Assembly (NCBI RefSeq): GCF_003018255.1
Contig: NZ_CP027440.1
Reading direction: 5' to 3' (one strand)
Length of the DNA: 64,000 bases
Origin: Escherichia coli
GTDB lineage: Bacteria; Pseudomonadota; Gammaproteobacteria; Enterobacterales; Enterobacteriaceae
Part shown: one piece after another, positions 1-64,000 of the stretch
Layout of the letters: every line of letters begins with the position of its first letter
Position numbering within the stretch: the stretch's first letter is position 1
Notes under the pieces: model-generated
Database searches by the model: none
What the model saw: the letters and a program-made list of their open reading frames with translations, nothing else
What the model was told of the DNA's origin: nothing
Made by a program: the position numbers and the translations under genes

Positions 1-1590
1 CGTCAGGCCGTGGGCGGCGGCGTAGTCGGCCATCAGGCCAAATGAGTTTCCGGCCTCGATGATAAACAGGCGCGGACGATGTAGCGCCATCAGTTGCGCG
101 ATTTTCGCGTTGAGGGTGGCGGATTTGCCCGCTCCGGTTGGCCCAAGAAGTAAAAGGTGTCCGTTCTGGGCACGATCCAGCTTGTTCAGCGGATCGAAGC
201 ACAGCGGCGTGCCGCCCCGGTTGAAGTAGCTGATCCCCGGATGCCCGGTGCCGGTTTCCCGTCCGTACAGCGGCAGCAGCCCGGCGATATGCTGCACAAA
301 GTTGAGCCGGGTATACAGCCCGCGCGGGTCGCGCAGGGGATCGAAGCACATCGGCAGCCAGCGCAGCCAGTGGCTTAAGGGGGCGACTTCGTGCTGCTCC
401 TGCACCGGAACCAGCCCGGCGTTGAGCAGCAGGCTCTGTAGCTGACGCTGCTGGCGGAACAGGATATCGGTGTCCGGCGCGCTGAGATAAAACGCCAGCG
501 TGCTGCGGTAGAGTTTATGGCCGTCCTTCAGGAAGCTTCGCACCTCGCTGCAGTCGCGGCGGGTGTATTCCGAATCGGTATTGTCGCCAATCGCCCGGTC
601 GGCCAGGCGGCTGATGTGTTGCTCCAGCTTGTCCTGCGGATACACCACCACGGTCAGGTTCATGATGGTTCCGCCAGGCAGCAGGTCGACCAGGGCGTTA
701 ATGCCGTCTCCGCGCGCGGTTTCCCCGGTCAGCAGGCCGGGCGGCGGCGCTTTGCGCAGGCGGTCAACCACCACCACTTTATGCGGGCGGTTATCCAGCC
801 ACCAGACGCCGTTTGCCGCATCCGAACGGGGTTCACTCGCCAGCAGGCGTTCGGCGAAATCGGCCAGGACCGGCAGCGGTTCAGTTTCCGGCAGGTCAAG
901 CTGCTGCCAGAAGGCTTTTTTGTCCTCAGCAGGCGGCGCGGGATTAAACCAGCGCACCAGCCAGCGGTGAATGTCCTGCTCATTCTGGCGGATAGCGCTG
1001 ATACCCGCCGCTTTTAGCCCGGCGGTAAGGCGTTCGCAGATATTATTCAGCGTCTCTTCCGGCGACGGTTCATCCGGTGAAAGTCCAGGAAGCCATCGGT
1101 ACACCACCATCCGCGTGCGCCGCCACGTCGCCCGCCAGCGGGTACGGGTGACGGTGTTATCGAGAAACAGTCCCTCGTCGCGGGTGAGATTCACCATATG
1201 GTTTGCCATCTGTGTGAGCCACTCGCGGGTAAAGGCGGAGTCGCGGATTTCCGGTGCGGCGTAAGAGGCAAGTGATGCCAGCCACGCCTCGCTGTCGTCC
1301 TCATCCTGACAGAAAAACTGTACCACCCACGGTGCGCGCTCATGCTCATCAAACGCATCCTGTAAGGCATCGGTGACGGTATCGCGGACCTGTTCCAGAA
1401 ACGCCGTTGAGCGGCCTTCGGTGCCAACGGGATATAGCTCAAATACGGCACCTACCGAGCGGCCATCTTCCAGCAGCAGCGTCTGCGACTCCGGCAAAAA
1501 CTCCACCCACGGCAGCCAGTCGACAAATGACGGGCCCTTGCGGTAGCTGGTATTCAGCGCCTGTTCAGTCAGGCCGCGCCGTTCATTCAT
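1..1590 (-). CDS. Conjugative transfer ATPase of GI-type T4SS (VirB4/TraC-like), N-terminal ~530 codons; 3' end beyond window start
   Basis: Absent from ORF track because the stop is outside the window. Manual reverse translation from ATG at 1590 gives MNERRGLTEQALNTSYRKGPSFVDWLPWVEF...; in-frame Walker A GPTGAGKS at plus 121-144; start overlaps stop of the upstream lipoprotein gene (ATGA). Confidence 0.65.
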   Translation of the reverse strand, partial: MNERRGLTEQALNTSYRKGPSFVDWLPWVEFLPESQTLLLEDGRSVGAVFELYPVGTEGRSTAFLEQVRDTVTDALQDAFDEHERAPWVVQFFCQDEDDSEAWLASLASYAAPEIRDSAFTREWLTQMANHMVNLTRDEGLFLDNTVTRTRWRATWRRTRMVVYRWLPGLSPDEPSPEETLNNICERLTAGLKAAGISAIRQNEQDIHRWLVRWFNPAPPAEDKKAFWQQLDLPETEPLPVLADFAERLLASEPRSDAANGVWWLDNRPHKVVVVDRLRKAPPPGLLTGETARGDGINALVDLLPGGTIMNLTVVVYPQDKLEQHISRLADRAIGDNTDSEYTRRDCSEVRSFLKDGHKLYRSTLAFYLSAPDTDILFRQQRQLQSLLLNAGLVPVQEQHEVAPLSHWLRWLPMCFDPLRDPRGLYTRLNFVQHIAGLLPLYGRETGTGHPGISYFNRGGTPLCFDPLNKLDRAQNGHLLLLGPTGAGKSATLNAKIAQLMALHRPRLFIIEAGNSFGLMADYAAAHGLT

Positions 1591-1946
1591 GGCGGCGTCA
1601 GGCGTTCGCCCGGCAACGCATACTGCGGACGGGTATAGAAGGGGAAAACGGTGCTGTAGCCGGGTACCGGCGTGTTGCTGTTGAGGTGCTGGAAGACGTA
1701 AAGCACCATATCCGGGTTGGGCAGGCGCGGAAACTGGCTGCGGATAGTGTCTGCCTCAGGCTGCGCCACCGGACCATCTGGCGGGCGGCGTAGCTGGGCG
1801 CGGGCATCCAGCAGAGCCGCGTTGCCGCCGCTTTGCTGCTGCCACAGCGTCAGCATGCTGGCATTGGGGTCGACAGGCATCAGTTCCTCCTGCGAGGTGC
1901 TGCATCCGGCCAGTAACAACAGAAGTATAAGGATGGTAAATTTCAT
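1587..1946 (-). CDS. ICE conjugative transfer region lipoprotein
   Basis: 119 aa ORF; N-terminus MKFTILILLLLLAGCSTS has a lipobox (LAGC); overlaps neighbours by 4 nt on both sides. Confidence 0.6.
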   Translation of the reverse strand: MKFTILILLLLLAGCSTSQEELMPVDPNASMLTLWQQQSGGNAALLDARAQLRRPPDGPVAQPEADTIRSQFPRLPNPDMVLYVFQHLNSNTPVPGYSTVFPFYTRPQYALPGERLTPP

Positions 1947-3238
1947 TCCAGACCTCCCGGTGTGCTGGCCTGCTGGTATTTCACCTGACGGCCTTCCGGC
2001 TCGTAGTCGATAGACAGCGCTTCGGTGAGATGCACCGCCACCTTGTGGCCCGGCGGCACGTACACGGCGTCGAACATCTGGCCGTAGTGCTGTTTCATCC
2101 AGTCGGCGGTCTCTTTCAGCCCGCCGCCAATAGCCTGGCCGAGCACGTACTGACCGTTGTTGCCCGTCACTGCGCTGGTGATGCTGCCGTCCTCGACCAC
2201 TGTGGTGCTTTCGCCATTGGCGAAGGCCTGCGCCGCCGCACCGGAACCCGCCAGCAGGAACTGCGAGGTCAGGTACTCCTTCGCATTGCTTTTACGCTCG
2301 CCGGGAATACATGGCAGCCCCTGGTTATCCGAAAGCCAGCCGATCTCCTGCTGTTTGTTGCCGGATTTGCCGCCCTGCGGGACGGTGCGGATGATGCCGT
2401 CGTGAAACACAAAGGTCATCGAGGTGATTTGCCCGCGCACACAGGAGAGCGTCCAGTCTCCCGAGGCGATGCCGGAGACCACCGCGCCCGCCACGTCCGG
2501 CAGCTCAACGCCATTGGCGGTGAGGTTGTCCTCGCCAATCAGAAGTTTAAACGGGTAGGGATCGCTGACGGTGCCGTTAAGCGGCACGCGGCCAATCAGC
2601 GCCGTCATCGCCACCGATCCGGTCAGCGTGGCGTTCTGCGGCAGGGTGTAGACCTTCACGTCAGGTTTCGGCGGTGGTTTGTCGGCCGCTTTCAGAGGGA
2701 CGCGCAGCAGCTTTTCATCCACAGGTGGAGGCGCATCCAGCGGCTCCAGCCAGCGGATATCGGGTTGAACGTCGGCAGGTAGTTCGCCGGGCGTCAGCCC
2801 CAGACCGGGCGGGATATCGTCCGGGCGCTTGGCCATCAGACGGTCGAGCTTATCCAGCAGCCCGCGCTGGCTTTTCACCAGTTCATCGCGCATCTGGTCC
2901 TGCTGGCGGCGCATGTCTTCCCGAAGCTGAGAGGCCAGCGTGGCCTGCTGTGCGTTAAGCCGTTTTTCGCGCGCCTGCTGGCTTTCGTTGTTTGTCTGGA
3001 TTGCCTGAAGTTCGCGGCGGTACTGTTTCATCTGGCCGACCAGCGTGGCGACGGTGTCGGCGGGCGTGTCGCCGTCGATGCCCAGATCGCGCAGTTCCTG
3101 CGGCGTTAAGGCCGCCACGGTGCGGGACAGGGAAGTCTCCTGCGTGTTTTTGCTGGCCGGGCGCAGCAGCAGCCATACCGTTACCAGTACGATGAGCGGC
3201 AGCAGGATTTTCAGCAGCAGGCTCTGGCGCGGCATCAT
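1943..3238 (-). CDS. ICE T4SS protein (PFL_4705-like), N-terminal TM helix, coiled-coil middle
   Basis: 431 aa ORF; hydrophobic N-terminal segment; GC-rich codon usage like flanking ICE genes; 4-nt overlaps. Confidence 0.5.
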   Translation of the reverse strand: MMPRQSLLLKILLPLIVLVTVWLLLRPASKNTQETSLSRTVAALTPQELRDLGIDGDTPADTVATLVGQMKQYRRELQAIQTNNESQQAREKRLNAQQATLASQLREDMRRQQDQMRDELVKSQRGLLDKLDRLMAKRPDDIPPGLGLTPGELPADVQPDIRWLEPLDAPPPVDEKLLRVPLKAADKPPPKPDVKVYTLPQNATLTGSVAMTALIGRVPLNGTVSDPYPFKLLIGEDNLTANGVELPDVAGAVVSGIASGDWTLSCVRGQITSMTFVFHDGIIRTVPQGGKSGNKQQEIGWLSDNQGLPCIPGERKSNAKEYLTSQFLLAGSGAAAQAFANGESTTVVEDGSITSAVTGNNGQYVLGQAIGGGLKETADWMKQHYGQMFDAVYVPPGHKVAVHLTEALSIDYEPEGRQVKYQQASTPGGLE

Positions 3239-4002
3239 GGTTTGGGCTCCGGCAGCAGGGCGCGGGAAACCGGACCTTCCGTCACCAGGTACGCCACGGT
3301 GGTATCTTCTGCCAGACCACGCGGGCCGAGCCAGTCATGCTGGAACGCGGCAGCGGTGAACTGCCCCTGAAGCTCGCGCGGATCGAGCGTGATGCGCTGT
3401 CCGCTGTGATTTTGCAGGCGGATGGCGGTGACGGTGGTGGCGTTGACCTGCCATGACGCCAGCGGGGTGGCGGTAACCGGCTGCTGCGGCAGTAAAGTGG
3501 TGATGCGTTTCGCCAGCCGGACGGGCGCAGGTGTGACGCCGGGCAGGGCTTCGACGGTGCGCAGCGGCGCATACAGATTTTGCGCGGCGTAGCGCACCAG
3601 CAAGACGGGCAGAGGTTCTGTTGATGCTGTCACCGGGACGGATGTTTTTGCTGTGGCAGGCGTCTGCGGCGTATAGCTAATTTGCATTGGTTCAAGTGTC
3701 GAAGTGCCCTGGGTGGCATGAATATCCAGCAGGATCAGCTCACCGTTGCCGGTATCACGTAACTGGATGCGGGTGGCCGGGAACGCCGTGTTCGCCAGCA
3801 GGAAGACCTTGCCGCCTGCGCTTTGCAGACGCACTTTGCCTTCCAGCGTGGCGGGATAGCCAATGCGCACCGGTTTACCCACGTCAACAATTCGCTCCTG
3901 CCCGACATGCAGCGTGACGGGCAGCGGGATGTTTTCCCACTGCACCACTTCCGTGGCGAAGGCGGGGAAACTGAACAATAAAGTAAAGAGGACTGGCTTC
4001 AT
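3235..4002 (-). CDS. ICE T4SS exported protein (PFL_4704-like)
   Basis: ORF track 3235..4185, trimmed to the internal ATG at 4002 (MKPVLFTLLFSFPAFA signal peptide) that overlaps the upstream stop as ATGA. Confidence 0.5.
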   Translation of the reverse strand: MKPVLFTLLFSFPAFATEVVQWENIPLPVTLHVGQERIVDVGKPVRIGYPATLEGKVRLQSAGGKVFLLANTAFPATRIQLRDTGNGELILLDIHATQGTSTLEPMQISYTPQTPATAKTSVPVTASTEPLPVLLVRYAAQNLYAPLRTVEALPGVTPAPVRLAKRITTLLPQQPVTATPLASWQVNATTVTAIRLQNHSGQRITLDPRELQGQFTAAAFQHDWLGPRGLAEDTTVAYLVTEGPVSRALLPEPKP

Positions 4003-4658
4003 GGTTTCTCCTCCGCCACCAGACGCTGCGGCGCGGCATCGGTACAGTCGATCGCCAGTCCCCACGGATTTTTCTCCGCATCGATGGCGTAGCGCACCAC
4101 CTGCAACGGGTAGCGCACCAGCGCTTTTTTCACCGGCTCGTTCTGGTAGTACTCTTCCACCGCCACATCCAGCGTTACCCGCCATGAATCCCGGCTCAGC
4201 GCCTCCACGCGCGGGAAGGGGCGCTTCTCGCCCTCATGCACCAGGCTGCTGTAGCCGTGGCCGGGCAGTTCATAGACGCCGCGCGTGCGGTCGCGCAGTT
4301 CACCGCCGTTGCGACGCACCTGAAAATCGTGCTCCAGCCGGGTGTAACAGGCGGGCGTCAGGTAGGCACGCAGCGAACGAAGATTACGGGAATAGTCCTC
4401 CTCGCCGTTATCCGGCCAGCGGTTAAGCTGCTGGAAGATATAAAAGGTGAAGGCGTAGACGCTGGCGGGAGGCACTTCCCACCACGGGCGGGTGCTGCCG
4501 CTGCGCAGATCCGGCGGGAACCAGAGGGTGAGCTTTTGCGGCGCGCTGTACCAGCCGTAGCCGACGCCCGCCAGACACAGGCACAGCAGAACAATCACCG
4601 CCCGCAGCGTCAGGATATGGTTATCGCGCTCAGCCAGCGCATGGCGAAAGCGGCTCAT
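3999..4658 (-). CDS. ICE T4SS membrane protein (PFL_4703-like)
   Basis: ORF track 3999..4682, trimmed to ATG at 4658 overlapping upstream stop (ATGA); one TM helix (VIVLLCLCLAGVGYGWY). Confidence 0.5.
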   Translation of the reverse strand: MSRFRHALAERDNHILTLRAVIVLLCLCLAGVGYGWYSAPQKLTLWFPPDLRSGSTRPWWEVPPASVYAFTFYIFQQLNRWPDNGEEDYSRNLRSLRAYLTPACYTRLEHDFQVRRNGGELRDRTRGVYELPGHGYSSLVHEGEKRPFPRVEALSRDSWRVTLDVAVEEYYQNEPVKKALVRYPLQVVRYAIDAEKNPWGLAIDCTDAAPQRLVAEEKP

Positions 4659-5008
4659 CGTGGACTCCTGCGCACCACCCACACGGCGCTGTGCTGGATC
4701 AGTTGTGCGCCGCGAAGATGATGACGCTCCAGCCAGGCGAGGAGCGCCTGCGGCAGCCAGGTGTCGGGCTTACCGCGTTTTGCGCGGGCCAGAATCCGCC
4801 CACCACCCTGAATCAGTAATGCCGCGCCAGCAAGTGCCGAACCGGGGATCAACGGCCAGTAGTGGGTTATCAGGGCCAGCAGAATGCCGAACGCACAGCC
4901 GCCGCCAAGACCGAGAGCCAGCGCCAGAAACAGTTCGCTGGTGGTGAGGCCGCGCCAGACCACGGGCTCGCGGTTGAGGCGGTCGGGGAGAAAGGGGATG
5001 GTTGCCAT
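4655..5008 (-). CDS. ICE T4SS membrane protein
   Basis: ORF track 4655..5137, trimmed to ATG at 5008 just downstream of the preceding stop; two hydrophobic helices. Confidence 0.45.
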   Translation of the reverse strand: MATIPFLPDRLNREPVVWRGLTTSELFLALALGLGGGCAFGILLALITHYWPLIPGSALAGAALLIQGGGRILARAKRGKPDTWLPQALLAWLERHHLRGAQLIQHSAVWVVRRSPR

Positions 5009-5009
5009 A

Positions 5010-5327
5010 TCACAGGACGTCCGAAGCCTGGTTGAGCAGCCAGATGATGACCACCAGAAGAATGCTGCCGACGCCTGCCATCGAGCCCAGATCTTTCCAC
5101 TGCTTGCGTCCGCTCTGGATCTCCGAATAGGTAGCAATACAGTTGTTCGCCACTACCAGAAAACCGACGGCACAGATGGCCAGCGCCAGCAGCACCACGA
5201 TGTCAAAACCGTAGTTTTGCAGCGTCTCCATAATGCCCTTGCCCTGACCGCGTGACGGATCTTCCATCGTCGGCAGGTCGGCGAGGGCGTTAAATGTGGC
5301 GAACAGCAGTAACAGAAACCAGCGCAT
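5010..5327 (-). CDS. ICE T4SS integral membrane protein (PFL_4702-like)
   Basis: 105 aa ORF with signal-like N-terminus and hydrophobic core. Confidence 0.5.
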   Translation of the reverse strand: MRWFLLLLFATFNALADLPTMEDPSRGQGKGIMETLQNYGFDIVVLLALAICAVGFLVVANNCIATYSEIQSGRKQWKDLGSMAGVGSILLVVIIWLLNQASDVL

Positions 5328-5336
5328 GATGCCTCC

Positions 5337-5570
5337 TCAGCTCAGTACCAGCCAGAAGCTGACTAGCACCAGTAACAGTGAATGGGCCGCCACCGCGCCA
5401 AAGCTCTGCCAGCTCAGACGCTGGCGGCAGACGCCCTGCCAGGCGACCATTAGCGTCCAGGCACACCACAGCAGCAGGACGCTGGTAAACAGGCCGAGCA
5501 CCAGCAGGCTGACGGTCTCCGGTTTGCTCAGGCTGGCGGCCTGAAAGGCGGCGAGTTGCGAGTCAGTCAT
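5337..5570 (-). CDS. ICE small membrane protein
   Basis: 77 aa ORF, two predicted TM helices, tightly packed in the operon. Confidence 0.45.
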   Translation of the reverse strand: MTDSQLAAFQAASLSKPETVSLLVLGLFTSVLLLWCAWTLMVAWQGVCRQRLSWQSFGAVAAHSLLLVLVSFWLVLS

Positions 5571-5871
5571 CGGGATTCTCCTGCTGGTAGTTGGCGCTCA
5601 GGGGCTGAATAGCACGCGGCTGTGCTCTAGCCGGGGCAAGATAGCGGCGAATGCCTTGTTCAACGACAGAGATGTCCTGCTGCGCCTGTAAGTAGTCGAA
5701 GAAGTAGCGCGCCTGCGGATCGTTGCTGGCGCTGGTCCGGGCGTGCTCCAGCGAGGTTTTAACGCCGTCGAGTTGCTTCAGCGCGAGGGCGAGCTGGGTG
5801 GATTCCGGGGAGGCGATTACCAGTACCGGGAAAGGTATTATTAACAGTAATAGTGCTGTCTGGGACTGCAT
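5563..5871 (-). CDS. RAQPRD-family integrative conjugative element protein
   Basis: 102 aa ORF with signal peptide and the family-defining motif (here RAQPRAI). Confidence 0.6.
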   Translation of the reverse strand: MQSQTALLLLIIPFPVLVIASPESTQLALALKQLDGVKTSLEHARTSASNDPQARYFFDYLQAQQDISVVEQGIRRYLAPARAQPRAIQPLSANYQQENPDD

Positions 5872-5938
5872 TTGAAGCTCTCCTTATACTCAATGATTAG
5901 CAAAGTAGGAGAGCTTCAGAGGTGAAGCAGCTAAAAAA

Positions 5939-7180
5939 TCATTTCACTACATGAAGAATTTTTAGCATAGAGTTGTCAATGGTCTGTTTGATTTTCTCGT
6001 AATAAATTGGTTCAGATAATGGCGAGTCCCAGGTATGTATATCATTTTTATCAAAGGGAATACATTTCATCGCTGTCTTTTTTAGTTTTTTCCCTTTTTG
6101 TTCGTACTCGTCAATGTCATTTACAGTGAATTTCAAACTTTCTATTCTTGCTTTGACTATTGCTGTTGGGCAGATGAGTTTTATATTCCCTAAAGTAAAT
6201 GTGTTAACTCCAGTAATGAAGAATCTATCAGGGATGTTTTTATAGTATCGAGTATTCCATATTTTACCATTAAACATACCTGCTGGGTGAGTTGCTCTTT
6301 CAATATAGTATTCATGGGTTCTCTGGTCACTAATCCCTGAAAGATTCATTGTCATATTAGCTATCATGTTGGGAATAGGTCTGTACCAAACGCTAAGTGC
6401 AGCGGTTGCGACAGGTATAAATATTAAAACAACAATAATTCCTGTCATTTTATTGCCGTTTTGCCGTTCATTAATATGTATGATACCAGGCAGAATGCCA
6501 ATTGTAACAATAACTACAGTTATGGCAATGAGTATGCTCATCTCATACCAGTCACTAGTACCCTCACTGAAATTAAGTTGGTTAAACAGAAACATCATTG
6601 GTAATATTTGTACTACTCCAGGTATTATAAGTTGTAAGGATAACCAGAAGTTGAATCCTTTCTTTCTGGATAGTTTTTCGTATCGCACTGTATTATTTAA
6701 GCGAGATTTTTGTTTTCTAAATAGCCGAATCGCACATGTAACATAGCTGTGAATAAATATGGAAATAATACTAAAGGCTGTAATTATGTAGCCATTCCAT
6801 TTTGTCATGTAATAAATGTAATAAGCAATGATTAGCAGGCAGCATATAAATAAGCTATTCTGATAGCAAACAGTAGAAATCCGATGGGTGATGCTAGAAT
6901 ATACCTTTAACTTGTTTTCATATCCAGAGTAAATAAGTATTAAAATAAAAGATGAGATGAAAATTATTAGGCTGAATCCTGATATCGATAATAAAATAAA
7001 AAAGAATATAATCCCTAAGGTTGAACTGAGGTTTACAGCATCGAAAAAAATATCTAATCTATCAATGTTTGATAGGTAAAACCATATAACTGCTATCGTG
7101 AATCCAGTGATGAAGGTAGATGAGGTTACTACTGAAATAATGAATTTTTTGTTTATGATATTAAAAATAGGTTTGTCCAT
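5939..7180 (-). CDS. AT-rich cargo protein: polytopic membrane N-terminal half (~8 TM helices) plus C-terminal soluble domain, unknown function
   Basis: 413 aa ORF; conspicuously AT-rich, I/K/N/Y-rich codon usage unlike the GC-rich ICE backbone; no recognisable catalytic motif. Confidence 0.6.
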   Translation of the reverse strand: MDKPIFNIINKKFIISVVTSSTFITGFTIAVIWFYLSNIDRLDIFFDAVNLSSTLGIIFFFILLSISGFSLIIFISSFILILIYSGYENKLKVYSSITHRISTVCYQNSLFICCLLIIAYYIYYMTKWNGYIITAFSIISIFIHSYVTCAIRLFRKQKSRLNNTVRYEKLSRKKGFNFWLSLQLIIPGVVQILPMMFLFNQLNFSEGTSDWYEMSILIAITVVIVTIGILPGIIHINERQNGNKMTGIIVVLIFIPVATAALSVWYRPIPNMIANMTMNLSGISDQRTHEYYIERATHPAGMFNGKIWNTRYYKNIPDRFFITGVNTFTLGNIKLICPTAIVKARIESLKFTVNDIDEYEQKGKKLKKTAMKCIPFDKNDIHTWDSPLSEPIYYEKIKQTIDNSMLKILHVVK

Positions 7181-7225
7181 GGTTTGAATTCCATCTCTAA
7201 AAAATTTCTTGTCTTGTGTTTTTTA

Positions 7226-7510
7226 TCACCAATTTACAGGTAAGCGCCGATGGGTATGAAACACGCGTAAAACCTGAATTATATTATTTCGTACTCGATA
7301 GGGAATGATATAAGGGTAATTATGAAGAATGAGCTCACGTGTTTCAGGTACCCTTCCTTCCCGGCCCATAGCGGGTTGCTCTTTGAGCAGTTGCGTAAGT
7401 CGCCAGACTTCGTTCACAAACCGTTCCGCAGCCTGCGGATCGTCTTCAGCAATATACCGGAACTCAGCTTCGAGATTGGCAATGGCTTTACGTAGCCACT
7501 TAATTTCCAT
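7226..7510 (-). CDS. Type II toxin, RelE/ParE family
   Basis: 94 aa ORF with RelE/ParE-like size and sequence; overlaps the upstream antitoxin gene by 11 nt. Confidence 0.7.
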   Translation of the reverse strand: MEIKWLRKAIANLEAEFRYIAEDDPQAAERFVNEVWRLTQLLKEQPAMGREGRVPETRELILHNYPYIIPYRVRNNIIQVLRVFHTHRRLPVNW

Positions 7511-7745
7511 CTGGCTTTACTCCCAGACGTTGAAACAGCTTATCCACCTCATCTGAAGTGGCAAAATCACCGGCATCAGCTTCCTGAATGGCCTGCTCAA
7601 TCTCTGCAACTTGCCAGGCCTCCCGGGCAACATAATCTTCAATTGCCTGATTTGCCAGCCAGGACTTTGAGCGTCCGGTCGCTTTTGATAATGCTTCCAG
7701 TTGCGTGGAAAGATTGTTGTTTAAACGGACTGACATTACGCCCAT
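7500..7745 (-). CDS. Type II antitoxin, ribbon-helix-helix (ParD/CopG-like)
   Basis: ORF track 7500..7820; likely start ATG at 7745 (MGVMSVRLNNNLSTQLEALSKATGRSKSWLANQAIEDYV); ~80 aa, immediately upstream of and overlapping the toxin. Confidence 0.6.
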   Translation of the reverse strand: MGVMSVRLNNNLSTQLEALSKATGRSKSWLANQAIEDYVAREAWQVAEIEQAIQEADAGDFATSDEVDKLFQRLGVKPDGN

Positions 7746-7810
7746 ATTGGTGGCCTCATACACATGTACACATTGTATACATTGTAGTGAGGTGCGATTT
7801 TTTGAGCAAC

Positions 7811-8458
7811 TTATAACCAACGTTTAAAGCTTCCTGCTGCCATCCATACCGCTATCCCGGACCATAAGGCGGCAGGAAGTAAAACCAGCATCGCGGGCAG
7901 AGAAAATGGCTGCGCCAGATAAACCACCCAAAGCGTGGTGGTGACTGAACTGCCGCACCTGATGACATAACGGTGGAGAAAAATGGATTCCAGCCCGGAG
8001 CCAAACCGTCTTAAATCCCGGTGTACCAGGCCTTCTGTCAGCCCGGTTACAGCACTGAGGCACAGCAGTGGCAACATGATAACCAGCCACGTCAGGCGCA
8101 GCGCAAAGCTGATCATGGTATAAGCCAGGACGGTAACGGGTTCGTGGAACAACCGACTCACGGCCTTATGTCTGACATCATTAACGCGGGTTATTCCATG
8201 CTCCAGCAGTACTCGTATCTCTTTCCCCAAAGGATGTGGCTGTACCGCAATAATCAGTTCCACCTTCTCCTGCCTCATCACCTGAAAAACATGCCTGCTC
8301 CCTTCCTGCGGCCACCAGAAATATAGCCCCACTAGTTCCAGCACCACTCGCAGCACCAGCGTACCGATAACCAGCCCAATAATCCGTCCGGCCAGTGACA
8401 ATAGCCAGCCAATCGGTCCCTGTGGTGGGCGTGACGGAGGCGGTCGCAGCTCACTCAT
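7811..8458 (-). CDS. ICE membrane protein (PFL_4695-like)
   Basis: ORF track 7811..8527, trimmed to ATG at 8458 overlapping the traD stop (ATGA); multiple TM helices. Confidence 0.5.
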   Translation of the reverse strand: MSELRPPPSRPPQGPIGWLLSLAGRIIGLVIGTLVLRVVLELVGLYFWWPQEGSRHVFQVMRQEKVELIIAVQPHPLGKEIRVLLEHGITRVNDVRHKAVSRLFHEPVTVLAYTMISFALRLTWLVIMLPLLCLSAVTGLTEGLVHRDLRRFGSGLESIFLHRYVIRCGSSVTTTLWVVYLAQPFSLPAMLVLLPAALWSGIAVWMAAGSFKRWL

Positions 8459-18488: not shown

Positions 18489-19779
18489 GGCGCACCTCCC
18501 GCAGCCGCCGCTGGCGGCACAGGCTAATAAGCTGCATCAGTTGCTGGATCTGAGCGTTGTTGTAGTCCGGCGACAGCAACAATTCGAGGGCGGGCATCGG
18601 CGTACTGGTGTCGCCATTCAGGGCCGCCAGCACCTGATAGCAGCGCTGTGCCGCCGGGTGGGGAAAATCGTGGCAAGGCGCGAGGGTGAAACCGGCCGGA
18701 GCGCTGTCGTCCGGCTGGATACAGGCGTCCAGTCCCCAGCAGGCACACAGCGACTGTGCCGTATGCACCAGCGGTGAGGGCTTTGGCTCATCGGGCGCGG
18801 CGGGTTCAGTCGGTGGCTCAGGCTCTGGTAGTGGTGCTTTTTCCACTTCCGGCGGTGGCGGCCAGAGGACCTTTTCGGCCGGAGGCCCCAGCAGCACCTG
18901 CCGCTTGCTCTGACCGTCAGTCAGTTCCGCCAGCAACGTATTCCAGCTCATGCCGCTGCGACAGCTCATCTCACCGAGCAGTTCGTCCTGCACCAGTTGC
19001 GGTACCACGGCTTCCGGCTCGCCGTTGAAGATGGCGAGGGCGGTGCTGAACAGGTCGGCAAATTCGGGCTGGCGTTCCAGCGGCATCAGCTTTACCCAGA
19101 CCTGTTCTGCTGCGCTGCGTAGTGACAGCAGGCGATCGATAACCTTGCGGGTAAGACCGCCATATAGCGCGTTTGGGATGCAGGGCAGCAGCCAGTCTAC
19201 GGTCTGTAGCATCCGGCTGATTTGCGACTGGCTGACGGGATAGCCGTCGCGGGTGAGTTGTTCCGCCAGCGCCAGCTGCGTCGGGCATTCAATGCCTGCC
19301 TCGAGGTAAAGATCGCGCAGGTGCAGGACCCCTTCCGCCCGTTCGATAAACATCAATCCGTTATGCAGGTCGCTTTCGGCCAGATGGCCGATCAGGCACT
19401 GGACTTCGCCTTGCTGCGGTGACAGCGTTTCCGGCCACGGTCTGAACGGCCAGCAGACGCGGTGGTAACGCTCATCCTGCGTCTCCTGCCACAGTTCATT
19501 GAGGATGGCGAGGCGCGTATTTCCGCCGCTGGCGAGCATATATTTTTCATCACCGGGGCGGCGGGTCAGTACCGGCGGGTTATCCAGCCCACGGGCAAGA
19601 ATTGACGCCTTCAGCACGTCATAGCCGGGGTTGCGGGTGACGCGGGGATTGAGGGAGAACGGCTGGATTTGCTCCAGGCTGACCTGGACCATTTCCTGTT
19701 CTCCGGTATTGCTGGCGCCGTGAAGCCAGCGGTTGAGCAGGTGTGAAGCGCACATAATCTTCCTCCGGCATTCAGACAT
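18472..19779 (-). CDS. ParB-family partition / nuclease-domain protein of ICE
   Basis: 435 aa; N-terminal ParB/Srx-like region; proline-rich linker. Confidence 0.55.
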   Translation of the reverse strand: MSECRRKIMCASHLLNRWLHGASNTGEQEMVQVSLEQIQPFSLNPRVTRNPGYDVLKASILARGLDNPPVLTRRPGDEKYMLASGGNTRLAILNELWQETQDERYHRVCWPFRPWPETLSPQQGEVQCLIGHLAESDLHNGLMFIERAEGVLHLRDLYLEAGIECPTQLALAEQLTRDGYPVSQSQISRMLQTVDWLLPCIPNALYGGLTRKVIDRLLSLRSAAEQVWVKLMPLERQPEFADLFSTALAIFNGEPEAVVPQLVQDELLGEMSCRSGMSWNTLLAELTDGQSKRQVLLGPPAEKVLWPPPPEVEKAPLPEPEPPTEPAAPDEPKPSPLVHTAQSLCACWGLDACIQPDDSAPAGFTLAPCHDFPHPAAQRCYQVLAALNGDTSTPMPALELLLSPDYNNAQIQQLMQLISLCRQRRLREVRHDTLS

Positions 19780-19972
19780 CGCGGGTAAGCCGGATGCGCT
19801 GGTGGATCCACGCGTCCACCTCGCTTTCCAGCCAGGCGACGTGGCGGCTATTGAGTCGAATGGACGGCGGAAACTGTTGCAGCTGGATTTGTCGATAAAT
19901 CCACGATTTACCGAAGCCGATTTTATCTTCCACCTGGCGTAAGCGTAAAAATCTGTCGCTATTCATAACCAT
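19772..19972 (-). CDS. alpA: AlpA-family transcriptional regulator / excisionase-like DNA-binding protein
   Basis: 66 aa; RLRQVEDKIGFGKSWIYRQI... helix-turn-helix typical of AlpA. Confidence 0.6.
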   Translation of the reverse strand: MVMNSDRFLRLRQVEDKIGFGKSWIYRQIQLQQFPPSIRLNSRHVAWLESEVDAWIHQRIRLTRDV

Positions 19973-20104
19973 TCCTCCTGTGTCCAGATTCGTTCACATC
20001 AGCACGATAGGCGTGGTTATCAAAGCAGCAGCGTCCCTGCCAGGCAGTAAAAATCCTTATCTGGGTTAGTGAGAGTTGTTAGTTGAAAGGGTTAGTTGAT
20101 CGCG

Positions 20105-20995
20105 TTACGGCGGTGCGCCGCGCTGGAGTGCGGTTTTCAACGTCTCGGGGCTCAGCGGCAGGTGCATACCTTCCTCACGCGCCCAGCATTCGAAAATATT
20201 CAGCAGTTTGTAGGGATGCTCCAGCATTTCATCGTCCAGTTGCGGGTTGTGCTTGCAGGCCAGCCACAGCAAACGCGAAAGCGCGGAGGTGATCCGCTCC
20301 TTTGATTCTGGCTGATGACGGGTCAGGAAGGCTTCGAGATGAGTGCGGCGGATGATGAACAGTGCGTCAGGAGGCAGCGTGTCCTGCAGGTAGCAGACGG
20401 ACAGACTGAGCCGGGATTTCAGGTCATTGTGGCCATTACCATATAGCTGGCCAATCAGCAGATGAAGCTCTTCCTGGAGGTTGTTTTGCGTGGCGAGCAG
20501 TTCCAGTAAAAGCTCCCGCAACGATTTGCGGCAACAGAGTTGGTAGTAGCTGTCGTTTTCATCGCAGACCACGATGCCAATCTGGTTGCAGCAATGGGTA
20601 TCATTGGGGCAAGGGCGATTCAACGTTTTCGCCAGTTGCTGGTGGAGCAGCAGGCGCTCAATGCCGATTAACGGCAAATTCCACAGATGGCTGGTGGTCA
20701 GTTGCAGAGTTGGGTCGCGTCTGCACGGCGGCGAGTTTGCCATCACTTTGCGGTTGCCGGGTTTGTTGCACTGCGAAGGTGGAAAAGGAGGCTTACTGAA
20801 TCGGCAGGCAAAGCGGCAAGGCGGATTGAGTGGTCTCAGCAGAACGGGCGAAGGGAAGTAGACCGAGAGCGACAGATCGCCGTGCAGGGCATGGCGGATC
20901 AGGTCGGCGGGCAGCAACGTGATGTTGTGCTGCCGGATGACTTCTGCAGCCTCATCCAGCGTCAGCCACTCTTGGCGAATTTTGTGTGGGGGCAT
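20105..20995 (-). CDS. ICE-associated hypothetical protein
   Basis: 296 aa ORF; last backbone-like gene before the AT-rich cargo; no Walker motif, so not ParA. Confidence 0.45.
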   Translation of the reverse strand: MPPHKIRQEWLTLDEAAEVIRQHNITLLPADLIRHALHGDLSLSVYFPSPVLLRPLNPPCRFACRFSKPPFPPSQCNKPGNRKVMANSPPCRRDPTLQLTTSHLWNLPLIGIERLLLHQQLAKTLNRPCPNDTHCCNQIGIVVCDENDSYYQLCCRKSLRELLLELLATQNNLQEELHLLIGQLYGNGHNDLKSRLSLSVCYLQDTLPPDALFIIRRTHLEAFLTRHQPESKERITSALSRLLWLACKHNPQLDDEMLEHPYKLLNIFECWAREEGMHLPLSPETLKTALQRGAPP

Positions 20996-21144
20996 GGGTA
21001 ACTCCTATTAGTTACATATGATGAGTACTATCTAAAAAAGCCAACTAAAGCGAGGTAAGGTGAGTTCTTTTAACTGGTTGTTTTGTATGTGATCTATTGG
21101 TGTTTTTTTTAGGTTTTTTACTGTTTTATTTAGGAAATCAATGA

Positions 21145-21172
21145 TTACGAATAGGCATAAATATGGTATGAT
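21145..21172 (+). promoter_or_regulatory. Candidate sigma70 promoter of the cargo operon: -35 TTACGA, 16-bp spacer, extended -10 TGgTATGAT
   Basis: Hexamers at 21145-21150 and 21167-21172 with TG at 21164-21165, about 40 bp upstream of the ATG at 21211. Confidence 0.35.
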
Positions 21173-21210
21173 ATCCATTAGTATAATATCAATGGATAAA
21201 GGCTTCTGTT

Positions 21211-23157
21211 ATGAATTTTGAAGAGCTTATAAATGATATTGAAAGACTCTTAATTGGTAAAGAGTTGCAGTCTATAAATCCTAACACCCCCCCATTATTC
21301 CTTTTAAAAATAGACAGGGATATTGGTAAATATTACGTGTCTGTTTCTTTAAATGCTAAGCCTACGGCAAGGTCAATTTCTGAATTTGAATATATATTTA
21401 ATGACTTACTGCGTAAAGGGTTTTGTAATGTAGATCAGTCATTATATGGTAGCTCTTCAAGCCGTAATCACCCGGAAACAATATTTGCAAACTTGCCTTA
21501 TATTCAATTCTTTAAGTTCAAGAAAAAGAAACATATATTATTACGTAATAAAAATGTACACGAAGCAGGTCAACTTTCTGAATTACAAGGGGCTGAGTCT
21601 CGTGCTATAAGGAAGCAAATAGAAAATTATTTATCTCTAAATTTAAGTGAAATTGCAGAGCAGCAGTTAAAATCGTTGGAAAAAATGTTCGATGCGTATG
21701 ATGCTATTTTAAAAAAATACCCAGGGGATATCCCTGTTATAATGGCTGAGCAAGGCTTGTTGGGATTAAAAAACATTAGCGAAGTACTGATTAATTCTTA
21801 TGTTTCCTTGGATTTTGACAGTAGTGGCGATAAAATAAATAAATTAAGTAAATTTAAACAGGTGGAGTTATTTAAAGAAGATTTATCTTTAGAGGATTTA
21901 ATTGAGTCCCCTGAGATAAGTGGAGTTGATTCAGGTGATAAGAATATTGAGGAACAATCGGAATCAGAATTAGCACCTGAGCAAAAACGTACGGGCATTG
22001 CAAAAATGCTTATGACTACACCAGTTTTAACACTAATTTTTGATCGTGTAAGATATGATGAAATTGAGTTACAACCTGACTTTCAGAGAAAAGACCGAAT
22101 TTGGCCTGACGACAAAAAGTCAAAACTTATTGAATCAATATTAATGAAGCTTCCATTACCGGGGTTTTACTTTGGTGAAAAGCCAAACGGTAACTGGGTA
22201 GTTATTGATGGCCTTCAAAGAACGACTACAATTTGTGATTATATGAGTGGTCATTTCTCATTGAAAGGGCTCTCTATTTTAGAGCACTTAAATGGAAAGA
22301 GTTTTAAAGATCTTACTCGAACCGAGCAACGAGACATTAGAGAGTATCAAATTACGGCTTACCAAATAGAACTAAATGATGATAGTTCTGAATTGGTTGT
22401 AGAACTATTCCATAGAATAAACACTTATGGTGTAAAGTTAAGTAGTCAAGAAATAAGATCTGCACTTAATAAAGGCAATAGCGTAACCTTTTTACGTTAT
22501 TTAGCTTCATTAGAAACGTTCAAAAAAGCGACGCAATTTAAAGTAAAGCCGGACAGGCAAAAAGATATGGAGCTCTGTTTGTCCGCTCTTGCTTTTATGG
22601 TACTTGGTTATAATAACTATGGCCAACATTCGTATGATCATTTTTTATGTAGTGCAATGCAGAAGCTAAATAATTATCCATTAAGCATCATTAATAAAGA
22701 AGAGATTGATGCTGGAACAGCTCTTATTTCTCCTTCAAGTGAAGTCTTTTTAACTTTATATTCAAAATATAATCAGGCTTTAATCTTAGCAAATGAAGTT
22801 TTTGGTGAAATAGCTTTTTCAAAAGATCCGGAAAATAAAAAATCACCTATTAATAAACAACTCTTTGAGTTAATTGTTACTGTTTTCTCTGTATTTGACT
22901 CACATCAAAAGGAGATGATGTTAGCTAATGGTGATAAATTTATTGATAGCTTATACTTGGCTATTGAGGAGAATAGTAGTCGATATGCTAAGTGGGAGTC
23001 TGATACATATGAAAAGGACGATAGAGGATTTAGAGACTCAATATCTACTTCGACAGGTAAAAGAATATCTGTTGTATATCGATTTGATGCTTTTTTAAAT
23101 ATCCTTGGAAAAAGCACAGGAATAACTATTGATAGTAAATTATTACAGGGGGAGTGA
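21211..23157 (+). CDS. DUF262 / ParB-like (GmrSD N-terminal-type) domain protein with unknown N- and C-terminal domains
   Basis: 648 aa; central region has LQPDFQRKDRIW and DGLQR (variant of the DGQQR motif); no recognisable DUF1524/His-Me nuclease motif; AT-rich. Confidence 0.7.
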   Translation: MNFEELINDIERLLIGKELQSINPNTPPLFLLKIDRDIGKYYVSVSLNAKPTARSISEFEYIFNDLLRKGFCNVDQSLYGSSSSRNHPETIFANLPYIQFFKFKKKKHILLRNKNVHEAGQLSELQGAESRAIRKQIENYLSLNLSEIAEQQLKSLEKMFDAYDAILKKYPGDIPVIMAEQGLLGLKNISEVLINSYVSLDFDSSGDKINKLSKFKQVELFKEDLSLEDLIESPEISGVDSGDKNIEEQSESELAPEQKRTGIAKMLMTTPVLTLIFDRVRYDEIELQPDFQRKDRIWPDDKKSKLIESILMKLPLPGFYFGEKPNGNWVVIDGLQRTTTICDYMSGHFSLKGLSILEHLNGKSFKDLTRTEQRDIREYQITAYQIELNDDSSELVVELFHRINTYGVKLSSQEIRSALNKGNSVTFLRYLASLETFKKATQFKVKPDRQKDMELCLSALAFMVLGYNNYGQHSYDHFLCSAMQKLNNYPLSIINKEEIDAGTALISPSSEVFLTLYSKYNQALILANEVFGEIAFSKDPENKKSPINKQLFELIVTVFSVFDSHQKEMMLANGDKFIDSLYLAIEENSSRYAKWESDTYEKDDRGFRDSISTSTGKRISVVYRFDAFLNILGKSTGITIDSKLLQGE

Positions 23158-24305
23158 TGAAAAAAATTACGTCTTTAACATTAAAAAATTTCAAAGCTTA
23201 TAAAGAACAGAGTTTTGATTTTAGTAATTTAACTGTATTTTGCGGTAATAATTCTGTTGGTAAAAGTACGGCTATTCAAGCTATCGGTATGTTTCTCCAA
23301 TCAGATATGAATGGTAACAGTAATCTAAAAATAAATGGCGATTTAGTTCATGTCGGAGACTTCGACGATATTCATAATTTCAGTATGCGTGAGGATGATG
23401 TTTTATATTTAAAATATACATTTGAAGACGATACGGCTTGCTGGGGATATGGTATAGAAGAAGGGGATGCTAGAGAAGAACTTTCTAGGAAAAATGAATT
23501 ACCTTTTATTGGGTGTGATAAACAATTAAGAACTATAACAAACTCACTTAAAGATAACTTTTCATTCCAATATTTGGAAGCGGAGAGATTTGGTCCAAGA
23601 GATAATATTCCATTATCACAGCACAATTATCATGAAGGTTGGCTTGGGAAAAATGGGGAACATACAATTGAAGTTCTTGAGAGTTTGGTCACAAGGAGGC
23701 GTTTAAATTTTTCTGCTCAAGAGGATCCTAGGAAACATGAAGGAATTATTAATAATAATGTTTTCAATCATATTGAAGCATGGATGTCTGAGATTTCACC
23801 AGGGCATCGTATCTCACCTAGAATTGAGGCTAGGGCGAATGTTGCATTTAATGTCATAATCCCTTCACCTGGACAATTAACGAAACCTATTAACATAGGA
23901 TTTGGATTTAGTTATGCTCTTAGTATTGTCACTGCTTTAATGCTGGCATCAAAAAATGAACTCGTTATTATTGAAAATCCTGAGGCTCATCTACATCCAA
24001 GAGGTCAAAGCTATTTAGGACGACTTATTGCTTTATCAGCAAAAGCAGGGATCCAGGTTATTATTGAGACTCATAGTGATCATCTTCTTAATGGCATAAG
24101 AGTAATTGCACGCACAGATCCAACTTTTGATGCTTCTCTTTTTACTCTTTACTATATTTCACGAGAAAATGATGAAACATCTGTCGCCAAAATAAAAATA
24201 AATAATGAAGGGAAACTTTCCGAATGGCCTAGAGGGTTCTTTGATCAACAATCACAGGATATGTATACGATAATGACAGGCTCTTTTGATCATCCCAATA
24301 TTTAA
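23157..24305 (+). CDS. ABC/SMC-like AAA ATPase (AAA_15/AAA_21-type with DUF3696-like C-terminal region)
   Basis: ORF track 23154 (GTG); ATG at 23157 overlaps upstream TGA (TGATG) with GGGGAG RBS. Walker A GNNSVGKST; ENPEAHLHP Walker B/D-loop signature; ETHSDH H-loop. Confidence 0.75.
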   Translation: MKKITSLTLKNFKAYKEQSFDFSNLTVFCGNNSVGKSTAIQAIGMFLQSDMNGNSNLKINGDLVHVGDFDDIHNFSMREDDVLYLKYTFEDDTACWGYGIEEGDAREELSRKNELPFIGCDKQLRTITNSLKDNFSFQYLEAERFGPRDNIPLSQHNYHEGWLGKNGEHTIEVLESLVTRRRLNFSAQEDPRKHEGIINNNVFNHIEAWMSEISPGHRISPRIEARANVAFNVIIPSPGQLTKPINIGFGFSYALSIVTALMLASKNELVIIENPEAHLHPRGQSYLGRLIALSAKAGIQVIIETHSDHLLNGIRVIARTDPTFDASLFTLYYISRENDETSVAKIKINNEGKLSEWPRGFFDQQSQDMYTIMTGSFDHPNI

Positions 24306-24324
24306 TATTGTAGGGACATATAAA

Positions 24325-25209
24325 ATGAAAGCTGGCGTGTTTCTTATTCCTGAATGTTTTGATTTCAATACGGATATTTTATCTTTAAGTTCGGACCTTG
24401 ATCTGGCTTCGAAACTCGTAGTAAATACCCGTTCAGAATTTATTCACTTTATGAAATCTAGGGAGTTTGACTCGAAGATTGCGGAGTTATTGTTTTCCAC
24501 ATCACCTGATTATGCTGGAATGATGTCAAGATTTTACGATCAGCATCTATCAAAAGTTATAAAAATGGATATTAATGACGATGATATTATTGATATTATA
24601 AATAGCGAAGAACCTAAGTATTCTAACCGTTTGTTATCAATTTTTAATACGGGAAAAAAAGATTTAAATATTAAATATGTTAATAGATTAATTGACTCAG
24701 AAATTAAGATGAATGATTATTGTACTGATATCTTATTGAATTACCCAAGAAATGACGAGCAATACTGTGAGGATATACAGCAGGTTTATAAAAATTTAAT
24801 TTTCCTAGATTATCCAGAGGCAAAAGAATTTAAGACATTTAATAGTCTCAAGAGAATGACCGGTGGTTATGATAATTTCTTGAAGGCTATAACCAATTTT
24901 TTAAGTTATATGAATAAATTCGAATTCAAAACGAAAGATATGATGGATACATTGAAAATGATGGAGAGTGATTTAGGATCTCCAGTAACTCCGGAAGGAG
25001 GGGGGAAGAAAAGCCGATCTTTGAAAAGAGATTTTTTAATTAATGGAAAGCTATATACAAATGTAAACTGCGAATTCCATTTGAAATTAGAAAATGTTGA
25101 TGATACTAAGGGAAACAGAAAACACCATAAGAATAGAATTTATTTTGGATTTATTATGATAAGTGATAAAAACAGAGTGGCAATAGCTCATATTGGGGAA
25201 CACATTTGA
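24325..25209 (+). CDS. Hypothetical protein, third gene of the DUF262-ATPase operon
   Basis: ORF track 24286..25209; ATG at 24325 with AGGGA RBS follows the ATPase stop by 20 nt; 294 aa, no recognisable motif. Confidence 0.5.
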   Translation: MKAGVFLIPECFDFNTDILSLSSDLDLASKLVVNTRSEFIHFMKSREFDSKIAELLFSTSPDYAGMMSRFYDQHLSKVIKMDINDDDIIDIINSEEPKYSNRLLSIFNTGKKDLNIKYVNRLIDSEIKMNDYCTDILLNYPRNDEQYCEDIQQVYKNLIFLDYPEAKEFKTFNSLKRMTGGYDNFLKAITNFLSYMNKFEFKTKDMMDTLKMMESDLGSPVTPEGGGKKSRSLKRDFLINGKLYTNVNCEFHLKLENVDDTKGNRKHHKNRIYFGFIMISDKNRVAIAHIGEHI

Positions 25210-25219
25210 AATCATTTTA

Positions 25220-25248
25220 AACCTACTGATAGTATATATCAGTAGGTT
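25220..25248. terminator. Perfect palindromic hairpin between convergent operons (likely bidirectional terminator)
   Basis: AACCTACTGATAGTATATATCAGTAGGTT between stop of the plus-strand operon (25209) and stop of the minus-strand restriction gene (25271). Confidence 0.5.
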
Positions 25249-25270
25249 CATGTTAATTTGATGTTCTTAG

Positions 25271-26344
25271 CTATATAACACAATCTTCCATAAAAGAATC
25301 TAGAAATAAATCATTTATTCCTTTAGGTTTTCTTCGGTCGCATAGAGAGTATAATTCTTCAACTGAAGAGTAAGGGAAGAATTTAGCTTTTAATTCAATG
25401 AATTGGGGCATGTTTGCAAATTCTATCACCTTTGCTCGATATTCATCAGGAGCAACGATAGTCCAACGGATATCTTGTAATCTCGGTGCATGATCATAGA
25501 ATTGTTTCATGCGAGTCAGACCACTTTTTATACCAGTACTGTGTTCAATCTCCATTACTGCTGGCATCATGCGGCCTTCCCTAAACCAAATGCAGTCTAT
25601 AAGACGAGCATCTTTAATCGCATCATTATACGATTGGAGTACTTGCTCATCAGATAATGAACTTATTACACCGTCCATTTGCGCTATAGCTTTACCATTA
25701 TATTGTAAGCTACGATCATTGGCTGCTACCCAAGTATCTAAACCTAAACAATAACCTATTTTTACTAAGGCAATTTGTATCTGAGCATGACGTCTTTTTT
25801 CTTCAATAGTCATGCCTTTAGTCGGTTTAATTGTCTCAATATCAACGCTTTGGTGAACAACATCGAAGCTCATTTCAGAGACAACAATATTAGTCTGGTG
25901 CTCAATTAACAAACCATTAGTATGTGGCATATCTGGCAGAAAAATCAGATGCTTATGTCCTGGTTTTATAGACTTTTGTGCATTCATGATTTCCAGTCTG
26001 GCTGGCCTACACCAATAGAACTCTGGAGTATGTGCGAGCAAGCTCTCCAATACCGAGCGGGTGTTGTAACTGGCACCGAAAACCCTTTCAACGTTGACAG
26101 GTCTGTTTTCTTCGAGTGCATTTGCAAGTCGCCAAAGCATTTGAGTCGAAATACTCTCTGTTTTAGCTGTTGCTTGAGTTTGACCTTTCTTAGGATCAAA
26201 TCTCTTTATTTCGATAGGACCTTCGGGATGTTGGATACGTACAATCTCAATCTTCCCGCTATTCCTATCGTTTATATAGTTAAACAGCGTATTTTTGGGT
26301 AAGCTCGAAATCGCCTGAACCAGATTCGATGCTGTTATCCTCAT
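25271..26344 (-). CDS. Putative Type II restriction endonuclease partnered with the adjacent C5-methyltransferase
   Basis: 357 aa ORF directly downstream of and overlapping the MTase 3' end (about 65 nt, ATG at 26344 with AGGA RBS); no family motif recognised; call is from gene context. Confidence 0.5.
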   Translation of the reverse strand: MRITASNLVQAISSLPKNTLFNYINDRNSGKIEIVRIQHPEGPIEIKRFDPKKGQTQATAKTESISTQMLWRLANALEENRPVNVERVFGASYNTRSVLESLLAHTPEFYWCRPARLEIMNAQKSIKPGHKHLIFLPDMPHTNGLLIEHQTNIVVSEMSFDVVHQSVDIETIKPTKGMTIEEKRRHAQIQIALVKIGYCLGLDTWVAANDRSLQYNGKAIAQMDGVISSLSDEQVLQSYNDAIKDARLIDCIWFREGRMMPAVMEIEHSTGIKSGLTRMKQFYDHAPRLQDIRWTIVAPDEYRAKVIEFANMPQFIELKAKFFPYSSVEELYSLCDRRKPKGINDLFLDSFMEDCVI

Positions 26345-27419
26345 TACTGTATCCTAAATGTTGCAAAATTGATTGGGCAATACCGAGCGCGGCGATATAG
26401 GGAACTCCGTTTCCGACTGTTTTAAACATATTCGACAAAGTCATATCCCCTGGTAGCTCAAAATTTTTTGGCAAAGACTGGATTGCCAATGCTTCAGCGA
26501 CCGTAATACGACGAGGTTTGTATGGGTGAAGGTGAACTTCATTATTACCATATGCTGCTGTTGGAGAGTATCTCCAGCGATGAAGCCTTTTATATGATTT
26601 TTTACTATCGTCGCCTTCTTCTACTGACTGGAATCTTGCTAAACCGGCTCGGGCCGTAAATACATGTTTAGCGTTTGGATGATTGGTAACATCGTTTTTC
26701 TCGAACCAGTATTCTATAGTAAGTTCTTCTGGAATACCTTGCGGGCATTCCATACTTGAGTCTTCTTCGTATGTGTTTGTTGTTGGCCAAGGGAACTGGA
26801 AAGCTTCCTTATTGGGGTATATTTGGCCACTCCATTCGAAGTTTTTGGCTAAAGACTTATCAAGAAAACCAACTAAAATAATCCTTTCTCGATCTTGAGG
26901 CGCACCGTATTCAATTGAATTAATCAATCTTTCATGCAGGATATATCCTACTGAAGCTAGTTCATTCTTAATTTGTTCGAAAAATTCTCTATGTTTAAGA
27001 GTCCGGTATAAGCCTTTAACGTTTTCAAAAAGGAAGAAATCAGGCATCATTTCAATTATCAGGTCAATGTAACTTTGTGATAATTTGCCATTTTCACCAT
27101 CTTTGCCTTTGTTTTTGCCAGCAACAGAAAAGTCAGGGCATGGTGGTCCGCCAATGAAGCCCACTAGGCGGTTTTCACCTTTCAGTGTTTTCATGCTATG
27201 CTTAATCACTGAATGCTCAATAGTTTCAATGCTTTCTTGGGCATACCCAAAGCGTGGCGGCTGTTTGCCAAGTTTTTTTCTTGAGTGTTTATACGCGTCC
27301 ATGAAGGGAGGATGGAATTCATTGACGAAAACCACCTCATACCCGGCATTTTCGAAGCCTAGGTCAAGAAAACCTGATCCTGAAAAGAATGAAAATATAG
27401 CGGGTTTCATTGTGGACAT
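26280..27419 (-). CDS. DNA cytosine-5 methyltransferase (Dcm-like)
   Basis: 379 aa; motif I FSGSGF, PC motif GGPPCPDFSVAGK, ENV motif ENVKGL. Confidence 0.85.
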   Translation of the reverse strand: MSTMKPAIFSFFSGSGFLDLGFENAGYEVVFVNEFHPPFMDAYKHSRKKLGKQPPRFGYAQESIETIEHSVIKHSMKTLKGENRLVGFIGGPPCPDFSVAGKNKGKDGENGKLSQSYIDLIIEMMPDFFLFENVKGLYRTLKHREFFEQIKNELASVGYILHERLINSIEYGAPQDRERIILVGFLDKSLAKNFEWSGQIYPNKEAFQFPWPTTNTYEEDSSMECPQGIPEELTIEYWFEKNDVTNHPNAKHVFTARAGLARFQSVEEGDDSKKSYKRLHRWRYSPTAAYGNNEVHLHPYKPRRITVAEALAIQSLPKNFELPGDMTLSNMFKTVGNGVPYIAALGIAQSILQHLGYSNEDNSIESGSGDFELTQKYAV

Positions 27420-27644
27420 TTTATACCTATCAAGTTAGCTTAAATTTTTACTAAATATCTCGCTGTACGATCCTACTATTTTACATGATAACTTGTTAAT
27501 TATCAATTTACTTTTTAATATATTAGCAAATAAGACCTGGCACTACTTCAGATTAGATAGTATTCATTGCTATAAAGTTAGGTGTTAATATATTGATTAA
27601 TAGTATAAGCTGCTATTATAGATTTAGAAACCGAAGGAACTTAT

Positions 27645-28100
27645 ATGCCTGATATGAGGTTATTTAAATCAAAAAACACCAAACTTGAGTTAAGAATCAG
27701 GAAGCCGTTGTTTGCCAGAGGATTTCGTTATCGATTGCATAATAGTGGTTTGCCTGGTAGACCAGATATGTATTTCCCTAAATACAATGCAGTCATTTTT
27801 ATCCATGGCTGTTTTTGGCATGGGCATGATAACGGCTGCCCTATATCTCACACTCCTAAAAATAATGAATCGTACTGGCAAAATAAAATCAATAAAAATC
27901 AAGAAAGAGATGTCAAAAATCAATATGTTCTTGCATCTAAAAACATCCGCGTTCTGATTATATGGGAGTGTGCAATAAAACTTAAAAGTATTGATTTTGT
28001 CGATTTTATTGATTACATCGATGAATGGCTTAGAGGTGGGGCAAATTCAACACAGATGAGCGCAAAGGAACCAATGCCGACTTTTGAGTTTCCGAAATGA
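27645..28100 (+). CDS. vsr: Very short patch repair endonuclease (Vsr)
   Basis: 151 aa; Vsr-like sequence incl. FIHGCFWHGH; divergent from the C5-MTase as is typical. Confidence 0.85.
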   Translation: MPDMRLFKSKNTKLELRIRKPLFARGFRYRLHNSGLPGRPDMYFPKYNAVIFIHGCFWHGHDNGCPISHTPKNNESYWQNKINKNQERDVKNQYVLASKNIRVLIIWECAIKLKSIDFVDFIDYIDEWLRGGANSTQMSAKEPMPTFEFPK

Positions 28101-28282
28101 ATTATTATGACAAGTTCCCTTGAGTGGTAATATCTAACATCGTTATTTGCTAATATATATATGAAATAAAGTAATTGCCAAGAAATTTATTACAAAACAA
28201 GACCCGCAAAAAATCTCTTTCCATGTGGGGTTTTATTAGCTATTAGTGTTTGGTTAAATTATTAACCATCAATAGGCATCCT

Positions 28283-28423
28283 ATGCTTCAATCTCTGAAC
28301 CACTTAACGCTCGCCGTCAGTAATTTGCAAACTAGCCTGACATTCTGGCGCGATTTACTAGGGCTACATGTGGGAGATTTAGCATCCCGACTGACGCAGT
28401 GCCGGGAGAGGCCTTGCTCTTGA
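28283..28423 (+). pseudogene. fosA: Remnant of a fosA-like (glutathione transferase, fosfomycin resistance) gene with large internal deletion
   Basis: 46-codon ORF MLQSLNHLTLAVSNLQTSLTFWRDLLGLHVGDLASRLTQCRERPCS: first ~28 aa match the FosA N-terminus and the rest matches the FosA C-terminal HVGSLAARLAACRE region, from memory. Confidence 0.45.
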
Positions 28424-28555
28424 ATGCGTTTCGGACCTGGAAAATAATTACGCAACTTTGTGATCTTCCACCCAGTATTCAATTTTATGTCCCATTTTGG
28501 GGGCAAATCCTCAAAATAAAATCTCACAAACCATTATTTTTCAACGAATTAAACG

Positions 28556-28588
28556 CAAAGGCGAGTCCGGCCTTCGACCTTCGCACCA
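28556..28588. repeat. Degenerate copy of the 3' end of tRNA-Leu (leuX): candidate distal att repeat (attR) of the genomic island
   Basis: GCGAGTCCGGCCTTCGACCTTCGCACCA resembles the leuX 3' end GGTTCGAGTCCGGCCTTCGGCACCA (from memory); no full tRNA present. Confidence 0.45.
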
Positions 28589-29353
28589 TCGGAACATCAA
28601 TAGACGTCAACGGACGTTTTTTTATGACTGAAATCCGCGCCACACAAGGCTTTTCGCTATTTTTCGCTCAACCTAAGTCAACCTACATCAACTTACTGAT
28701 GTGGATACAGCTACAGCTGCGGCTATATCCCGATTCGATAATGTTTGTACCCACACAAAACCCTTGAAAGGCTACAAGGCTGAAATTGTCTAAACCATAG
28801 AGATGATTTTTATGATCCAGTCTTTCTCTTGTTGAGATAGTTCCAGTTTGCTCACTCGTGTTAAGAAGGTATTGATCACCTGAACATCCGAATTGGTGAG
28901 CCTATTTAATAGAGCGGGTGGTATACCTTTACTAACAATCGCTTTGCGGTGACTTTCGTAGTTTTTATTACTCATTGTTGATCCTCAAAAATCATTGTAT
29001 GGCGGCATTGATCGTTTCCAGCAACCTTTACTTACTCACTTCGAACTGCATCCTCGTAGACTGTTCCACTACAATAATCGAAAAGGCGCGGATGTCCATT
29101 CAGGTATCCCGCTAATACGTATAGCAATAACAATGGCTTATGCGGCGCGCGCTGTTCACCCTTGTGCCAGATTTTTATATTGGCAATTGCCTGCTGTAGC
29201 GATTTACTGGAAGCCATTGATATCCCTGGCAGTGAAATAATTGCGATCATGCTCGCAAATTTTCTGCTGTTCAAGCCTGCAAGTGAAGATATATTACCTT
29301 GATCTCATTTGTTTTTTTGCTGCCTGTTCTGAGAACGTATAAGGACATTCTCC

Positions 29354-30004
29354 ATGAATAAACTCCCTGATCATCTTCCGCGGCGGTATATCATCGAAGC
29401 TATCCATTTATGGGATGCGGGAGAAACTCATCAGTTCCAGCCTGCGCGGTTGTATGAGATTGAATATCATGGCCGACGTTACCCCTCGAAGGCGATTGCT
29501 GGCATCGCAGCGACATTGATGACGGGGACGCAATTTACCCCTGCGGATTTCACCGGCGGAATAAAATCTAAATGCGTCAAACTACTCATAGAGCAGGGAT
29601 TTCATATTCATCAGGATAAAGCCGCTGCGGCTCCCATAGCCGACGTTCTGTTCCCGGATGAGTTGCCGTCGCAGGAGACATACCTTGAAGGTGCGGCGAT
29701 AAAGGTGACAGTAAACCGCTATGAACGCGATAAAAAGGCCCGAGATAAAGCGGTCGAACATCATGGATGCCAGTGCAACGTATGCGGCGTTGATCTGGTG
29801 AAGATCTATGGTGATATCGCTGAAGGCTTTATCCATATGCATCACCTGGTGCCGCTTTCAGCCATTAAAGAGGATTACCAGCTGGATCCAGTTAATGATT
29901 TGCTGCCTGTGTGCCCTAATTGCCATGCGATGCTGCACCGACGCAAACCACCGTTTTCACCGGAGGAGTTAAAAGCGTTGATGGATGCAAATAAATCAAA
30001 TTAA
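29354..30004 (+). CDS. HNH endonuclease with uncharacterised N-terminal domain
   Basis: 216 aa; C-terminal HNH motif CQCNVCG...HMHHLVPLS...N...CPNCH. Confidence 0.7.
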   Translation: MNKLPDHLPRRYIIEAIHLWDAGETHQFQPARLYEIEYHGRRYPSKAIAGIAATLMTGTQFTPADFTGGIKSKCVKLLIEQGFHIHQDKAAAAPIADVLFPDELPSQETYLEGAAIKVTVNRYERDKKARDKAVEHHGCQCNVCGVDLVKIYGDIAEGFIHMHHLVPLSAIKEDYQLDPVNDLLPVCPNCHAMLHRRKPPFSPEELKALMDANKSN

Positions 30005-30011
30005 TGAACGC

Positions 30012-30992
30012 TCACCTTTCGCGCCAAAACCGCAAAATTGCTTCTACAAACCTGTCAGAAATAATCCCCCGACGGGCTGCCGCGCTGAAATGACTGCTTC
30101 GCAGTGCCGTCGTCCAGTTCTCCGGTGACCGGTACGCTGAACCGTAATATCCCGTGCTTAAATCGTCCGGATCTTCATCAGGCGCGTTCGTCAGTCCTCT
30201 TTCACCTTGTTGCTGGAAGTCGACGAAAATAATATTGGCTAAAACATTATTTTGATAATTGCCATAAATCGCTTCATACGCATGAGGGAAATTTTCTTTC
30301 CAGTACCAGGTGGTATCGCCGCAAAACCACGGTGCGTCAGTAATATTATTAAGCTGAGAATGGTATTGTTTTAGATCCCTACGAAAGGCTTCAACCATAT
30401 GATTAAAGTGTTGAGGGTGTGACGAGTAGTCACAGGTCATTAAGTCAAATTCGCCTTGCATCCAGCATACGCCGAGGAATTTGTTCTGCGGATTTTTTGC
30501 CAGTGCGGCTCGCGTTCTGCTGACTAAATCCTGGTACAGCGGAGTATCCGTTCCCCAACGACAAGCATCATGGCTGGCTCCGTGCCGTTCTGAATATGTC
30601 CCTTCGCTGCCCGCGGTAAAAGCCGATCCGCCACGGCAACACGGAACGATGAGAACCCCTGCGTTATCAGGAATAAAGGGCAGTAATTTCCGTGCAATAT
30701 GCAGTGCCTGGCCAACGGTGCCGTACTGTGTTTGATGATTTGTTGCCAGAGGATGGTGATAACCCTGCATATCCTGAACATCGTGTGGGCAGTGAGTCAG
30801 TGGAATAATGTCGTTAAAGTGACATGACGGGCCTCCGGGATGCGTATGCGCAAATCTCGCTAATTGTTTAATTCTGGGATGAGGCGCATCTTCCCTGTCC
30901 GGTAATGGCAGTCCTTCGCCATACGCCATGGCATTAGACTGACCAGCAACGGTAAGAACATAGTAATAATCGGGCGATATTATTGCGTTCAT
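30012..30992 (-). CDS. nanS: N-acetyl-9-O-acetylneuraminate esterase NanS
   Basis: ORF 30012..31019 trimmed to ATG at 30992 (MNAIISPDYYYVLTVAGQSNAMAYG...), 326 aa; nanS-nanM-nanC context. Confidence 0.85.
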   Translation of the reverse strand: MNAIISPDYYYVLTVAGQSNAMAYGEGLPLPDREDAPHPRIKQLARFAHTHPGGPSCHFNDIIPLTHCPHDVQDMQGYHHPLATNHQTQYGTVGQALHIARKLLPFIPDNAGVLIVPCCRGGSAFTAGSEGTYSERHGASHDACRWGTDTPLYQDLVSRTRAALAKNPQNKFLGVCWMQGEFDLMTCDYSSHPQHFNHMVEAFRRDLKQYHSQLNNITDAPWFCGDTTWYWKENFPHAYEAIYGNYQNNVLANIIFVDFQQQGERGLTNAPDEDPDDLSTGYYGSAYRSPENWTTALRSSHFSAAARRGIISDRFVEAILRFWRER

Positions 30993-31056
30993 ATAATTTT
31001 CGCGTAATACAAATGACAAATTGATAGCAGGGCCCCTTTACCGAGGCCCTGAAGCG

Positions 31057-32163
31057 TTAGTTTTGTACTGTGACTTTATTATCCTTCACAGAAATTAAAA
31101 CTGAATCCGTCACCGCTTTGCCGCCTGCAGTTTCACCGCCAATAATTAATAAACTATTATTCCAGGGCAATGATACTCCGTAGGCCCGACCTTGCGATAA
31201 TTCACCAGATTTATCCCATTTCCCGTTATGCCAAAGATGAATATCAGTGCTATATGATTTTTTCAGGCCTTCATGCGCATAGTTCTTACCGTTTTGGTAA
31301 TTTTCCCGCGAACCTTTGAATCCGGCCCCTCCGGCAAATATAAGAGAATCATTGCTTATCCCCGCAAAACCGCCAGCGACGCCATCTGGTGATGCGACGG
31401 GAGCAAGCTTATTCCATTTTAAATTATCACCGGTGAAGTCAAGTTCAAATACGGCATCCGTTCGCAATCCTGGTTTGGCTTCGCCATTAATAAGCCAGGT
31501 TTTATCACCTTTATTCACAACCGCCGCACCAGCCGTTCCGTACCAGGGAGATTCGCCAGCGTAACTCCATTGCTGTGTTGAGGGATCAAAAGACAACAGA
31601 AACTTATTGAAGAAATAATCTTCTGCTTTTTTGTCAAAATAGTGGGCGTTGATTTTATCTATAGCGGTTGAATCTTTTCCAGCTTCGTTGAGATCTTCAA
31701 AATAGCCATTGAAGATATTCTGGTTAACACCGCCAGTAACATAAGCCTTGCCGTTGTGTACAAAAGTCACATGGCCCGCCATGCCCATCGGCGCGTGCGA
31801 CATCAATTTAACCCAGCTATTGGTTTTGGGGTTGTATTTGTGTACGTCATTAAATACTTGAGTCAAGCCCTCGCTGTTTTTGCCAATGCCGCCAAACACA
31901 TACAGATTGCCATCAATAAATGCAGAGGTTGCTTGATCTCTCGGTCCGCCAGGGAATGCAGCTAACGCTGTCCATTTTTTATCTTTGGCCTGTGTATCCA
32001 GCTTGTACCATGCCGTACCTGCGCTACCTAAACCAATGTAGACAGTGTCGTTATCAATTGCTCCGGTACCACTTTTAAATGGCACAGGAGTTTCCGGTAA
32101 TACAGACGCGTTTGCGGCAAATGAAGCCATTATGATAGTAAGCGCCGTTATTGTTTTATTCAT
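31057..32163 (-). CDS. nanM: N-acetylneuraminate mutarotase NanM (Kelch-repeat)
   Basis: ORF 31057..32271 trimmed to ATG at 32163 (MNKTITALTIIMASFAANA signal peptide), 368 aa. Confidence 0.85.
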   Translation of the reverse strand: MNKTITALTIIMASFAANASVLPETPVPFKSGTGAIDNDTVYIGLGSAGTAWYKLDTQAKDKKWTALAAFPGGPRDQATSAFIDGNLYVFGGIGKNSEGLTQVFNDVHKYNPKTNSWVKLMSHAPMGMAGHVTFVHNGKAYVTGGVNQNIFNGYFEDLNEAGKDSTAIDKINAHYFDKKAEDYFFNKFLLSFDPSTQQWSYAGESPWYGTAGAAVVNKGDKTWLINGEAKPGLRTDAVFELDFTGDNLKWNKLAPVASPDGVAGGFAGISNDSLIFAGGAGFKGSRENYQNGKNYAHEGLKKSYSTDIHLWHNGKWDKSGELSQGRAYGVSLPWNNSLLIIGGETAGGKAVTDSVLISVKDNKVTVQN

Positions 32164-32182
32164 TGTGACTGTCTCCTGTCTA

Positions 32183-32899
32183 CTACAGTTTAAATGACAC
32201 ACCAATGCGATAACTGTTTTCCGATAAATTATCTCTGCCGTTGTAAACACCCTGACGGTCAAGGTAGTCATATTCTATGTATGGCGTAATATCGGGCGTC
32301 ATATGGTATTGTAGAACAAAGGCATTTTCCGTCGCCCATTTCTTGTGGTTTGCATAGCGATAATCATTCTGTTTGCTGTATAGCGTCGTTTGCCATGCGA
32401 AGGTGAAATCACTATTAATATGGTAAGTGACATATCCATCCCAACGATGAACGTTATCACGAGACATATCACCGGATAAGTCTTGTTGTCGGTAAGCTTT
32501 CCAGTCGTAACGATAGCGAATGCCAAAATTAAGATCTTTTGTCGCGTCCCAGGACAGTTTTACGTAGGGTCCGTAGCGTGTGCCGTTGCTGCTAAAATGC
32601 GTTAACATTCCCGGGCGCACCGTCCATTGATCATCAAGTTTAATCGCGTAATTAACTTCAACCTGAACATCATTGAGTGCGGCATTTTCCTTTTTATTAT
32701 CATGAATGGTATTCCAGGTATTACTTTCCATGCTTGCCCACCATCCATTTTGCCATCCCTCACTGACTTTGAGTCGAGTCTCATAGGCATGGCTTCCGCT
32801 ACGATATCCACCACGTACGTCCAGTGTCGCAGCCTGAGAAATTAATGGTGACGAAAAGCACAGTAATAATACGCCAGAAAGTATTTTAGCCTTTTTCAT
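32183..32899 (-). CDS. nanC: N-acetylneuraminic acid outer-membrane channel NanC
   Basis: ORF 32183..32908, start at 32899 (MKKAKILSGVLLLCFSSPLISQA); C-terminal GVSFKL beta-barrel ending. Confidence 0.85.
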   Translation of the reverse strand: MKKAKILSGVLLLCFSSPLISQAATLDVRGGYRSGSHAYETRLKVSEGWQNGWWASMESNTWNTIHDNKKENAALNDVQVEVNYAIKLDDQWTVRPGMLTHFSSNGTRYGPYVKLSWDATKDLNFGIRYRYDWKAYRQQDLSGDMSRDNVHRWDGYVTYHINSDFTFAWQTTLYSKQNDYRYANHKKWATENAFVLQYHMTPDITPYIEYDYLDRQGVYNGRDNLSENSYRIGVSFKL

Positions 32900-33318
32900 A
32901 AATTTCACTCATTTGTAGGATACAGAAAGCAATACAAAGCCCGCATAAACAATTAGCATTTATGTTGTGTAATATTTTTTGCCAGGCTTATAGTGTCTTT
33001 GGCAACGGGTAGCTTATTTTATATTTTTTGTATAAGGTCTCCTGTGAAAATTCTCTTTCCACATTATTTAAATAAACAGAGAACCAGATTAAATACCTGA
33101 GTATAAAATCTCTTCTGATGTTTAATTGATTTGAATGTTCGTAAGCTATATCACTTACTCAATCCATTTTACCCAGAGTCATAAAATAGAGTGTCTGTTG
33201 ATCTCATTTTCATATTCCTTTCAGACTGAAGTGCGTTTTCATCACCCGATGAGAAAGAACTGAAGTGATGTTTGCCATAGATTGCGAGATGCCCTGTCTC
33301 ATTGACTATCGCGGTGCA

Positions 33319-33339
33319 CCTTTATACCTGTTATACCAG
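33319..33339. promoter_or_regulatory. NanR operator (GGTATA direct repeats) in nanC-fimB intergenic region
   Basis: Minus strand reads GGTATAACAGGTATAAAGGT (plus: ACCTTTATACCTGTTATACC), matching the NanR GGTATA-repeat operator. Confidence 0.55.
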
Positions 33340-34350
33340 ATCAAAAATCACGCAATCCATACAACAAAACGAGATTTGCAATTCGTGTCACAAAATATGT
33401 CGATCTTTTTCTAAGAGGCAGATGCCATGTGAAGCCAGACGAACACTTGCGGTGGTCTTCAAAAATTAAAGATTTTATTTTAACTGTCTGTTTTATAAAA
33501 AATTTATTTAGAATCTAAACAAAGAAAGCTTTGCAAGCTAACTCAGTGAGCTTGGTGAAAATAAGTGTTTACCCGCCATCAGGCTGAGCATAATTCTCAT
33601 CATGAAATATGTTTCTTGGTTTGTGGCTTGTAACTGGTCACTCCTGATGTCGATCTGGAGAGGCTTGTTGATGTTGGTGTTTTCAGGATGATGTTTCACT
33701 TAGTTTGTTTGCCGTATCGCCCGGCGAATAGCTGTGATTGAGGAAGGTTTAAGTCGTAGTGACCAAAGCCATAGTTACCAACGGATGTAGATGAAAAAGC
33801 GTCGCCTGCGTTCCCCCATATCTCCAGGATAAAAGGGAATGTAACAATCTCATGGCCTAAGCTGACGAACCAGGCAGGAATAATCGCTAGGGATCTAAGA
33901 ATTAGCATGATAATAGCCACTAAGAAATTACTGCGTTCCATGAAATAGCCATTTTGTGGCAAATGCAGTTGACTAATAATGTCATATGTGAGACGGCTAG
34001 TTGAACGAATATTAAATTTTGCTGAATTTTTTATGTTGATTTTACTTGTTACAGAACATATCACATGATATATAGATAAGATTAGTTGCATTAATGATGA
34101 GGGTTATTATTCGATTCGTATCAGATTGATAAATATATAAAGGTACATAGCATGCAAGAGCATGGCGTTTGTATGGCAAAGTTATTATAAGTAACTATCG
34201 CTACTCCATTTAAGTTCGCTCAGAAGAACTGGTCCACTTACGTTAGTTATTAAGCAAACGTTCGCTTTTATAAACATAATCAGGATAAAAATGTTGGATT
34301 ATTGCTAACCCAGCACAGCTAGTGCGCGTCTGTAATTATAAGGGAAAACG

Positions 34351-34953
34351 ATGAAGAATAAGGCTGATAACAAAAAAAGGAACTTCCTGACCCATAGTGA
34401 AATCGAATCACTCCTTAAAGCAGCAAATACCGGGCCTCATGCAGCACGTAATTATTGTCTGACTTTGCTTTGTTTTATTCATGGTTTCCGGGCGAGTGAA
34501 ATTTGCCGATTGAGGATTTCGGATATTGATCTTAAGGCAAAGTGTATATATATCCATCGATTAAAAAAAGGCTTTTCAACAACGCACCCGCTATTGAACA
34601 AAGAAATTCAGGCTTTAAAAAACTGGTTGAGTATCCGTACTTCTTATCCGCATGCTGAGAGCGAGTGGGTATTCTTATCACGTAAGGGGAATCCACTTTC
34701 TCGGCAACAGTTTTACCATATTATCTCGACTTCCGGTGGTAATGCCGGGTTGTCACTGGAGATTCATCCGCACATGTTACGCCATTCGTGTGGTTTTGCT
34801 TTGGCGAATATGGGAATAGATACGCGACTTATCCAGGATTATCTTGGGCATCGCAATATTCGTCATACTGTCTGGTATACCGCCAGCAATGCAGGGCGTT
34901 TTTACGGCATCTGGGATAGAGCCAGAGGGAGACAGCGTCACGCTGTTTTATAG
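34351..34953 (+). CDS. fimB: Type 1 fimbriae regulatory recombinase FimB
   Basis: 200 aa, tyrosine recombinase motifs (HxxR...Y); matches FimB. Confidence 0.95.
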   Translation: MKNKADNKKRNFLTHSEIESLLKAANTGPHAARNYCLTLLCFIHGFRASEICRLRISDIDLKAKCIYIHRLKKGFSTTHPLLNKEIQALKNWLSIRTSYPHAESEWVFLSRKGNPLSRQQFYHIISTSGGNAGLSLEIHPHMLRHSCGFALANMGIDTRLIQDYLGHRNIRHTVWYTASNAGRFYGIWDRARGRQRHAVL

Positions 34954-35430
34954 AGATAGTTGAGATACCAGGGATGGTGTTAAAAACTACATTATTCTTA
35001 CGATATATCAAAAATGATTAACCATTTATTAATTGATGTTATTGTAAGTGTGATTCTTAATTATCATAATAAACATTAAGTTAACCATATCCATACAAAA
35101 TACAATGGCTTATGTTCTTCAAAATAAATAAACAAAATCATTCATAAATTTACACATCACTTAAATTCTCCTGTTTCCACACTTTTTTCTTTATTTTTTA
35201 AGCAACTGGAAGTTAATCTTCTGCAATCTATTGTTATATTGAATCAAATCAATGAAAATAGATGTTGTCACATCAGTGATATTTTATTTTTGTATGATAT
35301 TTAATGTAATTGACTGATAGCCACATCACTTCGTGTGTGGTTATCTTTTTATCTATTGGGCTAATTTTGACCGATTGAGGTTTCCTATAGGTATTCATTC
35401 AAATATATCTCAGTTAGGAGTACTACTATT

Positions 35431-36027
35431 GTGAGTAAACGTCGTTATCTTACCGGTAAAGAAGTTCAGGCCATGATGCAGGCGGTTTGTTACGGGGCAA
35501 CGGGAGCCAGAGATTATTGTCTTATTCTGTTGGCATATCGGCATGGGATGCGTATTAGTGAACTGCTTGATCTGCATTATCAGGATCTTGACCTTAATGA
35601 AGGTCGAATAAATATTCGCCGACTGAAGAACGGATTTTCTACCGTTCACCCGTTACGTTTTGATGAGCGTGAAGCCGTGGAACGCTGGACCCAGGAACGT
35701 GCTAACTGGAAAGGCGCTGACCGGACCGACGCTATATTTATTTCTCGCCGCGGGAGTCGGCTTTCTCGCCAGCAGGCCTATCGCATTATTCGCGATGCAG
35801 GTATTGAAGCTGGAACCGTAACGCAGACTCATCCTCATATGTTAAGGCATGCTTGCGGTTATGAACTGGCGGAGCGTGGTGCCGATACCCGTTTAATTCA
35901 GGATTATCTCGGGCATCGAAATATTCGCCATACTGTACGTTATACCGCCAGTAATGCTGCTCGTTTTGCCGGATTATGGGAAAGAAATAATCTCATAAAC
36001 GAAAAATTAAAAAGAGAAGAGGTTTGA
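35431..36027 (+). CDS. fimE: Type 1 fimbriae regulatory recombinase FimE
   Basis: 198 aa starting at GTG (MSKRRYLTGKEVQAMMQAVCYG...); matches FimE. Confidence 0.95.
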   Translation: MSKRRYLTGKEVQAMMQAVCYGATGARDYCLILLAYRHGMRISELLDLHYQDLDLNEGRINIRRLKNGFSTVHPLRFDEREAVERWTQERANWKGADRTDAIFISRRGSRLSRQQAYRIIRDAGIEAGTVTQTHPHMLRHACGYELAERGADTRLIQDYLGHRNIRHTVRYTASNAARFAGLWERNNLINEKLKREEV

Positions 36028-36074
36028 TTTAACTCATTGATAATAAAGTTAAAAAACAAATAAATACAAGACAA

Positions 36075-36388
36075 TTGGGGCCAAACTGTCCATATCATAA
36101 ATAAGTTACGTATTTTTTCTCAAGCATAAAAATATTAAAAAACGATAAAAAGCATCTAACTGTTTGATATGTAAATTATTTCTCTTGTAAATTAATTTCA
36201 CATCACCTCCGCCAAATGTAAAGCTAACGTTTCTGTGGCTCGACGCATCTTCCTCATTCTTCTCTACAAAAACCACCTCATGCAATATAAAAATCTATAA
36301 ATAAAGATAACAATAGAATATTAAGCCAACAAATAAACTGAAAAAGTTTGTGCGCGATGCTTTCCTCTATGAGTCAAAATGGCCCCAA
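36075..36388 (-). promoter_or_regulatory. fimS: fimS invertible switch, apparently in phase-OFF orientation
   Basis: 9-bp inverted repeats TTGGGGCCA (36075-36083) and TGGCCCCAA (36380-36388). The fimA promoter (-35 TTGAGA at 36118-36123, 18-bp spacer, -10 TATGAT at 36094-36099) is on the minus strand next to the fimE-proximal repeat, pointing toward fimE. Confidence 0.7.
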
Positions 36389-36507
36389 ATGTTTCATCTT
36401 TTGGGGGAAAACTGTGCAGTGTTGGCAGTCAAACTCGTTGACAAAACAAAGTGTACAGAACGACTGCCCATGTCGATTTAGAAATAGTTTTTTGAAAGGA
36501 AAGCAGT

Positions 36508-37062
36508 ATGAAAATTAAAACTCTGGCAATTGTTGTTCTGTCGGCTCTGTCCCTGAGTTCTACAGCGGCTCTGGCTGAAACTACACCCACGACGGTAAAT
36601 GGTGGGACCGTTCACTTTAAAGGGGAGGTTGTTAACGCCGCTTGCGCAGTTGATGCAGGCTCTGTTGATCAAACTGTTCAGTTAGGGCAGGTTCGTACAG
36701 CATCGCTGGCACAAGAAGGAGCAACCAGTTCTGCTGTCGGTTTTAACATTCAACTGAACGATTGTGACACTACTGTTGCAGACAAAGCTGCTATTGCCTT
36801 CCTTGGTACCGCAATTGATGGAACTCATCCTAACGTATTAGCTTTGCAGAGTTCAGCTGCGGGTAGCGCAACAAAAGTTGGTGTGCAGATCCTGGACAGA
36901 ACGGGTGCTGCGCTGGCGCTGGACGGTGCGACATTTAGTGCACAAACAACCTTGAATAACGGTACCAACACCATTCCGTTCCAGGCGCGTTATTATGCAA
37001 TCGGCGAGGCAACCCCGGGTGCTGCTAATGCGGATGCGACCTTCAAGGTTCAGTATCAATAA
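36508..37062 (+). CDS. fimA: Type 1 fimbrial major subunit FimA (allelic variant)
   Basis: 184 aa, signal peptide, pilin fold ending FKVQYQ; N-terminal mature region differs from the K-12 allele as I recall it. Confidence 0.95.
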
Positions 37063-37126
37063 CCTACCCAGGTTCAGGGACGTCATTACGGGCAGGGATG
37101 CCCACCCTTGTGCGATAAAAATAACG

Positions 37127-37666
37127 ATGAAAAGGAAGAGATTATTTCTATTAGCGTCGTTGCTGCCAATGTTTGCTCTGGCCGGAAATAAATGGAATAC
37201 CACGCTGCCCGGCGGAAATATGCAATTTCAGGGCGTCATTATTGCGGAAACTTGCCGAGTTGAAGCTGGTGATAAACAAATGACGGTCAATATGGGGAAA
37301 ATCAGCAGTAACCGGTTTCATGCGGTAGGGGAAGATAGCGCACCGGTGCCTTTTGTTATTCATTTACGGGAATGTAGCACGGTGGTGAGTGAACGTGTGG
37401 GTGTGGCGTTTCACGGTGTCGCGGATGGTAAAAATCCGGATGTGCTTTCCGTGGGAGAGGGGCCAGGGATAGCCACCAATATTGGCGTAGCGTTATTTGA
37501 TGATGAAGGAAACCTCGTACCGATTAATCGTCCTCCAGCAAACTGGAAACGGCTTTACTCAGGCTCTACTTCGCTACATTTCATCGCCAAATATCGTGCT
37601 ACCGGGCGTCGGGTTACTGGCGGCATCGCCAATGCCCAGGCCTGGTTCTCTTTAACCTATCAGTAA
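37127..37666 (+). CDS. fimI: Fimbrial protein FimI
   Basis: ORF 36995..37666 trimmed to ATG at 37127 ([19 protein letters not shown]), 179 aa. Confidence 0.9.
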
Positions 37667-37702
37667 TTGTTCAGCAGATAATGTGATAACAGGAACAGGA
37701 CA

Positions 37703-38428
37703 GTGAGTAATAAAAACGTCAATGTAAGGAAATCGCAGGAAATAACATTCTGCTTGCTGGCAGGTATCCTGATGTTCATGGCAATGATGGTTGCCGGACG
37801 CGCTGAAGCGGGAGTGGCCTTAGGTGCGACCCGCGTAATTTATCCGGCAGGGCAAAAACAAGTGCAACTTGCCGTGACAAATAATGATGAAAATAGCACC
37901 TATTTAATTCAATCATGGGTGGAAAATGCCGATGGTGTAAAGGATGGTCGTTTTATCGTGACGCCACCTCTGTTTGCGATGAAGGGAAAAAGAGAGAATA
38001 CCTTACGTATTCTTGATGCAACAAATAACCAATTGCCACAGGATCGGGAAAGTTTATTCTGGATGAACGTTAAAGCGATTCCGTCAATGGATAAATCAAA
38101 ATTGACTGAGAATACGCTACAGCTCGCAATTATCAGCCGCATTAAGCTGTACTATCGCCCGGCTAAATTAGCGTTGCCACCCGATCAGGCCGCAGAAAAA
38201 TTAAGATTTCGTCGTAGCGCGAATTCTCTGACGCTGATTAACCCGACACCCTATTACCTGACGGTAACAGAGTTGAATGCCGGAACCCGGGTTCTTGAAA
38301 ATGCATTGGTGCCTCCAATGGGCGAAAGCACGGTTAAATTGCCTTCTGATGCAGGAAGCAATATTACTTACCGAACAATAAATGATTATGGCGCACTTAC
38401 CCCCAAAATGACGGGCGTAATGGAATAA
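37703..38428 (+). CDS. fimC: Periplasmic fimbrial chaperone FimC
   Basis: 241 aa, PapD-like chaperone. Confidence 0.95.
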   Translation: MSNKNVNVRKSQEITFCLLAGILMFMAMMVAGRAEAGVALGATRVIYPAGQKQVQLAVTNNDENSTYLIQSWVENADGVKDGRFIVTPPLFAMKGKRENTLRILDATNNQLPQDRESLFWMNVKAIPSMDKSKLTENTLQLAIISRIKLYYRPAKLALPPDQAAEKLRFRRSANSLTLINPTPYYLTVTELNAGTRVLENALVPPMGESTVKLPSDAGSNITYRTINDYGALTPKMTGVME

Positions 38429-38494
38429 CGCAGGGGGAATTTTTCGCCTGAATAAAAAGAATTGACTGCCGGGTGATTTTAAACCGGAGGAATA

Positions 38495-41131
38495 ATGTCA
38501 TATCTGAATTTAAGACTTTACCAGCGAAACACACAATGCTTGCATATTCGTAAGCATCGTTTGGCTGGTTTTTTTGTCCGGCTCTTTGTCGCCTGTGCTT
38601 TTGCCGCACAGGCACCTTTGTCATCTGCCGAACTCTATTTTAATCCGCGCTTTTTAGCGGATGATCCCCAGGCTGTGGCCGATTTATCGCGTTTTGAAAA
38701 TGGGCAAGAATTACCGCCAGGGACGTATCGCGTCGATATCTATTTGAATAATGGTTATATGGCAACGCGTGATGTCACATTTAACACGGGCGACAGTGAA
38801 CAAGGGATTGTTCCCTGCCTGACACGCGCGCAACTTGCCAGTATGGGGCTGAATACGGCTTCTGTCTCCGGTATGAATCTGCTGGCGGATGATGCCTGCG
38901 TGCCATTAACCTCAATGATCCATGACGCTACTGCGCATTTAGATGTTGGTCAGCAGCGACTCAACCTGACGATCCCTCAGGCATTTATGAGTAATCGCGC
39001 GCGTGGTTATATTCCTCCTGAGTTATGGGATCCCGGTATTAATGCCGGATTGCTCAATTATAATTTCAGCGGAAATAGTGTACAGAATCGAATTGGGGGT
39101 AACAGCCATTATGCATATTTAAACCTACAGAGTGGGTTAAATATTGGTGCGTGGCGTTTACGCGACAATACCACCTGGAGTTATAACAGTAGCGACAGTT
39201 CATCAGGTAGCAAAAATAAATGGCAGCATATCAATACCTGGCTTGAGCGAGACATAATTCCGTTACGTTCCCGGCTGACGCTGGGTGATGGTTATACTCA
39301 GGGCGATATTTTCGATGGTATTAACTTTCGCGGCGCACAATTGGCCTCAGATGACAATATGTTACCCGATAGCCAAAGAGGATTTGCCCCGGTGATCCAC
39401 GGTATTGCTCGTGGTACTGCACAGGTCACTATTAAACAAAATGGGTATGACATTTATAATAGTACGGTGCCACCGGGGCCTTTTACCATCAACGATATCT
39501 ATGCCGCAGGTAATAGTGGTGACTTGCAGGTAACGATTAAAGAGGCTGACGGCAGTACGCAGATTTTTACCGTACCCTATTCGTCAGTCCCGCTTTTGCA
39601 GCGTGAAGGGCATACACGTTATTCCATTACGGCAGGAGAATACCGTAGTGGAAATGCGCAACAGGAAAAACCCCGCTTTTTCCAGAGTACATTACTCCAC
39701 GGCCTTCCGGCTGGCTGGACAATATATGGTGGAACGCAACTGGCGGATCGTTATCGTGCGTTTAATTTCGGTATCGGGAAAAATATGGGGGCACTGGGCG
39801 CTCTGTCTGTGGATATGACGCAGGCTAATTCCACACTTCCCGATGACAGTCAGCATGACGGACAATCGGTGCGTTTTCTTTATAACAAATCGCTCAATGA
39901 GTCAGGCACGAATATTCAGTTAGTGGGTTACCGTTATTCGACCAGTGGGTATTTTAATTTCGCTGATACAACATACAGTCGAATGAATGGCTACAACATC
40001 GAAACACAGGATGGAGTTATTCAGGTTAAGCCGAAATTCACCGACTATTACAATCTCGCTTATAACAAACGCGGGAAATTACAGCTCACCGTTACTCAGC
40101 AACTCGGGCGCTCATCAACACTGTATTTGAGTGGTAGCCATCAAACTTATTGGGGAACGAGTAATGTCGATGAGCAATTCCAGGCTGGTTTAAATACTGC
40201 ATTCGAAGATATCAACTGGACGCTCAGCTATAGCCTGACGAAAAACGCCTGGCAAAAAGGACGGGATCAGATGTTAGCGCTTAACGTCAATATTCCTTTC
40301 AGCCACTGGCTGCGTTCTGACAGTAAATCTCAGTGGCGACATGCCAGTGCCAGTTACAGCATGTCACACGATCTCAACGGTCGGATGACCAATCTGGCCG
40401 GTGTATACGGTACGTTGCTGGAAGACAACAACCTCAGCTATAGCGTGCAAACCGGTTACGCCGGGGGAGGTGATGGTAATAGCGGAAGTACAGGCTACGC
40501 CACGCTGAATTATCGCGGTGGTTACGGCAATGCCAACATCGGTTACAGCCATAGCGATGATATTAAGCAGCTCTATTACGGAGTCAGCGGTGGGGTACTG
40601 GCTCATGCCAATGGCGTAACGCTGGGGCAGCCGTTAAACGATACGGTGGTGCTTGTTAAAGCGCCTGGCGCAAAAGATGCAAAAGTCGAAAACCAGACGG
40701 GGGTGCGTACCGACTGGCGCGGTTATGCCGTGCTGCCTTATGCCACTGAATATCGGGAAAACAGAGTAGCGCTGGATACCAATACCCTGGCTGATAACGT
40801 CGATTTAGATAACGCGGTCGCTAACGTTGTTCCCACCCGTGGGGCGATCGTGCGAGCAGAGTTTAAAGCGCGCGTTGGGATAAAACTGCTCATGACGCTA
40901 ACCCACAATAATAAGCCGCTGCCGTTTGGGGCGATGGTGACATCAGAGAGTAGCCAGAGTAGCGGCATTGTTGCGGATAATGGTCAGGTTTACCTCAGCG
41001 GAATGCCTTTAGCGGGAAAAGTTCAGGTGAAATGGGGAGAAGAGGAAAATGCTCACTGTGTCGCCAATTATCAACTGCCACCAGAGAGTCAGCAGCAGTT
41101 ATTAACCCAGCTATCAGCTGAATGTCGTTAA
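38495..41131 (+). CDS. fimD: Outer-membrane usher FimD
   Basis: 878 aa usher. Confidence 0.95.
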   Translation: MSYLNLRLYQRNTQCLHIRKHRLAGFFVRLFVACAFAAQAPLSSAELYFNPRFLADDPQAVADLSRFENGQELPPGTYRVDIYLNNGYMATRDVTFNTGDSEQGIVPCLTRAQLASMGLNTASVSGMNLLADDACVPLTSMIHDATAHLDVGQQRLNLTIPQAFMSNRARGYIPPELWDPGINAGLLNYNFSGNSVQNRIGGNSHYAYLNLQSGLNIGAWRLRDNTTWSYNSSDSSSGSKNKWQHINTWLERDIIPLRSRLTLGDGYTQGDIFDGINFRGAQLASDDNMLPDSQRGFAPVIHGIARGTAQVTIKQNGYDIYNSTVPPGPFTINDIYAAGNSGDLQVTIKEADGSTQIFTVPYSSVPLLQREGHTRYSITAGEYRSGNAQQEKPRFFQSTLLHGLPAGWTIYGGTQLADRYRAFNFGIGKNMGALGALSVDMTQANSTLPDDSQHDGQSVRFLYNKSLNESGTNIQLVGYRYSTSGYFNFADTTYSRMNGYNIETQDGVIQVKPKFTDYYNLAYNKRGKLQLTVTQQLGRSSTLYLSGSHQTYWGTSNVDEQFQAGLNTAFEDINWTLSYSLTKNAWQKGRDQMLALNVNIPFSHWLRSDSKSQWRHASASYSMSHDLNGRMTNLAGVYGTLLEDNNLSYSVQTGYAGGGDGNSGSTGYATLNYRGGYGNANIGYSHSDDIKQLYYGVSGGVLAHANGVTLGQPLNDTVVLVKAPGAKDAKVENQTGVRTDWRGYAVLPYATEYRENRVALDTNTLADNVDLDNAVANVVPTRGAIVRAEFKARVGIKLLMTLTHNNKPLPFGAMVTSESSQSSGIVADNGQVYLSGMPLAGKVQVKWGEEENAHCVANYQLPPESQQQLLTQLSAECR

Positions 41132-41140
41132 GGAGGCGTG

Positions 41141-41671
41141 ATGAGAAACAAACCTTTTTATCTTCTTTGCGCTTTTTTGTGGCTGGCGGTAAGTCACGCT
41201 TTGGCTGCGGATAGCACGATTACTATCCGCGGCTATGTCAGAGATAATGGCTGTAGTGTGGCCGCTGAATCAACCAATTTTACTGTTGATCTGATGGAAA
41301 ACGCGGTGAAGCAATTTAACAACATTGGCGCGACGACTCCTGTCGTTCCATTTCGTATTTTGCTGTCACCCTGTGGTAATGCCGTTTCTGCCGTAAAAGT
41401 TGGGTTTACCGGTGTTGCAGATAGCCACAATGCCAACCTGCTTGCACTTGAAAATACGGTGTCAGCGGCTGCGGGACTGGGAATACAGCTTCTGAATGAG
41501 CAACAAAATCAGATACCCCTTAATGCCCCATCGTCCGCGATTTCGTGGACGACCCTGACGCCGGGTAAACCAAATACGCTGAATTTTTACGCCCGGCTAA
41601 TGGCGACACAGGTGCCTGTCACTGCGGGGCATATCAATGCCACGGCTACCTTCACTCTTGAATATCAGTAA
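41141..41671 (+). CDS. fimF: Fimbrial minor subunit FimF
   Basis: ORF 41138 trimmed to second ATG ([22 protein letters not shown]). Confidence 0.9.
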
Positions 41672-41683
41672 CTGGAGATGCTC

Positions 41684-42187
41684 ATGAAATGGCGCAAACG
41701 TGGGTATTTATTGGCGGCAATGTTGGCGCTCGCAAGTGCGACGATACAGGCAGCCGATGTCACCATCACGGTGAACGGTAAGGTCGTCGCCAAACCGTGC
41801 ACGGTTTCCACCACCAATGCCACGGTAGATCTCGGCGATCTTTATTCTTTCAGTCTGATGTCTGCCGGGGCGGCATCGGCCTGGCATGATGTTGCGCTTG
41901 AGTTGACTAATTGTCCGGTGGGAACGTCGAGGGTCACCGCCGGCTTCAGCGGGGCAGCCGACAGTACCGGATATTATAAAAACCAGGGGACCGCGCAAAA
42001 CATCCAGTTAGAGCTACAGGATGACAGTGGCAACACATTGAATAGTGGCGCAACCAAAACAGTTCAGGTGGATGATTCCTCACAATCAGCGCACTTCCCG
42101 TTACAGGTCAGAGCATTGACGGTAAATGGCGGAGCCACTCAGGGAACCATTCAGGCAGTAATTAGCATCACCTATACCTACAGCTGA
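41684..42187 (+). CDS. fimG: Fimbrial minor subunit FimG
   Basis: ORF 41678 trimmed to MKWRKRGYLLAAMLALASA. Confidence 0.9.
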   Translation: MKWRKRGYLLAAMLALASATIQAADVTITVNGKVVAKPCTVSTTNATVDLGDLYSFSLMSAGAASAWHDVALELTNCPVGTSRVTAGFSGAADSTGYYKNQGTAQNIQLELQDDSGNTLNSGATKTVQVDDSSQSAHFPLQVRALTVNGGATQGTIQAVISITYTYS

Positions 42188-42206
42188 AGCCGAAGAGATG
42201 ATTGTA

Positions 42207-43109
42207 ATGAAACGAGTTATTTACCTGTTTGCTGTACTGCTGATGGGCTGGTCGGTAAATGCCTGGTCATTCGCCTGTAAAACCGCCAATGGCACCGCTA
42301 TCCCTATTGGCGGTGGCAGCGCTAATGTTTATGTAAACCTTGCGCCTGCCGTGAATGTGGGGCAAAACCTGGTCGTGGATCTTTCGACGCAAATCTTTTG
42401 CCATAACGATTATCCGGAAACCATTACAGACTATGTCACACTGCAACGAGGCTCGGCTTATGGCGGCGTGTTATCTAATTTTTCCGGGACCGTAAAATAT
42501 AGTGGCAGTAGCTATCCATTTCCGACCACTAGCGAAACGCCGCGCGTTGTTTATAATTCGAGAACGGATAAGCCGTGGCCGGTGGCGCTTTATTTGACGC
42601 CTGTGAGCAGTGCGGGCGGGGTGGCGATTAAAGCTGGCTCATTAATTGCCGTGCTAATTTTGCGACAGACCAACAACTATAACAGCGATGATTTCCAGTT
42701 TGTGTGGAATATTTACGCCAATAATGATGTGGTGGTGCCTACTGGCGGCTGTGATGTTTCTGCTCGTGATGTCACCGTTACTCTGCCGGACTATCCCGGT
42801 TCGGTGCCGATTCCTCTTACCGTTTATTGTGCGAAAAGCCAAAACCTGGGGTATTACCTCTCCGGCACAACCGCAGATGCGGGCAACTCGATTTTCACCA
42901 ATACCGCCTCGTTTTCACCAGCACAGGGCGTCGGCGTACAGTTGACGCGCAACGGTACGATTATTCCAGCGAATAACACGGTATCGTTAGGAGCAGTGGG
43001 GACTTCGGCGGTAAGTCTGGGATTAACGGCAAATTACGCACGTACCGGAGGGCAGGTGACTGCAGGGAATGTGCAATCGATTATTGGCGTTACTTTTGTT
43101 TATCAATAA
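42207..43109 (+). CDS. fimH: Mannose-binding adhesin FimH
   Basis: ORF 42198 trimmed to MKRVIYLFAVLLMGWSVNAWS; 300 aa; lectin domain begins FACKTANGTAIPIGGGSANVYVNLAPAVNVGQ. Confidence 0.95.
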   Translation: MKRVIYLFAVLLMGWSVNAWSFACKTANGTAIPIGGGSANVYVNLAPAVNVGQNLVVDLSTQIFCHNDYPETITDYVTLQRGSAYGGVLSNFSGTVKYSGSSYPFPTTSETPRVVYNSRTDKPWPVALYLTPVSSAGGVAIKAGSLIAVLILRQTNNYNSDDFQFVWNIYANNDVVVPTGGCDVSARDVTVTLPDYPGSVPIPLTVYCAKSQNLGYYLSGTTADAGNSIFTNTASFSPAQGVGVQLTRNGTIIPANNTVSLGAVGTSAVSLGLTANYARTGGQVTAGNVQSIIGVTFVYQ

Positions 43110-43192
43110 AGAAATCACAGGGCATTGCTAATGCAGGTACGCAATATTACCTGAAGCTAAAACCTGCACGTTAGCCCTTTGTATGCCAGATA

Positions 43193-43228
43193 AGACGCGT
43201 CAGCGTCGCATCTGGCATAAACAAAGCG
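43193..43228. repeat. REP (repetitive extragenic palindromic) element
   Basis: ATGCCAGATAAGACGCGTCAGCGTCGCATCTGGCAT palindrome between fimH and gntP. Confidence 0.5.
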
Positions 43229-43250
43229 CACTTTACCGACAATCCGAACA

Positions 43251-43284
43251 GAGCCTGCCATTGGCAGGCTCCGGTGTTCTTTTA
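43251..43284 (+). terminator. Hairpin plus T-run after the fim operon (overlaps gntP 3' end)
   Basis: GAGCCTGCCATTGGCAGGCTC followed by CGGTGTTCTTTT. Confidence 0.35.
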
Positions 43285-44625
43285 CGCTACCATGCTAATA
43301 ATCAACACAATAATCAGCCCAACCACGGAGTTGACCAGCTCCAGCAGACCCCAGGTTTTCAACGTGTCTTTTACTGACAGGTCAAAGTAACCTTTGAACA
43401 ACCAGAAAGATGCATCGTTAATGTGCGTGAGGGTGTTGGAACCCGCAGCCGTCGCCAGCACCAGCAGCGCCGGATTCACGCCAACCAGCTGACCGGTTGC
43501 TGGATCAAGGATTGCAGCACTGATAATCCCGGCAGCGGTCATCGCCGAAACGACACCCTGACCCGTCGCCAGACGAATCAGTACGGTGATCAGCCATGCC
43601 ATGATGTAGGGCGAGATATTGCCGTGGGACATCAACATGCCGATGGTGTCGCCAATGCCGGTGTCGATGATGGTCTGCTTCAGCACGCCACCCGCACCGA
43701 TGATCAGAATCACCATTGCAATGCTTTTCACCGCGCTTTCAAAAGCGTTCATCACCCACTGCATGTCATGACCACGCGCGGTGCCAAAGAGTACGAATGC
43801 AACCACCATCGCAATAAACATTGCAATCGGCGAGGAACCGATAAAGTTAACCACTTCCCAGGCAGGGGTATCTTTTACCAGCCAGATATTGGCGATGGTG
43901 GTAGAGATCATAATGATCGCCGGGATCAGCGGCACCAGAATCGAAACGCCGAAAGAGGGCAGATTATTCATATCTACCGGTTGATCTGCTTTCAGGAATG
44001 ATGGCGTTGGGCGCTCAAGATTGCCGAGGAACTTCGGCAGGATCAGACCTGCGCAGATGACACTTGGGATCGTCACCAGTACGCCATAGATATAAACCAT
44101 CCCCATATCCGCGCCATAGGCATTCACCAGCGCCACCGGACCCGGCTGCGGTGGGAACAGTGAATGTGCGGTAGTGGCAGCTGCTACTGCCGGGATCGCC
44201 AGTTTCAGGAACGGAATTTTAGCTTCGGCGGCAATAACAATAACCAGCGGCGCCAGCATAATAAAGGCCACTTCATAGAACATCGCCAGACCAAAAATAA
44301 GTCCGATGATAATCACTGATATCTGAACATAGCGCAGGCCGAGACGTGCCAGCAGGGTATGCGCTATCTGGTGAGCAGCGCCGGAGTCGACCATCAATTT
44401 ACCGATGACCGCACCAAACACCACGATGATCGCCAGTTCCCCCAGCGTGTTGCCGAAACCTGCTTTCATGGTGTGCAGCAGCGACATCAAATCCATACCG
44501 GCCAGCATCCCGACGGACAGCGCCGCCACCAACAAAGCCACCATCGAATTGATTTTGAACTTCAAATTCAGTACCAGCATCAGGCCAATGCCGAATACCA
44601 CCCAGAGAATGTTAAGCACATGCAT
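43282..44625 (-). CDS. gntP: Gluconate/fructuronate transporter GntP
   Basis: 447 aa polytopic membrane protein ([23 protein letters not shown]...). Confidence 0.9.
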
Positions 44626-44788
44626 AACGTTTTACCTTACCTGGTTGAACCGTTGTTATTTTGGGCGACATGTTATGTAAATTGGTCAACCATTGTTGCG
44701 ATGAATGTCACATCCTCTGATCAATAACCATCGATTACCCTTTGCTGCAATTTGCAGCAACAACCAGGAGAGTGAAATTCTTGTGATG

Positions 44789-44798
44789 TGGTTAACCA
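44789..44798. promoter_or_regulatory. Palindrome TGGTTAACCA in gntP-uxuA divergent region; candidate UxuR/ExuR operator
   Basis: Perfect 10-bp palindrome, resembling the TTGGTATACCAA-type UxuR/ExuR box (from memory), between divergent gntP and uxuA. Confidence 0.3.
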
Positions 44799-44964
44799 AT
44801 TTCAGATTTCGGGTTGACATGTCTTACCAAAAGGTAGAACTTATACGCCATCTCATCCGATGCAACGCCACGGCTGCGGTCTGGTTGTTCATCCGGATAC
44901 CTAAACAACTCCGGGGCTCCACGTCTCTTTGCTGTGGAACCCACTATGTGAAAGAGGAAAAATC

Positions 44965-46149
44965 ATGGAACAGACCTGGCGCTGGTACGGCCCAAACGAT
45001 CCGGTTTCTTTAGCTGATGTCCGTCAGGCGGGCGCAACTGGCGTGGTTACCGCGCTGCACCATATCCCGAACGGCGAAGTATGGTCCGTAGAAGAGATCC
45101 TCAAACGCAAGGCGATCGTTGAAGACGCAGGCCTGGTGTGGTCTGTCGTTGAAAGCGTACCAATTCACGAAGATATCAAAACCCACACTGGCAACTATGA
45201 GCAGTGGATTGCTAACTATCAGCAGACCCTGCGCAACCTGGCGCAGTGCGGCATTCGCACCGTGTGCTACAACTTCATGCCGGTGCTCGACTGGACCCGT
45301 ACTGACCTCGAATACGTGCTGCCAGACGGCTCCAAAGCTCTGCGCTTCGACCAGATCGAATTCGCTGCATTCGAAATGCATATCCTGAAGCGTCCAGGCG
45401 CGGAAGCGGATTACACCGAAGAAGAAATTGCTCAGGCAGCTGTTCGCTTCGCCACTATGAGCGACGAAGACAAAGCGCGTCTGACCCGTAACATCATTGC
45501 CGGTCTGCCAGGTGCGGAAGAAGGGTATACCCTCGACCAGTTCCGTAAGCACCTGGAGCTGTACAAAGATATCGACAAAGCGAAGCTGCGCGAAAACTTC
45601 GCTGTCTTCCTGAAAGCGATTATTCCAGTTGCTGAAGAAGTTGGCGTGCGTATGGCGGTTCACCCGGACGATCCGCCGCGCCCGATCCTCGGCCTGCCGC
45701 GCATTGTTTCCACCATTGAAGATATGCAGTGGATGGTTGATACCGTAAACAGCATGGCGAACGGTTTCACCATGTGCACCGGTTCCTACGGCGTGCGTGC
45801 TGACAACGATCTGGTTGATATGATCAAGCAGTTCGGTCCGCGTATTTACTTCACCCATCTGCGCTCCACCATGCGTGAAGATAACCCGAAAACCTTCCAC
45901 GAAGCGGCGCACCTGAACGGTGACGTTGATATGTACGAAGTGGTGAAAGCGATTGTTGAAGAAGAACACCGTCGTAAAGCGGAAGGCAAAGAAGACCTGA
46001 TCCCGATGCGTCCGGACCACGGTCATCAGATGCTGGACGACCTGAAGAAGAAAACCAATCCTGGTTACTCCGCAATTGGTCGTCTGAAAGGCCTGGCCGA
46101 AGTTCGCGGTGTCGAACTGGCGATCCAGCGCGCTTTCTTTAGCCGTTAA
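44965..46149 (+). CDS. uxuA: Mannonate dehydratase UxuA
   Basis: ORF 44929 trimmed to [40 protein letters not shown], 394 aa. Confidence 0.95.
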
Positions 46150-46229
46150 TATCCACCGGCATGGCTGCGCGCCGTGCCGGTTCCTTCTTCCTTGCCGTCA
46201 CTCTCTGAAGACGGATTCTGGAGTTTACG

Positions 46230-47690
46230 ATGACTACTATTGTTGACAGCAATCTGCCGGTTGCCCGCCCGTCATGGGATCATTCTCGTCTGGAATCACG
46301 CATTGTGCATCTCGGTTGCGGGGCGTTTCACCGCGCGCACCAGGCGCTGTACACTCATCACCTGCTGGAAAGCACGGATAGCGACTGGGGGATCTGCGAA
46401 GTTAACCTGATGCCAGGCAACGACCGCGTGCTGATCGAAAACCTGAAAAAACAGCAACTGCTGTACACCGTGGCGGAAAAAGGCGCAGAAAGCACCGAGC
46501 TGAAAATTATCGGTTCGATGAAAGAAGCCCTGCACCCGGAAATCGACGGTTGCGAAGGTATTCTCAACGCGATGGCGCGTCCGCAGACGGCGATTGTCTC
46601 TCTGACGGTCACGGAAAAAGGCTACTGCGCAGATGCGGCAAGCGGTCAACTGGATCTCAATAACCCGCTGATCAAGCACGATCTGGAAAACCCGACTGCG
46701 CCGAAGTCTGCGATTGGTTACATCGTAGAAGCCCTGCGTCTGCGTCGTGAAAAAGGGCTGAAAGCATTTACGGTGATGTCCTGCGATAACGTGCGTGAAA
46801 ACGGTCATGTGGCGAAGGTTGCCGTTCTTGGGCTGGCTCAGGCGCGTGACCCGCAACTGGCGGCATGGATTGAAGAGAACGTCACCTTCCCGTGCACCAT
46901 GGTTGACCGCATCGTTCCGGCGGCGACGCCAGAAACCTTACAGGAAATTGCTGACCAGCTGGGTGTTTACGACCCGTGCGCCATTGCCTGCGAACCGTTC
47001 CGTCAGTGGGTAATTGAAGATAACTTCGTTAATGGTCGTCCGGACTGGGATAAAGTCGGCGCGCAGTTTGTTGCGGATGTTGTACCGTTCGAAATGATGA
47101 AGCTGCGTATGCTGAACGGTAGCCACTCTTTCCTGGCGTACCTCGGTTACCTCGGCGGCTATGAAACTATTGCCGACACCATGACTAACCCGGCTTATCG
47201 CAAAGCGGCCTTTGCCCTGATGATGCAGGAACAAGCGCCAACGCTGTCGATGCCGGAAGGTACAGACCTGAACGCTTATGCGACGCTGCTGATCGAGCGT
47301 TTCAGCAACCCGTCTCTGCGTCACCGTACCTGGCAGATTGCAATGGACGGCAGCCAGAAGTTACCGCAGCGTCTGCTGGACCCGGTGCGTCTGCACCTGC
47401 AAAACGGCGGTAGCTGGCGTCACCTGGCGCTGGGCGTGGCGGGCTGGATGCGTTACACCCAGGGCGTGGATGAGCAGGGTAATGCCATTGACGTGGTTGA
47501 CCCGATGCTGGCGGAGTTCCAGAAGATCAACGCGCAGTATCAGGGTGCAGACCGCGTGAAAGCACTGCTGGGCCTGAGCGGTATCTTTGCCGATGATCTG
47601 CCGCAGAACGCCGACTTTGTTGGCGCGGTGACGGCGGCATATCAGCAGCTGTGTGAGCGCGGTGCGCGCGAGTGTGTGGCTGCGCTGTAA
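46230..47690 (+). CDS. uxuB: D-mannonate oxidoreductase UxuB
   Basis: 486 aa; N-terminal Rossmann motif LGCGAFHRAHQALY. Confidence 0.95.
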   Translation: MTTIVDSNLPVARPSWDHSRLESRIVHLGCGAFHRAHQALYTHHLLESTDSDWGICEVNLMPGNDRVLIENLKKQQLLYTVAEKGAESTELKIIGSMKEALHPEIDGCEGILNAMARPQTAIVSLTVTEKGYCADAASGQLDLNNPLIKHDLENPTAPKSAIGYIVEALRLRREKGLKAFTVMSCDNVRENGHVAKVAVLGLAQARDPQLAAWIEENVTFPCTMVDRIVPAATPETLQEIADQLGVYDPCAIACEPFRQWVIEDNFVNGRPDWDKVGAQFVADVVPFEMMKLRMLNGSHSFLAYLGYLGGYETIADTMTNPAYRKAAFALMMQEQAPTLSMPEGTDLNAYATLLIERFSNPSLRHRTWQIAMDGSQKLPQRLLDPVRLHLQNGGSWRHLALGVAGWMRYTQGVDEQGNAIDVVDPMLAEFQKINAQYQGADRVKALLGLSGIFADDLPQNADFVGAVTAAYQQLCERGARECVAAL

Positions 47691-47714
47691 CTAACTGATT
47701 ACCCTACAGACTTA

Positions 47715-47759
47715 CTGGTCAATCAAACTAATATTTGGTTGACCAGTTTTCGTTTTTTT
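47715..47759 (+). terminator. Rho-independent terminator downstream of uxuB
   Basis: CTGGTCAATCAAACTAATATTTGGTTGACCAG hairpin followed by TTTTCGTTTTTTT. Confidence 0.6.
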
Positions 47760-47833
47760 GCCCACCTGTACGTGCCAACATCCAGTGCTAATGGTATAGT
47801 TTGAGCTTAACGGGTGCCGTAAAATTGCCCGTT

Positions 47834-47866
<33 letters not shown>

Positions 47867-47904
47867 AAAAAATTTGATTAACCGCACCTAACGGACACAA
47901 CACC

Positions 47905-48678
47905 ATGAAATCTGCCACCTCTGCGCAAAGACCTTACCAGGAAGTCGGGGCGATGATCCGCGATCTGATCATAAAGACGCCGTACAATCCTGGCGAACGG
48001 CTGCCACCGGAGCGTGAAATTGCAGAAATGCTTGATGTCACGCGGACGGTGGTACGTGAAGCGCTGATCATGCTGGAGATCAAAGGGCTGGTGGAAGTGC
48101 GCCGGGGTGCCGGTATTTATGTTCTTGATAGCTCAGGCAGCCACAACACAGACAGTCCGGATGCCAACGTCTGTAATGATGCCGGTCCTTTTGAGCTGTT
48201 ACAGGCGCGTCAGTTACTGGAAAGTAACATCGCGGAATTTGCCGCTTTGCAGGCTACCCGCGAAGATATCGTCAAAATGCGTCAGGCATTGCAACTGGAA
48301 GAGCGTGAACTGGCTTCCAGCGCGCCGGGTAGCAGCGAAAGCGGTGATATGCAGTTCCATCTCGCCATTGCCGAAGCAACGCATAACAGCATGCTGGTGG
48401 AGTTATTCCGTCAGTCCTGGCAGTGGCGGGAAAACAATCCAATGTGGATCCAATTGCACAGCCATCTCGATGACAGCCTGTATCGCAAAGAGTGGTTGGG
48501 CGATCACAAACAGATCCTCGCCGCGTTAATCAAAAAAGATGCCCGTGCGGCGAAGCTGGCAATGTGGCAGCATCTGGAAAACGTTAAACAACGTCTGCTG
48601 GAATTCTCGAACGTTGACGATATTTATTTTGACGGCTATCTGTTTGATTCATGGCCGCTGGATAAAGTCGACGCCTGA
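47905..48678 (+). CDS. uxuR: GntR-family repressor UxuR
   Basis: 257 aa; N-terminal winged HTH, FadR-type C-terminal domain. Confidence 0.95.
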   Translation: MKSATSAQRPYQEVGAMIRDLIIKTPYNPGERLPPEREIAEMLDVTRTVVREALIMLEIKGLVEVRRGAGIYVLDSSGSHNTDSPDANVCNDAGPFELLQARQLLESNIAEFAALQATREDIVKMRQALQLEERELASSAPGSSESGDMQFHLAIAEATHNSMLVELFRQSWQWRENNPMWIQLHSHLDDSLYRKEWLGDHKQILAALIKKDARAAKLAMWQHLENVKQRLLEFSNVDDIYFDGYLFDSWPLDKVDA

Positions 48679-49082
48679 TCCCTCATTTCTGGTGCAAAGT
48701 TGAACCGCTTTGCACTATGTATGTTCCCTGAATAGTTAATTATGTTCTGCAGAATATATTATGCGTAAATTAATCATTACGTACGATATATTGTTTTGGA
48801 ATAATTATATATCAGTTTAACGCTGAGAAATTATTCGGAATAATCAGAATATGTTAACGTATTTCCGTTATGTTTAATGACTTTTGTCAAATGATACCTT
48901 TTTAAATAAAAAGTCAGTGGATATTCTTTTCTGTACAGTGTTTTATCTTTGGCGGATCTTATAAATCCCTTATGAAAGTGCCAGGGACGCAATGAGCATA
49001 AAGGAATGATTATGGAATATGAGCATCAACCCAGTGGTGTCCGGCAGCCAGGGCAGGATACAGATGCCACTAAACGTCAGGA

Positions 49083-49475
49083 GTGCGCAAAATGATGCGC
49101 CAATCAGTTCAGACGGTATTACCTGAAAGTACAGGACACAATACGTTATCGCTGCGTGATTCCGTATGCCGGGATCTCTTTCAACTTTTTAGTTCTCCCC
49201 ATTCACCGCTACCAATATTACTTGTTTCAGGCATGCCTGAGTGGCAAGGGCATAATCAGAGCGACAAGCTTCTCCAGAGTTGGTATTGCCGCCAGTTACG
49301 TTCCGCGCTTTTATTTCATGAGCCACGTATTGCGGCATTGCAGGTCAATCTGAAAGAAGCCTATTGCCACGAGTTGGCCATTAGTCTGGAGATGATGCTG
49401 TACCACGATGATGAGCCGCTAACGTTTGACCTGGTCTGGCAGAAGGGGAACTGGCATCGCACGATGCCGCAGTAA
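49083..49475 (+). CDS. iraD: Anti-adaptor protein IraD (RpoS stabiliser)
   Basis: 130 aa matching IraD/YjiD; preceded by an AT-rich regulatory region. Confidence 0.8.
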
Positions 49476-49522
49476 ATGACGGGAAACGCGATACGCGCAA
49501 GACGTATCGCGTTAGGTCACAA

Positions 49523-49864
49523 TTAGTGGGAGGCTCTGATTGCTGCTTTCAAGGCCGGAAGCCGGGATGGACTGGCACTGAGCTTATCAATCCCCATGGT
49601 GAGCAGTCGTGCTGTTTGCTGGATATCTCCAGCCATTTCGCCGCACATACTGACCGGAATTTCATTATTACGTCCGGCCTGACACACCATAGCAATAGCG
49701 TTAATCACCGCGTCATTACAATAATCGACCAGTTTCGCGACGGTGCTATTTCCTCTGTCTGCCGCCATAATATATTGCGTCATATCGTTGGTGCCGATGG
49801 AAAAGAAATCGACTTCACTGGCTAATTTGTCTGCAATCATGACTGCGGCAGGAACCTCAATCAT
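49523..49864 (-). pseudogene. C-terminal fragment of a PEP-utilising enzyme (PTS enzyme I / PtsI-like)
   Basis: 113 aa ORF with MIEVPAAVMIADKLASEVDFFSIGTNDMTQY...MCGEMAGD, the conserved PEP-utilisers C-terminal region; no N-terminal domains upstream (iraD is adjacent). Confidence 0.6.
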
Positions 49865-49900
49865 AATTCCCAGCGCCGGAAGATTTTCTGCAGAAAACTT

Positions 49901-50812
49901 TCAACCAGGTTCAATCTCCAGCTCGCGCAGTTCACGCCAGAAGCGTTCGGCAATTGGATTCATGCGGGTATTCATCCGGTATGCGTAGGCCTGAATCGGG
50001 ATCACCAGTTCTTCCCGATTCAGTACAACGAGCTGCCCGCTGCGAATTTCTTGTTGGATAGCGTATTCCGGCAGCCAGGCAATCCCACAGCCGTCGAGGG
50101 CAACCTGCTTTAATAGCTCGCTCATCGAAGAGACAAAAAAGGTGCTGAAACTCAACTCACTGTGGCGCGTCAGGGTGCGATTAATCAATCGCCCCATGTA
50201 GGAGTTGCGGCTGTAATTCAGTAACGGAAAGTGTGGCTGCGCGAGGTTAAACAGTGCTTCTCCGTGTTCGTCACTGGCGCAGACGGGGAATAATTGAGAT
50301 TCAAATAAGCGAATGTGGTCAAACGGCGCTTCCAGCAAATCTTCGTCGTGAAAGGAAAAAATACAGTCACTTTGCCCTTCGCGCAGTTTATCGACCGCTT
50401 CATCGACATCAATGGCTTCAATTGCCCAGGTAAAGAGCGGCGGCATCTGGCTGATAATGGACGGTAACAGACCGAGGGAAAGAGAGTGTGCAGCGGCTAT
50501 CTTGATTTTACGTTGCGCGTAATCGCTGCCGCCACGCAGCTCTGCCAGGTTGCTTTCTAACTGTTGCAACAGATGGCGGATCTGCGAATGGAAGATTTTC
50601 CCTTGTTCCGAGAGTTGCAGCGGCGTCACCTGGCGGTTAAACAATTCAACGCCAATCGCCTGTTCCAGTGCACGGATGCGGCGGCTGAATGCCGGTTGCG
50701 AGACGTTGCGACTGACTGCCGCCTGGGAAAAATTGCGACATTTTTCCAGGGTCAGAAAATCATAAAGCCATTTGGTTTCAATGTTATGCAAAACCGCACC
50801 ACAGTCATCCAT
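49901..50812 (-). CDS. hypT: LysR-family hypochlorite-responsive regulator HypT (YjiE)
   Basis: ORF 49901..50890 trimmed to ATG at 50812 (MDDCGAVLHNIETKWLYDFLTLEKCRNFSQAA...), 303 aa. Confidence 0.85.
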   Translation of the reverse strand: MDDCGAVLHNIETKWLYDFLTLEKCRNFSQAAVSRNVSQPAFSRRIRALEQAIGVELFNRQVTPLQLSEQGKIFHSQIRHLLQQLESNLAELRGGSDYAQRKIKIAAAHSLSLGLLPSIISQMPPLFTWAIEAIDVDEAVDKLREGQSDCIFSFHDEDLLEAPFDHIRLFESQLFPVCASDEHGEALFNLAQPHFPLLNYSRNSYMGRLINRTLTRHSELSFSTFFVSSMSELLKQVALDGCGIAWLPEYAIQQEIRSGQLVVLNREELVIPIQAYAYRMNTRMNPIAERFWRELRELEIEPG

Positions 50813-50876
50813 TACGTTATACTCTGTCAGCCGCCCTTGCGGGCATTCTACGTCCATTCGGGCGGCTGACAACCGG

Positions 50877-52049
50877 TTATGCCGTTTCAAACGTTCCTTT
50901 CACGCAGGCTTTGCCGTCTTTGACCATCAGTTTGCCGCGAGCGTATACCTGCTCAATGCGCAATTCAGGCGTCATGACCAGTAAGTCTGCGTCATTGCCT
51001 GGCAGAATTTCGCCTTTCCCGGTCAGGTTAAGGAAACCGGCTACGCTACTGGTGAGCGGGCGCAGGGCATCGCTAAGGCTGAAGCTATAGTCTTTGACCA
51101 ACATTTGCACGGTTTCCAGCAATGTTTCAAAACCTGCAACACCGATATGGGTTAAATTTCCTTCGTCATCAAAGAACGGCTGGCTACCGTTGCCGTCGGA
51201 GCTGAGGGTGACGCGTGCCAGCGGAATACCCGCCTGAACGGCGCGGGCAATACCTTCGGCAGGGGCGACCGGTTCGTCAATGCTACTGGTGATGTCGATG
51301 GTGCCGCCTTTGCGCGCGAACTCCAGCGCCTGCTCAAACAACGGAACGTTGCGGTTAACGTGGGTCGGCAGCAGCTTGCTGATCGGCACATCGCAGTTTT
51401 CCAGCAGGTCATAGACAGGCTGTAACGCCTTTTTGCTGTCGCCCATGTGGAACACGGTGACGCCAGGTTTACCGCCAAGCAAACCGCCAACGCGGGATTC
51501 CGCCGCCATATTAGCCAGGTGATAAACGTCAGGTGCGGCAGAACGGTGATCAGAGATGGCGCATTTCACACCAATCACGCGATCGATAATCGCCACGTCT
51601 TTTTCCACGGAACCTGTAATGGTGCGGGAAGGGACATGATAAGCGCCGGTCAGCATCCAGGCGCTGATGCCTTCTTCATTGAGCGCACGGGTCTTGGCGA
51701 GCAGGGATTCCGGGTGGCGAGAGATAGAGTCGGTACCCAGCAGACCAACCACTGACGTGACGCCCGCTTCCGTCAGACGACTTAACGCCACTTCCGGCGT
51801 GCGTGTCGTGGGACCTGCTTCGCCGCCACCACCAATCAAATGGACGTGTTGATCAATAAAACCTGGGCAGAGGATCTGCCCGCTGAGATCGACAACCGTG
51901 CAGTCTGGTACAATGTCAGAAGGGATGTTGCTGGCAACGGCAATAATTTTGCCGTTAGCGATGAGGACATCGCAAATTCCCCGATCTTCCGGCGCATACA
52001 AATGCGCTCCCTGCAGCAGGGTAAAACCGGCTGCGGAATAATCAATCAT
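50877..52049 (-). CDS. iadA: Isoaspartyl dipeptidase IadA
   Basis: 390 aa amidohydrolase (HxH metal motif QHVHLIGGGGEAG). Confidence 0.9.
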   Translation of the reverse strand: MIDYSAAGFTLLQGAHLYAPEDRGICDVLIANGKIIAVASNIPSDIVPDCTVVDLSGQILCPGFIDQHVHLIGGGGEAGPTTRTPEVALSRLTEAGVTSVVGLLGTDSISRHPESLLAKTRALNEEGISAWMLTGAYHVPSRTITGSVEKDVAIIDRVIGVKCAISDHRSAAPDVYHLANMAAESRVGGLLGGKPGVTVFHMGDSKKALQPVYDLLENCDVPISKLLPTHVNRNVPLFEQALEFARKGGTIDITSSIDEPVAPAEGIARAVQAGIPLARVTLSSDGNGSQPFFDDEGNLTHIGVAGFETLLETVQMLVKDYSFSLSDALRPLTSSVAGFLNLTGKGEILPGNDADLLVMTPELRIEQVYARGKLMVKDGKACVKGTFETA

Positions 52050-52061
52050 GGTAACTCCTTG

Positions 52062-52523
52062 TTAAACAATAAGCTGCATAACCCAGATCGACAGCAATGC
52101 GTTAATCACGCAGACCGTAATGATATGCGGGTAATATTTGGCATTCACTTCGGCTGTTCCCAGGCAGCGACCGACATTTTGCACCGGGTTGCCCATTAAA
52201 TACATCGCGGGCAGTAAAACGGTGACATCGTGGCCGGTTAATGCGCCAGCGGTTGCCAGACTGGCGGCAACACCGACTGCGCCGCCCATGCTCATCAATG
52301 CGGCTAAAAGGACGGTTGCCGCTTCACCGGGCAATCCCCACAGCGCCATTACGGGTTCACAGATATGTCCCACCCAGTCGAGCAGGCCAGTAATTTTCAG
52401 CGCCTGGATGATGACAAAGGCCATCACCACGTTTGGCAGCAGGTTGGTGGTAGCGATAGTAAAGCCACGGCGCGCGCCATCAATAAACATATCCATGACG
52501 TTTTTGCGGACCTGAGTTGTCAT
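52062..52523 (-). CDS. yjiG: Inner membrane protein YjiG (SpmB-like)
   Basis: 153 aa membrane protein; ATGA overlap with yjiH. Confidence 0.85.
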   Translation of the reverse strand: MTTQVRKNVMDMFIDGARRGFTIATTNLLPNVVMAFVIIQALKITGLLDWVGHICEPVMALWGLPGEAATVLLAALMSMGGAVGVAASLATAGALTGHDVTVLLPAMYLMGNPVQNVGRCLGTAEVNAKYYPHIITVCVINALLSIWVMQLIV

Positions 52524-53215
52524 GCTTGCGCTCCTTGCGTTGGGTTGCGACGTTCTTCGAAGTTAAGCCAGACGCGCAAAATGTTGGCTCCGACAAATTT
52601 AAACACCAGGATGACGGCTAAAGGTACGATTACGGACGTGCCCAGAAAGGCAAACACCGCGACGCCGGAAGAGAAGTAGTTGGTGATGATGGCGCTACCG
52701 CTGGTTTGATAGGCGGCGAATATCACTTTATCACGTTCGGTAATTTCCCCTTCCTGCGCCAGTTCTTTGGTCATACCTGCGGCGGCATCGGTGTTTTGCA
52801 GGTTAGCAATCAGCGCCAGTGAACAGATGCCTGGAATGCCCAACAACGGTTTTAGCACGGGCGTCATTAACTGCTGCGCGGCGCGTAATCCGCCAAGACC
52901 ATCGGTAATTGAAATAATCCCCAGAGAGAGAATGACTGACGGTGCCAGTTCCAGCGCGAAGAGAAAGCCATCTTTAGCTCCTGTGCCACCTGCGCCGCGA
53001 AACGAGGTGGTGGCGCCATTCGCACCAGGCAGTTGCCCAAACGATCCGTTCAGCACGGAAAAATCAAAAACGCGCCACCAACTGTCTGTCCCGGAAAAAA
53101 CACCGGAAAAAAAGATTATGGTGAGAAAAAAAGCCAGATACCCTTTAATGCCCACTTTTTCTGTCGCCAGCTCCCCGGCTACAGCATCCCCTTGTTGTGT
53201 CATAACAATCCCCAT
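52520..53215 (-). CDS. yjiH: Inner membrane protein YjiH (SpmA-like)
   Basis: 231 aa ORF (true start may be a few codons in). Confidence 0.8.
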   Translation of the reverse strand: MGIVMTQQGDAVAGELATEKVGIKGYLAFFLTIIFFSGVFSGTDSWWRVFDFSVLNGSFGQLPGANGATTSFRGAGGTGAKDGFLFALELAPSVILSLGIISITDGLGGLRAAQQLMTPVLKPLLGIPGICSLALIANLQNTDAAAGMTKELAQEGEITERDKVIFAAYQTSGSAIITNYFSSGVAVFAFLGTSVIVPLAVILVFKFVGANILRVWLNFEERRNPTQGAQA

Positions 53216-53452
53216 TGTTTTTTTGTGTTTGTGTGTTGCTTGAGCCAGGAAAATTCCTGGAGCTGAAAAACCTTATCAGCCATGTGGGTATGGGGAAAAT
53301 GCAAGTATGTTTCTGGCTATGCGTTTTTTGCATAGCGGAAAAATGACGCTGTGTGGCAAAGGTTCTGCGCAGGATTGAGTTGCAGAAAATTCATAAACCC
53401 AGTGACAATGACATCAGTAAATAAAAACAGAAAATCCAGGGACGAGAACGAG

Positions 53453-54007
53453 ATGGCAAAATACAACGACAAAGAGCTGGCAGAGACGAGCAAGTTTTTA
53501 AGTTTTGTCCTCCGACATAAACCAGAGGCGATTGGCATCGTGCTGGACCGTGAAGGATGGGCGGATATCGATAAGCTCATACTCTGTGCCCAAAAAGCGG
53601 GCAAGCGGTTAACCCGCGCATTACTGGATATCGTTGTCGCTACCAGCGATAAAAAGCGCTTTAGTTATTCCAGTGATGGTACGTGTATTCGCGCCGTTCA
53701 GGGGCATTCGACTTCGCAGGTCGCCATTGGCTTCATCGAAAAAACACCGCCACAATTTCTCTACCATGGTACGGCAAGCCGTTTTCTTGACGAGATAAAA
53801 AAACAAGGGCTGATTGCAGGGGAGCGCCATTACGTGCATCTCTCTGCTGATGAAGCAACGGCACGCAAAGTGGGAGCAAGACACGGATCGCCAGTTATTT
53901 TAACCGTCAAAGCACAGGAAATGGCGAAACGAGGCATCCCTTTTTGGCAAGCGGAAAACGGGGTCTGGCTGACATCAACAGTTGCGGTTGAGTTTCTTGA
54001 GTGGTAA
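53453..54007 (+). CDS. kptA: RNA 2'-phosphotransferase KptA (Tpt1 family)
   Basis: ORF 53351 trimmed to ATG at 53453 ([25 protein letters not shown]...), 184 aa. Confidence 0.85.
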
Positions 54008-54019
54008 GGGAAACTTCTC

Positions 54020-55198
54020 TCACGAAGTGACCACTTGTAGCTTAAATAATTGCACTGTGCTGATAAGCGCAGCAATAAACAACGCCGCCGCGCCGCAGAG
54101 AGTGGCGCTGGCAAGCGCCGATGTTCCATTGCCGAGCATACTGGTCAGCGCCGGGCCGAGGATTTGCCCAATGCCGTAAATGAGCGTCACAAAGCCTAAA
54201 AGATTGAGATTTCCCGGTACGCTCAGTTGGCGGGCGATAGTCATCACCAGAGATGTCGTGCCCATAAAGGTACCGCCAAAACCAAGACTGCTGATGATAA
54301 GCAAGAGAGGCGAGTCGCTGGCGAGAGTAAGCAGCACACAGATAGCCTGCACCAGCAAATTCGCCGTCAGGCAGGGCAAAGCCCCCCAACGTTTTGCGGC
54401 CCATAGCCAGCCAAAGCAACCAGGCACAATTGATAAGCCGACTAACGTCCAGAGATGGGCGGTTAACAATGGTGAGCCTGCATCTTTCGCCATGAGCGGC
54501 AGGTAAGTCGCGACGATGATATAACCAAATCCCGCCAGGCCGTACAGAATAGCCAGTAACCACCAGCTCATTATCTGTTGCTCCGTTTTTGCCAATGGCA
54601 TTGGTACGATGGCGTGTTTTTTCGAGGGCATTAAAAGCGTAAGTGCAATCAGTATCATGCCAGAAAGCGCCCCGGCGCCTTGCCATAACGTTTGCGAGGA
54701 GAGGTCAAAATGCAGGCCTGCCAGAATATATTCATTGCCCAGTGCGATGCCAATGCCAACGCCAGAAAACAAAGCTGCCAGCACAAAAGGATGGCGCGTG
54801 TGCTGCATAATCAGCGTCGAACCAAAAATCAGCATTCCGGCGCTGGCGACACCCGCCAGGACGCGAATCAATAACACCAGAATAAATGGCGGCAACCATG
54901 CCATTGCGAGGATCAACAACCCGCTCGCCAGGGCAGAAGCCAACAGAAATGGGCGCAGGCGCGATGGCTGGTGAAATGCGCCAAAAGAAAATAGCAGACT
55001 GCCAGCCAGATACCCCGCATAGTTGCCGCTGGCAATCCACGAGAGCTGGCTAAATGAAAACGATCCTTCCGCCATCATGACGGGCAACATAGGCGTATAA
55101 AGGAAGCGGCCTAAACCCATACCTAAGGTCAGAACCAGCATCCCGAAAAGCGCGGTGCTGAAAGAAAAGCGTTCTACGGGATGCGTGGACGAAGGCAT
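54020..55198 (-). CDS. yjiJ: MFS transporter YjiJ
   Basis: 392 aa, ~12 TM helices. Confidence 0.8.
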
Positions 55199-55265
55199 GT
55201 TTAACCTTGTTTGTCATTTTTGTTGTTAACAAGTTAATAACAAAAAGGTGAAGCATGCCAGCCTG

Positions 55266-58373
<3,108 letters not shown>

Positions 58374-58488
58374 GATTTTCCTTCCCCGTACCACGGGAGA
58401 TAATGAAAAGAGGCCACATTATTACCATTCTTTTAGTGTGGTTTATTTGATCTCTCTCGCGGTTAGCCACTTAGTTTTTCATGGATTT

Positions 58489-59769
58489 CTATAAATTGCC
58501 GAGGGGGAACAAGGCCGGGAGCTGCGACAGCAAATACAAAATAAGTCCAATACAACCGCCAACCAGCGTACCGTTGACACGGATAAACTGGAGATCTTTG
58601 CCGATATTTAACTCGATTTGCCGCGACATATCCCGTGCGTCCCAGCTTTTTACCGTGTCGCTGATATGGCGAGTCAGGAATGCGGAAAACTCAGGCGCAA
58701 CGCGGTGTGCGGCTTGTTCGAGATGACCATTTAACGACGCCCGCAAGGCATCATCGGCAATTAACGTTTCGCCAAACCATTGCCCCGCCCGCGCGATACG
58801 TTCTTTCACACGAGAATCTTCACTGTTGATATCCGCTTTCAGCCATTCCCGTAAATCCCCCCACAATTCACTGAGATAGCGGTTAAAAGCTTCGTCTTCT
58901 TTCAGATAGCTTTTTACGGCATCGGCTCGCGCTGCCATTTCAGGATCGTTTTTCAGTTTCTCGATCAGGGCGAAGGTAGCGCGATCAAACGCATGGCGGA
59001 TCTGATGCGCACGATCGCGGCTGATATCATCAAGCAAAGAATTCACCGCGTCAGAAACCAACTCCGCGCTATGTTCGCCCAGCCATTCAGTGGGCAAAAT
59101 TTTGGCTTTCAGTGGATGCTCGCTCTCCAGCCAGCGAACAATTTGCTGGGCGATAAACTTGCGCGATTTATCGCGCTGGAGAAGGGCGATCAACTGTGCG
59201 ATCAGCGTATCGAGCAGCACCTGATGACGATCGTTTTTGGTCATACTCTCCAGCATCAACGCACTGGTGCCAGAAAGATCAACCTTATCAATCGCCCGGT
59301 GGACCGCGCGCTTAAGCAGGCGCTGAATACGCGCATCATCGGTCAGTTCAAGAAAACCGCTCATGATCTGCAACAGATGCTGACCAACGCGGCGGGCGTT
59401 TTCTGGCTGACTAAACCAGTTGCCAATCAACAACGCCGGTTCGTGACGTCGAATCAATGCCACCAGCGATTGGGTATCGAGAAATTTTTCCTGCACGAAC
59501 TGACCGAGATTTTCGCCAATCCGGTCTTTATTACGCGGGATAATCGCCGTATGACGAGAAATGATCGGAATCGGCACGCGGCGAAACAGCGCCACCACCG
59601 CAAACCAGTCCGCCAGCGCGCCGACCATCGCCGCTTCAGCAATCGCCTTCACGCCGCTCACCCAAAAATTGGGCGGCAAAAACAGCGTAACGACAAAGGT
59701 AGCAGCGGCGATAAGCAGTAAAGAGAGCGCCAACATTTTGGCGCGTCTGAGTTCAATGAGTTTATTCAT
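58489..59769 (-). CDS. yjiN: DUF445-family inner membrane protein YjiN
   Basis: 426 aa, N- and C-terminal TM helices. Confidence 0.8.
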
Positions 59770-59809
59770 AATGTTAAGAATAGAGCCTGACGGCGGGATC
59801 GCGCAAAAA

Positions 59810-61042
59810 TCACCGCTCCTCCGCCAGCTCGGCAGCCTGATGTTGGCGCACGCGATTGAGCAATCCCGCCAGGGTGAAAACGACGATAACGCCCGCCACG
59901 ACGGCTAACAGATGAAACGGCAAGCGACCGCCGTTAAACCACAGCCACCGGCCGATTTCGACCGAGACAGACATCACCATCAGGATCACCATATTCAGCG
60001 ATGCGGAGACGGTCCCTTTCGGTAAGTTATTGGAAAACAGCGTAAAGCGGAATAAGGTCGGGAAAATCAAACCAATCCCGAAAGCATACAGACTGGTGCC
60101 CAGCACCGACCACAGCCAGACGTGCGGTGACAGCAGATTGCCGATAATCAACAGCGCGAGGCCAACCAGTTGAATGGGTACGGCACGCCAGATAAAGCGC
60201 GGTTCGGTCGGATCTTTAACGAAACGCGCCGCGATGGCATTCGCGACAATCACCGCGCCGAACACCGGAACCTGTGTCCAGGCGAACTGCGAGGTCGTTA
60301 AGCCGCCTGCGTCGATCAGGATCACCGGCGAGACAGCCACCCAACTCATCATTGGGATATAGCTTAAAGAGATGGTTGCTGCGCCAAAGAGGAACAGCCG
60401 ATTGCAAAAGACATTACGAAAATCGCGCAAGACGCTTTTGGCGCTAAATGGAACCGCGCCGCGCTTCACCGTCTCTGGCATCGCCAGCAGTAAGCCAACA
60501 AATGAGATAAAACCCATAACCGCAATGATGGCAAAAAGGACTTTCCAGTGCACAAAGTGCATCAGAGCTGCGCCGGAAAGCGGGCCAATAATCGGCGCAA
60601 TCAGTACGATGGAGGTGATAATCGCCATCAACTTGATCCCTTTTGTCTGTCCAAACGCCTCCTGCACCGTGACATAACCAACGGTGGCAATAAAACAGAT
60701 ACTGGTGCCCTGAATTGCACGCGCGATAAGAAATTGTGTCATTGACGTGGTGAACATTGTCGCGGCGCAGGCAAGGGTAAAAATTAACGCCCCGGTAATC
60801 AGCACCGGCCTGCGGCCAATTCTGTCGGAAAGCGGCCCCAGCAGCCACTGTAACGCCATACCGCCAGCAAGATAGAGACTGACGGCAGCAGGGGCCAGAC
60901 TGACATCGGCATTAAAATCACGGACCACATTAATGATCCCTGGCTGGATCAGGTCCGTCGACAGATACGCAGCAAAGTCATACAAAATCAACGCCATCGG
61001 GAAAAACAGCGTGGCGGCATGGCGGGCAAAAAAACGTGGCAT
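59810..61042 (-). CDS. mdtM: MFS multidrug efflux transporter MdtM
   Basis: ORF 59810..61051 trimmed to ATG at 61042 ([27 protein letters not shown]...), 410 aa. Confidence 0.85.
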
Positions 61043-61508
61043 AACAAACAACTCCTTGTCCGGAGAACCCCAATGGGGAAAACGAAATTCAATACCGTCG
61101 GTAATGACTAAAGGCAGGCGAGAAGGACAAATGTACTGAATTTCATGTAATCAACCACACTGCCTGTGAACACACAGACAGAGAAATACCTTCTGACTCC
61201 AGGTCAGAATGTATAACGATTACAAATAGTCATCAGCACATTACACCTCTTGAATTGATGGGTTGCATAGAAAATATACACCTTAAGTGTAATTAAAATT
61301 TGCGGTTAATCAAAAGAGTGCGGTGGAAAGGGGAATATCTGCCGGGTACAGGAAATGTAAAATGCGAGCCTGTTTCCGGAAAAATGTATCGTTTGCAGAA
61401 GAATAAAAATAGCCTGGAAACCGCCTCGGGGAATAGGAAATAGCCAGGTGTGAATGGCTTTGTTAGTCGCTAAAGTTGGGCCATCTTATCTACAGGTGAC
61501 GGATCGCC

Positions 61509-62453
61509 ATGACAAACTTTACGACCAGCACGCCGCATGACGCATTATTTAAATCCTTTCTCACACACTCTGACACCGCGCGGGATTTTATGGAGATCCA
61601 CTTACCCAAAGATTTACGTGAACTGTGCGATCTCGATAGCTTAAAACTGGAATCCGCCAGCTTTGTCGATGAAAAATTGCGGGCGCTACATTCCGATATT
61701 CTGTGGTCGGTAAAGACCCGTGAAGGCGATGGCTATATTTATGTAGTGATTGAACATCAGAGCCGTGAGGATATTCATATGGCCTTTCGTCTGATGCGAT
61801 ATTCCATGGCGGTGATGCAGCGCCATATCGAACATGATAAACGCCGGCAGCTACCGCTGGTCATCCCGATGCTGTTTTATCACGGTAGCCGTAGTCCTTA
61901 TCCCTGGTCCCTGTGCTGGCTGGACGAATTTGCCGACCCGACTACCGCACGGAAGCTTTATACCGCCGCGTTCCCGCTGGTGGATATCACTGTCGTGCCA
62001 GACGACGAGATTGTGCAGCATCGCAGAGTCGCCCTGTTGGAGTTGATCCAAAAGCATATTCGCCAGCGCGATCTGATGGGGCTTATTGACCAACTGGTAG
62101 TATTACTGGTTACAGAGTGTGCTAATGACAGCCAGATAACTGCGCTGTTAAATTACATTTTACTGACTGGTGATGAAGCGCGTTTTAATGAGTTTATCAG
62201 TGAAATTACCCGTCGACTGCCACAACAAAGGGAGCGAATAATGACGATTGCAGAGCGAATTCATAATGATGGATGGCTGTTAGGGATGGAAAAGGGGAAA
62301 GAAGAAGGGGAACAACGCCTCCTTAGATTGCTTTTGCAGAACGGTGCGGATCCTGAATGGATACAACGATATACTGGACTTTCGGCAGAGCAAATGCAGG
62401 CATTAGAGCAACCCTTGCCTGAAAGCAAGCGCGATCCATGGATCGAGTACTAA
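61509..62453 (+). CDS. rpnD: Recombination-promoting nuclease RpnD (transposase_31 / PD-(D/E)XK family; YjiP/YjiQ)
   Basis: 314 aa intact ORF; Rpn-family N-terminus [27 protein letters not shown]. Confidence 0.75.
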
Positions 62454-62543
62454 TCAGAGACTGATGACAAACGCAAAGCTGCCTGATGTGCTACGCTTAT
62501 CAGACCTACATTACCTCTGCAATCTATTGAATTTGCGCGATTT

Positions 62544-62577
62544 GTAAGCCGGATAAGGCGTTCACGCCGCATCCGGT
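62544..62577. repeat. REP element
   Basis: GTAAGCCGGATAAGGCGTTCACGCCGCATCCGG, same family as 47834-47866. Confidence 0.55.
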
Positions 62578-62694
62578 ATGAACAAAGCACACTTTGCCTA
62601 AGCCATGCTGGAACGTGGCGATGCCCCTGCAAAGATAAAACGAGTCACAGGCGATTCGTGAGAGGAAATCAGGGGCCTCGCCACTAATTCGAAT

Positions 62695-64000
62695 TCATTC
62701 CATTGCCCGATACACGGCTTCGCCAATTTGCTTTAGTGCTTCGCGATAGGTTTCGCTGAGCGGCAAAGCGCAGTTGATGCGCAGACAATTACGGTATTTG
62801 CCGGAAGCCGAGAAAATCGAGCCTGCTGCCACCTGGATTTTCATGCGGTAAAGCTGCCGCGCGACGCAGACCATATCGACCTGTTCAGGCAATTCTATCC
62901 ACAGTAAAAATCCGCCTTTCGGGCGCGTAATACAGATTTCGCAGGGAAAATATTCCCGTATCCAGCAGGTATAAAGCGCCAAATTGCGCTGATAGATCTG
63001 CCGCATCCGCCGGATATGGCGATGATAGTGACCTTCCAGCACAAACGTTGCCGCCGCCATTTGCGTGGACGGCACATTAAAGCTGCTGATGGCGTATTTC
63101 ATATGCATCAGTTTATCGTGATAACGCCCCGGTGCGACCCAACCCACGCGCAGGCCTGGTGCAATACTTTTACTGAACGAGCTGCACAGCAGCACTCGCC
63201 CGTCGATATCCCAGGAATGAATGGTCCGCGGGCGCGGATACTCCGTCGCCAGTTCGCCGTAGACATCATCTTCAAAAATCACAATATCATGACGCTGAGC
63301 GAGAGAGAGAACGGCCCGTTTGCGTGCGTCCGGCATAATAAATCCCAGCGGATTATTACAGTTTGGCACCAGAATGATGCCTTTAATCGGCCACTGTTCC
63401 AGCGCCAGTTCCAGCGCTTCAACGCTGATGCCTGTTTCTGGATCGGTTGGGATTTCAATCACTTTCACGCCCATACCGCGCAGCATCTGCATTGAACCGT
63501 AATAACAGGGGGATTCGACTGCGACAATATCGCCCGGTTTACATACCGCCATTAACGCCAGCGACATCGAGTTATGGCAGCCGCTGGTGATAATGATGTC
63601 ATCGGCGGTGACCACCGAGCCGCTGTCGAGCATCAGGCGGGCAATCTGCTCTCGCAACACTCGCTGACCGGCTAACAAGTCATAACCGAGAACGGTTTGC
63701 AGATTATGCTGCACCACCCGGCTTAGCTCCCGCCACAGCGGTTTCAGGCTGGGCGTTTCGACATCCGGCGTGCTTTTACTTAACGGAACAATGGAACTGT
63801 CGCTATGCGCCTCCAGCATATCCAGCACTTGATCCCACTGGGTAATTTCCACCGGGCGCTGCACCGGACGCGTCATCGGCGGTACTGGCGGCTGGGCTTT
63901 ACGTTGTGCGACAAAATAACCCGAACGCGGCTGCGGAGTGATGAGCTTCATCGTCTCCAGCGTCTGGTACGCCTGCTGCACGGTGCTAATACTGACGCCG
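62695..64000 (-). CDS. yjiR: MocR/GntR-family PLP-dependent transcriptional regulator YjiR, C-terminal part (5' end beyond window)
   Basis: Aminotransferase class I/II-like domain; ORF reaches the window edge with no start in window. Confidence 0.8.
   Translation of the reverse strand, partial: GVSISTVQQAYQTLETMKLITPQPRSGYFVAQRKAQPPVPPMTRPVQRPVEITQWDQVLDMLEAHSDSSIVPLSKSTPDVETPSLKPLWRELSRVVQHNLQTVLGYDLLAGQRVLREQIARLMLDSGSVVTADDIIITSGCHNSMSLALMAVCKPGDIVAVESPCYYGSMQMLRGMGVKVIEIPTDPETGISVEALELALEQWPIKGIILVPNCNNPLGFIMPDARKRAVLSLAQRHDIVIFEDDVYGELATEYPRPRTIHSWDIDGRVLLCSSFSKSIAPGLRVGWVAPGRYHDKLMHMKYAISSFNVPSTQMAAATFVLEGHYHRHIRRMRQIYQRNLALYTCWIREYFPCEICITRPKGGFLLWIELPEQVDMVCVARQLYRMKIQVAAGSIFSASGKYRNCLRINCALPLSETYREALKQIGEAVYRAME

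Follow-up and report, generated by a model that had tools for sequence, protein, structure and literature searches.

The stretch between positions 36,508 and 43,109 of the window (the 64,000 nucleotides of Escherichia coli DNA analysed here) is, with high confidence, an ordinary type 1 fimbrial locus whose differences from K-12 represent standing polymorphism and no uropathogenic adaptation. The fimAICDFGH genes it comprises are the structural part of an E. coli type 1 fimbrial locus that is intact, and fimB, fimE and the fimS switch adjoin them on the upstream side [Table 1]. The bounds set by an earlier, sequence-only reading were exact, running from the start of fimA (36508) to the end of fimH (43109). 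That reading had called fimA and fimH non-K-12 alleles and, together with an ICE in the same window, had taken them to suggest a non-K-12 and possibly extraintestinal background. The non-K-12 part is borne out, as every fim gene differs from MG1655 (nucleotide divergence of 1-3% in each gene and 10% in fimA), neither fimA nor fimH was identical to K-12 on alignment, and the ICE lies in the place of KpLE2. An extraintestinal background does not follow from these alleles, since Ala27 of FimH is the majority state, the FimH is of the N70/S78 type, and the longer FimA occurs in many hosts.

Organization of the fim locus

The order fimB-fimE-fimS-fimA-fimI-fimC-fimD-fimF-fimG-fimH, between nanC (upstream) and gntP (downstream) in the usual chromosomal place, was established from the open reading frames and by comparison with MG1655 and the annotated genome of strain JNE23-011. 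The K-12 MG1655 locus (b4312-b4320) has the same gene order, gene lengths (fimA being two codons longer in the window), flanks, and fimS repeats and orientation. Silent divergence of 1-3% from MG1655 extends throughout. All fim reading frames are intact, and all products except FimA are 97-100% identical to K-12 in amino acids, with FimE at 100% and the others at 97-99.5%. Profile scores exceeded the curated NCBIfam cutoffs for FimB, FimE, FimA, FimI, FimD, FimF and FimG. The best NCBIfam model for FimC (NF011742) gave 257.9 bits against a cutoff of 327, yet the protein matches K-12 FimC at 239 of 241 residues; this identity suggests that the model is over-narrow and the protein normal. By its sequence, the locus is complete, would seem functional, and belongs to the E. 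coli type 1 chaperone-usher fim loci. In this system, transcription of fimA-H is turned on or off as FimB and FimE invert the fimS promoter element (314 bp), the chaperone FimC and the usher FimD build the FimA rod by donor-strand exchange, and FimF-FimG-FimH stand at the rod tip, where FimH binds mannosylated host glycoproteins.

Table 1. Features of the fim locus in the window (positions counted from the first letter of the window; aa, amino acids; identities are to K-12 proteins).
Feature	Position	Strand	Description
fimB	34351..34953	+	Tyrosine recombinase, fimS inversion both ways; 200 aa; 199/200 identical; NF007370, 458 bits (cutoff 221)
fimE	35431..36027	+	Tyrosine recombinase, fimS ON to OFF; 198 aa; 100% identical; NF007371, 452 bits (cutoff 222)
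fimS	36075..36388	.	314-bp invertible promoter element; 9-bp inverted repeats TTGGGGCCA (36075-36083) and TGGCCCCAA (36380-36388)
Promoter-like site	36094..36123	-	TTGAGA-18-TATGAT; inside fimS, directed away from fimA; promoter scan
fimA	36508..37062	+	Major rod subunit; 184 aa, 161-residue mature form; NF011741 (FimA equivalog), 186.6 bits (cutoff 140)
fimA codons 24-29	36577..36594	+	Encode ETTPTT; variable, two-residue-longer mature N-terminus
FimR2 sRNA homologous segment	37073..37107	+	In fimA-fimI spacer; from K-12 annotation
fimI	37127..37666	+	Minor subunit; 177/179 identical; NF052361, 332 bits (cutoff 300)
fimC	37703..38428	+	Periplasmic chaperone; 239/241 identical
fimD	38495..41131	+	Outer-membrane usher; 869/878 identical; NF011740, 1132 bits (cutoff 995)
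fimF	41141..41671	+	Adaptor subunit; 173/176 identical; NF052362, 286 bits (cutoff 200)
Recombinant tract	41414..42322	+	3' end of fimF, fimG, first 116 nt of fimH; near VCSW7-type haplotype; includes Tyr6 codon
fimG	41684..42187	+	Tip-fibrillum subunit; 162/167 identical; NF052363, 288 bits (cutoff 220)
fimH	42207..43109	+	Mannose-specific tip adhesin; 300 aa, 279 aa mature; Pfam PF09160 FimH_man-bind
fimH codon 6	42222..42224	+	TAC (Tyr), K-12 ACC (Thr); T6Y in signal peptide
fimH codon 48	42348..42350	+	GCC, Ala27 of mature protein, context NLAPAVNVG; K-12 GTC (Val)

The inverted repeats of fimS are intact and sit where their MG1655 homologues do, and the whole element runs collinear with that of MG1655. 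In strain VCSW7, exactly the fimS segment lacks a forward alignment to the window, and fimS is therefore inverted in that strain. The promoter-like site inside fimS is presumably the fimA promoter, as reportedly described by Olsen and Klemm (1994). The orientation in the assembly corresponds to phase OFF, as in MG1655, and shows just the state that prevailed in the sequenced culture. Between fimA and fimI, the 81-nt spacer that holds the FimR2 segment shows no difference between the window, K-12 and two other strains (100% identity); an Rfam scan of 33-44 kb returned zero family matches, the FimR2 segment included. Farther upstream, beyond nanS-nanM-nanC, the ICE replaces the KpLE2 region that K-12 MG1655 has beyond nanS.

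The fimA allele

FimA had been described from the sequence as a 184-residue protein whose mature N-terminal region departs from K-12, and so it is. The K-12 MG1655 protein has 182 residues; the alignment covers 185 positions, with identity at 168 (90.8% in amino acids, 89.9% in nucleotides). The signal peptide is the same, whereas the mature N-terminus is two residues longer, reading ETTPTT against AATT (AATTVNGG) in K-12. There are 13 more substitutions (in K-12 mature numbering N64T, S67D, V71I, A80G, G81T, T83P, N98K, T112A, S120A, E121Q, F138Y, T140I and A142E). Since allele differences of this kind come from deterministic sequence comparison, chance plays no part in them.

The protein is identical to WP_001561332.1. 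Among 5,426 complete E. coli genomes, four carry its exact DNA, and 749 public contigs have the exact protein; the closest FimA allele other than this one is, among complete genomes, 98.2% identical. The 30-nt string encoding the ETTPTT N-terminus is far from confined to these, being found in 538 of the 5,426 genomes, from cattle, pigs, poultry, dogs, humans and wastewater. Mature FimA forms of 159 and 161 residues are known, and every variable residue lies on the rod exterior (PMC5798934). The two-residue-longer FimA is thus a common and widespread natural form (PMC5798934; 538 genomes). The 161-residue mature FimA of UTI89 (Spaulding et al., 2018) likewise has two extra N-terminal residues, and the substitutions of the window allele are at sites which that study gives as variable and exterior, the positively selected N64, S120 and F138 among them.

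Divergence from K-12 at this level is not unusual. Among 4,726 genomes, FimA identity to the window allele was at least 99% in 8, 95-99% in 93, 90-95% in 1,934 and 80-90% in 2,691, which makes the 90% of K-12 typical. Relative to K-12, fimA has a dS of 0.26 and a dN of 0.043, against a dS of 0.03-0.09 and a dN of about 0.013 or less in the neighbouring genes. Three of the five positively selected FimA sites (N64, A109, T117, S120 and F138; PMC5798934), namely N64, S120 and F138, are changed between the window and K-12, and two other FimA proteins, P0003 and P0049, combine the window allele and the K-12 allele as reciprocal mosaics. The fimA gene belongs to one of several old allele classes, whose diversity is maintained on the outer surface of the rod. 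Immune or phage-driven diversifying selection combined with intragenic recombination is the likely cause.

The fimH allele and residue 27

The accepted start of fimH is 42207, the longest open reading frame beginning 9 nt earlier at 42198. There are 20 nucleotide differences from K-12, with two codons replaced (T6Y and V27A) and the other 17 differences synonymous (dN/dS of 0.06). The sequence-only reading had pointed out Ala at mature residue 27, which the GTC-to-GCC change in codon 48 confirms; T6Y was absent from it. The protein is identical to WP_001561337.1. Its exact DNA is present in 2 of the 5,426 complete genomes and the exact protein on 741 public contigs, while the version of the same sequence with Thr6 is found on at least 1000 contigs.

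When aligned with K-12 FimH and PDB chains, the mature protein shows Ala27, Asn70 and Ser78 with zero further replacements, which places it in the consensus (N70/S78) clade as distinguished from the S70/N78 clade in PMC3554634. The mature protein is that of K-12 with V27A alone, and every residue of the mannose pocket is accordingly unchanged. The consensus, "evolutionarily primary" FimH of the N70/S78 clade (Dreux et al., 2013; UniProt Q83TY4, WP_000832227.1) has the same 279-residue mature sequence, its sole difference being Thr6 in the signal peptide where the window has Tyr6. No PDB chain that we found matches this mature FimH throughout; the best ones depart from it by A27V (e.g., 1KLF) or by N70S/S78N (e.g., 3JWN). 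FimH is under strong purifying selection, the mature protein here representing the species-wide consensus and K-12 a Val27 variant.

The selective status that had been attached to residue 27 holds in part. The position is treated as positively selected in studies of urinary tract infection (PMC5302871); as a sign of uropathogenic E. coli it fails, because Ala27 is the consensus and the change reported as pathoadaptive is A27V. For phylogroup B2, it is A27V, the K-12 state, that has been described as a pathoadaptive replacement (Hommais, 2003). Among 5,426 complete E. coli genomes, exact matches of 30 nt give the Ala27-coding string in 3,988, O157:H7 and bovine strains included, and the Val27 string in 934, some 430 fimH-bearing genomes being left unclassified owing to other codons or nearby SNPs. 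As Ala27 is both the majority state and the published consensus, K-12 is the variant at this residue, and Ala27 is uninformative on pathotype.

A pathoadaptive nature of the UPEC/ExPEC type for the fimA and fimH alleles, marking an extraintestinal pathogen, is very unlikely. Such a reading could draw on the reported selection at position 27 in urinary isolates, and UTI89 shares both Ala27 and the two-residue-longer FimA. Against it, Ala27 is shared by most genomes, O157:H7 and bovine strains among them, and by the consensus, the FimA N-terminal form is found across many hosts and sources, and none of the pathoadaptive replacements relative to the consensus (e.g., A27V, A62S, G66, G73, A106, T158, V163A and R166) is present in the mature FimH. 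S70/N78-clade FimH (PDB 3JWN_H, 4XOD, 5JQI and others) carries Ala27 and the remaining sequence as in the window; with Asn70/Ser78 in place of Ser70/Asn78, the window FimH falls outside that clade, which is typical of phylogroup B2 strains.

Tyr6 and a recombination mosaic

Tyr6 is the one unusual residue of FimH, its coding string being present in just 4 of the 5,426 complete genomes. From 42225 to 43183 (fimH nucleotide 19 onward), the window is identical to strain 2017.09.02CC, which carries the consensus mature FimH, and the identity takes in the FimTyper typing region (fimH nucleotides 64-552, window 42270-42758). Over 41167-42224, the two differ at 22 positions. VCSW7 shows the reverse, with 4 differences in the 909 bp of 41414..42322 and 21 inside fimH (42323-43091). 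On these comparisons the fimH allele is a recombinant mosaic, in which Tyr6, lying in the cleaved signal peptide, was brought in by a recombined segment of some 0.9 kb covering fimG and the 5' end of fimH.

A functional meaning for T6Y, either in tuning FimH export and hence tip incorporation and the level of piliation, or as the trace left by a compensated frameshift (ATT-ACC-CTG would become ATT-TAC-CTG through an inserted T and then a deleted C), is very improbable. The residue does invite such thoughts: two neighbouring nucleotides are changed in one codon of a protein that is strongly conserved elsewhere, two fimH backgrounds with 20 synonymous differences between them share Tyr6, and the variant persists in nature, given the contigs that carry the exact protein. 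However, the short tract accounts for the sharing without recurrent mutation, Tyr6 is rare and is removed with the signal peptide, and the Thr-to-Tyr change at the border of the n- and h-regions leaves the n-region basic and the core hydrophobic. Recurrent mutation as the source of Tyr6 on both backgrounds was rejected in favour of the recombination tract. We give yet less credence to the more specific proposal that Tyr6 spread between lineages on the fimG-fimH 5' tract and was selected through altered FimH export and so through pilus number or length; if true, Tyr6 would be a tuning of adhesion with the mature adhesin untouched.

Sequencing or assembly artefacts have next to no likelihood as the origin of the fimA and fimH differences. 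Several independent complete genomes and hundreds of contigs contain these fimA and fimH sequences, and the reading frames in the window are all intact; the independent assemblies refute an artefact.

Related genomes and strain background

FimA and FimH of strains JNE23-011 and JNE112863 are identical to those of the window in protein and DNA. Over the whole window, JNE23-011, the nearest genome, differs at 103 positions, 97 of them in one divergent tract at 56.6-63.6 kb, and its fim locus has one SNP, in fimD (41120). The window is thus from a close relative of JNE23-011, and its equation with that very genome was rejected. Its annotation shows arpA absent, yjaA absent and chuA present, i.e., three of the four Clermont markers, and applies to JNE23-011 as distinct from the window's own host. 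On this annotation, the pattern corresponds to phylogroup F, or to G or B2 if TspE4.C2 is present, and to that extent gives indirect support to a possible ExPEC-type background (phylogroups B2, D, F or G). The best non-clonal fimH matches (99.0% identity), from poultry (APEC) and human isolates, point the same way; to judge by strain names, they may resemble the ST117/phylogroup G type. The strains known to share the alleles nevertheless come, where the source is known, from gut, stool or carriage: human isolates in a Japanese reference collection, a stool isolate of a community resident, and a rectal swab of ICU staff. A literature search found no papers naming JNE23-011, JNE112863 or AP045067-72, and two genome announcements present other JNE strains as diarrhoeagenic or Shiga-toxin-producing isolates at a Japanese reference laboratory. 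We found no fimH type or phylogroup in the literature on ST3346 and related strains. In all probability, the alleles mark a non-K-12 lineage with few completed genomes, the nearest genome having a phylogroup F or G marker pattern.

Significance

What is found here about the fimA and fimH alleles is already known. Ala27 is misread as a "mutation" when K-12 serves as the reference, because K-12 carries Val27. Beyond strain typing the value is small, the locus being a normal type 1 fimbrial operon in a non-K-12 lineage rare among completed genomes. In essence, the mosaic fim haplotype is another instance of the recombination and diversifying selection for which the fim locus is well known.

Organization of the fim Locus and Its Phase Switch

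A complete type 1 fimbrial locus occupies its normal place, downstream of nanM-nanC and upstream of gntP-uxuAB (ORF list and K-12 MG1655 alignment); position 36508 is the first base of the fimA start codon and 43109 the last base of the fimH stop codon. FimB, FimE, FimA, FimI, FimD, FimF, and FimG all pass curated NCBIfam models, FimH carries the Pfam mannose-binding domain, and FimC, which scores under the cutoff of its best NCBIfam model, is identical to K-12 FimC at 239 of 241 residues. The system is already thoroughly described, the exact proteins have RefSeq accessions (WP_001561332.1 for FimA and WP_001561337.1 for FimH), and the finding is an ordinary one. In the RefSeq annotation of several related genomes, fimG starts 60 nt further downstream (window 41,684-41,743; 147 aa vs. 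167 aa in K-12); since the window has an uninterrupted full-length frame of the K-12 type, whose product aligns with the FimG model over its entire length, this start is only an annotation inconsistency. The fimA-fimI spacer (37,055-37,135), immediately 3′ of fimA, which varies more than any other gene of the locus, shows 100% identity among the four strains compared and contains the segment annotated in K-12 as the sRNA FimR2 (37,073-37,107).

Features of the fim locus, in window coordinates
Feature	Position	Strand	Basis or remark
fimB	34351-34953		ORF list, MG1655 alignment
fimE	35431-36027		ORF list, MG1655 alignment
fimS	36075-36388		MG1655 alignment
Promoter-like site (TTGAGA-18-TATGAT)	36123-36094	minus	adjoins fimE-proximal repeat, faces away from fimA
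fimA	36508-37062		ORF list, MG1655 alignment
fimI	37127-37666		ORF list, MG1655 alignment
fimC	37703-38428		ORF list, MG1655 alignment
fimD	38495-41131		ORF list, MG1655 alignment
fimF	41141-41671		ORF list, MG1655 alignment
fimG	41684-42187		ORF list, MG1655 alignment
fimH	42207-43109		ORF list, MG1655 alignment

The invertible element fimS is collinear with that of MG1655, and both share one orientation. We take the promoter-like site to be the mapped fimA promoter, which would place fimS in the OFF orientation. In the assembly of the soil isolate VCSW7, the 314-bp element (segment homologous to window 36,084-36,379) is inverted and presumably phase ON; the inversion shows it to be active in nature.

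The fimH Allele and the Genetic Background

Compared with K-12, fimH has 20 nucleotide differences, 17 of them synonymous. One of the others produces V27A in mature FimH, and the remaining two, side by side, change codon 6 from ACC to TAC (T6Y, in the signal peptide), a replacement absent from the sequence-only reading. With FimA at 90.8% identity, the proposal that both alleles are non-K-12, and that FimH has Ala27, is borne out. Together with the ICE, the alleles had also been taken as a pointer to a possibly extraintestinal background. Using 30-nt exact-match probes, in which a mismatch at the second base of codon 48 destroys every 28-nt seed and which leave ∼430 fimH-bearing genomes unclassified, we found the Ala27 string in 3,988 of 5,426 complete E. 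coli genomes, O157:H7 and bovine strains included, and the Val27 string in 934. Ala27 is not informative as a sign of background, and the same conclusion was drawn from sequenced isolates (Dreux et al., 2013). The claim that position 27 is under selection in uropathogenic lineages holds in so far as the position is among the positively selected FimH residues in UTI work (PMC5302871); the pathoadaptive substitution reported in phylogroup B2 is A27V, i.e., the K-12 state (Hommais, 2003). Judging from its residues, the mature FimH is the consensus N70/S78 variant, outside the B2-associated S70/N78 clade (represented by PDB chains including 3JWN_H), and its precursor, with Thr6 in place of Tyr6, matches a sequence that is very frequent in databases (at least 1000 contigs).

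The fim alleles neither support nor exclude an extraintestinal background. A weak and indirect indication comes from the phylogroup markers of JNE23-011, the genome nearest to the window, in whose annotation aceK adjoins iclR (arpA absent), the rrnE 5S gene adjoins yjaB (yjaA absent), and chuA is found within a chu haem-uptake locus; the Clermont scheme assigns this pattern to phylogroup F or, given TspE4.C2, to G/B2.

Nearest Genomes and Mosaic Structure

Exact fimA DNA was found in four complete genomes (JNE23-011, JNE112863, 2017.09.02CC, and DETEC-S792) and exact fimH DNA only in the two JNE strains; across the larger set of assemblies, 749 contigs carry the exact FimA protein and 741 the exact FimH. 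No complete genome outside the JNE strains exceeds 98.6% identity in the gntP-yjiJ core flank, indicating a lineage sparsely covered by finished genomes. Where the source is known, strains with these alleles have come from humans (isolates of a Japanese reference collection), the stool of a Vietnamese community resident (isolate reported to be ST3346 or ST2690), and a rectal swab taken from ICU staff. The window and JNE23-011 are distinct, with 103 differences in 64 kb, one of them in fimD; 97 of the 103 are concentrated in 7 kb from yjiL to yjiR (56,634-63,616), a pattern suggestive of a recombined tract in genomes that are near-clonal elsewhere. Within this tract, mdtM of JNE23-011 is interrupted by an internal stop (pseudogene). 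The iraD region (48,500-49,500) is only ∼82-85% identical to VCSW7 and Z1323HEC0462, in which yjiC (DUF2686) and small genes precede iraD, with none annotated at the corresponding place in JNE23-011; this difference next to uxuR looks like a divergent allele or an indel polymorphism.

Against 2017.09.02CC, identical stretches of the fim region alternate with ∼2% divergent ones: 22 differing sites lie in 41167-42224 and none in 42225-43183 (fimH nt 19 to past the stop codon). Against VCSW7, four differing sites lie in 41414-42322 and 21 in the remaining fimH (42323-43091). Only four complete genomes have the Tyr6 string: VCSW7, Z1323HEC0462, and the two JNE strains. The first two have other fimA alleles than the window, and their fimH differs from that of the window at ∼20 silent sites, as does the fimH of other assemblies encoding the identical FimH protein. 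This alternating similarity and the distribution of Tyr6 indicate that Tyr6 arrived on a short recombination tract covering fimG and the fimH 5′ end. The codon 6 change fits equally well a compensated frameshift (+T/-C in ATTACCCTG) and a dinucleotide substitution. A functional effect of T6Y would be unlikely, because the residue is cleaved off with the signal peptide.

The Adjacent Integrative Conjugative Element

Going by the annotation of the near-identical JNE23-011, window ∼1-30,000 is the right-hand part of a PFGI-1/ICEclc-class ICE, with its right end at ∼30,427-30,993, next to a truncated sialate O-acetylesterase pseudogene, nanS. Among its products are a conjugative ATPase, TraD, PilL2, STY4528/STY4534-type replication proteins, and ParB, with cargo at ∼21,200-24,300, ∼26,300-28,100, and ∼29,350-30,000; the probable defence cargo is a DUF262 and DUF3696 pair, a Dcm methyltransferase with Vsr, and an HNH endonuclease. 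Before the point where the window begins, at 13864-20623 in JNE23-011, this ICE has a further chaperone-usher operon (major subunit, chaperone, usher, and two large fimbrial proteins), directly preceded by a FimB/FimE-like tyrosine DNA invertase of its own; the operon may specify a mobile, phase-variable fimbria.

Allelic Diversity of fimA

FimA (184 aa vs. 182 in K-12; 89.9% DNA identity) has the K-12 signal peptide and, as the sequence-only reading had it, a changed mature N-terminus, with AATTVNGG of K-12 replaced by a form two residues longer that includes ETTPTT. There are 13 other replacements (N64T, S67D, V71I, A80G, G81T, T83P, N98K, T112A, S120A, E121Q, F138Y, T140I, and A142E). Mature FimA comes in 159- or 161-residue forms, UTI89 having the longer, and its variable residues all lie on the rod exterior (Spaulding et al., 2018; PMC5798934); of the five positively selected sites in that study, three (N64, S120, and F138) are changed here. 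The exact ETTPTT coding string is shared by 538 complete genomes, whose sources are cattle, pigs, poultry, dogs, a frog, wastewater, and humans. Among 4,726 matching genomes, identity to the window allele is ≥99% in eight, 95-99% in 93, 90-95% in 1,934, and 80-90% in 2,691; the 90% identity of K-12 is typical, and the allele is unusual only as every fimA allele is. Reciprocal mosaics of the window and K-12 FimA among proteins of the same 90% cluster fit intragenic recombination. Against K-12, dS of 0.26 and dN of 0.043 in fimA exceed those of neighbouring fim genes (dS 0.03-0.09, dN ∼0.013 or less), which points to old allele classes and not to recent change.

Follow-up and report, generated by a model that had tools for sequence, protein, structure and literature searches.

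The gntP–uxuA palindrome of Escherichia coli as the probable core of a UxuR operator overlapping a CRP-like site

The palindrome TGGTTAACCA, which lies in the 339-bp spacer between the divergent genes gntP and uxuA of Escherichia coli, is very probably the core of the uxuA-proximal operator of UxuR, within an explanation in which this operator overlaps a CRP-like site and is one of two UxuR operators in the spacer; we put the chances of this reading at roughly four in five. It was reached by following up a preliminary description of a stretch of E. coli DNA 64,000 nucleotides long, referred to here as the window, and the coordinates of the features concerned are collected in Table 1.

Table 1. 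Genes, operators, CRP-like sites and predicted promoter elements of the uxu locus, in window coordinates
Feature	Positions	Strand	Remarks
gntP (fructuronate transporter)	43282-44625	minus	equivalog or subfamily model
gntP -10 hexamer TAACAT, inferred	44670-44675	minus	read from sequence
gntP-proximal UxuR operator TAAATTGGTCAACCATTGTT	44678-44697	none	20.7 bits, third in window
CRP-like site TGCGATGAATGTCACA	44697-44712	none	9/10 core bases; centre 44704.5; inferred class II site for gntP
19-bp palindrome TTGCTGCAATTTGCAGCAA = TTGCTGCAA-T-TTGCAGCAA	44742-44760	none	perfect 9-bp arms
CRP-like site TGTGATGTGGTTAACC	44782-44797	none	8/10 core bases; centre 44789.5
uxuA-proximal UxuR operator, full 20 bp, TGATGTGGTTAACCAATTTC	44784-44803	none	best matrix match in window, 23.3 bits
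TGGTTAACCA, core of uxuA-proximal UxuR operator (probable)	44789-44798	none	K-12 NC_000913.3 4551460-4551469, identical
uxuAB -35 hexamer TTGACA, inferred	44814-44819	plus	15 nt after box, in 8 genera
uxuAB weak -10 GAACTT, inferred	44837-44842	plus	17-nt spacer; conserved GAAYTTA block in several genera
uxuA (mannonate dehydratase)	44965-46149	plus	equivalog or subfamily model
uxuB	46230-47690	plus	equivalog or subfamily model
Weaker box adjoining ATATTTGGTTGACCAGTTTT, CTTACTGGTCAATCAAACTA	47711-47730	none	11.7 bits; centre 20 bp from centre of ATATTTGGTTGACCAGTTTT
UxuR operator upstream of uxuR, autoregulation, ATATTTGGTTGACCAGTTTT	47731-47750	none	21.6 bits, second in window
uxuR (cognate repressor gene)	47905-48678	plus	NCBIfam equivalog NF007588, 583.8 bits against a cut-off of 442

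Motif identity, geometry and conservation

The preliminary description had called TGGTTAACCA a perfect palindrome in the region between divergent gntP and uxuA, and both statements stand, the first by inspection of the sequence and the second by the gene models, which place the two genes on the minus and plus strands, respectively. Of 5426 complete E. coli genomes, 5404 match a 1-kb query around the palindrome, with gntP and uxuA annotated there; in about 16% of the complete genomes less than 80% of this query is covered, a hint of structural variation. The spacer of K-12 MG1655 differs from that of the window at six positions, none of which falls inside the palindromes. With the palindrome 167–176 bp upstream of the uxuA ATG and uxuR present in the same genome, the location is a regulatory one for hexuronate genes.

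Palindromy by itself is not remarkable. The window contains 59 perfect 10-bp palindromes where 62.5 are expected, roughly one per kb, and this frequency speaks for one alternative, namely that positions 44789–44798 are a chance occurrence with no function. In the spacer TGGTTAACCA is the only such palindrome, where about 0.33 would be expected; as a particular sequence it is present in the window once, against 0.06 expected, with at least one copy in 6 of 100 shuffles, and it is motif identity together with position that exceeds chance. The top matrix score, conservation across genera, recurrence upstream of uxuA in many species and published binding of UxuR to the spacer all contradict the chance reading, to which we attach a practically negligible probability.

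The matrix used to rank UxuR boxes was symmetrised and built from 20 distinct boxes, none of them from Escherichia. The three best matches in the 64 kb are the box around TGGTTAACCA, the box upstream of uxuR and the gntP-proximal box, in that order (scores in Table 1), and all three exceed the maximum of 18.0 bits obtained in 100 shuffles; the fourth match reaches 14.1 bits. The core of the matrix was preset by the regular expression with which the boxes were collected, so that only the flanks and the ranking count as independent evidence. The matches at 35010–35029 and 6574–6593, at 14.1 and 12.9 bits, are under the shuffle maximum and are most likely due to chance. A search with the consensus AAATTGGTNNACCAATTT at up to three mismatches gave four matches in the window, three of them within the uxu locus: 44679–44696 by gntP, 44785–44802 at the palindrome, and 47732–47749 between uxuB and uxuR. 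Compared with the extended AT-rich consensus AAATTGGTnnACCAATTT of UxuR, the palindrome box has three mismatches, all in the left flank. The right flank, AATTT, agrees with the consensus, and the left flank reads GATG instead of AAAT because these bases are held in common with a CRP half-site.

Conservation was assessed at the uxuA loci of 80 species. The motif TGGTNNACCA is found 29 times in the 32 kb upstream of uxuA (400 bp per species) and 34 times in the remaining 455 kb, a 12-fold difference in density. The palindrome is unchanged in eight diverse E. coli, in E. albertii and in four Citrobacter, so that a UxuR operator is conserved at the orthologous position in related genomes; between Escherichia and Citrobacter the box is invariant, whereas the middle of the spacer cannot be aligned. 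The box lies 176 nt before the ATG in Escherichia and 98 nt before it in Citrobacter, because a segment of about 79 nt in the inferred uxuA leader (44868–44946) is found in Escherichia and is missing in Citrobacter. No Rfam family was found in 44500–45100, and the inferred uxuA leader folds no better than its shuffles (z = -1.54). At the other end of the spacer, GGTTGAACC (44643–44651; GGT-N3-ACC) immediately precedes the ribosome-binding site in the putative leader of gntP and is kept between Escherichia and Citrobacter; it could reflect a constraint on the leader or ribosome-binding site, or a FadR-type regulator might bind it weakly. As an ExuR-type site it was rejected, since it is outside the eight best ExuR-matrix matches in the spacer.

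One E. coli locus of the set departs from the usual arrangement. In strain SCPM-O-B-8794 (locus L002) the gene divergent from uxuA, at 938–2083, is a NanM-like N-acetylneuraminate epimerase gene and not gntP, and the next upstream open reading frame is guessed to be NanS-like, again not gntP. This divergent lineage carries a 76-bp extra segment, yet the gntP-type UxuR box and the CRP-like site are kept.

Experimental support for UxuR as the regulator comes from published work. The operator AAATTGGTATACCAATTT, which the palindrome matches, is functional in a synthetic promoter, where it brings about repression by UxuR that is relieved by glucuronate (PMC8092373). Genomic SELEX with purified UxuR detected binding to the gntP/uxuA spacer, at spacer-level resolution, and less of it in the presence of glucuronate (PMC5934670), and when uxuR is deleted, both UxuA and a fusion to the uxuAB promoter are derepressed (PMC9369180). 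Motif identity, conservation, the overlap with a CRP-like site and the two-operator layout come from this analysis, and the binding of UxuR and CRP to the spacer is taken from the literature. Boxes of the form GGTNNACC also lie upstream of uidR, uidA and uxuR in K-12. Of the resemblance to UxuR and ExuR boxes that had been proposed, the part concerning UxuR is thus supported by the matrix rank, the match to AAATTGGTATACCAATTT, the conservation upstream of uxuA in many Enterobacterales and the SELEX data (PMC5934670).

The part concerning ExuR is not. As a rule, GT and AC are separated by 3 nt in sites of the FadR subfamily, those of ExuR included, and by 2 nt in sites of the UxuR group (PMC4494728). 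The palindrome reads TGGT-TA-ACCA, an inverted TKGT/ACMA repeat with the GT-N2-AC geometry of UxuR; its 2-nt spacer does not fit the geometry of ExuR (GT-N3-AC, consensus AAAGTTGTnnnACAACTTT). A matrix made from 15 comparative-genomic ExuR sites, whose training scores range from 10.6 to 25.4 bits, gives a maximum of 8.6 in the spacer, which is below every training site, the mean shuffle maximum being 13.5. The ExuR rows of the S1 File of Suvorova 2015 list five ExuR_ECO sites, at uxaB, uxaCA, exuT, exuR and one entry without a name, and none of these five is at gntP/uxuA (b4321, b4322). ExuR, or an ExuR–UxuR heterodimer, might still use the site as much as UxuR does, which would make it a truly shared box. 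UxuR is the closest paralogue of ExuR, which favours such sharing; classical genetics has uxuAB under the dual control of exuR and uxuR, with heterodimers proposed, as cited in PMC9369180 and PMC5934670; and the ExuR-assigned sites of Pectobacterium include the 2-nt form AAATTGGTTTACCAAATTG in the same S1 File. The E. coli ExuR entries of that file, with none for gntP or uxuA, count against it, and on balance we see in the shared box a serious possibility, if not a probable one.

The UxuR operator upstream of uxuR is accompanied by a neighbour. Two adjacent UxuR-type boxes occupy 47711–47750, one of them imperfect (TGGTCAATCA), and E. albertii has the same 20-bp box pair upstream of uxuR. The uxuR promoter reported as GTGCCA-17-TATAGT by Shimada et al. 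(PMC3946193) maps to 47772–47800; relative to its start site the two boxes would be centred at about -66 and -86, so that here too the core promoter is left uncovered. Between this published promoter and the uxuR start codon there is a REP-like GC-rich element (47828–47870).

Overlap with a CRP-like site and the predicted promoters

The uxuA-proximal operator has nine bases in common with the CRP-like site TGTGATGTGGTTAACC, whose centre is 4 bp upstream of the box centre at 44793.5. At two mismatches or fewer, the window has 21 CRP-like matches against 23.7 expected, which is no enrichment; matches of 8/10 core bases are therefore not rare in the window, and this one, taken alone, is weak evidence. 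The composite TTGTGAT-n-TGGTTAACCAATT is kept in seven genus-level lineages of Enterobacterales (Escherichia, Citrobacter, Enterobacter sp. R1, Cedecea, Enterobacter sp. Ag1, Providencia and Erwinia), and the offset of the TGTGA half-site from the box is constant across all seven. In most of them the composite is followed exactly 15 nt on by TTGACA, and in Erwinia psidii by TTGATA. The literature describes both gntP and uxuA as CRP targets and multiple CRP sites in the spacer (Shimada et al., PMC3105977). The second CRP-like site, TGCGATGAATGTCACA, is a stronger match than TGTGATGTGGTTAACC and one of only two matches with a single mismatch in the window; it abuts the gntP-proximal box and is kept in Citrobacter. 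The footprinted CRP site of uxuAB, 'uxu1' in the standard CRP training set (presumably from Blanco, Ritzenthaler and Kolb, 1986), we take to be TTGTGATGTGGTTAACC.

These observations raise the alternative that what is conserved is in essence the uxuAB CRP site, with the palindrome as no more than its promoter-proximal half and UxuR acting elsewhere. TGTGA-N6-TAACC has 8 of the 10 CRP core bases, the offset of TGTGA is fixed, and the spacer has several CRP sites (PMC3105977). However, the strictly conserved bases, TGGTTAACCAATTT, fit the right half of a CRP site badly (TAACC for TCACA) and make a near-perfect UxuR box, and UxuR boxes without any TGTGA are kept as well, at gntP and uxuR and in Shimwellia and Klebsiella sp. 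BIGb0407. We consider the CRP-only alternative quite unlikely. The CRP and UxuR readings are in any case compatible, and a composite site is the better description.

Promoters were deduced from conserved blocks and from the sequence; a scan of 44560–45020 for consensus sigma-70 promoters found none. For uxuAB, the hexamers of Table 1 would place the start site at about 44849–44851. The centre of TGTGATGTGGTTAACC would then be at about -60.5 to -61.5, the canonical class I positions being -61.5, -71.5, -82.5 and -92.5, and TGTGATGTGGTTAACC has the TGTGA-N6-TCACA-like 16-mer form of a class I site. The centre of the uxuA-proximal operator would lie at about -57. For gntP, the predicted start site at about 44662–44663 would put CRP at about -41.5, a class II position, and the centre of the gntP-proximal box at about -24.5.

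From these positions a mode of repression can be proposed for the UxuR operator. A dimer of UxuR, a GntR/FadR-family protein that represses the hexuronate pathway and is encoded 3 kb downstream, would contact the TGGT and ACCA half-sites and, without inducer, would exclude CRP-cAMP from the promoter-proximal half of the class I activator site; bound UxuR would probably also keep off the alpha C-terminal domain of RNA polymerase. With CRP excluded, the CRP-dependent uxuAB promoter would be silent until D-fructuronate or glucuronate freed the operator of UxuR. The gntP-proximal operator, in the putative core promoter and beside the class II CRP site, would act by direct occlusion. The inferred positions thus point to a distinct mode of repression for each promoter, occlusion at gntP and anti-activation at uxuAB. 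An operator at about -57 leaves the core promoter uncovered, which makes competition between UxuR and CRP a deduction; like the start sites, it should be read as a prediction drawn from sequence.

The second operator and the spacing of box pairs

A single operator shared by gntP and uxuAB, as the preliminary description had expected, does not agree with what is found, since a second box of equal quality, overlooked there, lies next to gntP (44678–44697). It is conserved between Escherichia and Citrobacter, and its centre is 106 bp from that of the uxuA-proximal operator. Because each of the two boxes is at its own inferred promoter, the spacer has no single shared operator, and the best reading is one of two operators, the first in the inferred gntP core promoter and the second at about -57 of the inferred uxuAB promoter.

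Similar distances between box centres recur in other lineages: 104–105 bp in Citrobacter, 105 bp in Enterobacter sp. R1, 102 bp in Cedecea and Enterobacter sp. Ag1, 103 bp in Erwinia psidii, and 112 bp in Providencia and 112–115 bp in Vibrionaceae. Short spacings of 31–34 bp and of 20 bp recur too. Cedecea and Ag1 lack a divergent gene, and their partner box is downstream, in the leader, at an unchanged distance; in E. psidii and Enterobacter sp. R1 the partner box is in the leader as well. The stretch between the boxes of Escherichia and Citrobacter is unalignable in sequence and equal in length to within 2 bp. The distances are in helical phase at 10.4–10.5 bp per turn (R about 0.5, with p about 0.02 once the scan over periods is allowed for), a statistic dominated by the single cluster at 102–106 bp, which comes from few and related lineages. 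Five Vibrionaceae loci (L057, L061, L066, L050 and L072) have three or four UxuR-type boxes about 0.5–2.3 kb upstream of uxuA, with spacings of 112–115, 34 and 104 bp, presumably the regulatory region of an upstream operon to which uxuA belongs.

The spacing of the pairs is suggestive in that it fits cooperative binding or looping. One could accordingly imagine that the boxes at 44678–44697 and 44784–44803 act as a unit, with UxuR closing a loop of about 10 turns and co-repressing gntP and uxuAB. Pair distances cluster at 102–106 bp in Escherichia, Citrobacter, Enterobacter sp. R1, Cedecea, Ag1 and E. psidii and at 112–115 bp in Vibrionaceae and Providencia, the partner box keeps its distance even where it lies downstream in the leader, the inter-box length is kept although the sequence is unalignable, and the distances are helically phased at 10.4–10.5 bp per turn. 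On the other side, UxuR has been described as a dimer (PMC8092373), our literature search found no report of UxuR tetramers or looping, some box pairs, at 142 and 155 bp, depart from the phase, the lineages behind the phasing are few and related with one cluster driving the statistic, and each box of the spacer is already well placed for its own promoter. We regard the loop as a tentative idea and somewhat improbable. Its generalisation, a conserved two-operator device in Enterobacterales and Vibrionaceae made of a CRP-overlapping box with a partner about 10 (102–106 bp) or 11 (112–115 bp) turns away, is more doubtful still; its partner box would be the upstream one in Escherichia and Citrobacter, doubling there as the gntP operator, and the downstream one, in the leader, in Cedecea, E. 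psidii and Enterobacter sp. R1. If true, such a device would imply a DNA loop bridged by UxuR, gal-like and undescribed for this dimeric FadR-type repressor, and an accessory protein could bind the E. coli-specific 19-bp palindrome, which is close to the midpoint of such a loop.

This second palindrome had been noted as a nearby near-palindrome at about 44743–44759. It is real and indeed longer than described, being a perfect 19-mer (44742–44760), but it is unrelated to the UxuR/ExuR motif, because it lacks a GGT/ACC core and its conservation does not extend beyond E. coli; nor is it among the matches in the UxuR- or ExuR-matrix lists. It consists of two tandem TTGCWGCAA units, each a 9-bp palindrome, and is one of only five loci in the window with perfect arms of at least 9 bp and a spacer of 0–10. 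The other four inverted repeats are at 43251–43271, 49486–49512, 25221–25247 and 11844–11861, of which the first, between the convergent genes fimH and gntP, is probably a bidirectional terminator. The 19-mer is invariant in eight diverse E. coli, in which 16 of 47 flanking columns vary, and a 31-mer centred on it has a perfect match in 4193 of 5390 genomes. E. albertii has one uncompensated change in it and the locus L002 has five, and Citrobacter has no counterpart.

Several identities for the 19-mer were weighed against known consensus sequences and rejected. For a terminator, its 1-nt centre gives no room for a loop and a T-run is missing behind it; a sigma-54 promoter would need a GG at -24, which is lacking; its TGCAA repeats are wrongly spaced for a CytR site; and for a PurR/LacI-type site it lacks a central CG. 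The T-N11-A layout of LysR-type regulators fits, and is too generic for a conclusion.

Significance and comparison with known systems

The regulon of uxuAB and gntP is a classical and well-described one, so the palindrome itself is to be counted as already known. The UxuR box, the CRP dependence and the binding of UxuR to the spacer are in the literature, presumably also already in RegulonDB and RegPrecise, and have little import beyond annotation. The analysis is of use for its corrections, in that the box is of the UxuR type, is one of two operators, and is part of a composite with a CRP site that would mean anti-activation at uxuAB. Two modestly interesting leads are the conserved spacing of operator pairs by about 10 turns and the 19-bp palindrome confined to E. 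coli.

The closest known counterpart is the operator AAATTGGTATACCAATTT of the E. coli uxuR promoter as used in the fructuronate biosensor (PMC8092373). It has the TTGGT-N2-ACCAA core and the AATTT flank in common with the uxuA-proximal operator, and the regulator and regulon are the same, with induction by glucuronate or fructuronate. The two differ in the left flank, GATG here and AAAT there, and in placement: the uxuA-proximal operator would lie upstream of the -35 (at about -57, as inferred), whereas the synthetic operator was set between the -35 and the -10. The boxes of FadR, PdhR and LldR likewise present an inverted TNGT...ACNA repeat to a winged-helix dimer, but have a 3-nt central spacer and belong to other regulons (PMC4494728). 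The ExuR operators of E. coli (e.g., AAAGTTGTATGACAAGTTA) resemble the palindrome in being AT-rich TKGT/ACMA repeats bound by a paralogous GntR/FadR repressor of the same pathway, but they have 3 nt between GT and AC and are mostly TTGT/ACAA, whereas the palindrome has 2 nt and TGGT/ACCA.

For the pair of operators the natural comparison is the gal operon, where GalR acts through the operators OE and OI, the upstream one at about -60, near or overlapping the CRP region, and its partner about 10–11 turns away. Like the uxu pair, OE and OI allow repression from a position that leaves the core promoter uncovered. GalR, however, is a member of the LacI family with demonstrated HU-dependent looping, whereas no looping or tetramerisation is known for UxuR, and, unlike in gal, the partner operator in the E. 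coli uxu locus doubles as the operator of a divergent promoter, that of gntP.

Follow-up and report, generated by a model that had tools for sequence, protein, structure and literature searches.

A short uxuR-iraD spacer that lacks yjiC probably marks one of two old haplotypes of the Escherichia uxuR-hypT locus

The question raised by this locus is why a gene that Escherichia coli K-12 carries between uxuR and iraD is missing from the same place in another E. coli. The window, a 64,000-nt stretch of contig NZ_CP027440.1, drew attention because an original prediction found an AT-rich uxuR-iraD spacer of about 400 bp without yjiC, and suggested either a strain-specific deletion or an error in the assumed K-12 gene order. 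Our answer is a different one. We assign a probability of roughly 0.85 to the reading that Escherichia has two old uxuR-hypT haplotypes, which exclude each other, and that the short spacer is normal for one of them.

Besides a conjugative element, the window covers nanMC, the fim operon, gntP, uxuAB, uxuR, iraD, hypT, iadA and the sequence that follows; it is 99.99% identical to strain JNE23-011 (NZ_AP045067.1). By the annotation of that strain, positions 1 to about 20000 are part of an integrative conjugative element (ICE) of the PFGI-1/SPI-7 class, with traD, pilL2, ParB, TIGR037xx ICE proteins, a topoisomerase III pseudogene and a toxin-antitoxin pair of the RelE/ParE-CopG type; the G+C content is about 60% save for one 49% bin at 4-8 kb. 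The adjoining cargo region (about 21200-30100; 36-39% G+C) encodes a DUF262 and DUF3696 pair, an HNH endonuclease, a Vsr endonuclease accompanying a Dcm-type cytosine methyltransferase, and pieces of a phosphorothioate-dependent restriction gene, and looks like a defence island.

The iraD open reading frame behind uxuR spans 49083-49475 when read from a GTG start; RefSeq uses the ATG at 49092, as annotated in JNE23-011, which is 100% identical here. The interval 48679-49082 is 404 bp long to the GTG and 413 bp to the RefSeq ATG, and its G+C content is 35.4% against 50.4% for the entire window. K-12 YjiC is a 276-residue, full-length DUF2686 protein encoded by a gene of 40% G+C, and is 42% identical to its paralogue YjfZ. 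A tblastn search of the 64-kb window with YjiC gave no match (best E = 2.3), nothing of the DUF2686 (YjfZ/YjiC) family is present in the window, and the K-12 cassette DNA (positions 5351-6729 of the K-12 locus sequence, L001) shares only chance 12-18-mers with it. No minus-strand DUF2686 reading frame lies between uxuR and iraD; the sole minus-strand frame in the spacer, 53 codons from a TTG at 48831-48992, is unrelated to YjiC. These results bear out the description of an AT-rich spacer of about 400 bp that lacks yjiC. The assumed K-12 gene order was also correct: in the MG1655 annotation, uxuR and iraD are 1,643 bp apart and enclose yjiC (b4325, minus strand), ytiC, ytiD and idlP.

Two candidate small reading frames in the spacer were rejected. 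A 19-codon frame at 48763-48822 is frameshifted in strains SCPM-O-B-8794 and E69 (alignment A2) and has no Shine-Dalgarno sequence, and the 53-codon minus-strand frame had no support as a conserved small ORF.

BLAST comparison with K-12 delimited the variable block. Positions 46000-48678 are 96.8% identical to K-12, with homology stopping exactly at the uxuR stop codon; from 49912 on, in hypT and the sequence after it, identity to K-12 is 96.7%. The only aligning piece between these flanks is 48829-49447, which corresponds to K-12 from -264 of iraD into the gene and is 77.7% identical. The 1,233 bp at 48679-49911 occupy the place of 2,039 bp in K-12 (L001 5351-7389), and the features of the block are collected in Table 1. 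The last three hypT codons belong to the block because K-12 homology resumes only at 49912. HypT ends in LEIEPG-stop in the window, Escherichia sp. E1V33 and E. whittamii, and in LEIVLS-stop in K-12 and the GimA-positive strain A0 34/86.

Table 1. Features of the uxuR-hypT variable block and its anchors in the window
Feature	Position	Strand	Remark
uxuR	47905-48678	+	Left anchor, 96.8% to K-12
Haplotype-specific AT-rich segment, 150 bp, 32% G+C	48679-48828		No K-12 similarity
Terminator-like hairpin 3' of uxuR	48690-48717	+	Haplotype-specific; -15.1 kcal/mol, z = -4.4
iraD promoter-proximal/leader region	48829-49091	+	About 72% to K-12 -264 to -1
P2 equivalent: -10 TATCTT and aligned start site at about 48955	48944-48955	+	By alignment only
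GGA motifs aligned with CsrA BS2-BS4	48984-49016	+	Alignment with K-12 sites
idlP homologue, 27 aa	49012-49095	+	17/27 identical to K-12 IdlP
iraD, divergent allele, 127 aa	49092-49475	+	78% to K-12 IraD; GPW_gp25 domain
342-bp GimA remnant, 3' fragment of pptE/ptnI	49523-49864	-	PEP-utilizers_C 180-290 of 293
hypT	49901-50812	-	Right anchor; K-12 homology 96.7% from 49912

The 150-bp segment directly behind uxuR replaces a 1,379-bp K-12 cassette that holds yjiC, the small RNA UxuT, the iraD promoter P1, ytiC and the 5' part of ytiD. Local alignment of the segment on both strands with the K-12 and E. albertii cassettes gave scores within the range of 200 shuffles. A yjiC scar within the segment was accordingly rejected as a candidate, its alignment scores being no better than those of the shuffles. 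The same segment is found at 94-99% identity in A0 34/86, E1V33 and E. whittamii. The uxuR terminator hairpins of the two arrangements are non-homologous; the K-12 hairpin has a folding energy of -17.1 kcal/mol, and the stem of the window hairpin is invariant across a six-sequence alignment. Between the window and A0 34/86, uxuR is only 95.6% identical, and recombination has made a mosaic of the left flank as well.

The iraD gene of the window encodes a recognizable but divergent protein. The 78% identity to K-12 IraD extends over 127 residues, with residues 61-116 nearly invariant, and Pfam assigns the GPW_gp25 domain at E = 2.2e-12; the GPW_gp25-like fold and the conserved core identify the product as an IraD orthologue, in agreement with the RefSeq name. 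A similar value, 74.6%, has been published for K-12 IraD and YjiD of CFT073, where yjiD was deleted jointly with iraL and yaiB, not singly, to destabilise sigma-S (PMC4045071); RssB binding and stabilisation of RpoS are the activities that characterise the IraD anti-adaptor. The iraD region is 72-82% identical to K-12 against about 97% for the flanks. Synonymous divergence (dS) between the window and K-12 is 0.78 for iraD (dN 0.105), a value that rests on about 80 synonymous sites, and 0.11-0.17 for the flanking genes uxuB, uxuR, hypT and iadA. The K-12 gene is the outlier allele, with about 82% nucleotide identity to every other allele. It overlaps the 3' end of hypT and encodes a C-terminus, …DNGGWRSATLENVS, that differs from that of the window. 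Its final 14 or so nucleotides look like the end of GimA that lies next to hypT, a hint that a clean GimA deletion may have given rise to the K-12 type.

Regulation of iraD has been worked out in K-12, where the yjiC-iraD intergenic region is 672 bp long. P1 (start site -417) is a sigma-70 promoter used in late-log and stationary phase in a ppGpp-dependent manner, and P2 (start site -137/-138) is used in exponential phase. The leader contains three translated ORFs, ORF23, ORF47 and ORF27, which correspond to ytiC, ytiD and idlP; ORF27 is translationally coupled to iraD and is itself the target of CsrA repression through sites BS1-BS4, and a DnaA box lies at -81. These features and the P1 and P2 positions used here were taken from Park et al. 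2017 (mBio; PMC5574718) and bioRxiv 10.1101/2021.05.20.444958. The same stretch figures among H-NS-bound 'promoter islands' and overlaps predicted foreign DNA (PMC3661553). The uxuR terminator RNA of K-12 is the 3'-UTR small RNA UxuT (PMC10016265). Azidothymidine (AZT) induces yjiC about 11-fold along with idlP and iraD (PMC11228462). A yjiC transposon mutant of an atypical EPEC strain was reported to be biofilm-deficient.

Homology between K-12 and the window begins at K-12 position -264, and therefore P1, ytiC and UxuT all lie in the K-12-only cassette. The P1 promoter-like match maps to L001 6543-6570 and UxuT to L001 5367-5445, both inside the cassette, and the window has no UxuT sequence; about 9% of the E. 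coli genomes sequenced are unable to encode this RNA. The equivalent of position -417 falls inside uxuR in the window. In the alignment with K-12, a P1-type distal promoter with ytiC and an intact ytiD is absent from the window, as is the divergent yjiC, whereas the P2-proximal 264 bp or so are homologous although only about 72% identical. The predicted iraD regulatory region within the interval thus holds for the promoter-proximal part at 48829-49091 and fails for the remainder. The window -10 hexamer TATCTT (48944-48949) aligns with TATACT, its counterpart in K-12 P2, and the P2 start site in the window is placed by alignment with K-12 only; a simple consensus scan detected P2 in neither haplotype. 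The same kind of scan found two promoter-like sites against a chance expectation of 2.5 when a substitute upstream promoter was sought, and one of these lies at 48817-48844 (+); a replacement promoter was rejected, the number of sites being no greater than chance.

The proximal leader retains much of the K-12 layout. GGA is conserved at the putative CsrA sites BS2 (48985-48987), BS3 (49003-49005, the idlP Shine-Dalgarno) and BS4 (49014-49016), as placed by alignment; the BS1 GGA of K-12 is missing from the window. The idlP TGA overlaps the iraD ATG as ATGA at 49092-49095, the same overlap as in K-12. Conservation also covers the length of idlP (27 codons) and the iraD Shine-Dalgarno/start region, while IdlP identity is 63%. 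At the -81 DnaA box the window has TATTCCATA and K-12 has TTTTCCATA, which match the strict consensus at 7/9 and 8/9 positions. Minimum free energy structures of the leader are no more stable than those of shuffled sequences (z = +0.65 for the window and -0.30 for K-12), a consensus fold across haplotypes contains only two covarying pairs, and an Rfam scan of 48500-49600 returned a chance archaeal snoRNA as its sole hit (gathering score 38, observed score 17 bits, E = 0.21). Because the BS2-BS4 GGA motifs, idlP, the ATGA overlap and the Shine-Dalgarno/start region are conserved, CsrA repression of iraD and its coupling to idlP are probably retained in the window haplotype. We infer further that iraD here would have no P1-type stationary-phase promoter at the homologous place, and it is without yjiC as a co-induced divergent partner. 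The idlP gene is un-annotated in the RefSeq records of the window haplotype (JNE23-011, CFT073 and A0 34/86), and all four full-length spacer matches listed have no feature under the match; K-12-type genomes have idlP and ytiD annotated.

The sequence downstream of iraD connects the locus to a published polymorphism. The GimA island is located between yjiD (iraD) and yjiE (hypT), and Homeier et al. 2010 (PLoS One 5:e10877) described three patterns at this position: complete GimA, no GimA and a 342-bp pptE remnant. CFT073, 536 and F11 carry the remnant, which was nearly confined to phylogroup B2 and ST117 and was read as reductive evolution within phylogroup B2 (PMC2878320). The 342-bp ORF downstream of iraD in the window is the C-terminal part of a PEP-utilising enzyme (PEP-utilizers_C, E = 9e-40), is labelled a pseudogene in RefSeq and is 98% identical to the 3' end of the full-length ptsP/pptE of A0 34/86. 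The published primers pptE FP and RP map to the two ends of this ORF with 0 and 1 mismatch, and the window therefore has the published GimA-remnant pattern, sharing with it the pptE/ptnI 3' fragment between iraD and hypT. The rest of GimA, about 20 kb with ibeA and other genes, is absent and hypT directly follows the remnant. Strain A0 34/86 shares the spacer and the iraD allele of the window and continues with the full ptsP-dhaL-dhaK-gldA ... gcl ... dhaR-ibeA-nhaC set, which is GimA, and 19.87 kb of its sequence is missing between window positions 49896 and 49883, where the alignment ends overlap. The nearest genomes are JNE23-011 and JNE112863 (99.8-99.9%), followed at 98.3% by numerous avian pathogenic strains, one of them an O78:H4 isolate; the window itself contains no phylotyping marker.

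Two points differ from the account of Homeier et al. (PMC2878320): a GimA-type difference upstream of iraD is not described there, with 0 occurrences each of yjiC and uxuR in that paper, and the same deletion junction also occurs in Escherichia sp. E1V33. The junction (window 49865-49912; L004 10770-10850) is shared with E1V33 over 81 bp at 96% identity with no gaps. The two deletion ends in A0 34/86 have an imperfect TTTT(C)TGCAGAA microhomology in common. The shared junction suggests that GimA was deleted once and that recombination then distributed this deletion, as opposed to repeated deletions.

A population sample of 5,426 complete E. coli genomes was searched with the 413-bp spacer. The full-length spacer was found in 491 genomes, in 483 of them at >=99% identity, and 4,903 genomes matched only spacer bases 151-413 at about 72%; there were no intermediates between these two classes among the 5,426 genomes. 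The K-12 cassette (yjiC to ytiD) was present in 4,910. Since the cassette and short-spacer counts sum to about 5,426, the two forms look mutually exclusive, and yjiC does not appear to be hiding elsewhere in the short-spacer genomes. The iraD-remnant-hypT junction of the window was present in 265 of the short-spacer genomes, and about 248 further records gave two separate matches, as expected if a GimA island separates iraD from hypT. The RefSeq annotation of CFT073 reads uxuR, 413 bp, iraD, PEP-binding pseudogene and hypT, which is the window arrangement. S88, which is GimA-negative, is of the K-12 type with yjiC.

A species scan with IraD as query and one genome per species recovered five informative loci, with E. 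fergusonii, E. marmotae and E. ruysiae not recovered by name, and yjiC is missing from four of the five non-coli Escherichia representatives. One alignment of E1V33, at 92.8% identity, runs collinearly through window positions 47905-50900 and takes in the spacer, iraD, the remnant and the deletion junction. The short spacer without yjiC also occurs in E. whittamii and in SCPM-O-B-8794 and E69, two GTDB species representatives that carry the NCBI label E. coli. E. albertii has a yjiC orthologue between uxuR and iraD (62% amino acid identity to YjiC, 43% to YjfZ). Its breakpoints relative to the window, 48679 and 48829, are the same as those of K-12, and its upstream module is collinear with K-12. 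A full pptE-dhaL (GimA1) operon follows iraD in E. albertii, and yjiC and GimA genes occur together there. Because E. albertii carries both, the rule that GimA-type loci have no yjiC applies to E. coli and does not extend to the genus. Both upstream modules occur in other Escherichia species and are therefore older than E. coli.

The yjiC/promoter/idlP part of E. albertii NBRC 107761 (L007 8436-10400) is K-12-like, with 81.8% identity to K-12 versus 67% to the window, and its iraD coding sequence and downstream pptE-dhaL are nearer the window (87% versus 81% to K-12); the locus looks mosaic by these identities. The proteins encoded by a 605-bp contig filed under 'Bacillus coahuilensis m4-4' (NZ_ABFU01000118.1; L009) match K-12 IraD and the C-terminus of HypT at 100% identity, and the contig is almost certainly E. 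coli K-12 contamination of the assembly.

Divergence within the block is far lower than in its surroundings when the short form is compared across species. Between the window and E1V33, dS is 0.05 for iraD and 0.04 for the remnant (the latter, like iraD, offering about 80 synonymous sites) and 0.22-0.72 for the flanks; between the window and E. whittamii it is 0.095 for iraD and 0.28-0.75 for the flanks. The non-coding spacer is 94-98.5% identical across these comparisons, uxuR 88% and iadA about 92%. Between E. coli and the cryptic-clade genomes, uxuR is unusually diverged, with 88% nucleotide identity (dS 0.72-0.78) against 94-95% for the adjacent uxuB (dS 0.22-0.28). Block synonymous divergence 5-15 times lower than that of the flanking core genes argues for recent exchange between species. 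SCPM-O-B-8794 shows 96.6% identity upstream yet an iraD dS of 0.35, a case in which spacer conservation could partly reflect selection on the leader and not recent transfer. The short spacer of E69 is about 20% diverged from that of the window, and the short form itself is thus old. We read these data as an old dimorphism whose short form would have recently crossed lineage and species boundaries by homologous recombination.

The two haplotypes can be written as follows. The K-12 type runs from uxuR with its own terminator and UxuT through yjiC (-), P1, ytiC, ytiD, P2 and idlP to iraD and then hypT. The CFT073/GimA type runs from uxuR with the other hairpin through 150 bp of unrelated AT-rich sequence, a P2-like region and idlP to the divergent iraD, then GimA or its remnant, and hypT, with the window representing the remnant form. 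Homologous recombination in the conserved flanks would carry the block from lineage to lineage, and apparently also from one Escherichia species to another. Since the 150 bp are unrelated to the cassette and the iraD region is 72-82% identical against flanks of about 97%, the difference is presumably a haplotype replacement rather than a clean excision from a K-12-like locus.

Two polarities are compatible with an old pair of haplotypes. In the first, the yjiC form is ancestral, one old event put the 150 bp in place of the yjiC-P1 cassette, and the short haplotype then recombined into the cryptic clades and a minority of E. coli lineages. The E. albertii yjiC at identical breakpoints in an upstream module collinear with K-12 fits this order, and recent spread predicts the cross-species dS of 0.04-0.10 for the short haplotype against 0.2-0.7 for the flanks; however, the diverged E69 spacer indicates that the short form is old, and there is no deletion scar. 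We hold this polarity tentatively. In the second, the short spacer is ancestral to E. coli and the cryptic clades, and the AT-rich yjiC-P1-ytiCD cassette, along with a divergent iraD, entered the ancestor of most E. coli lineages by import and reached E. albertii either independently or at an earlier time. The four of five non-coli representatives without yjiC, the outlier status of K-12 iraD, the promoter island over predicted foreign DNA (PMC3661553) and the 40% G+C of yjiC point in this direction. No donor has been identified, and the 62% identity of the K-12 and E. albertii YjiC proteins at the same site fits long vertical residence equally well, which leaves the import a tenable but provisional proposal.

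The reading of two old haplotypes can be extended to function. In that extension, a trans-species spacer-idlP-iraD-(GimA/remnant) block, recently exchanged between minority E. coli lineages and cryptic Escherichia, would replace yjiC, P1, ytiC, ytiD and UxuT, and would rewire the starvation and replication-stress input to RpoS stability in CFT073-type extraintestinal pathogenic E. coli (ExPEC), contributing to atypical sigma-S regulation. As a whole this extension is rather unlikely.

Recent deletion of yjiC from a K-12-like locus in this strain, the explanation first offered, accounts for the missing gene and for a spacer about 1.24 kb shorter than in K-12. It is nevertheless very improbable: the same spacer is present in 491 of the 5,426 complete genomes, CFT073 included, and representatives of four other Escherichia species also have it; the 150 bp found there bear no relation to the K-12 cassette; identity of the neighbouring iraD region to K-12 is 72-82% rather than about 97%; and the uxuR terminator hairpin has a different sequence. 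Relocation of yjiC to another part of the strain's genome would agree with direct inspection having covered 64 kb of it, but 4,910 cassette genomes and about 491-512 short-haplotype genomes approximate 5,426 and leave no room, at megablast sensitivity, for genomes with both, and relocation is scarcely credible. The doubt over the assumed gene order is dispelled by the MG1655 annotation, in which the uxuR-iraD spacer is not a gene-free stretch of about 400 bp but contains yjiC and three further genes.

The short spacer is ordinary, largely known strain variation in the plastic fim-uxu-GimA neighbourhood and has been in reference genomes since CFT073; the present result is a refinement of a known polymorphism and not a new kind of element. 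The literature searched for yjiC, iraD and uxuR contained no statement linking the GimA type to a lack of yjiC, P1, ytiC, ytiD and UxuT, which is no proof of absence, nor any report that species share the block or the remnant junction. Published typing into GimA-negative, remnant and GimA-positive strains marks a larger haplotype that reaches upstream past iraD to the uxuR stop codon. The K-12 model of iraD, with two promoters, three leader ORFs and co-induction of yjiC by DNA damage, is not transferable unchanged to about 9% of sequenced E. coli, because these strains, model uropathogens among them, lack P1, yjiC and UxuT. For RpoS control in ExPEC lineages, the sequence comparison suggests a modest regulatory implication.

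Follow-up and report, generated by a model that had tools for sequence, protein, structure and literature searches.

Introduction

GimA, the ibeA island of Escherichia coli, has been described as a 20.3-kb segment with a GC content of 46.2%, located between yjiD and yjiE and organized in four operons, ptnIPKC, cglDTEC, gcxKRCI and ibeRAT, the gene pptE being the same as ptnI (PMC2878320). The paper reports neither direct repeats nor an adjoining tRNA gene for the island, and no mobility or insertion elements within 10 kb. The same text (Homeier et al. 2010, PLoS One 5:e10877; PMC2878320) distinguishes three states of the locus, GimA+, GimA- and a '342 bp remnant of pptE', the last being an open reading frame (ORF) that retains the pptE stop codon and uses an internal Met as start. 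The remnant is reported in CFT073, 536 and F11, is nearly confined to phylogroup B2 and ST117, and is associated with uropathogenic E. coli (UPEC); a factor-binding site was predicted upstream (data not shown), a 'change of function' was suggested, and one scenario derived the K-12-type GimA- locus from the remnant by a further deletion (PMC2878320). Overexpression of the full-length pptE leads to filamentation, and the 0.34-kb remnant is also mentioned in that study (PMC6206680).

Here we analyze an orphan enzyme I-like fragment in a 64,000-nucleotide stretch of E. coli DNA (hereafter the window) and compare it with these systems. Direct DNA comparison and the literature identify it as the remnant described in 2010, and the finding as such is known; we describe its junction, its distribution among complete genomes and its decay in one lineage.

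Results

The fragment holds the last third of an enzyme I PEP-binding domain

The ORF lies on the minus strand at 49523..49864 and encodes 113 residues between an ATG start and a TAA stop, including the motifs SIGTNDMTQY and MCGEMAGD. The features of the locus are as follows.

49092..49475, plus strand: iraD (yjiD), GimA-linked allele, 127 aa (annotation and comparison)
49476..49522, no strand assigned: preserved left end of the island, the 47-bp iraD-pptE intergenic spacer (colinear with GimA+ strains)
49523..49864, minus strand: 113-aa ORF, the 342-bp 'GimA remnant', equal to pptE/ptnI codons 681-793, with the internal Met681 as start and the original stop kept (profile matches, alignment, primer matches)
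49865..49893, minus strand: extra pptE-derived sequence 5' of the ATG, about 10 codons (...AENLPALGI), in frame and identical to intact alleles (junction alignment)
49889..49895, no strand assigned: deletion junction, TGCAG(AA), 5-7 bp of microhomology (three-way comparison of the window with the left and right sides of GimA+ loci)
49896..49912, minus strand: 17-nt patch covering the hypT stop codon and last three codons (alignment to the normal hypT 3' end)
49901..50812, minus strand: hypT (yjiE), full length, 303 aa, with its TGA stop at 49901-49903 (annotation and comparison)

The first-pass annotation had described the ORF as carrying only the C-terminal PEP-utilizers region of enzyme I (EI), and the profile searches bear this out: residues 1-111 match positions 180-290 of the 293 positions of Pfam PEP-utilizers_C (PF02896; E 9.3e-40), while PF05524 and PF00391 are absent from the ORF. 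The match to NCBIfam PTS_I_fam (TIGR01417) covers positions 428-538 of 565 and scores 130.9 bits for a cutoff of 341.7, which identifies the ORF as a fragment and not a full enzyme I. The similarity to enzyme I is far above chance, as testified also by an alignment on residues 425-539 of E. coli EI, for which structures have been solved (PDB 2HWG and others), with an E value of 1e-26.

The fragment spans approximately EI residues 429-541, about the last third of the PEP-binding domain. Missing from it are the phospho-histidine, HPr and EIIA domains and the initial two-thirds of the barrel, where the other PEP-binding residues are located; the full set of enzyme I parts (an N-terminal HPr-binding domain, a mobile phospho-histidine domain and the whole PEP-binding barrel) is not present. 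The equivalents of EI Glu431, Asn454/Asp455, Arg465 and Cys502 fall inside the fragment in this alignment; their roles are presumably those assigned in the EI literature and from PDB 2HWG. Arg296, Arg332 and Lys340, which sit N-terminal to residue 425 of EI, lie outside it. Since the phosphotransfer domains and most of the PEP-binding barrel are missing, the fragment, on its domain content, cannot be expected to act as a phosphotransferase.

iraD, on the plus strand, is convergent with the fragment and lies on its 3' side, whereas hypT adjoins its 5' side, its stop codon lying 37 nt from the remnant ATG. The proposal that iraD takes up the space upstream of the ORF therefore holds for the neighborhood and fails for the orientation, as the side of the missing N terminus faces hypT. 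The mechanically predicted hypT ORF (49901-50890) has 329 codons from a TTG, the annotated start being the ATG at 50812; the 26 additional codons lie over the 3' end of iadA. Strain JNE23-011 matches the window with 100% identity over 1.4 kb, and PGAP, the NCBI annotation pipeline, annotates 49523..49894 there as a pseudogene, 'putative PEP-binding protein, missing N-terminus'. A hairpin with a 12-bp stem at about 49483-49511 in the iraD-pptE spacer (fold -24.8/-26.0 kcal/mol, z -4.5/-4.6) is probably a bidirectional terminator for the convergent iraD and remnant. A scan of the whole 64-kb window (1-64000) against Rfam gave no RNA family at the gathering threshold.

On the other side of iraD, the window belongs to a GimA-linked haplotype (48679-49475) that is without yjiC, ytiD and idlP, which K-12 and ATCC 25922 carry between uxuR and iraD, and that includes a spacer of 35.8% GC. 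The iraD region of this haplotype shows about 78% DNA identity to the K-12 type, and the C terminus of iraD is different. The idlP leader peptide is not annotated by PGAP in JNE23-011, the strain identical to the window.

The parent gene opens the GimA island

Megablast searches with the fragment against 5426 complete E. coli genomes detected it in 511, as a single copy in each and always on the chromosome. It forms part of an intact gene followed by the island in 246 genomes and is contiguous with iraD and hypT, in the remnant arrangement, in 265, which all have one and the same junction; the genomes without the fragment have the K-12 arrangement. The intact homologue is a 2382-bp gene annotated ptsP, placed directly after iraD and encoding 793 residues, of which residues 681-793 are identical to the window ORF at 111 of 113 positions. 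Strains intact at exactly the same site, with which the first-pass annotation had proposed a comparison, thus exist, and its reading of the ORF as what is left of a deleted locus is borne out. The fragment is what remains of the 3' end of pptE/ptnI, with which GimA begins.

The intact protein is composed of EIIA-man, PTS-HPr, PEP-utilisers_N, PEP-utilizers (mobile His domain) and PEP-utilizers_C domains, and the adjoining genes encode Dak2 (dhaL) and Dak1 (dhaK) proteins. This domain set and these neighbors point to a DhaM-like phosphoryl-donor subunit of dihydroxyacetone kinase, that is, EIIA-Man-like and HPr-like domains fused to an EI-like one and encoded beside dhaL and dhaK; nothing of this composition is left in the window. 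By its predicted domains, the parent is a protein with a complete enzyme I module and is not the general PtsI.

In strain Z1323PEC0014, ptsP is followed by dhaL, dhaK, glycerol dehydrogenase, an MFS transporter, an FAD oxidoreductase, a BCCT transporter, glycerate kinase, 2-hydroxy-3-oxopropionate reductase, hyi, gcl, dhaR, ibeA, nhaC and then hypT. Measured from the iraD stop codon to the junction point, the island of this strain is 20,302 bp long with 46.1% GC, in agreement with the values of 20.3 kb and 46.2% given for GimA in PMC2878320. The deleted locus was accordingly PTS-related in its first operon, as had been suggested, but not in the rest of the island.

Both pptE probe primers of the 2010 paper (PMC2878320) map to the termini of the window ORF. 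The forward one, atgattgaggttcctgccgc, fits the end with the ATG without any mismatch, and the reverse one, ttagtgggaggttctgattgc, fits the end with the stop codon but for a single base.

A single junction with a rewritten hypT end

The window follows the intact locus as far as 49893, some 10 codons past the remnant ATG, and is colinear with it again from 49913. With Z1323PEC0014 as reference, it jumps from intact-locus position 15894 to about 35779, which corresponds to a deleted stretch of 19,884 bp; what survives of the island is its left 418 bp, made up of the 47-bp spacer and 371 bp of coding sequence. The pentanucleotide TGCAG (49889-49893) is common to pptE and to the ibeT-hypT spacer of GimA+ strains, and the next two bases, AA, are common to the spacer only. 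No integrase is annotated in the island, and the hallmarks of classical att-mediated excision (direct repeats, a tRNA gene, an integrase) are lacking. As there are neither flanking repeats nor an integrase, site-specific excision is unlikely, and the junction pattern points to a microhomology-mediated illegitimate deletion instead.

Between the junction and the resumption of colinearity lies the 17-nt patch (49896-49912), which is just as long as the normal hypT 3' end and keeps the position of the stop codon while differing at 8 of its 17 positions. As a result HypT ends in EPG (...EIEPG) instead of VLS (...EIVLS). The patch is found in exactly 265 genomes, the number that carry the remnant, and in no others, and every match listed lies over remnant and hypT. 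A search for its source in the intact locus and island, the window and the K-12-type locus at up to 4 mismatches returned only the patch itself, and an exact 21-mer scan of 100,044 species representatives gave no match. When a GGT/GGC polymorphism was allowed, the 21-mer scan gave one match, in Escherichia sp. E1V33, which was rejected as a source because it carries the same remnant. Two sources of the patch are conceivable, an ancestral allele that had diverged and error-prone repair where the ends were joined.

The hypT TGA stop stands in the reading frame of the remnant (49864), and no further stop codon separates the two. This arrangement, together with the EPG terminus of all 265 remnant genomes and no others, would be compatible with the relevant effect of the deletion bearing on hypT and not on the fragment, through the VLS-to-EPG change, the new 3' UTR and an occasional read-through yielding a HypT-PptE' fusion. 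We consider this very unlikely: the frames would coincide by chance in one case out of three, no recoding signal was identified at the hypT stop, and the exchanged residues sit at the extreme C terminus of a LysR-type regulator.

None of the 265 remnant genomes has the 2011 bp of pptE that precede the junction: the pptE tail is present in 511 genomes and the body in only 246. This bears on the possibility, raised by the first-pass annotation, that the fragment belongs to a longer gene interrupted by frameshifts. Upstream of the ORF the sequence is colinear with hypT to within 3 codons of the hypT end, and because hypT is full length and a stop codon precedes the ORF, no frameshift correction can lengthen it. 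Nor did we find support for its companion, repeated independent deletions at a hotspot, which we rejected as the sampled remnants have one junction and one 17-nt patch that is unique to them. Taken together, the likelihood of a longer frameshifted gene or of recurrent deletion is practically nil, and both are already effectively refuted. Strain LR-28 (NZ_AP027512.1) contains, at 4035366-4036009, 644 bp (32%) of the deleted 2011-bp pptE stretch at 100% identity; this partial match may correspond to an independent, different truncation of GimA.

The remnant haplotype probably has a single origin

All eight E. coli remnant loci sampled, the most divergent included, have the same junction and patch, bar one synonymous GGT/GGC polymorphism, while polymorphisms internal to the remnant (D22E, K54E, C59R, I91T and others) are also found in different GimA+ alleles. 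This combination of an identical junction and patch with polymorphisms common to GimA+ alleles is consistent with one deletion and subsequent homologous recombination in the flanking sequence.

When one genome per species was scanned for the pattern, Escherichia sp. E1V33 turned out to have this junction too, with flanking genes only about 88-90% identical to those of the window, so the remnant haplotype is either old or has moved across lineage boundaries. At the E1V33 locus (5290-5680), similarity to the window forms a mosaic, with iraD and the remnant about 96% identical but much of uxuR and hypT only 87-90%, which suggests a recombinational exchange of the segment.

The K-12-type GimA- loci, including ATCC 25922, have the original VLS end of hypT, a different iraD allele that overlaps hypT, and in addition yjiC, ytiD and idlP. 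Given their VLS end and different iraD allele, they cannot have been derived from the remnant by a second deletion.

The remnant is probably under relaxed constraint

In the conserved GTNDL motif, the window allele carries a private Leu-to-Met substitution. Among private changes, remnant alleles show 3 that are nonsynonymous and 0 that are synonymous, and intact alleles 0 and 2, respectively, a small sample for which the Fisher test gives p about 0.1. In E1V33 the reading frame has decayed outright, with a +1 frameshift and a TAT-to-TAG stop, and the dN/dS between the window and E1V33 is 0.52, as compared with 0.10 among intact alleles (last 257 codons). The private changes, the broken E1V33 frame and the raised dN/dS are evidence for a probable relaxation of constraint on the remnant. 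The ORF remains open in all eight sampled E. coli remnant alleles, which weighs little since few mutations have accumulated.

A consensus scan detected no sigma-70-like promoter between the hypT stop and the remnant ATG, and transcription would be expected to read through from hypT; the only nearby minus-strand sigma-70-like site (49797-49769) is inside the ORF. Shine-Dalgarno pairing ahead of the ATG is weak to moderate (-4.2 kcal/mol).

These data also allow one to weigh whether the remnant gives rise to a small protein that has taken on a new role, for instance in uropathogenicity or by interfering with the dimerization of enzyme I-family proteins through the retained barrel segment. Start and stop codons are in place, the frame is intact in the sampled E. 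coli alleles, a modest Shine-Dalgarno-like GGGA precedes the ATG, co-transcription with hypT is expected in the absence of an intervening terminator, and PMC2878320 reports enrichment of the remnant in UPEC strains of phylogroup B2. A third of a TIM barrel is, however, unlikely to fold alone, the private substitutions affect conserved motifs (GTNDL to GTNDM; M43R), the frame is broken in E1V33 and dN/dS is raised, and the UPEC association is also explicable by clonal descent, as in ST73 and ST127. A new role for the 113-residue product is thus very unlikely, and the remnant is most likely an inert, decaying pseudogene carried on the hypT 3' UTR. It is likewise very improbable that the reported UPEC association owes anything to a change in HypT, which regulates the response to hypochlorite stress, or to a product of the remnant, whether the 113-aa peptide or a fusion made by read-through.

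Discussion

The locus is very probably explained by a non-functional 3' fragment of pptE/ptnI left by one deletion of about 19.9 kb in GimA, which has since spread. In GimA+ E. coli, pptE would encode the phosphoryl-donor subunit of a PEP-dependent dihydroxyacetone kinase (pptE-dhaL-dhaK) and stands at the opening of the 20.3-kb island. A single illegitimate event would then have joined the TGCAG at pptE codon ~670 to the TGCAG(AA) just past the hypT stop, with loss of the island but for 418 bp, on the same haplotype that bears the rewritten hypT terminus. The junction haplotype would have spread by descent and by homologous recombination, the ORF being open only through the chance presence of an internal Met codon downstream of the junction. 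Probably the hypT mRNA carries the remnant along passively as its 3' tail, and the sequence is subject to neutral drift. What the fragment is, where it lies, its junction, its distribution and its decay in one lineage are observed here; how the deletion came about and the absence of function are inferred.

The ORF should be annotated not as a PEP-binding protein but as a pseudogene, the pptE-derived GimA remnant. Its presence marks the window as belonging to an E. coli lineage that once had the ibeA island, and the locus is useful as a three-state typing marker (GimA+, remnant, GimA-). What is seen here is genome decay of an ordinary kind in an E. coli island that has been well studied, with little import beyond annotation; the details of the junction give one small evolutionary inference, namely that K-12-type GimA- loci cannot descend from the remnant, contrary to one scenario raised in 2010.

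The closest described system is the GimA remnant of Homeier et al. (2010). The locus between yjiD/iraD and yjiE/hypT, the 342-bp ORF, the pptE stop and the internal Met start are the same, as is the three-state polymorphism (GimA+, remnant, GimA-); there is no essential difference, the L-to-M change in GTNDL being private to the window allele. The passages of PMC2878320 found by term searches contain no description of the breakpoint, of the altered hypT end or of the extra 29 nt of pptE homology.

Compared with its parent, PptE/PtnI of GimA1 (ptnIPKC operon; e.g. WP_000225787.1, 793 aa, annotated 'ptsP, phosphoenolpyruvate--protein phosphotransferase'), the fragment matches residues 681-793 and is without residues 1-670, that is, the EIIA-Man, HPr, EI N-terminal and phospho-histidine domains and about two-thirds of the PEP-binding barrel. 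With E. coli enzyme I (PtsI, PDB 2HWG) it shares the C-terminal TIM-barrel family of PEP-utilizing enzymes, but it does not derive from the general PtsI. The dhaKLM system of K-12 has DhaK-like and DhaL-like partners, as does the parent operon of the fragment. In K-12 DhaM the EI-like domain is truncated and the protein relies on the general PTS, whereas the GimA protein, which has a complete EI module with its PEP-binding domain, could in principle take phosphate straight from PEP.
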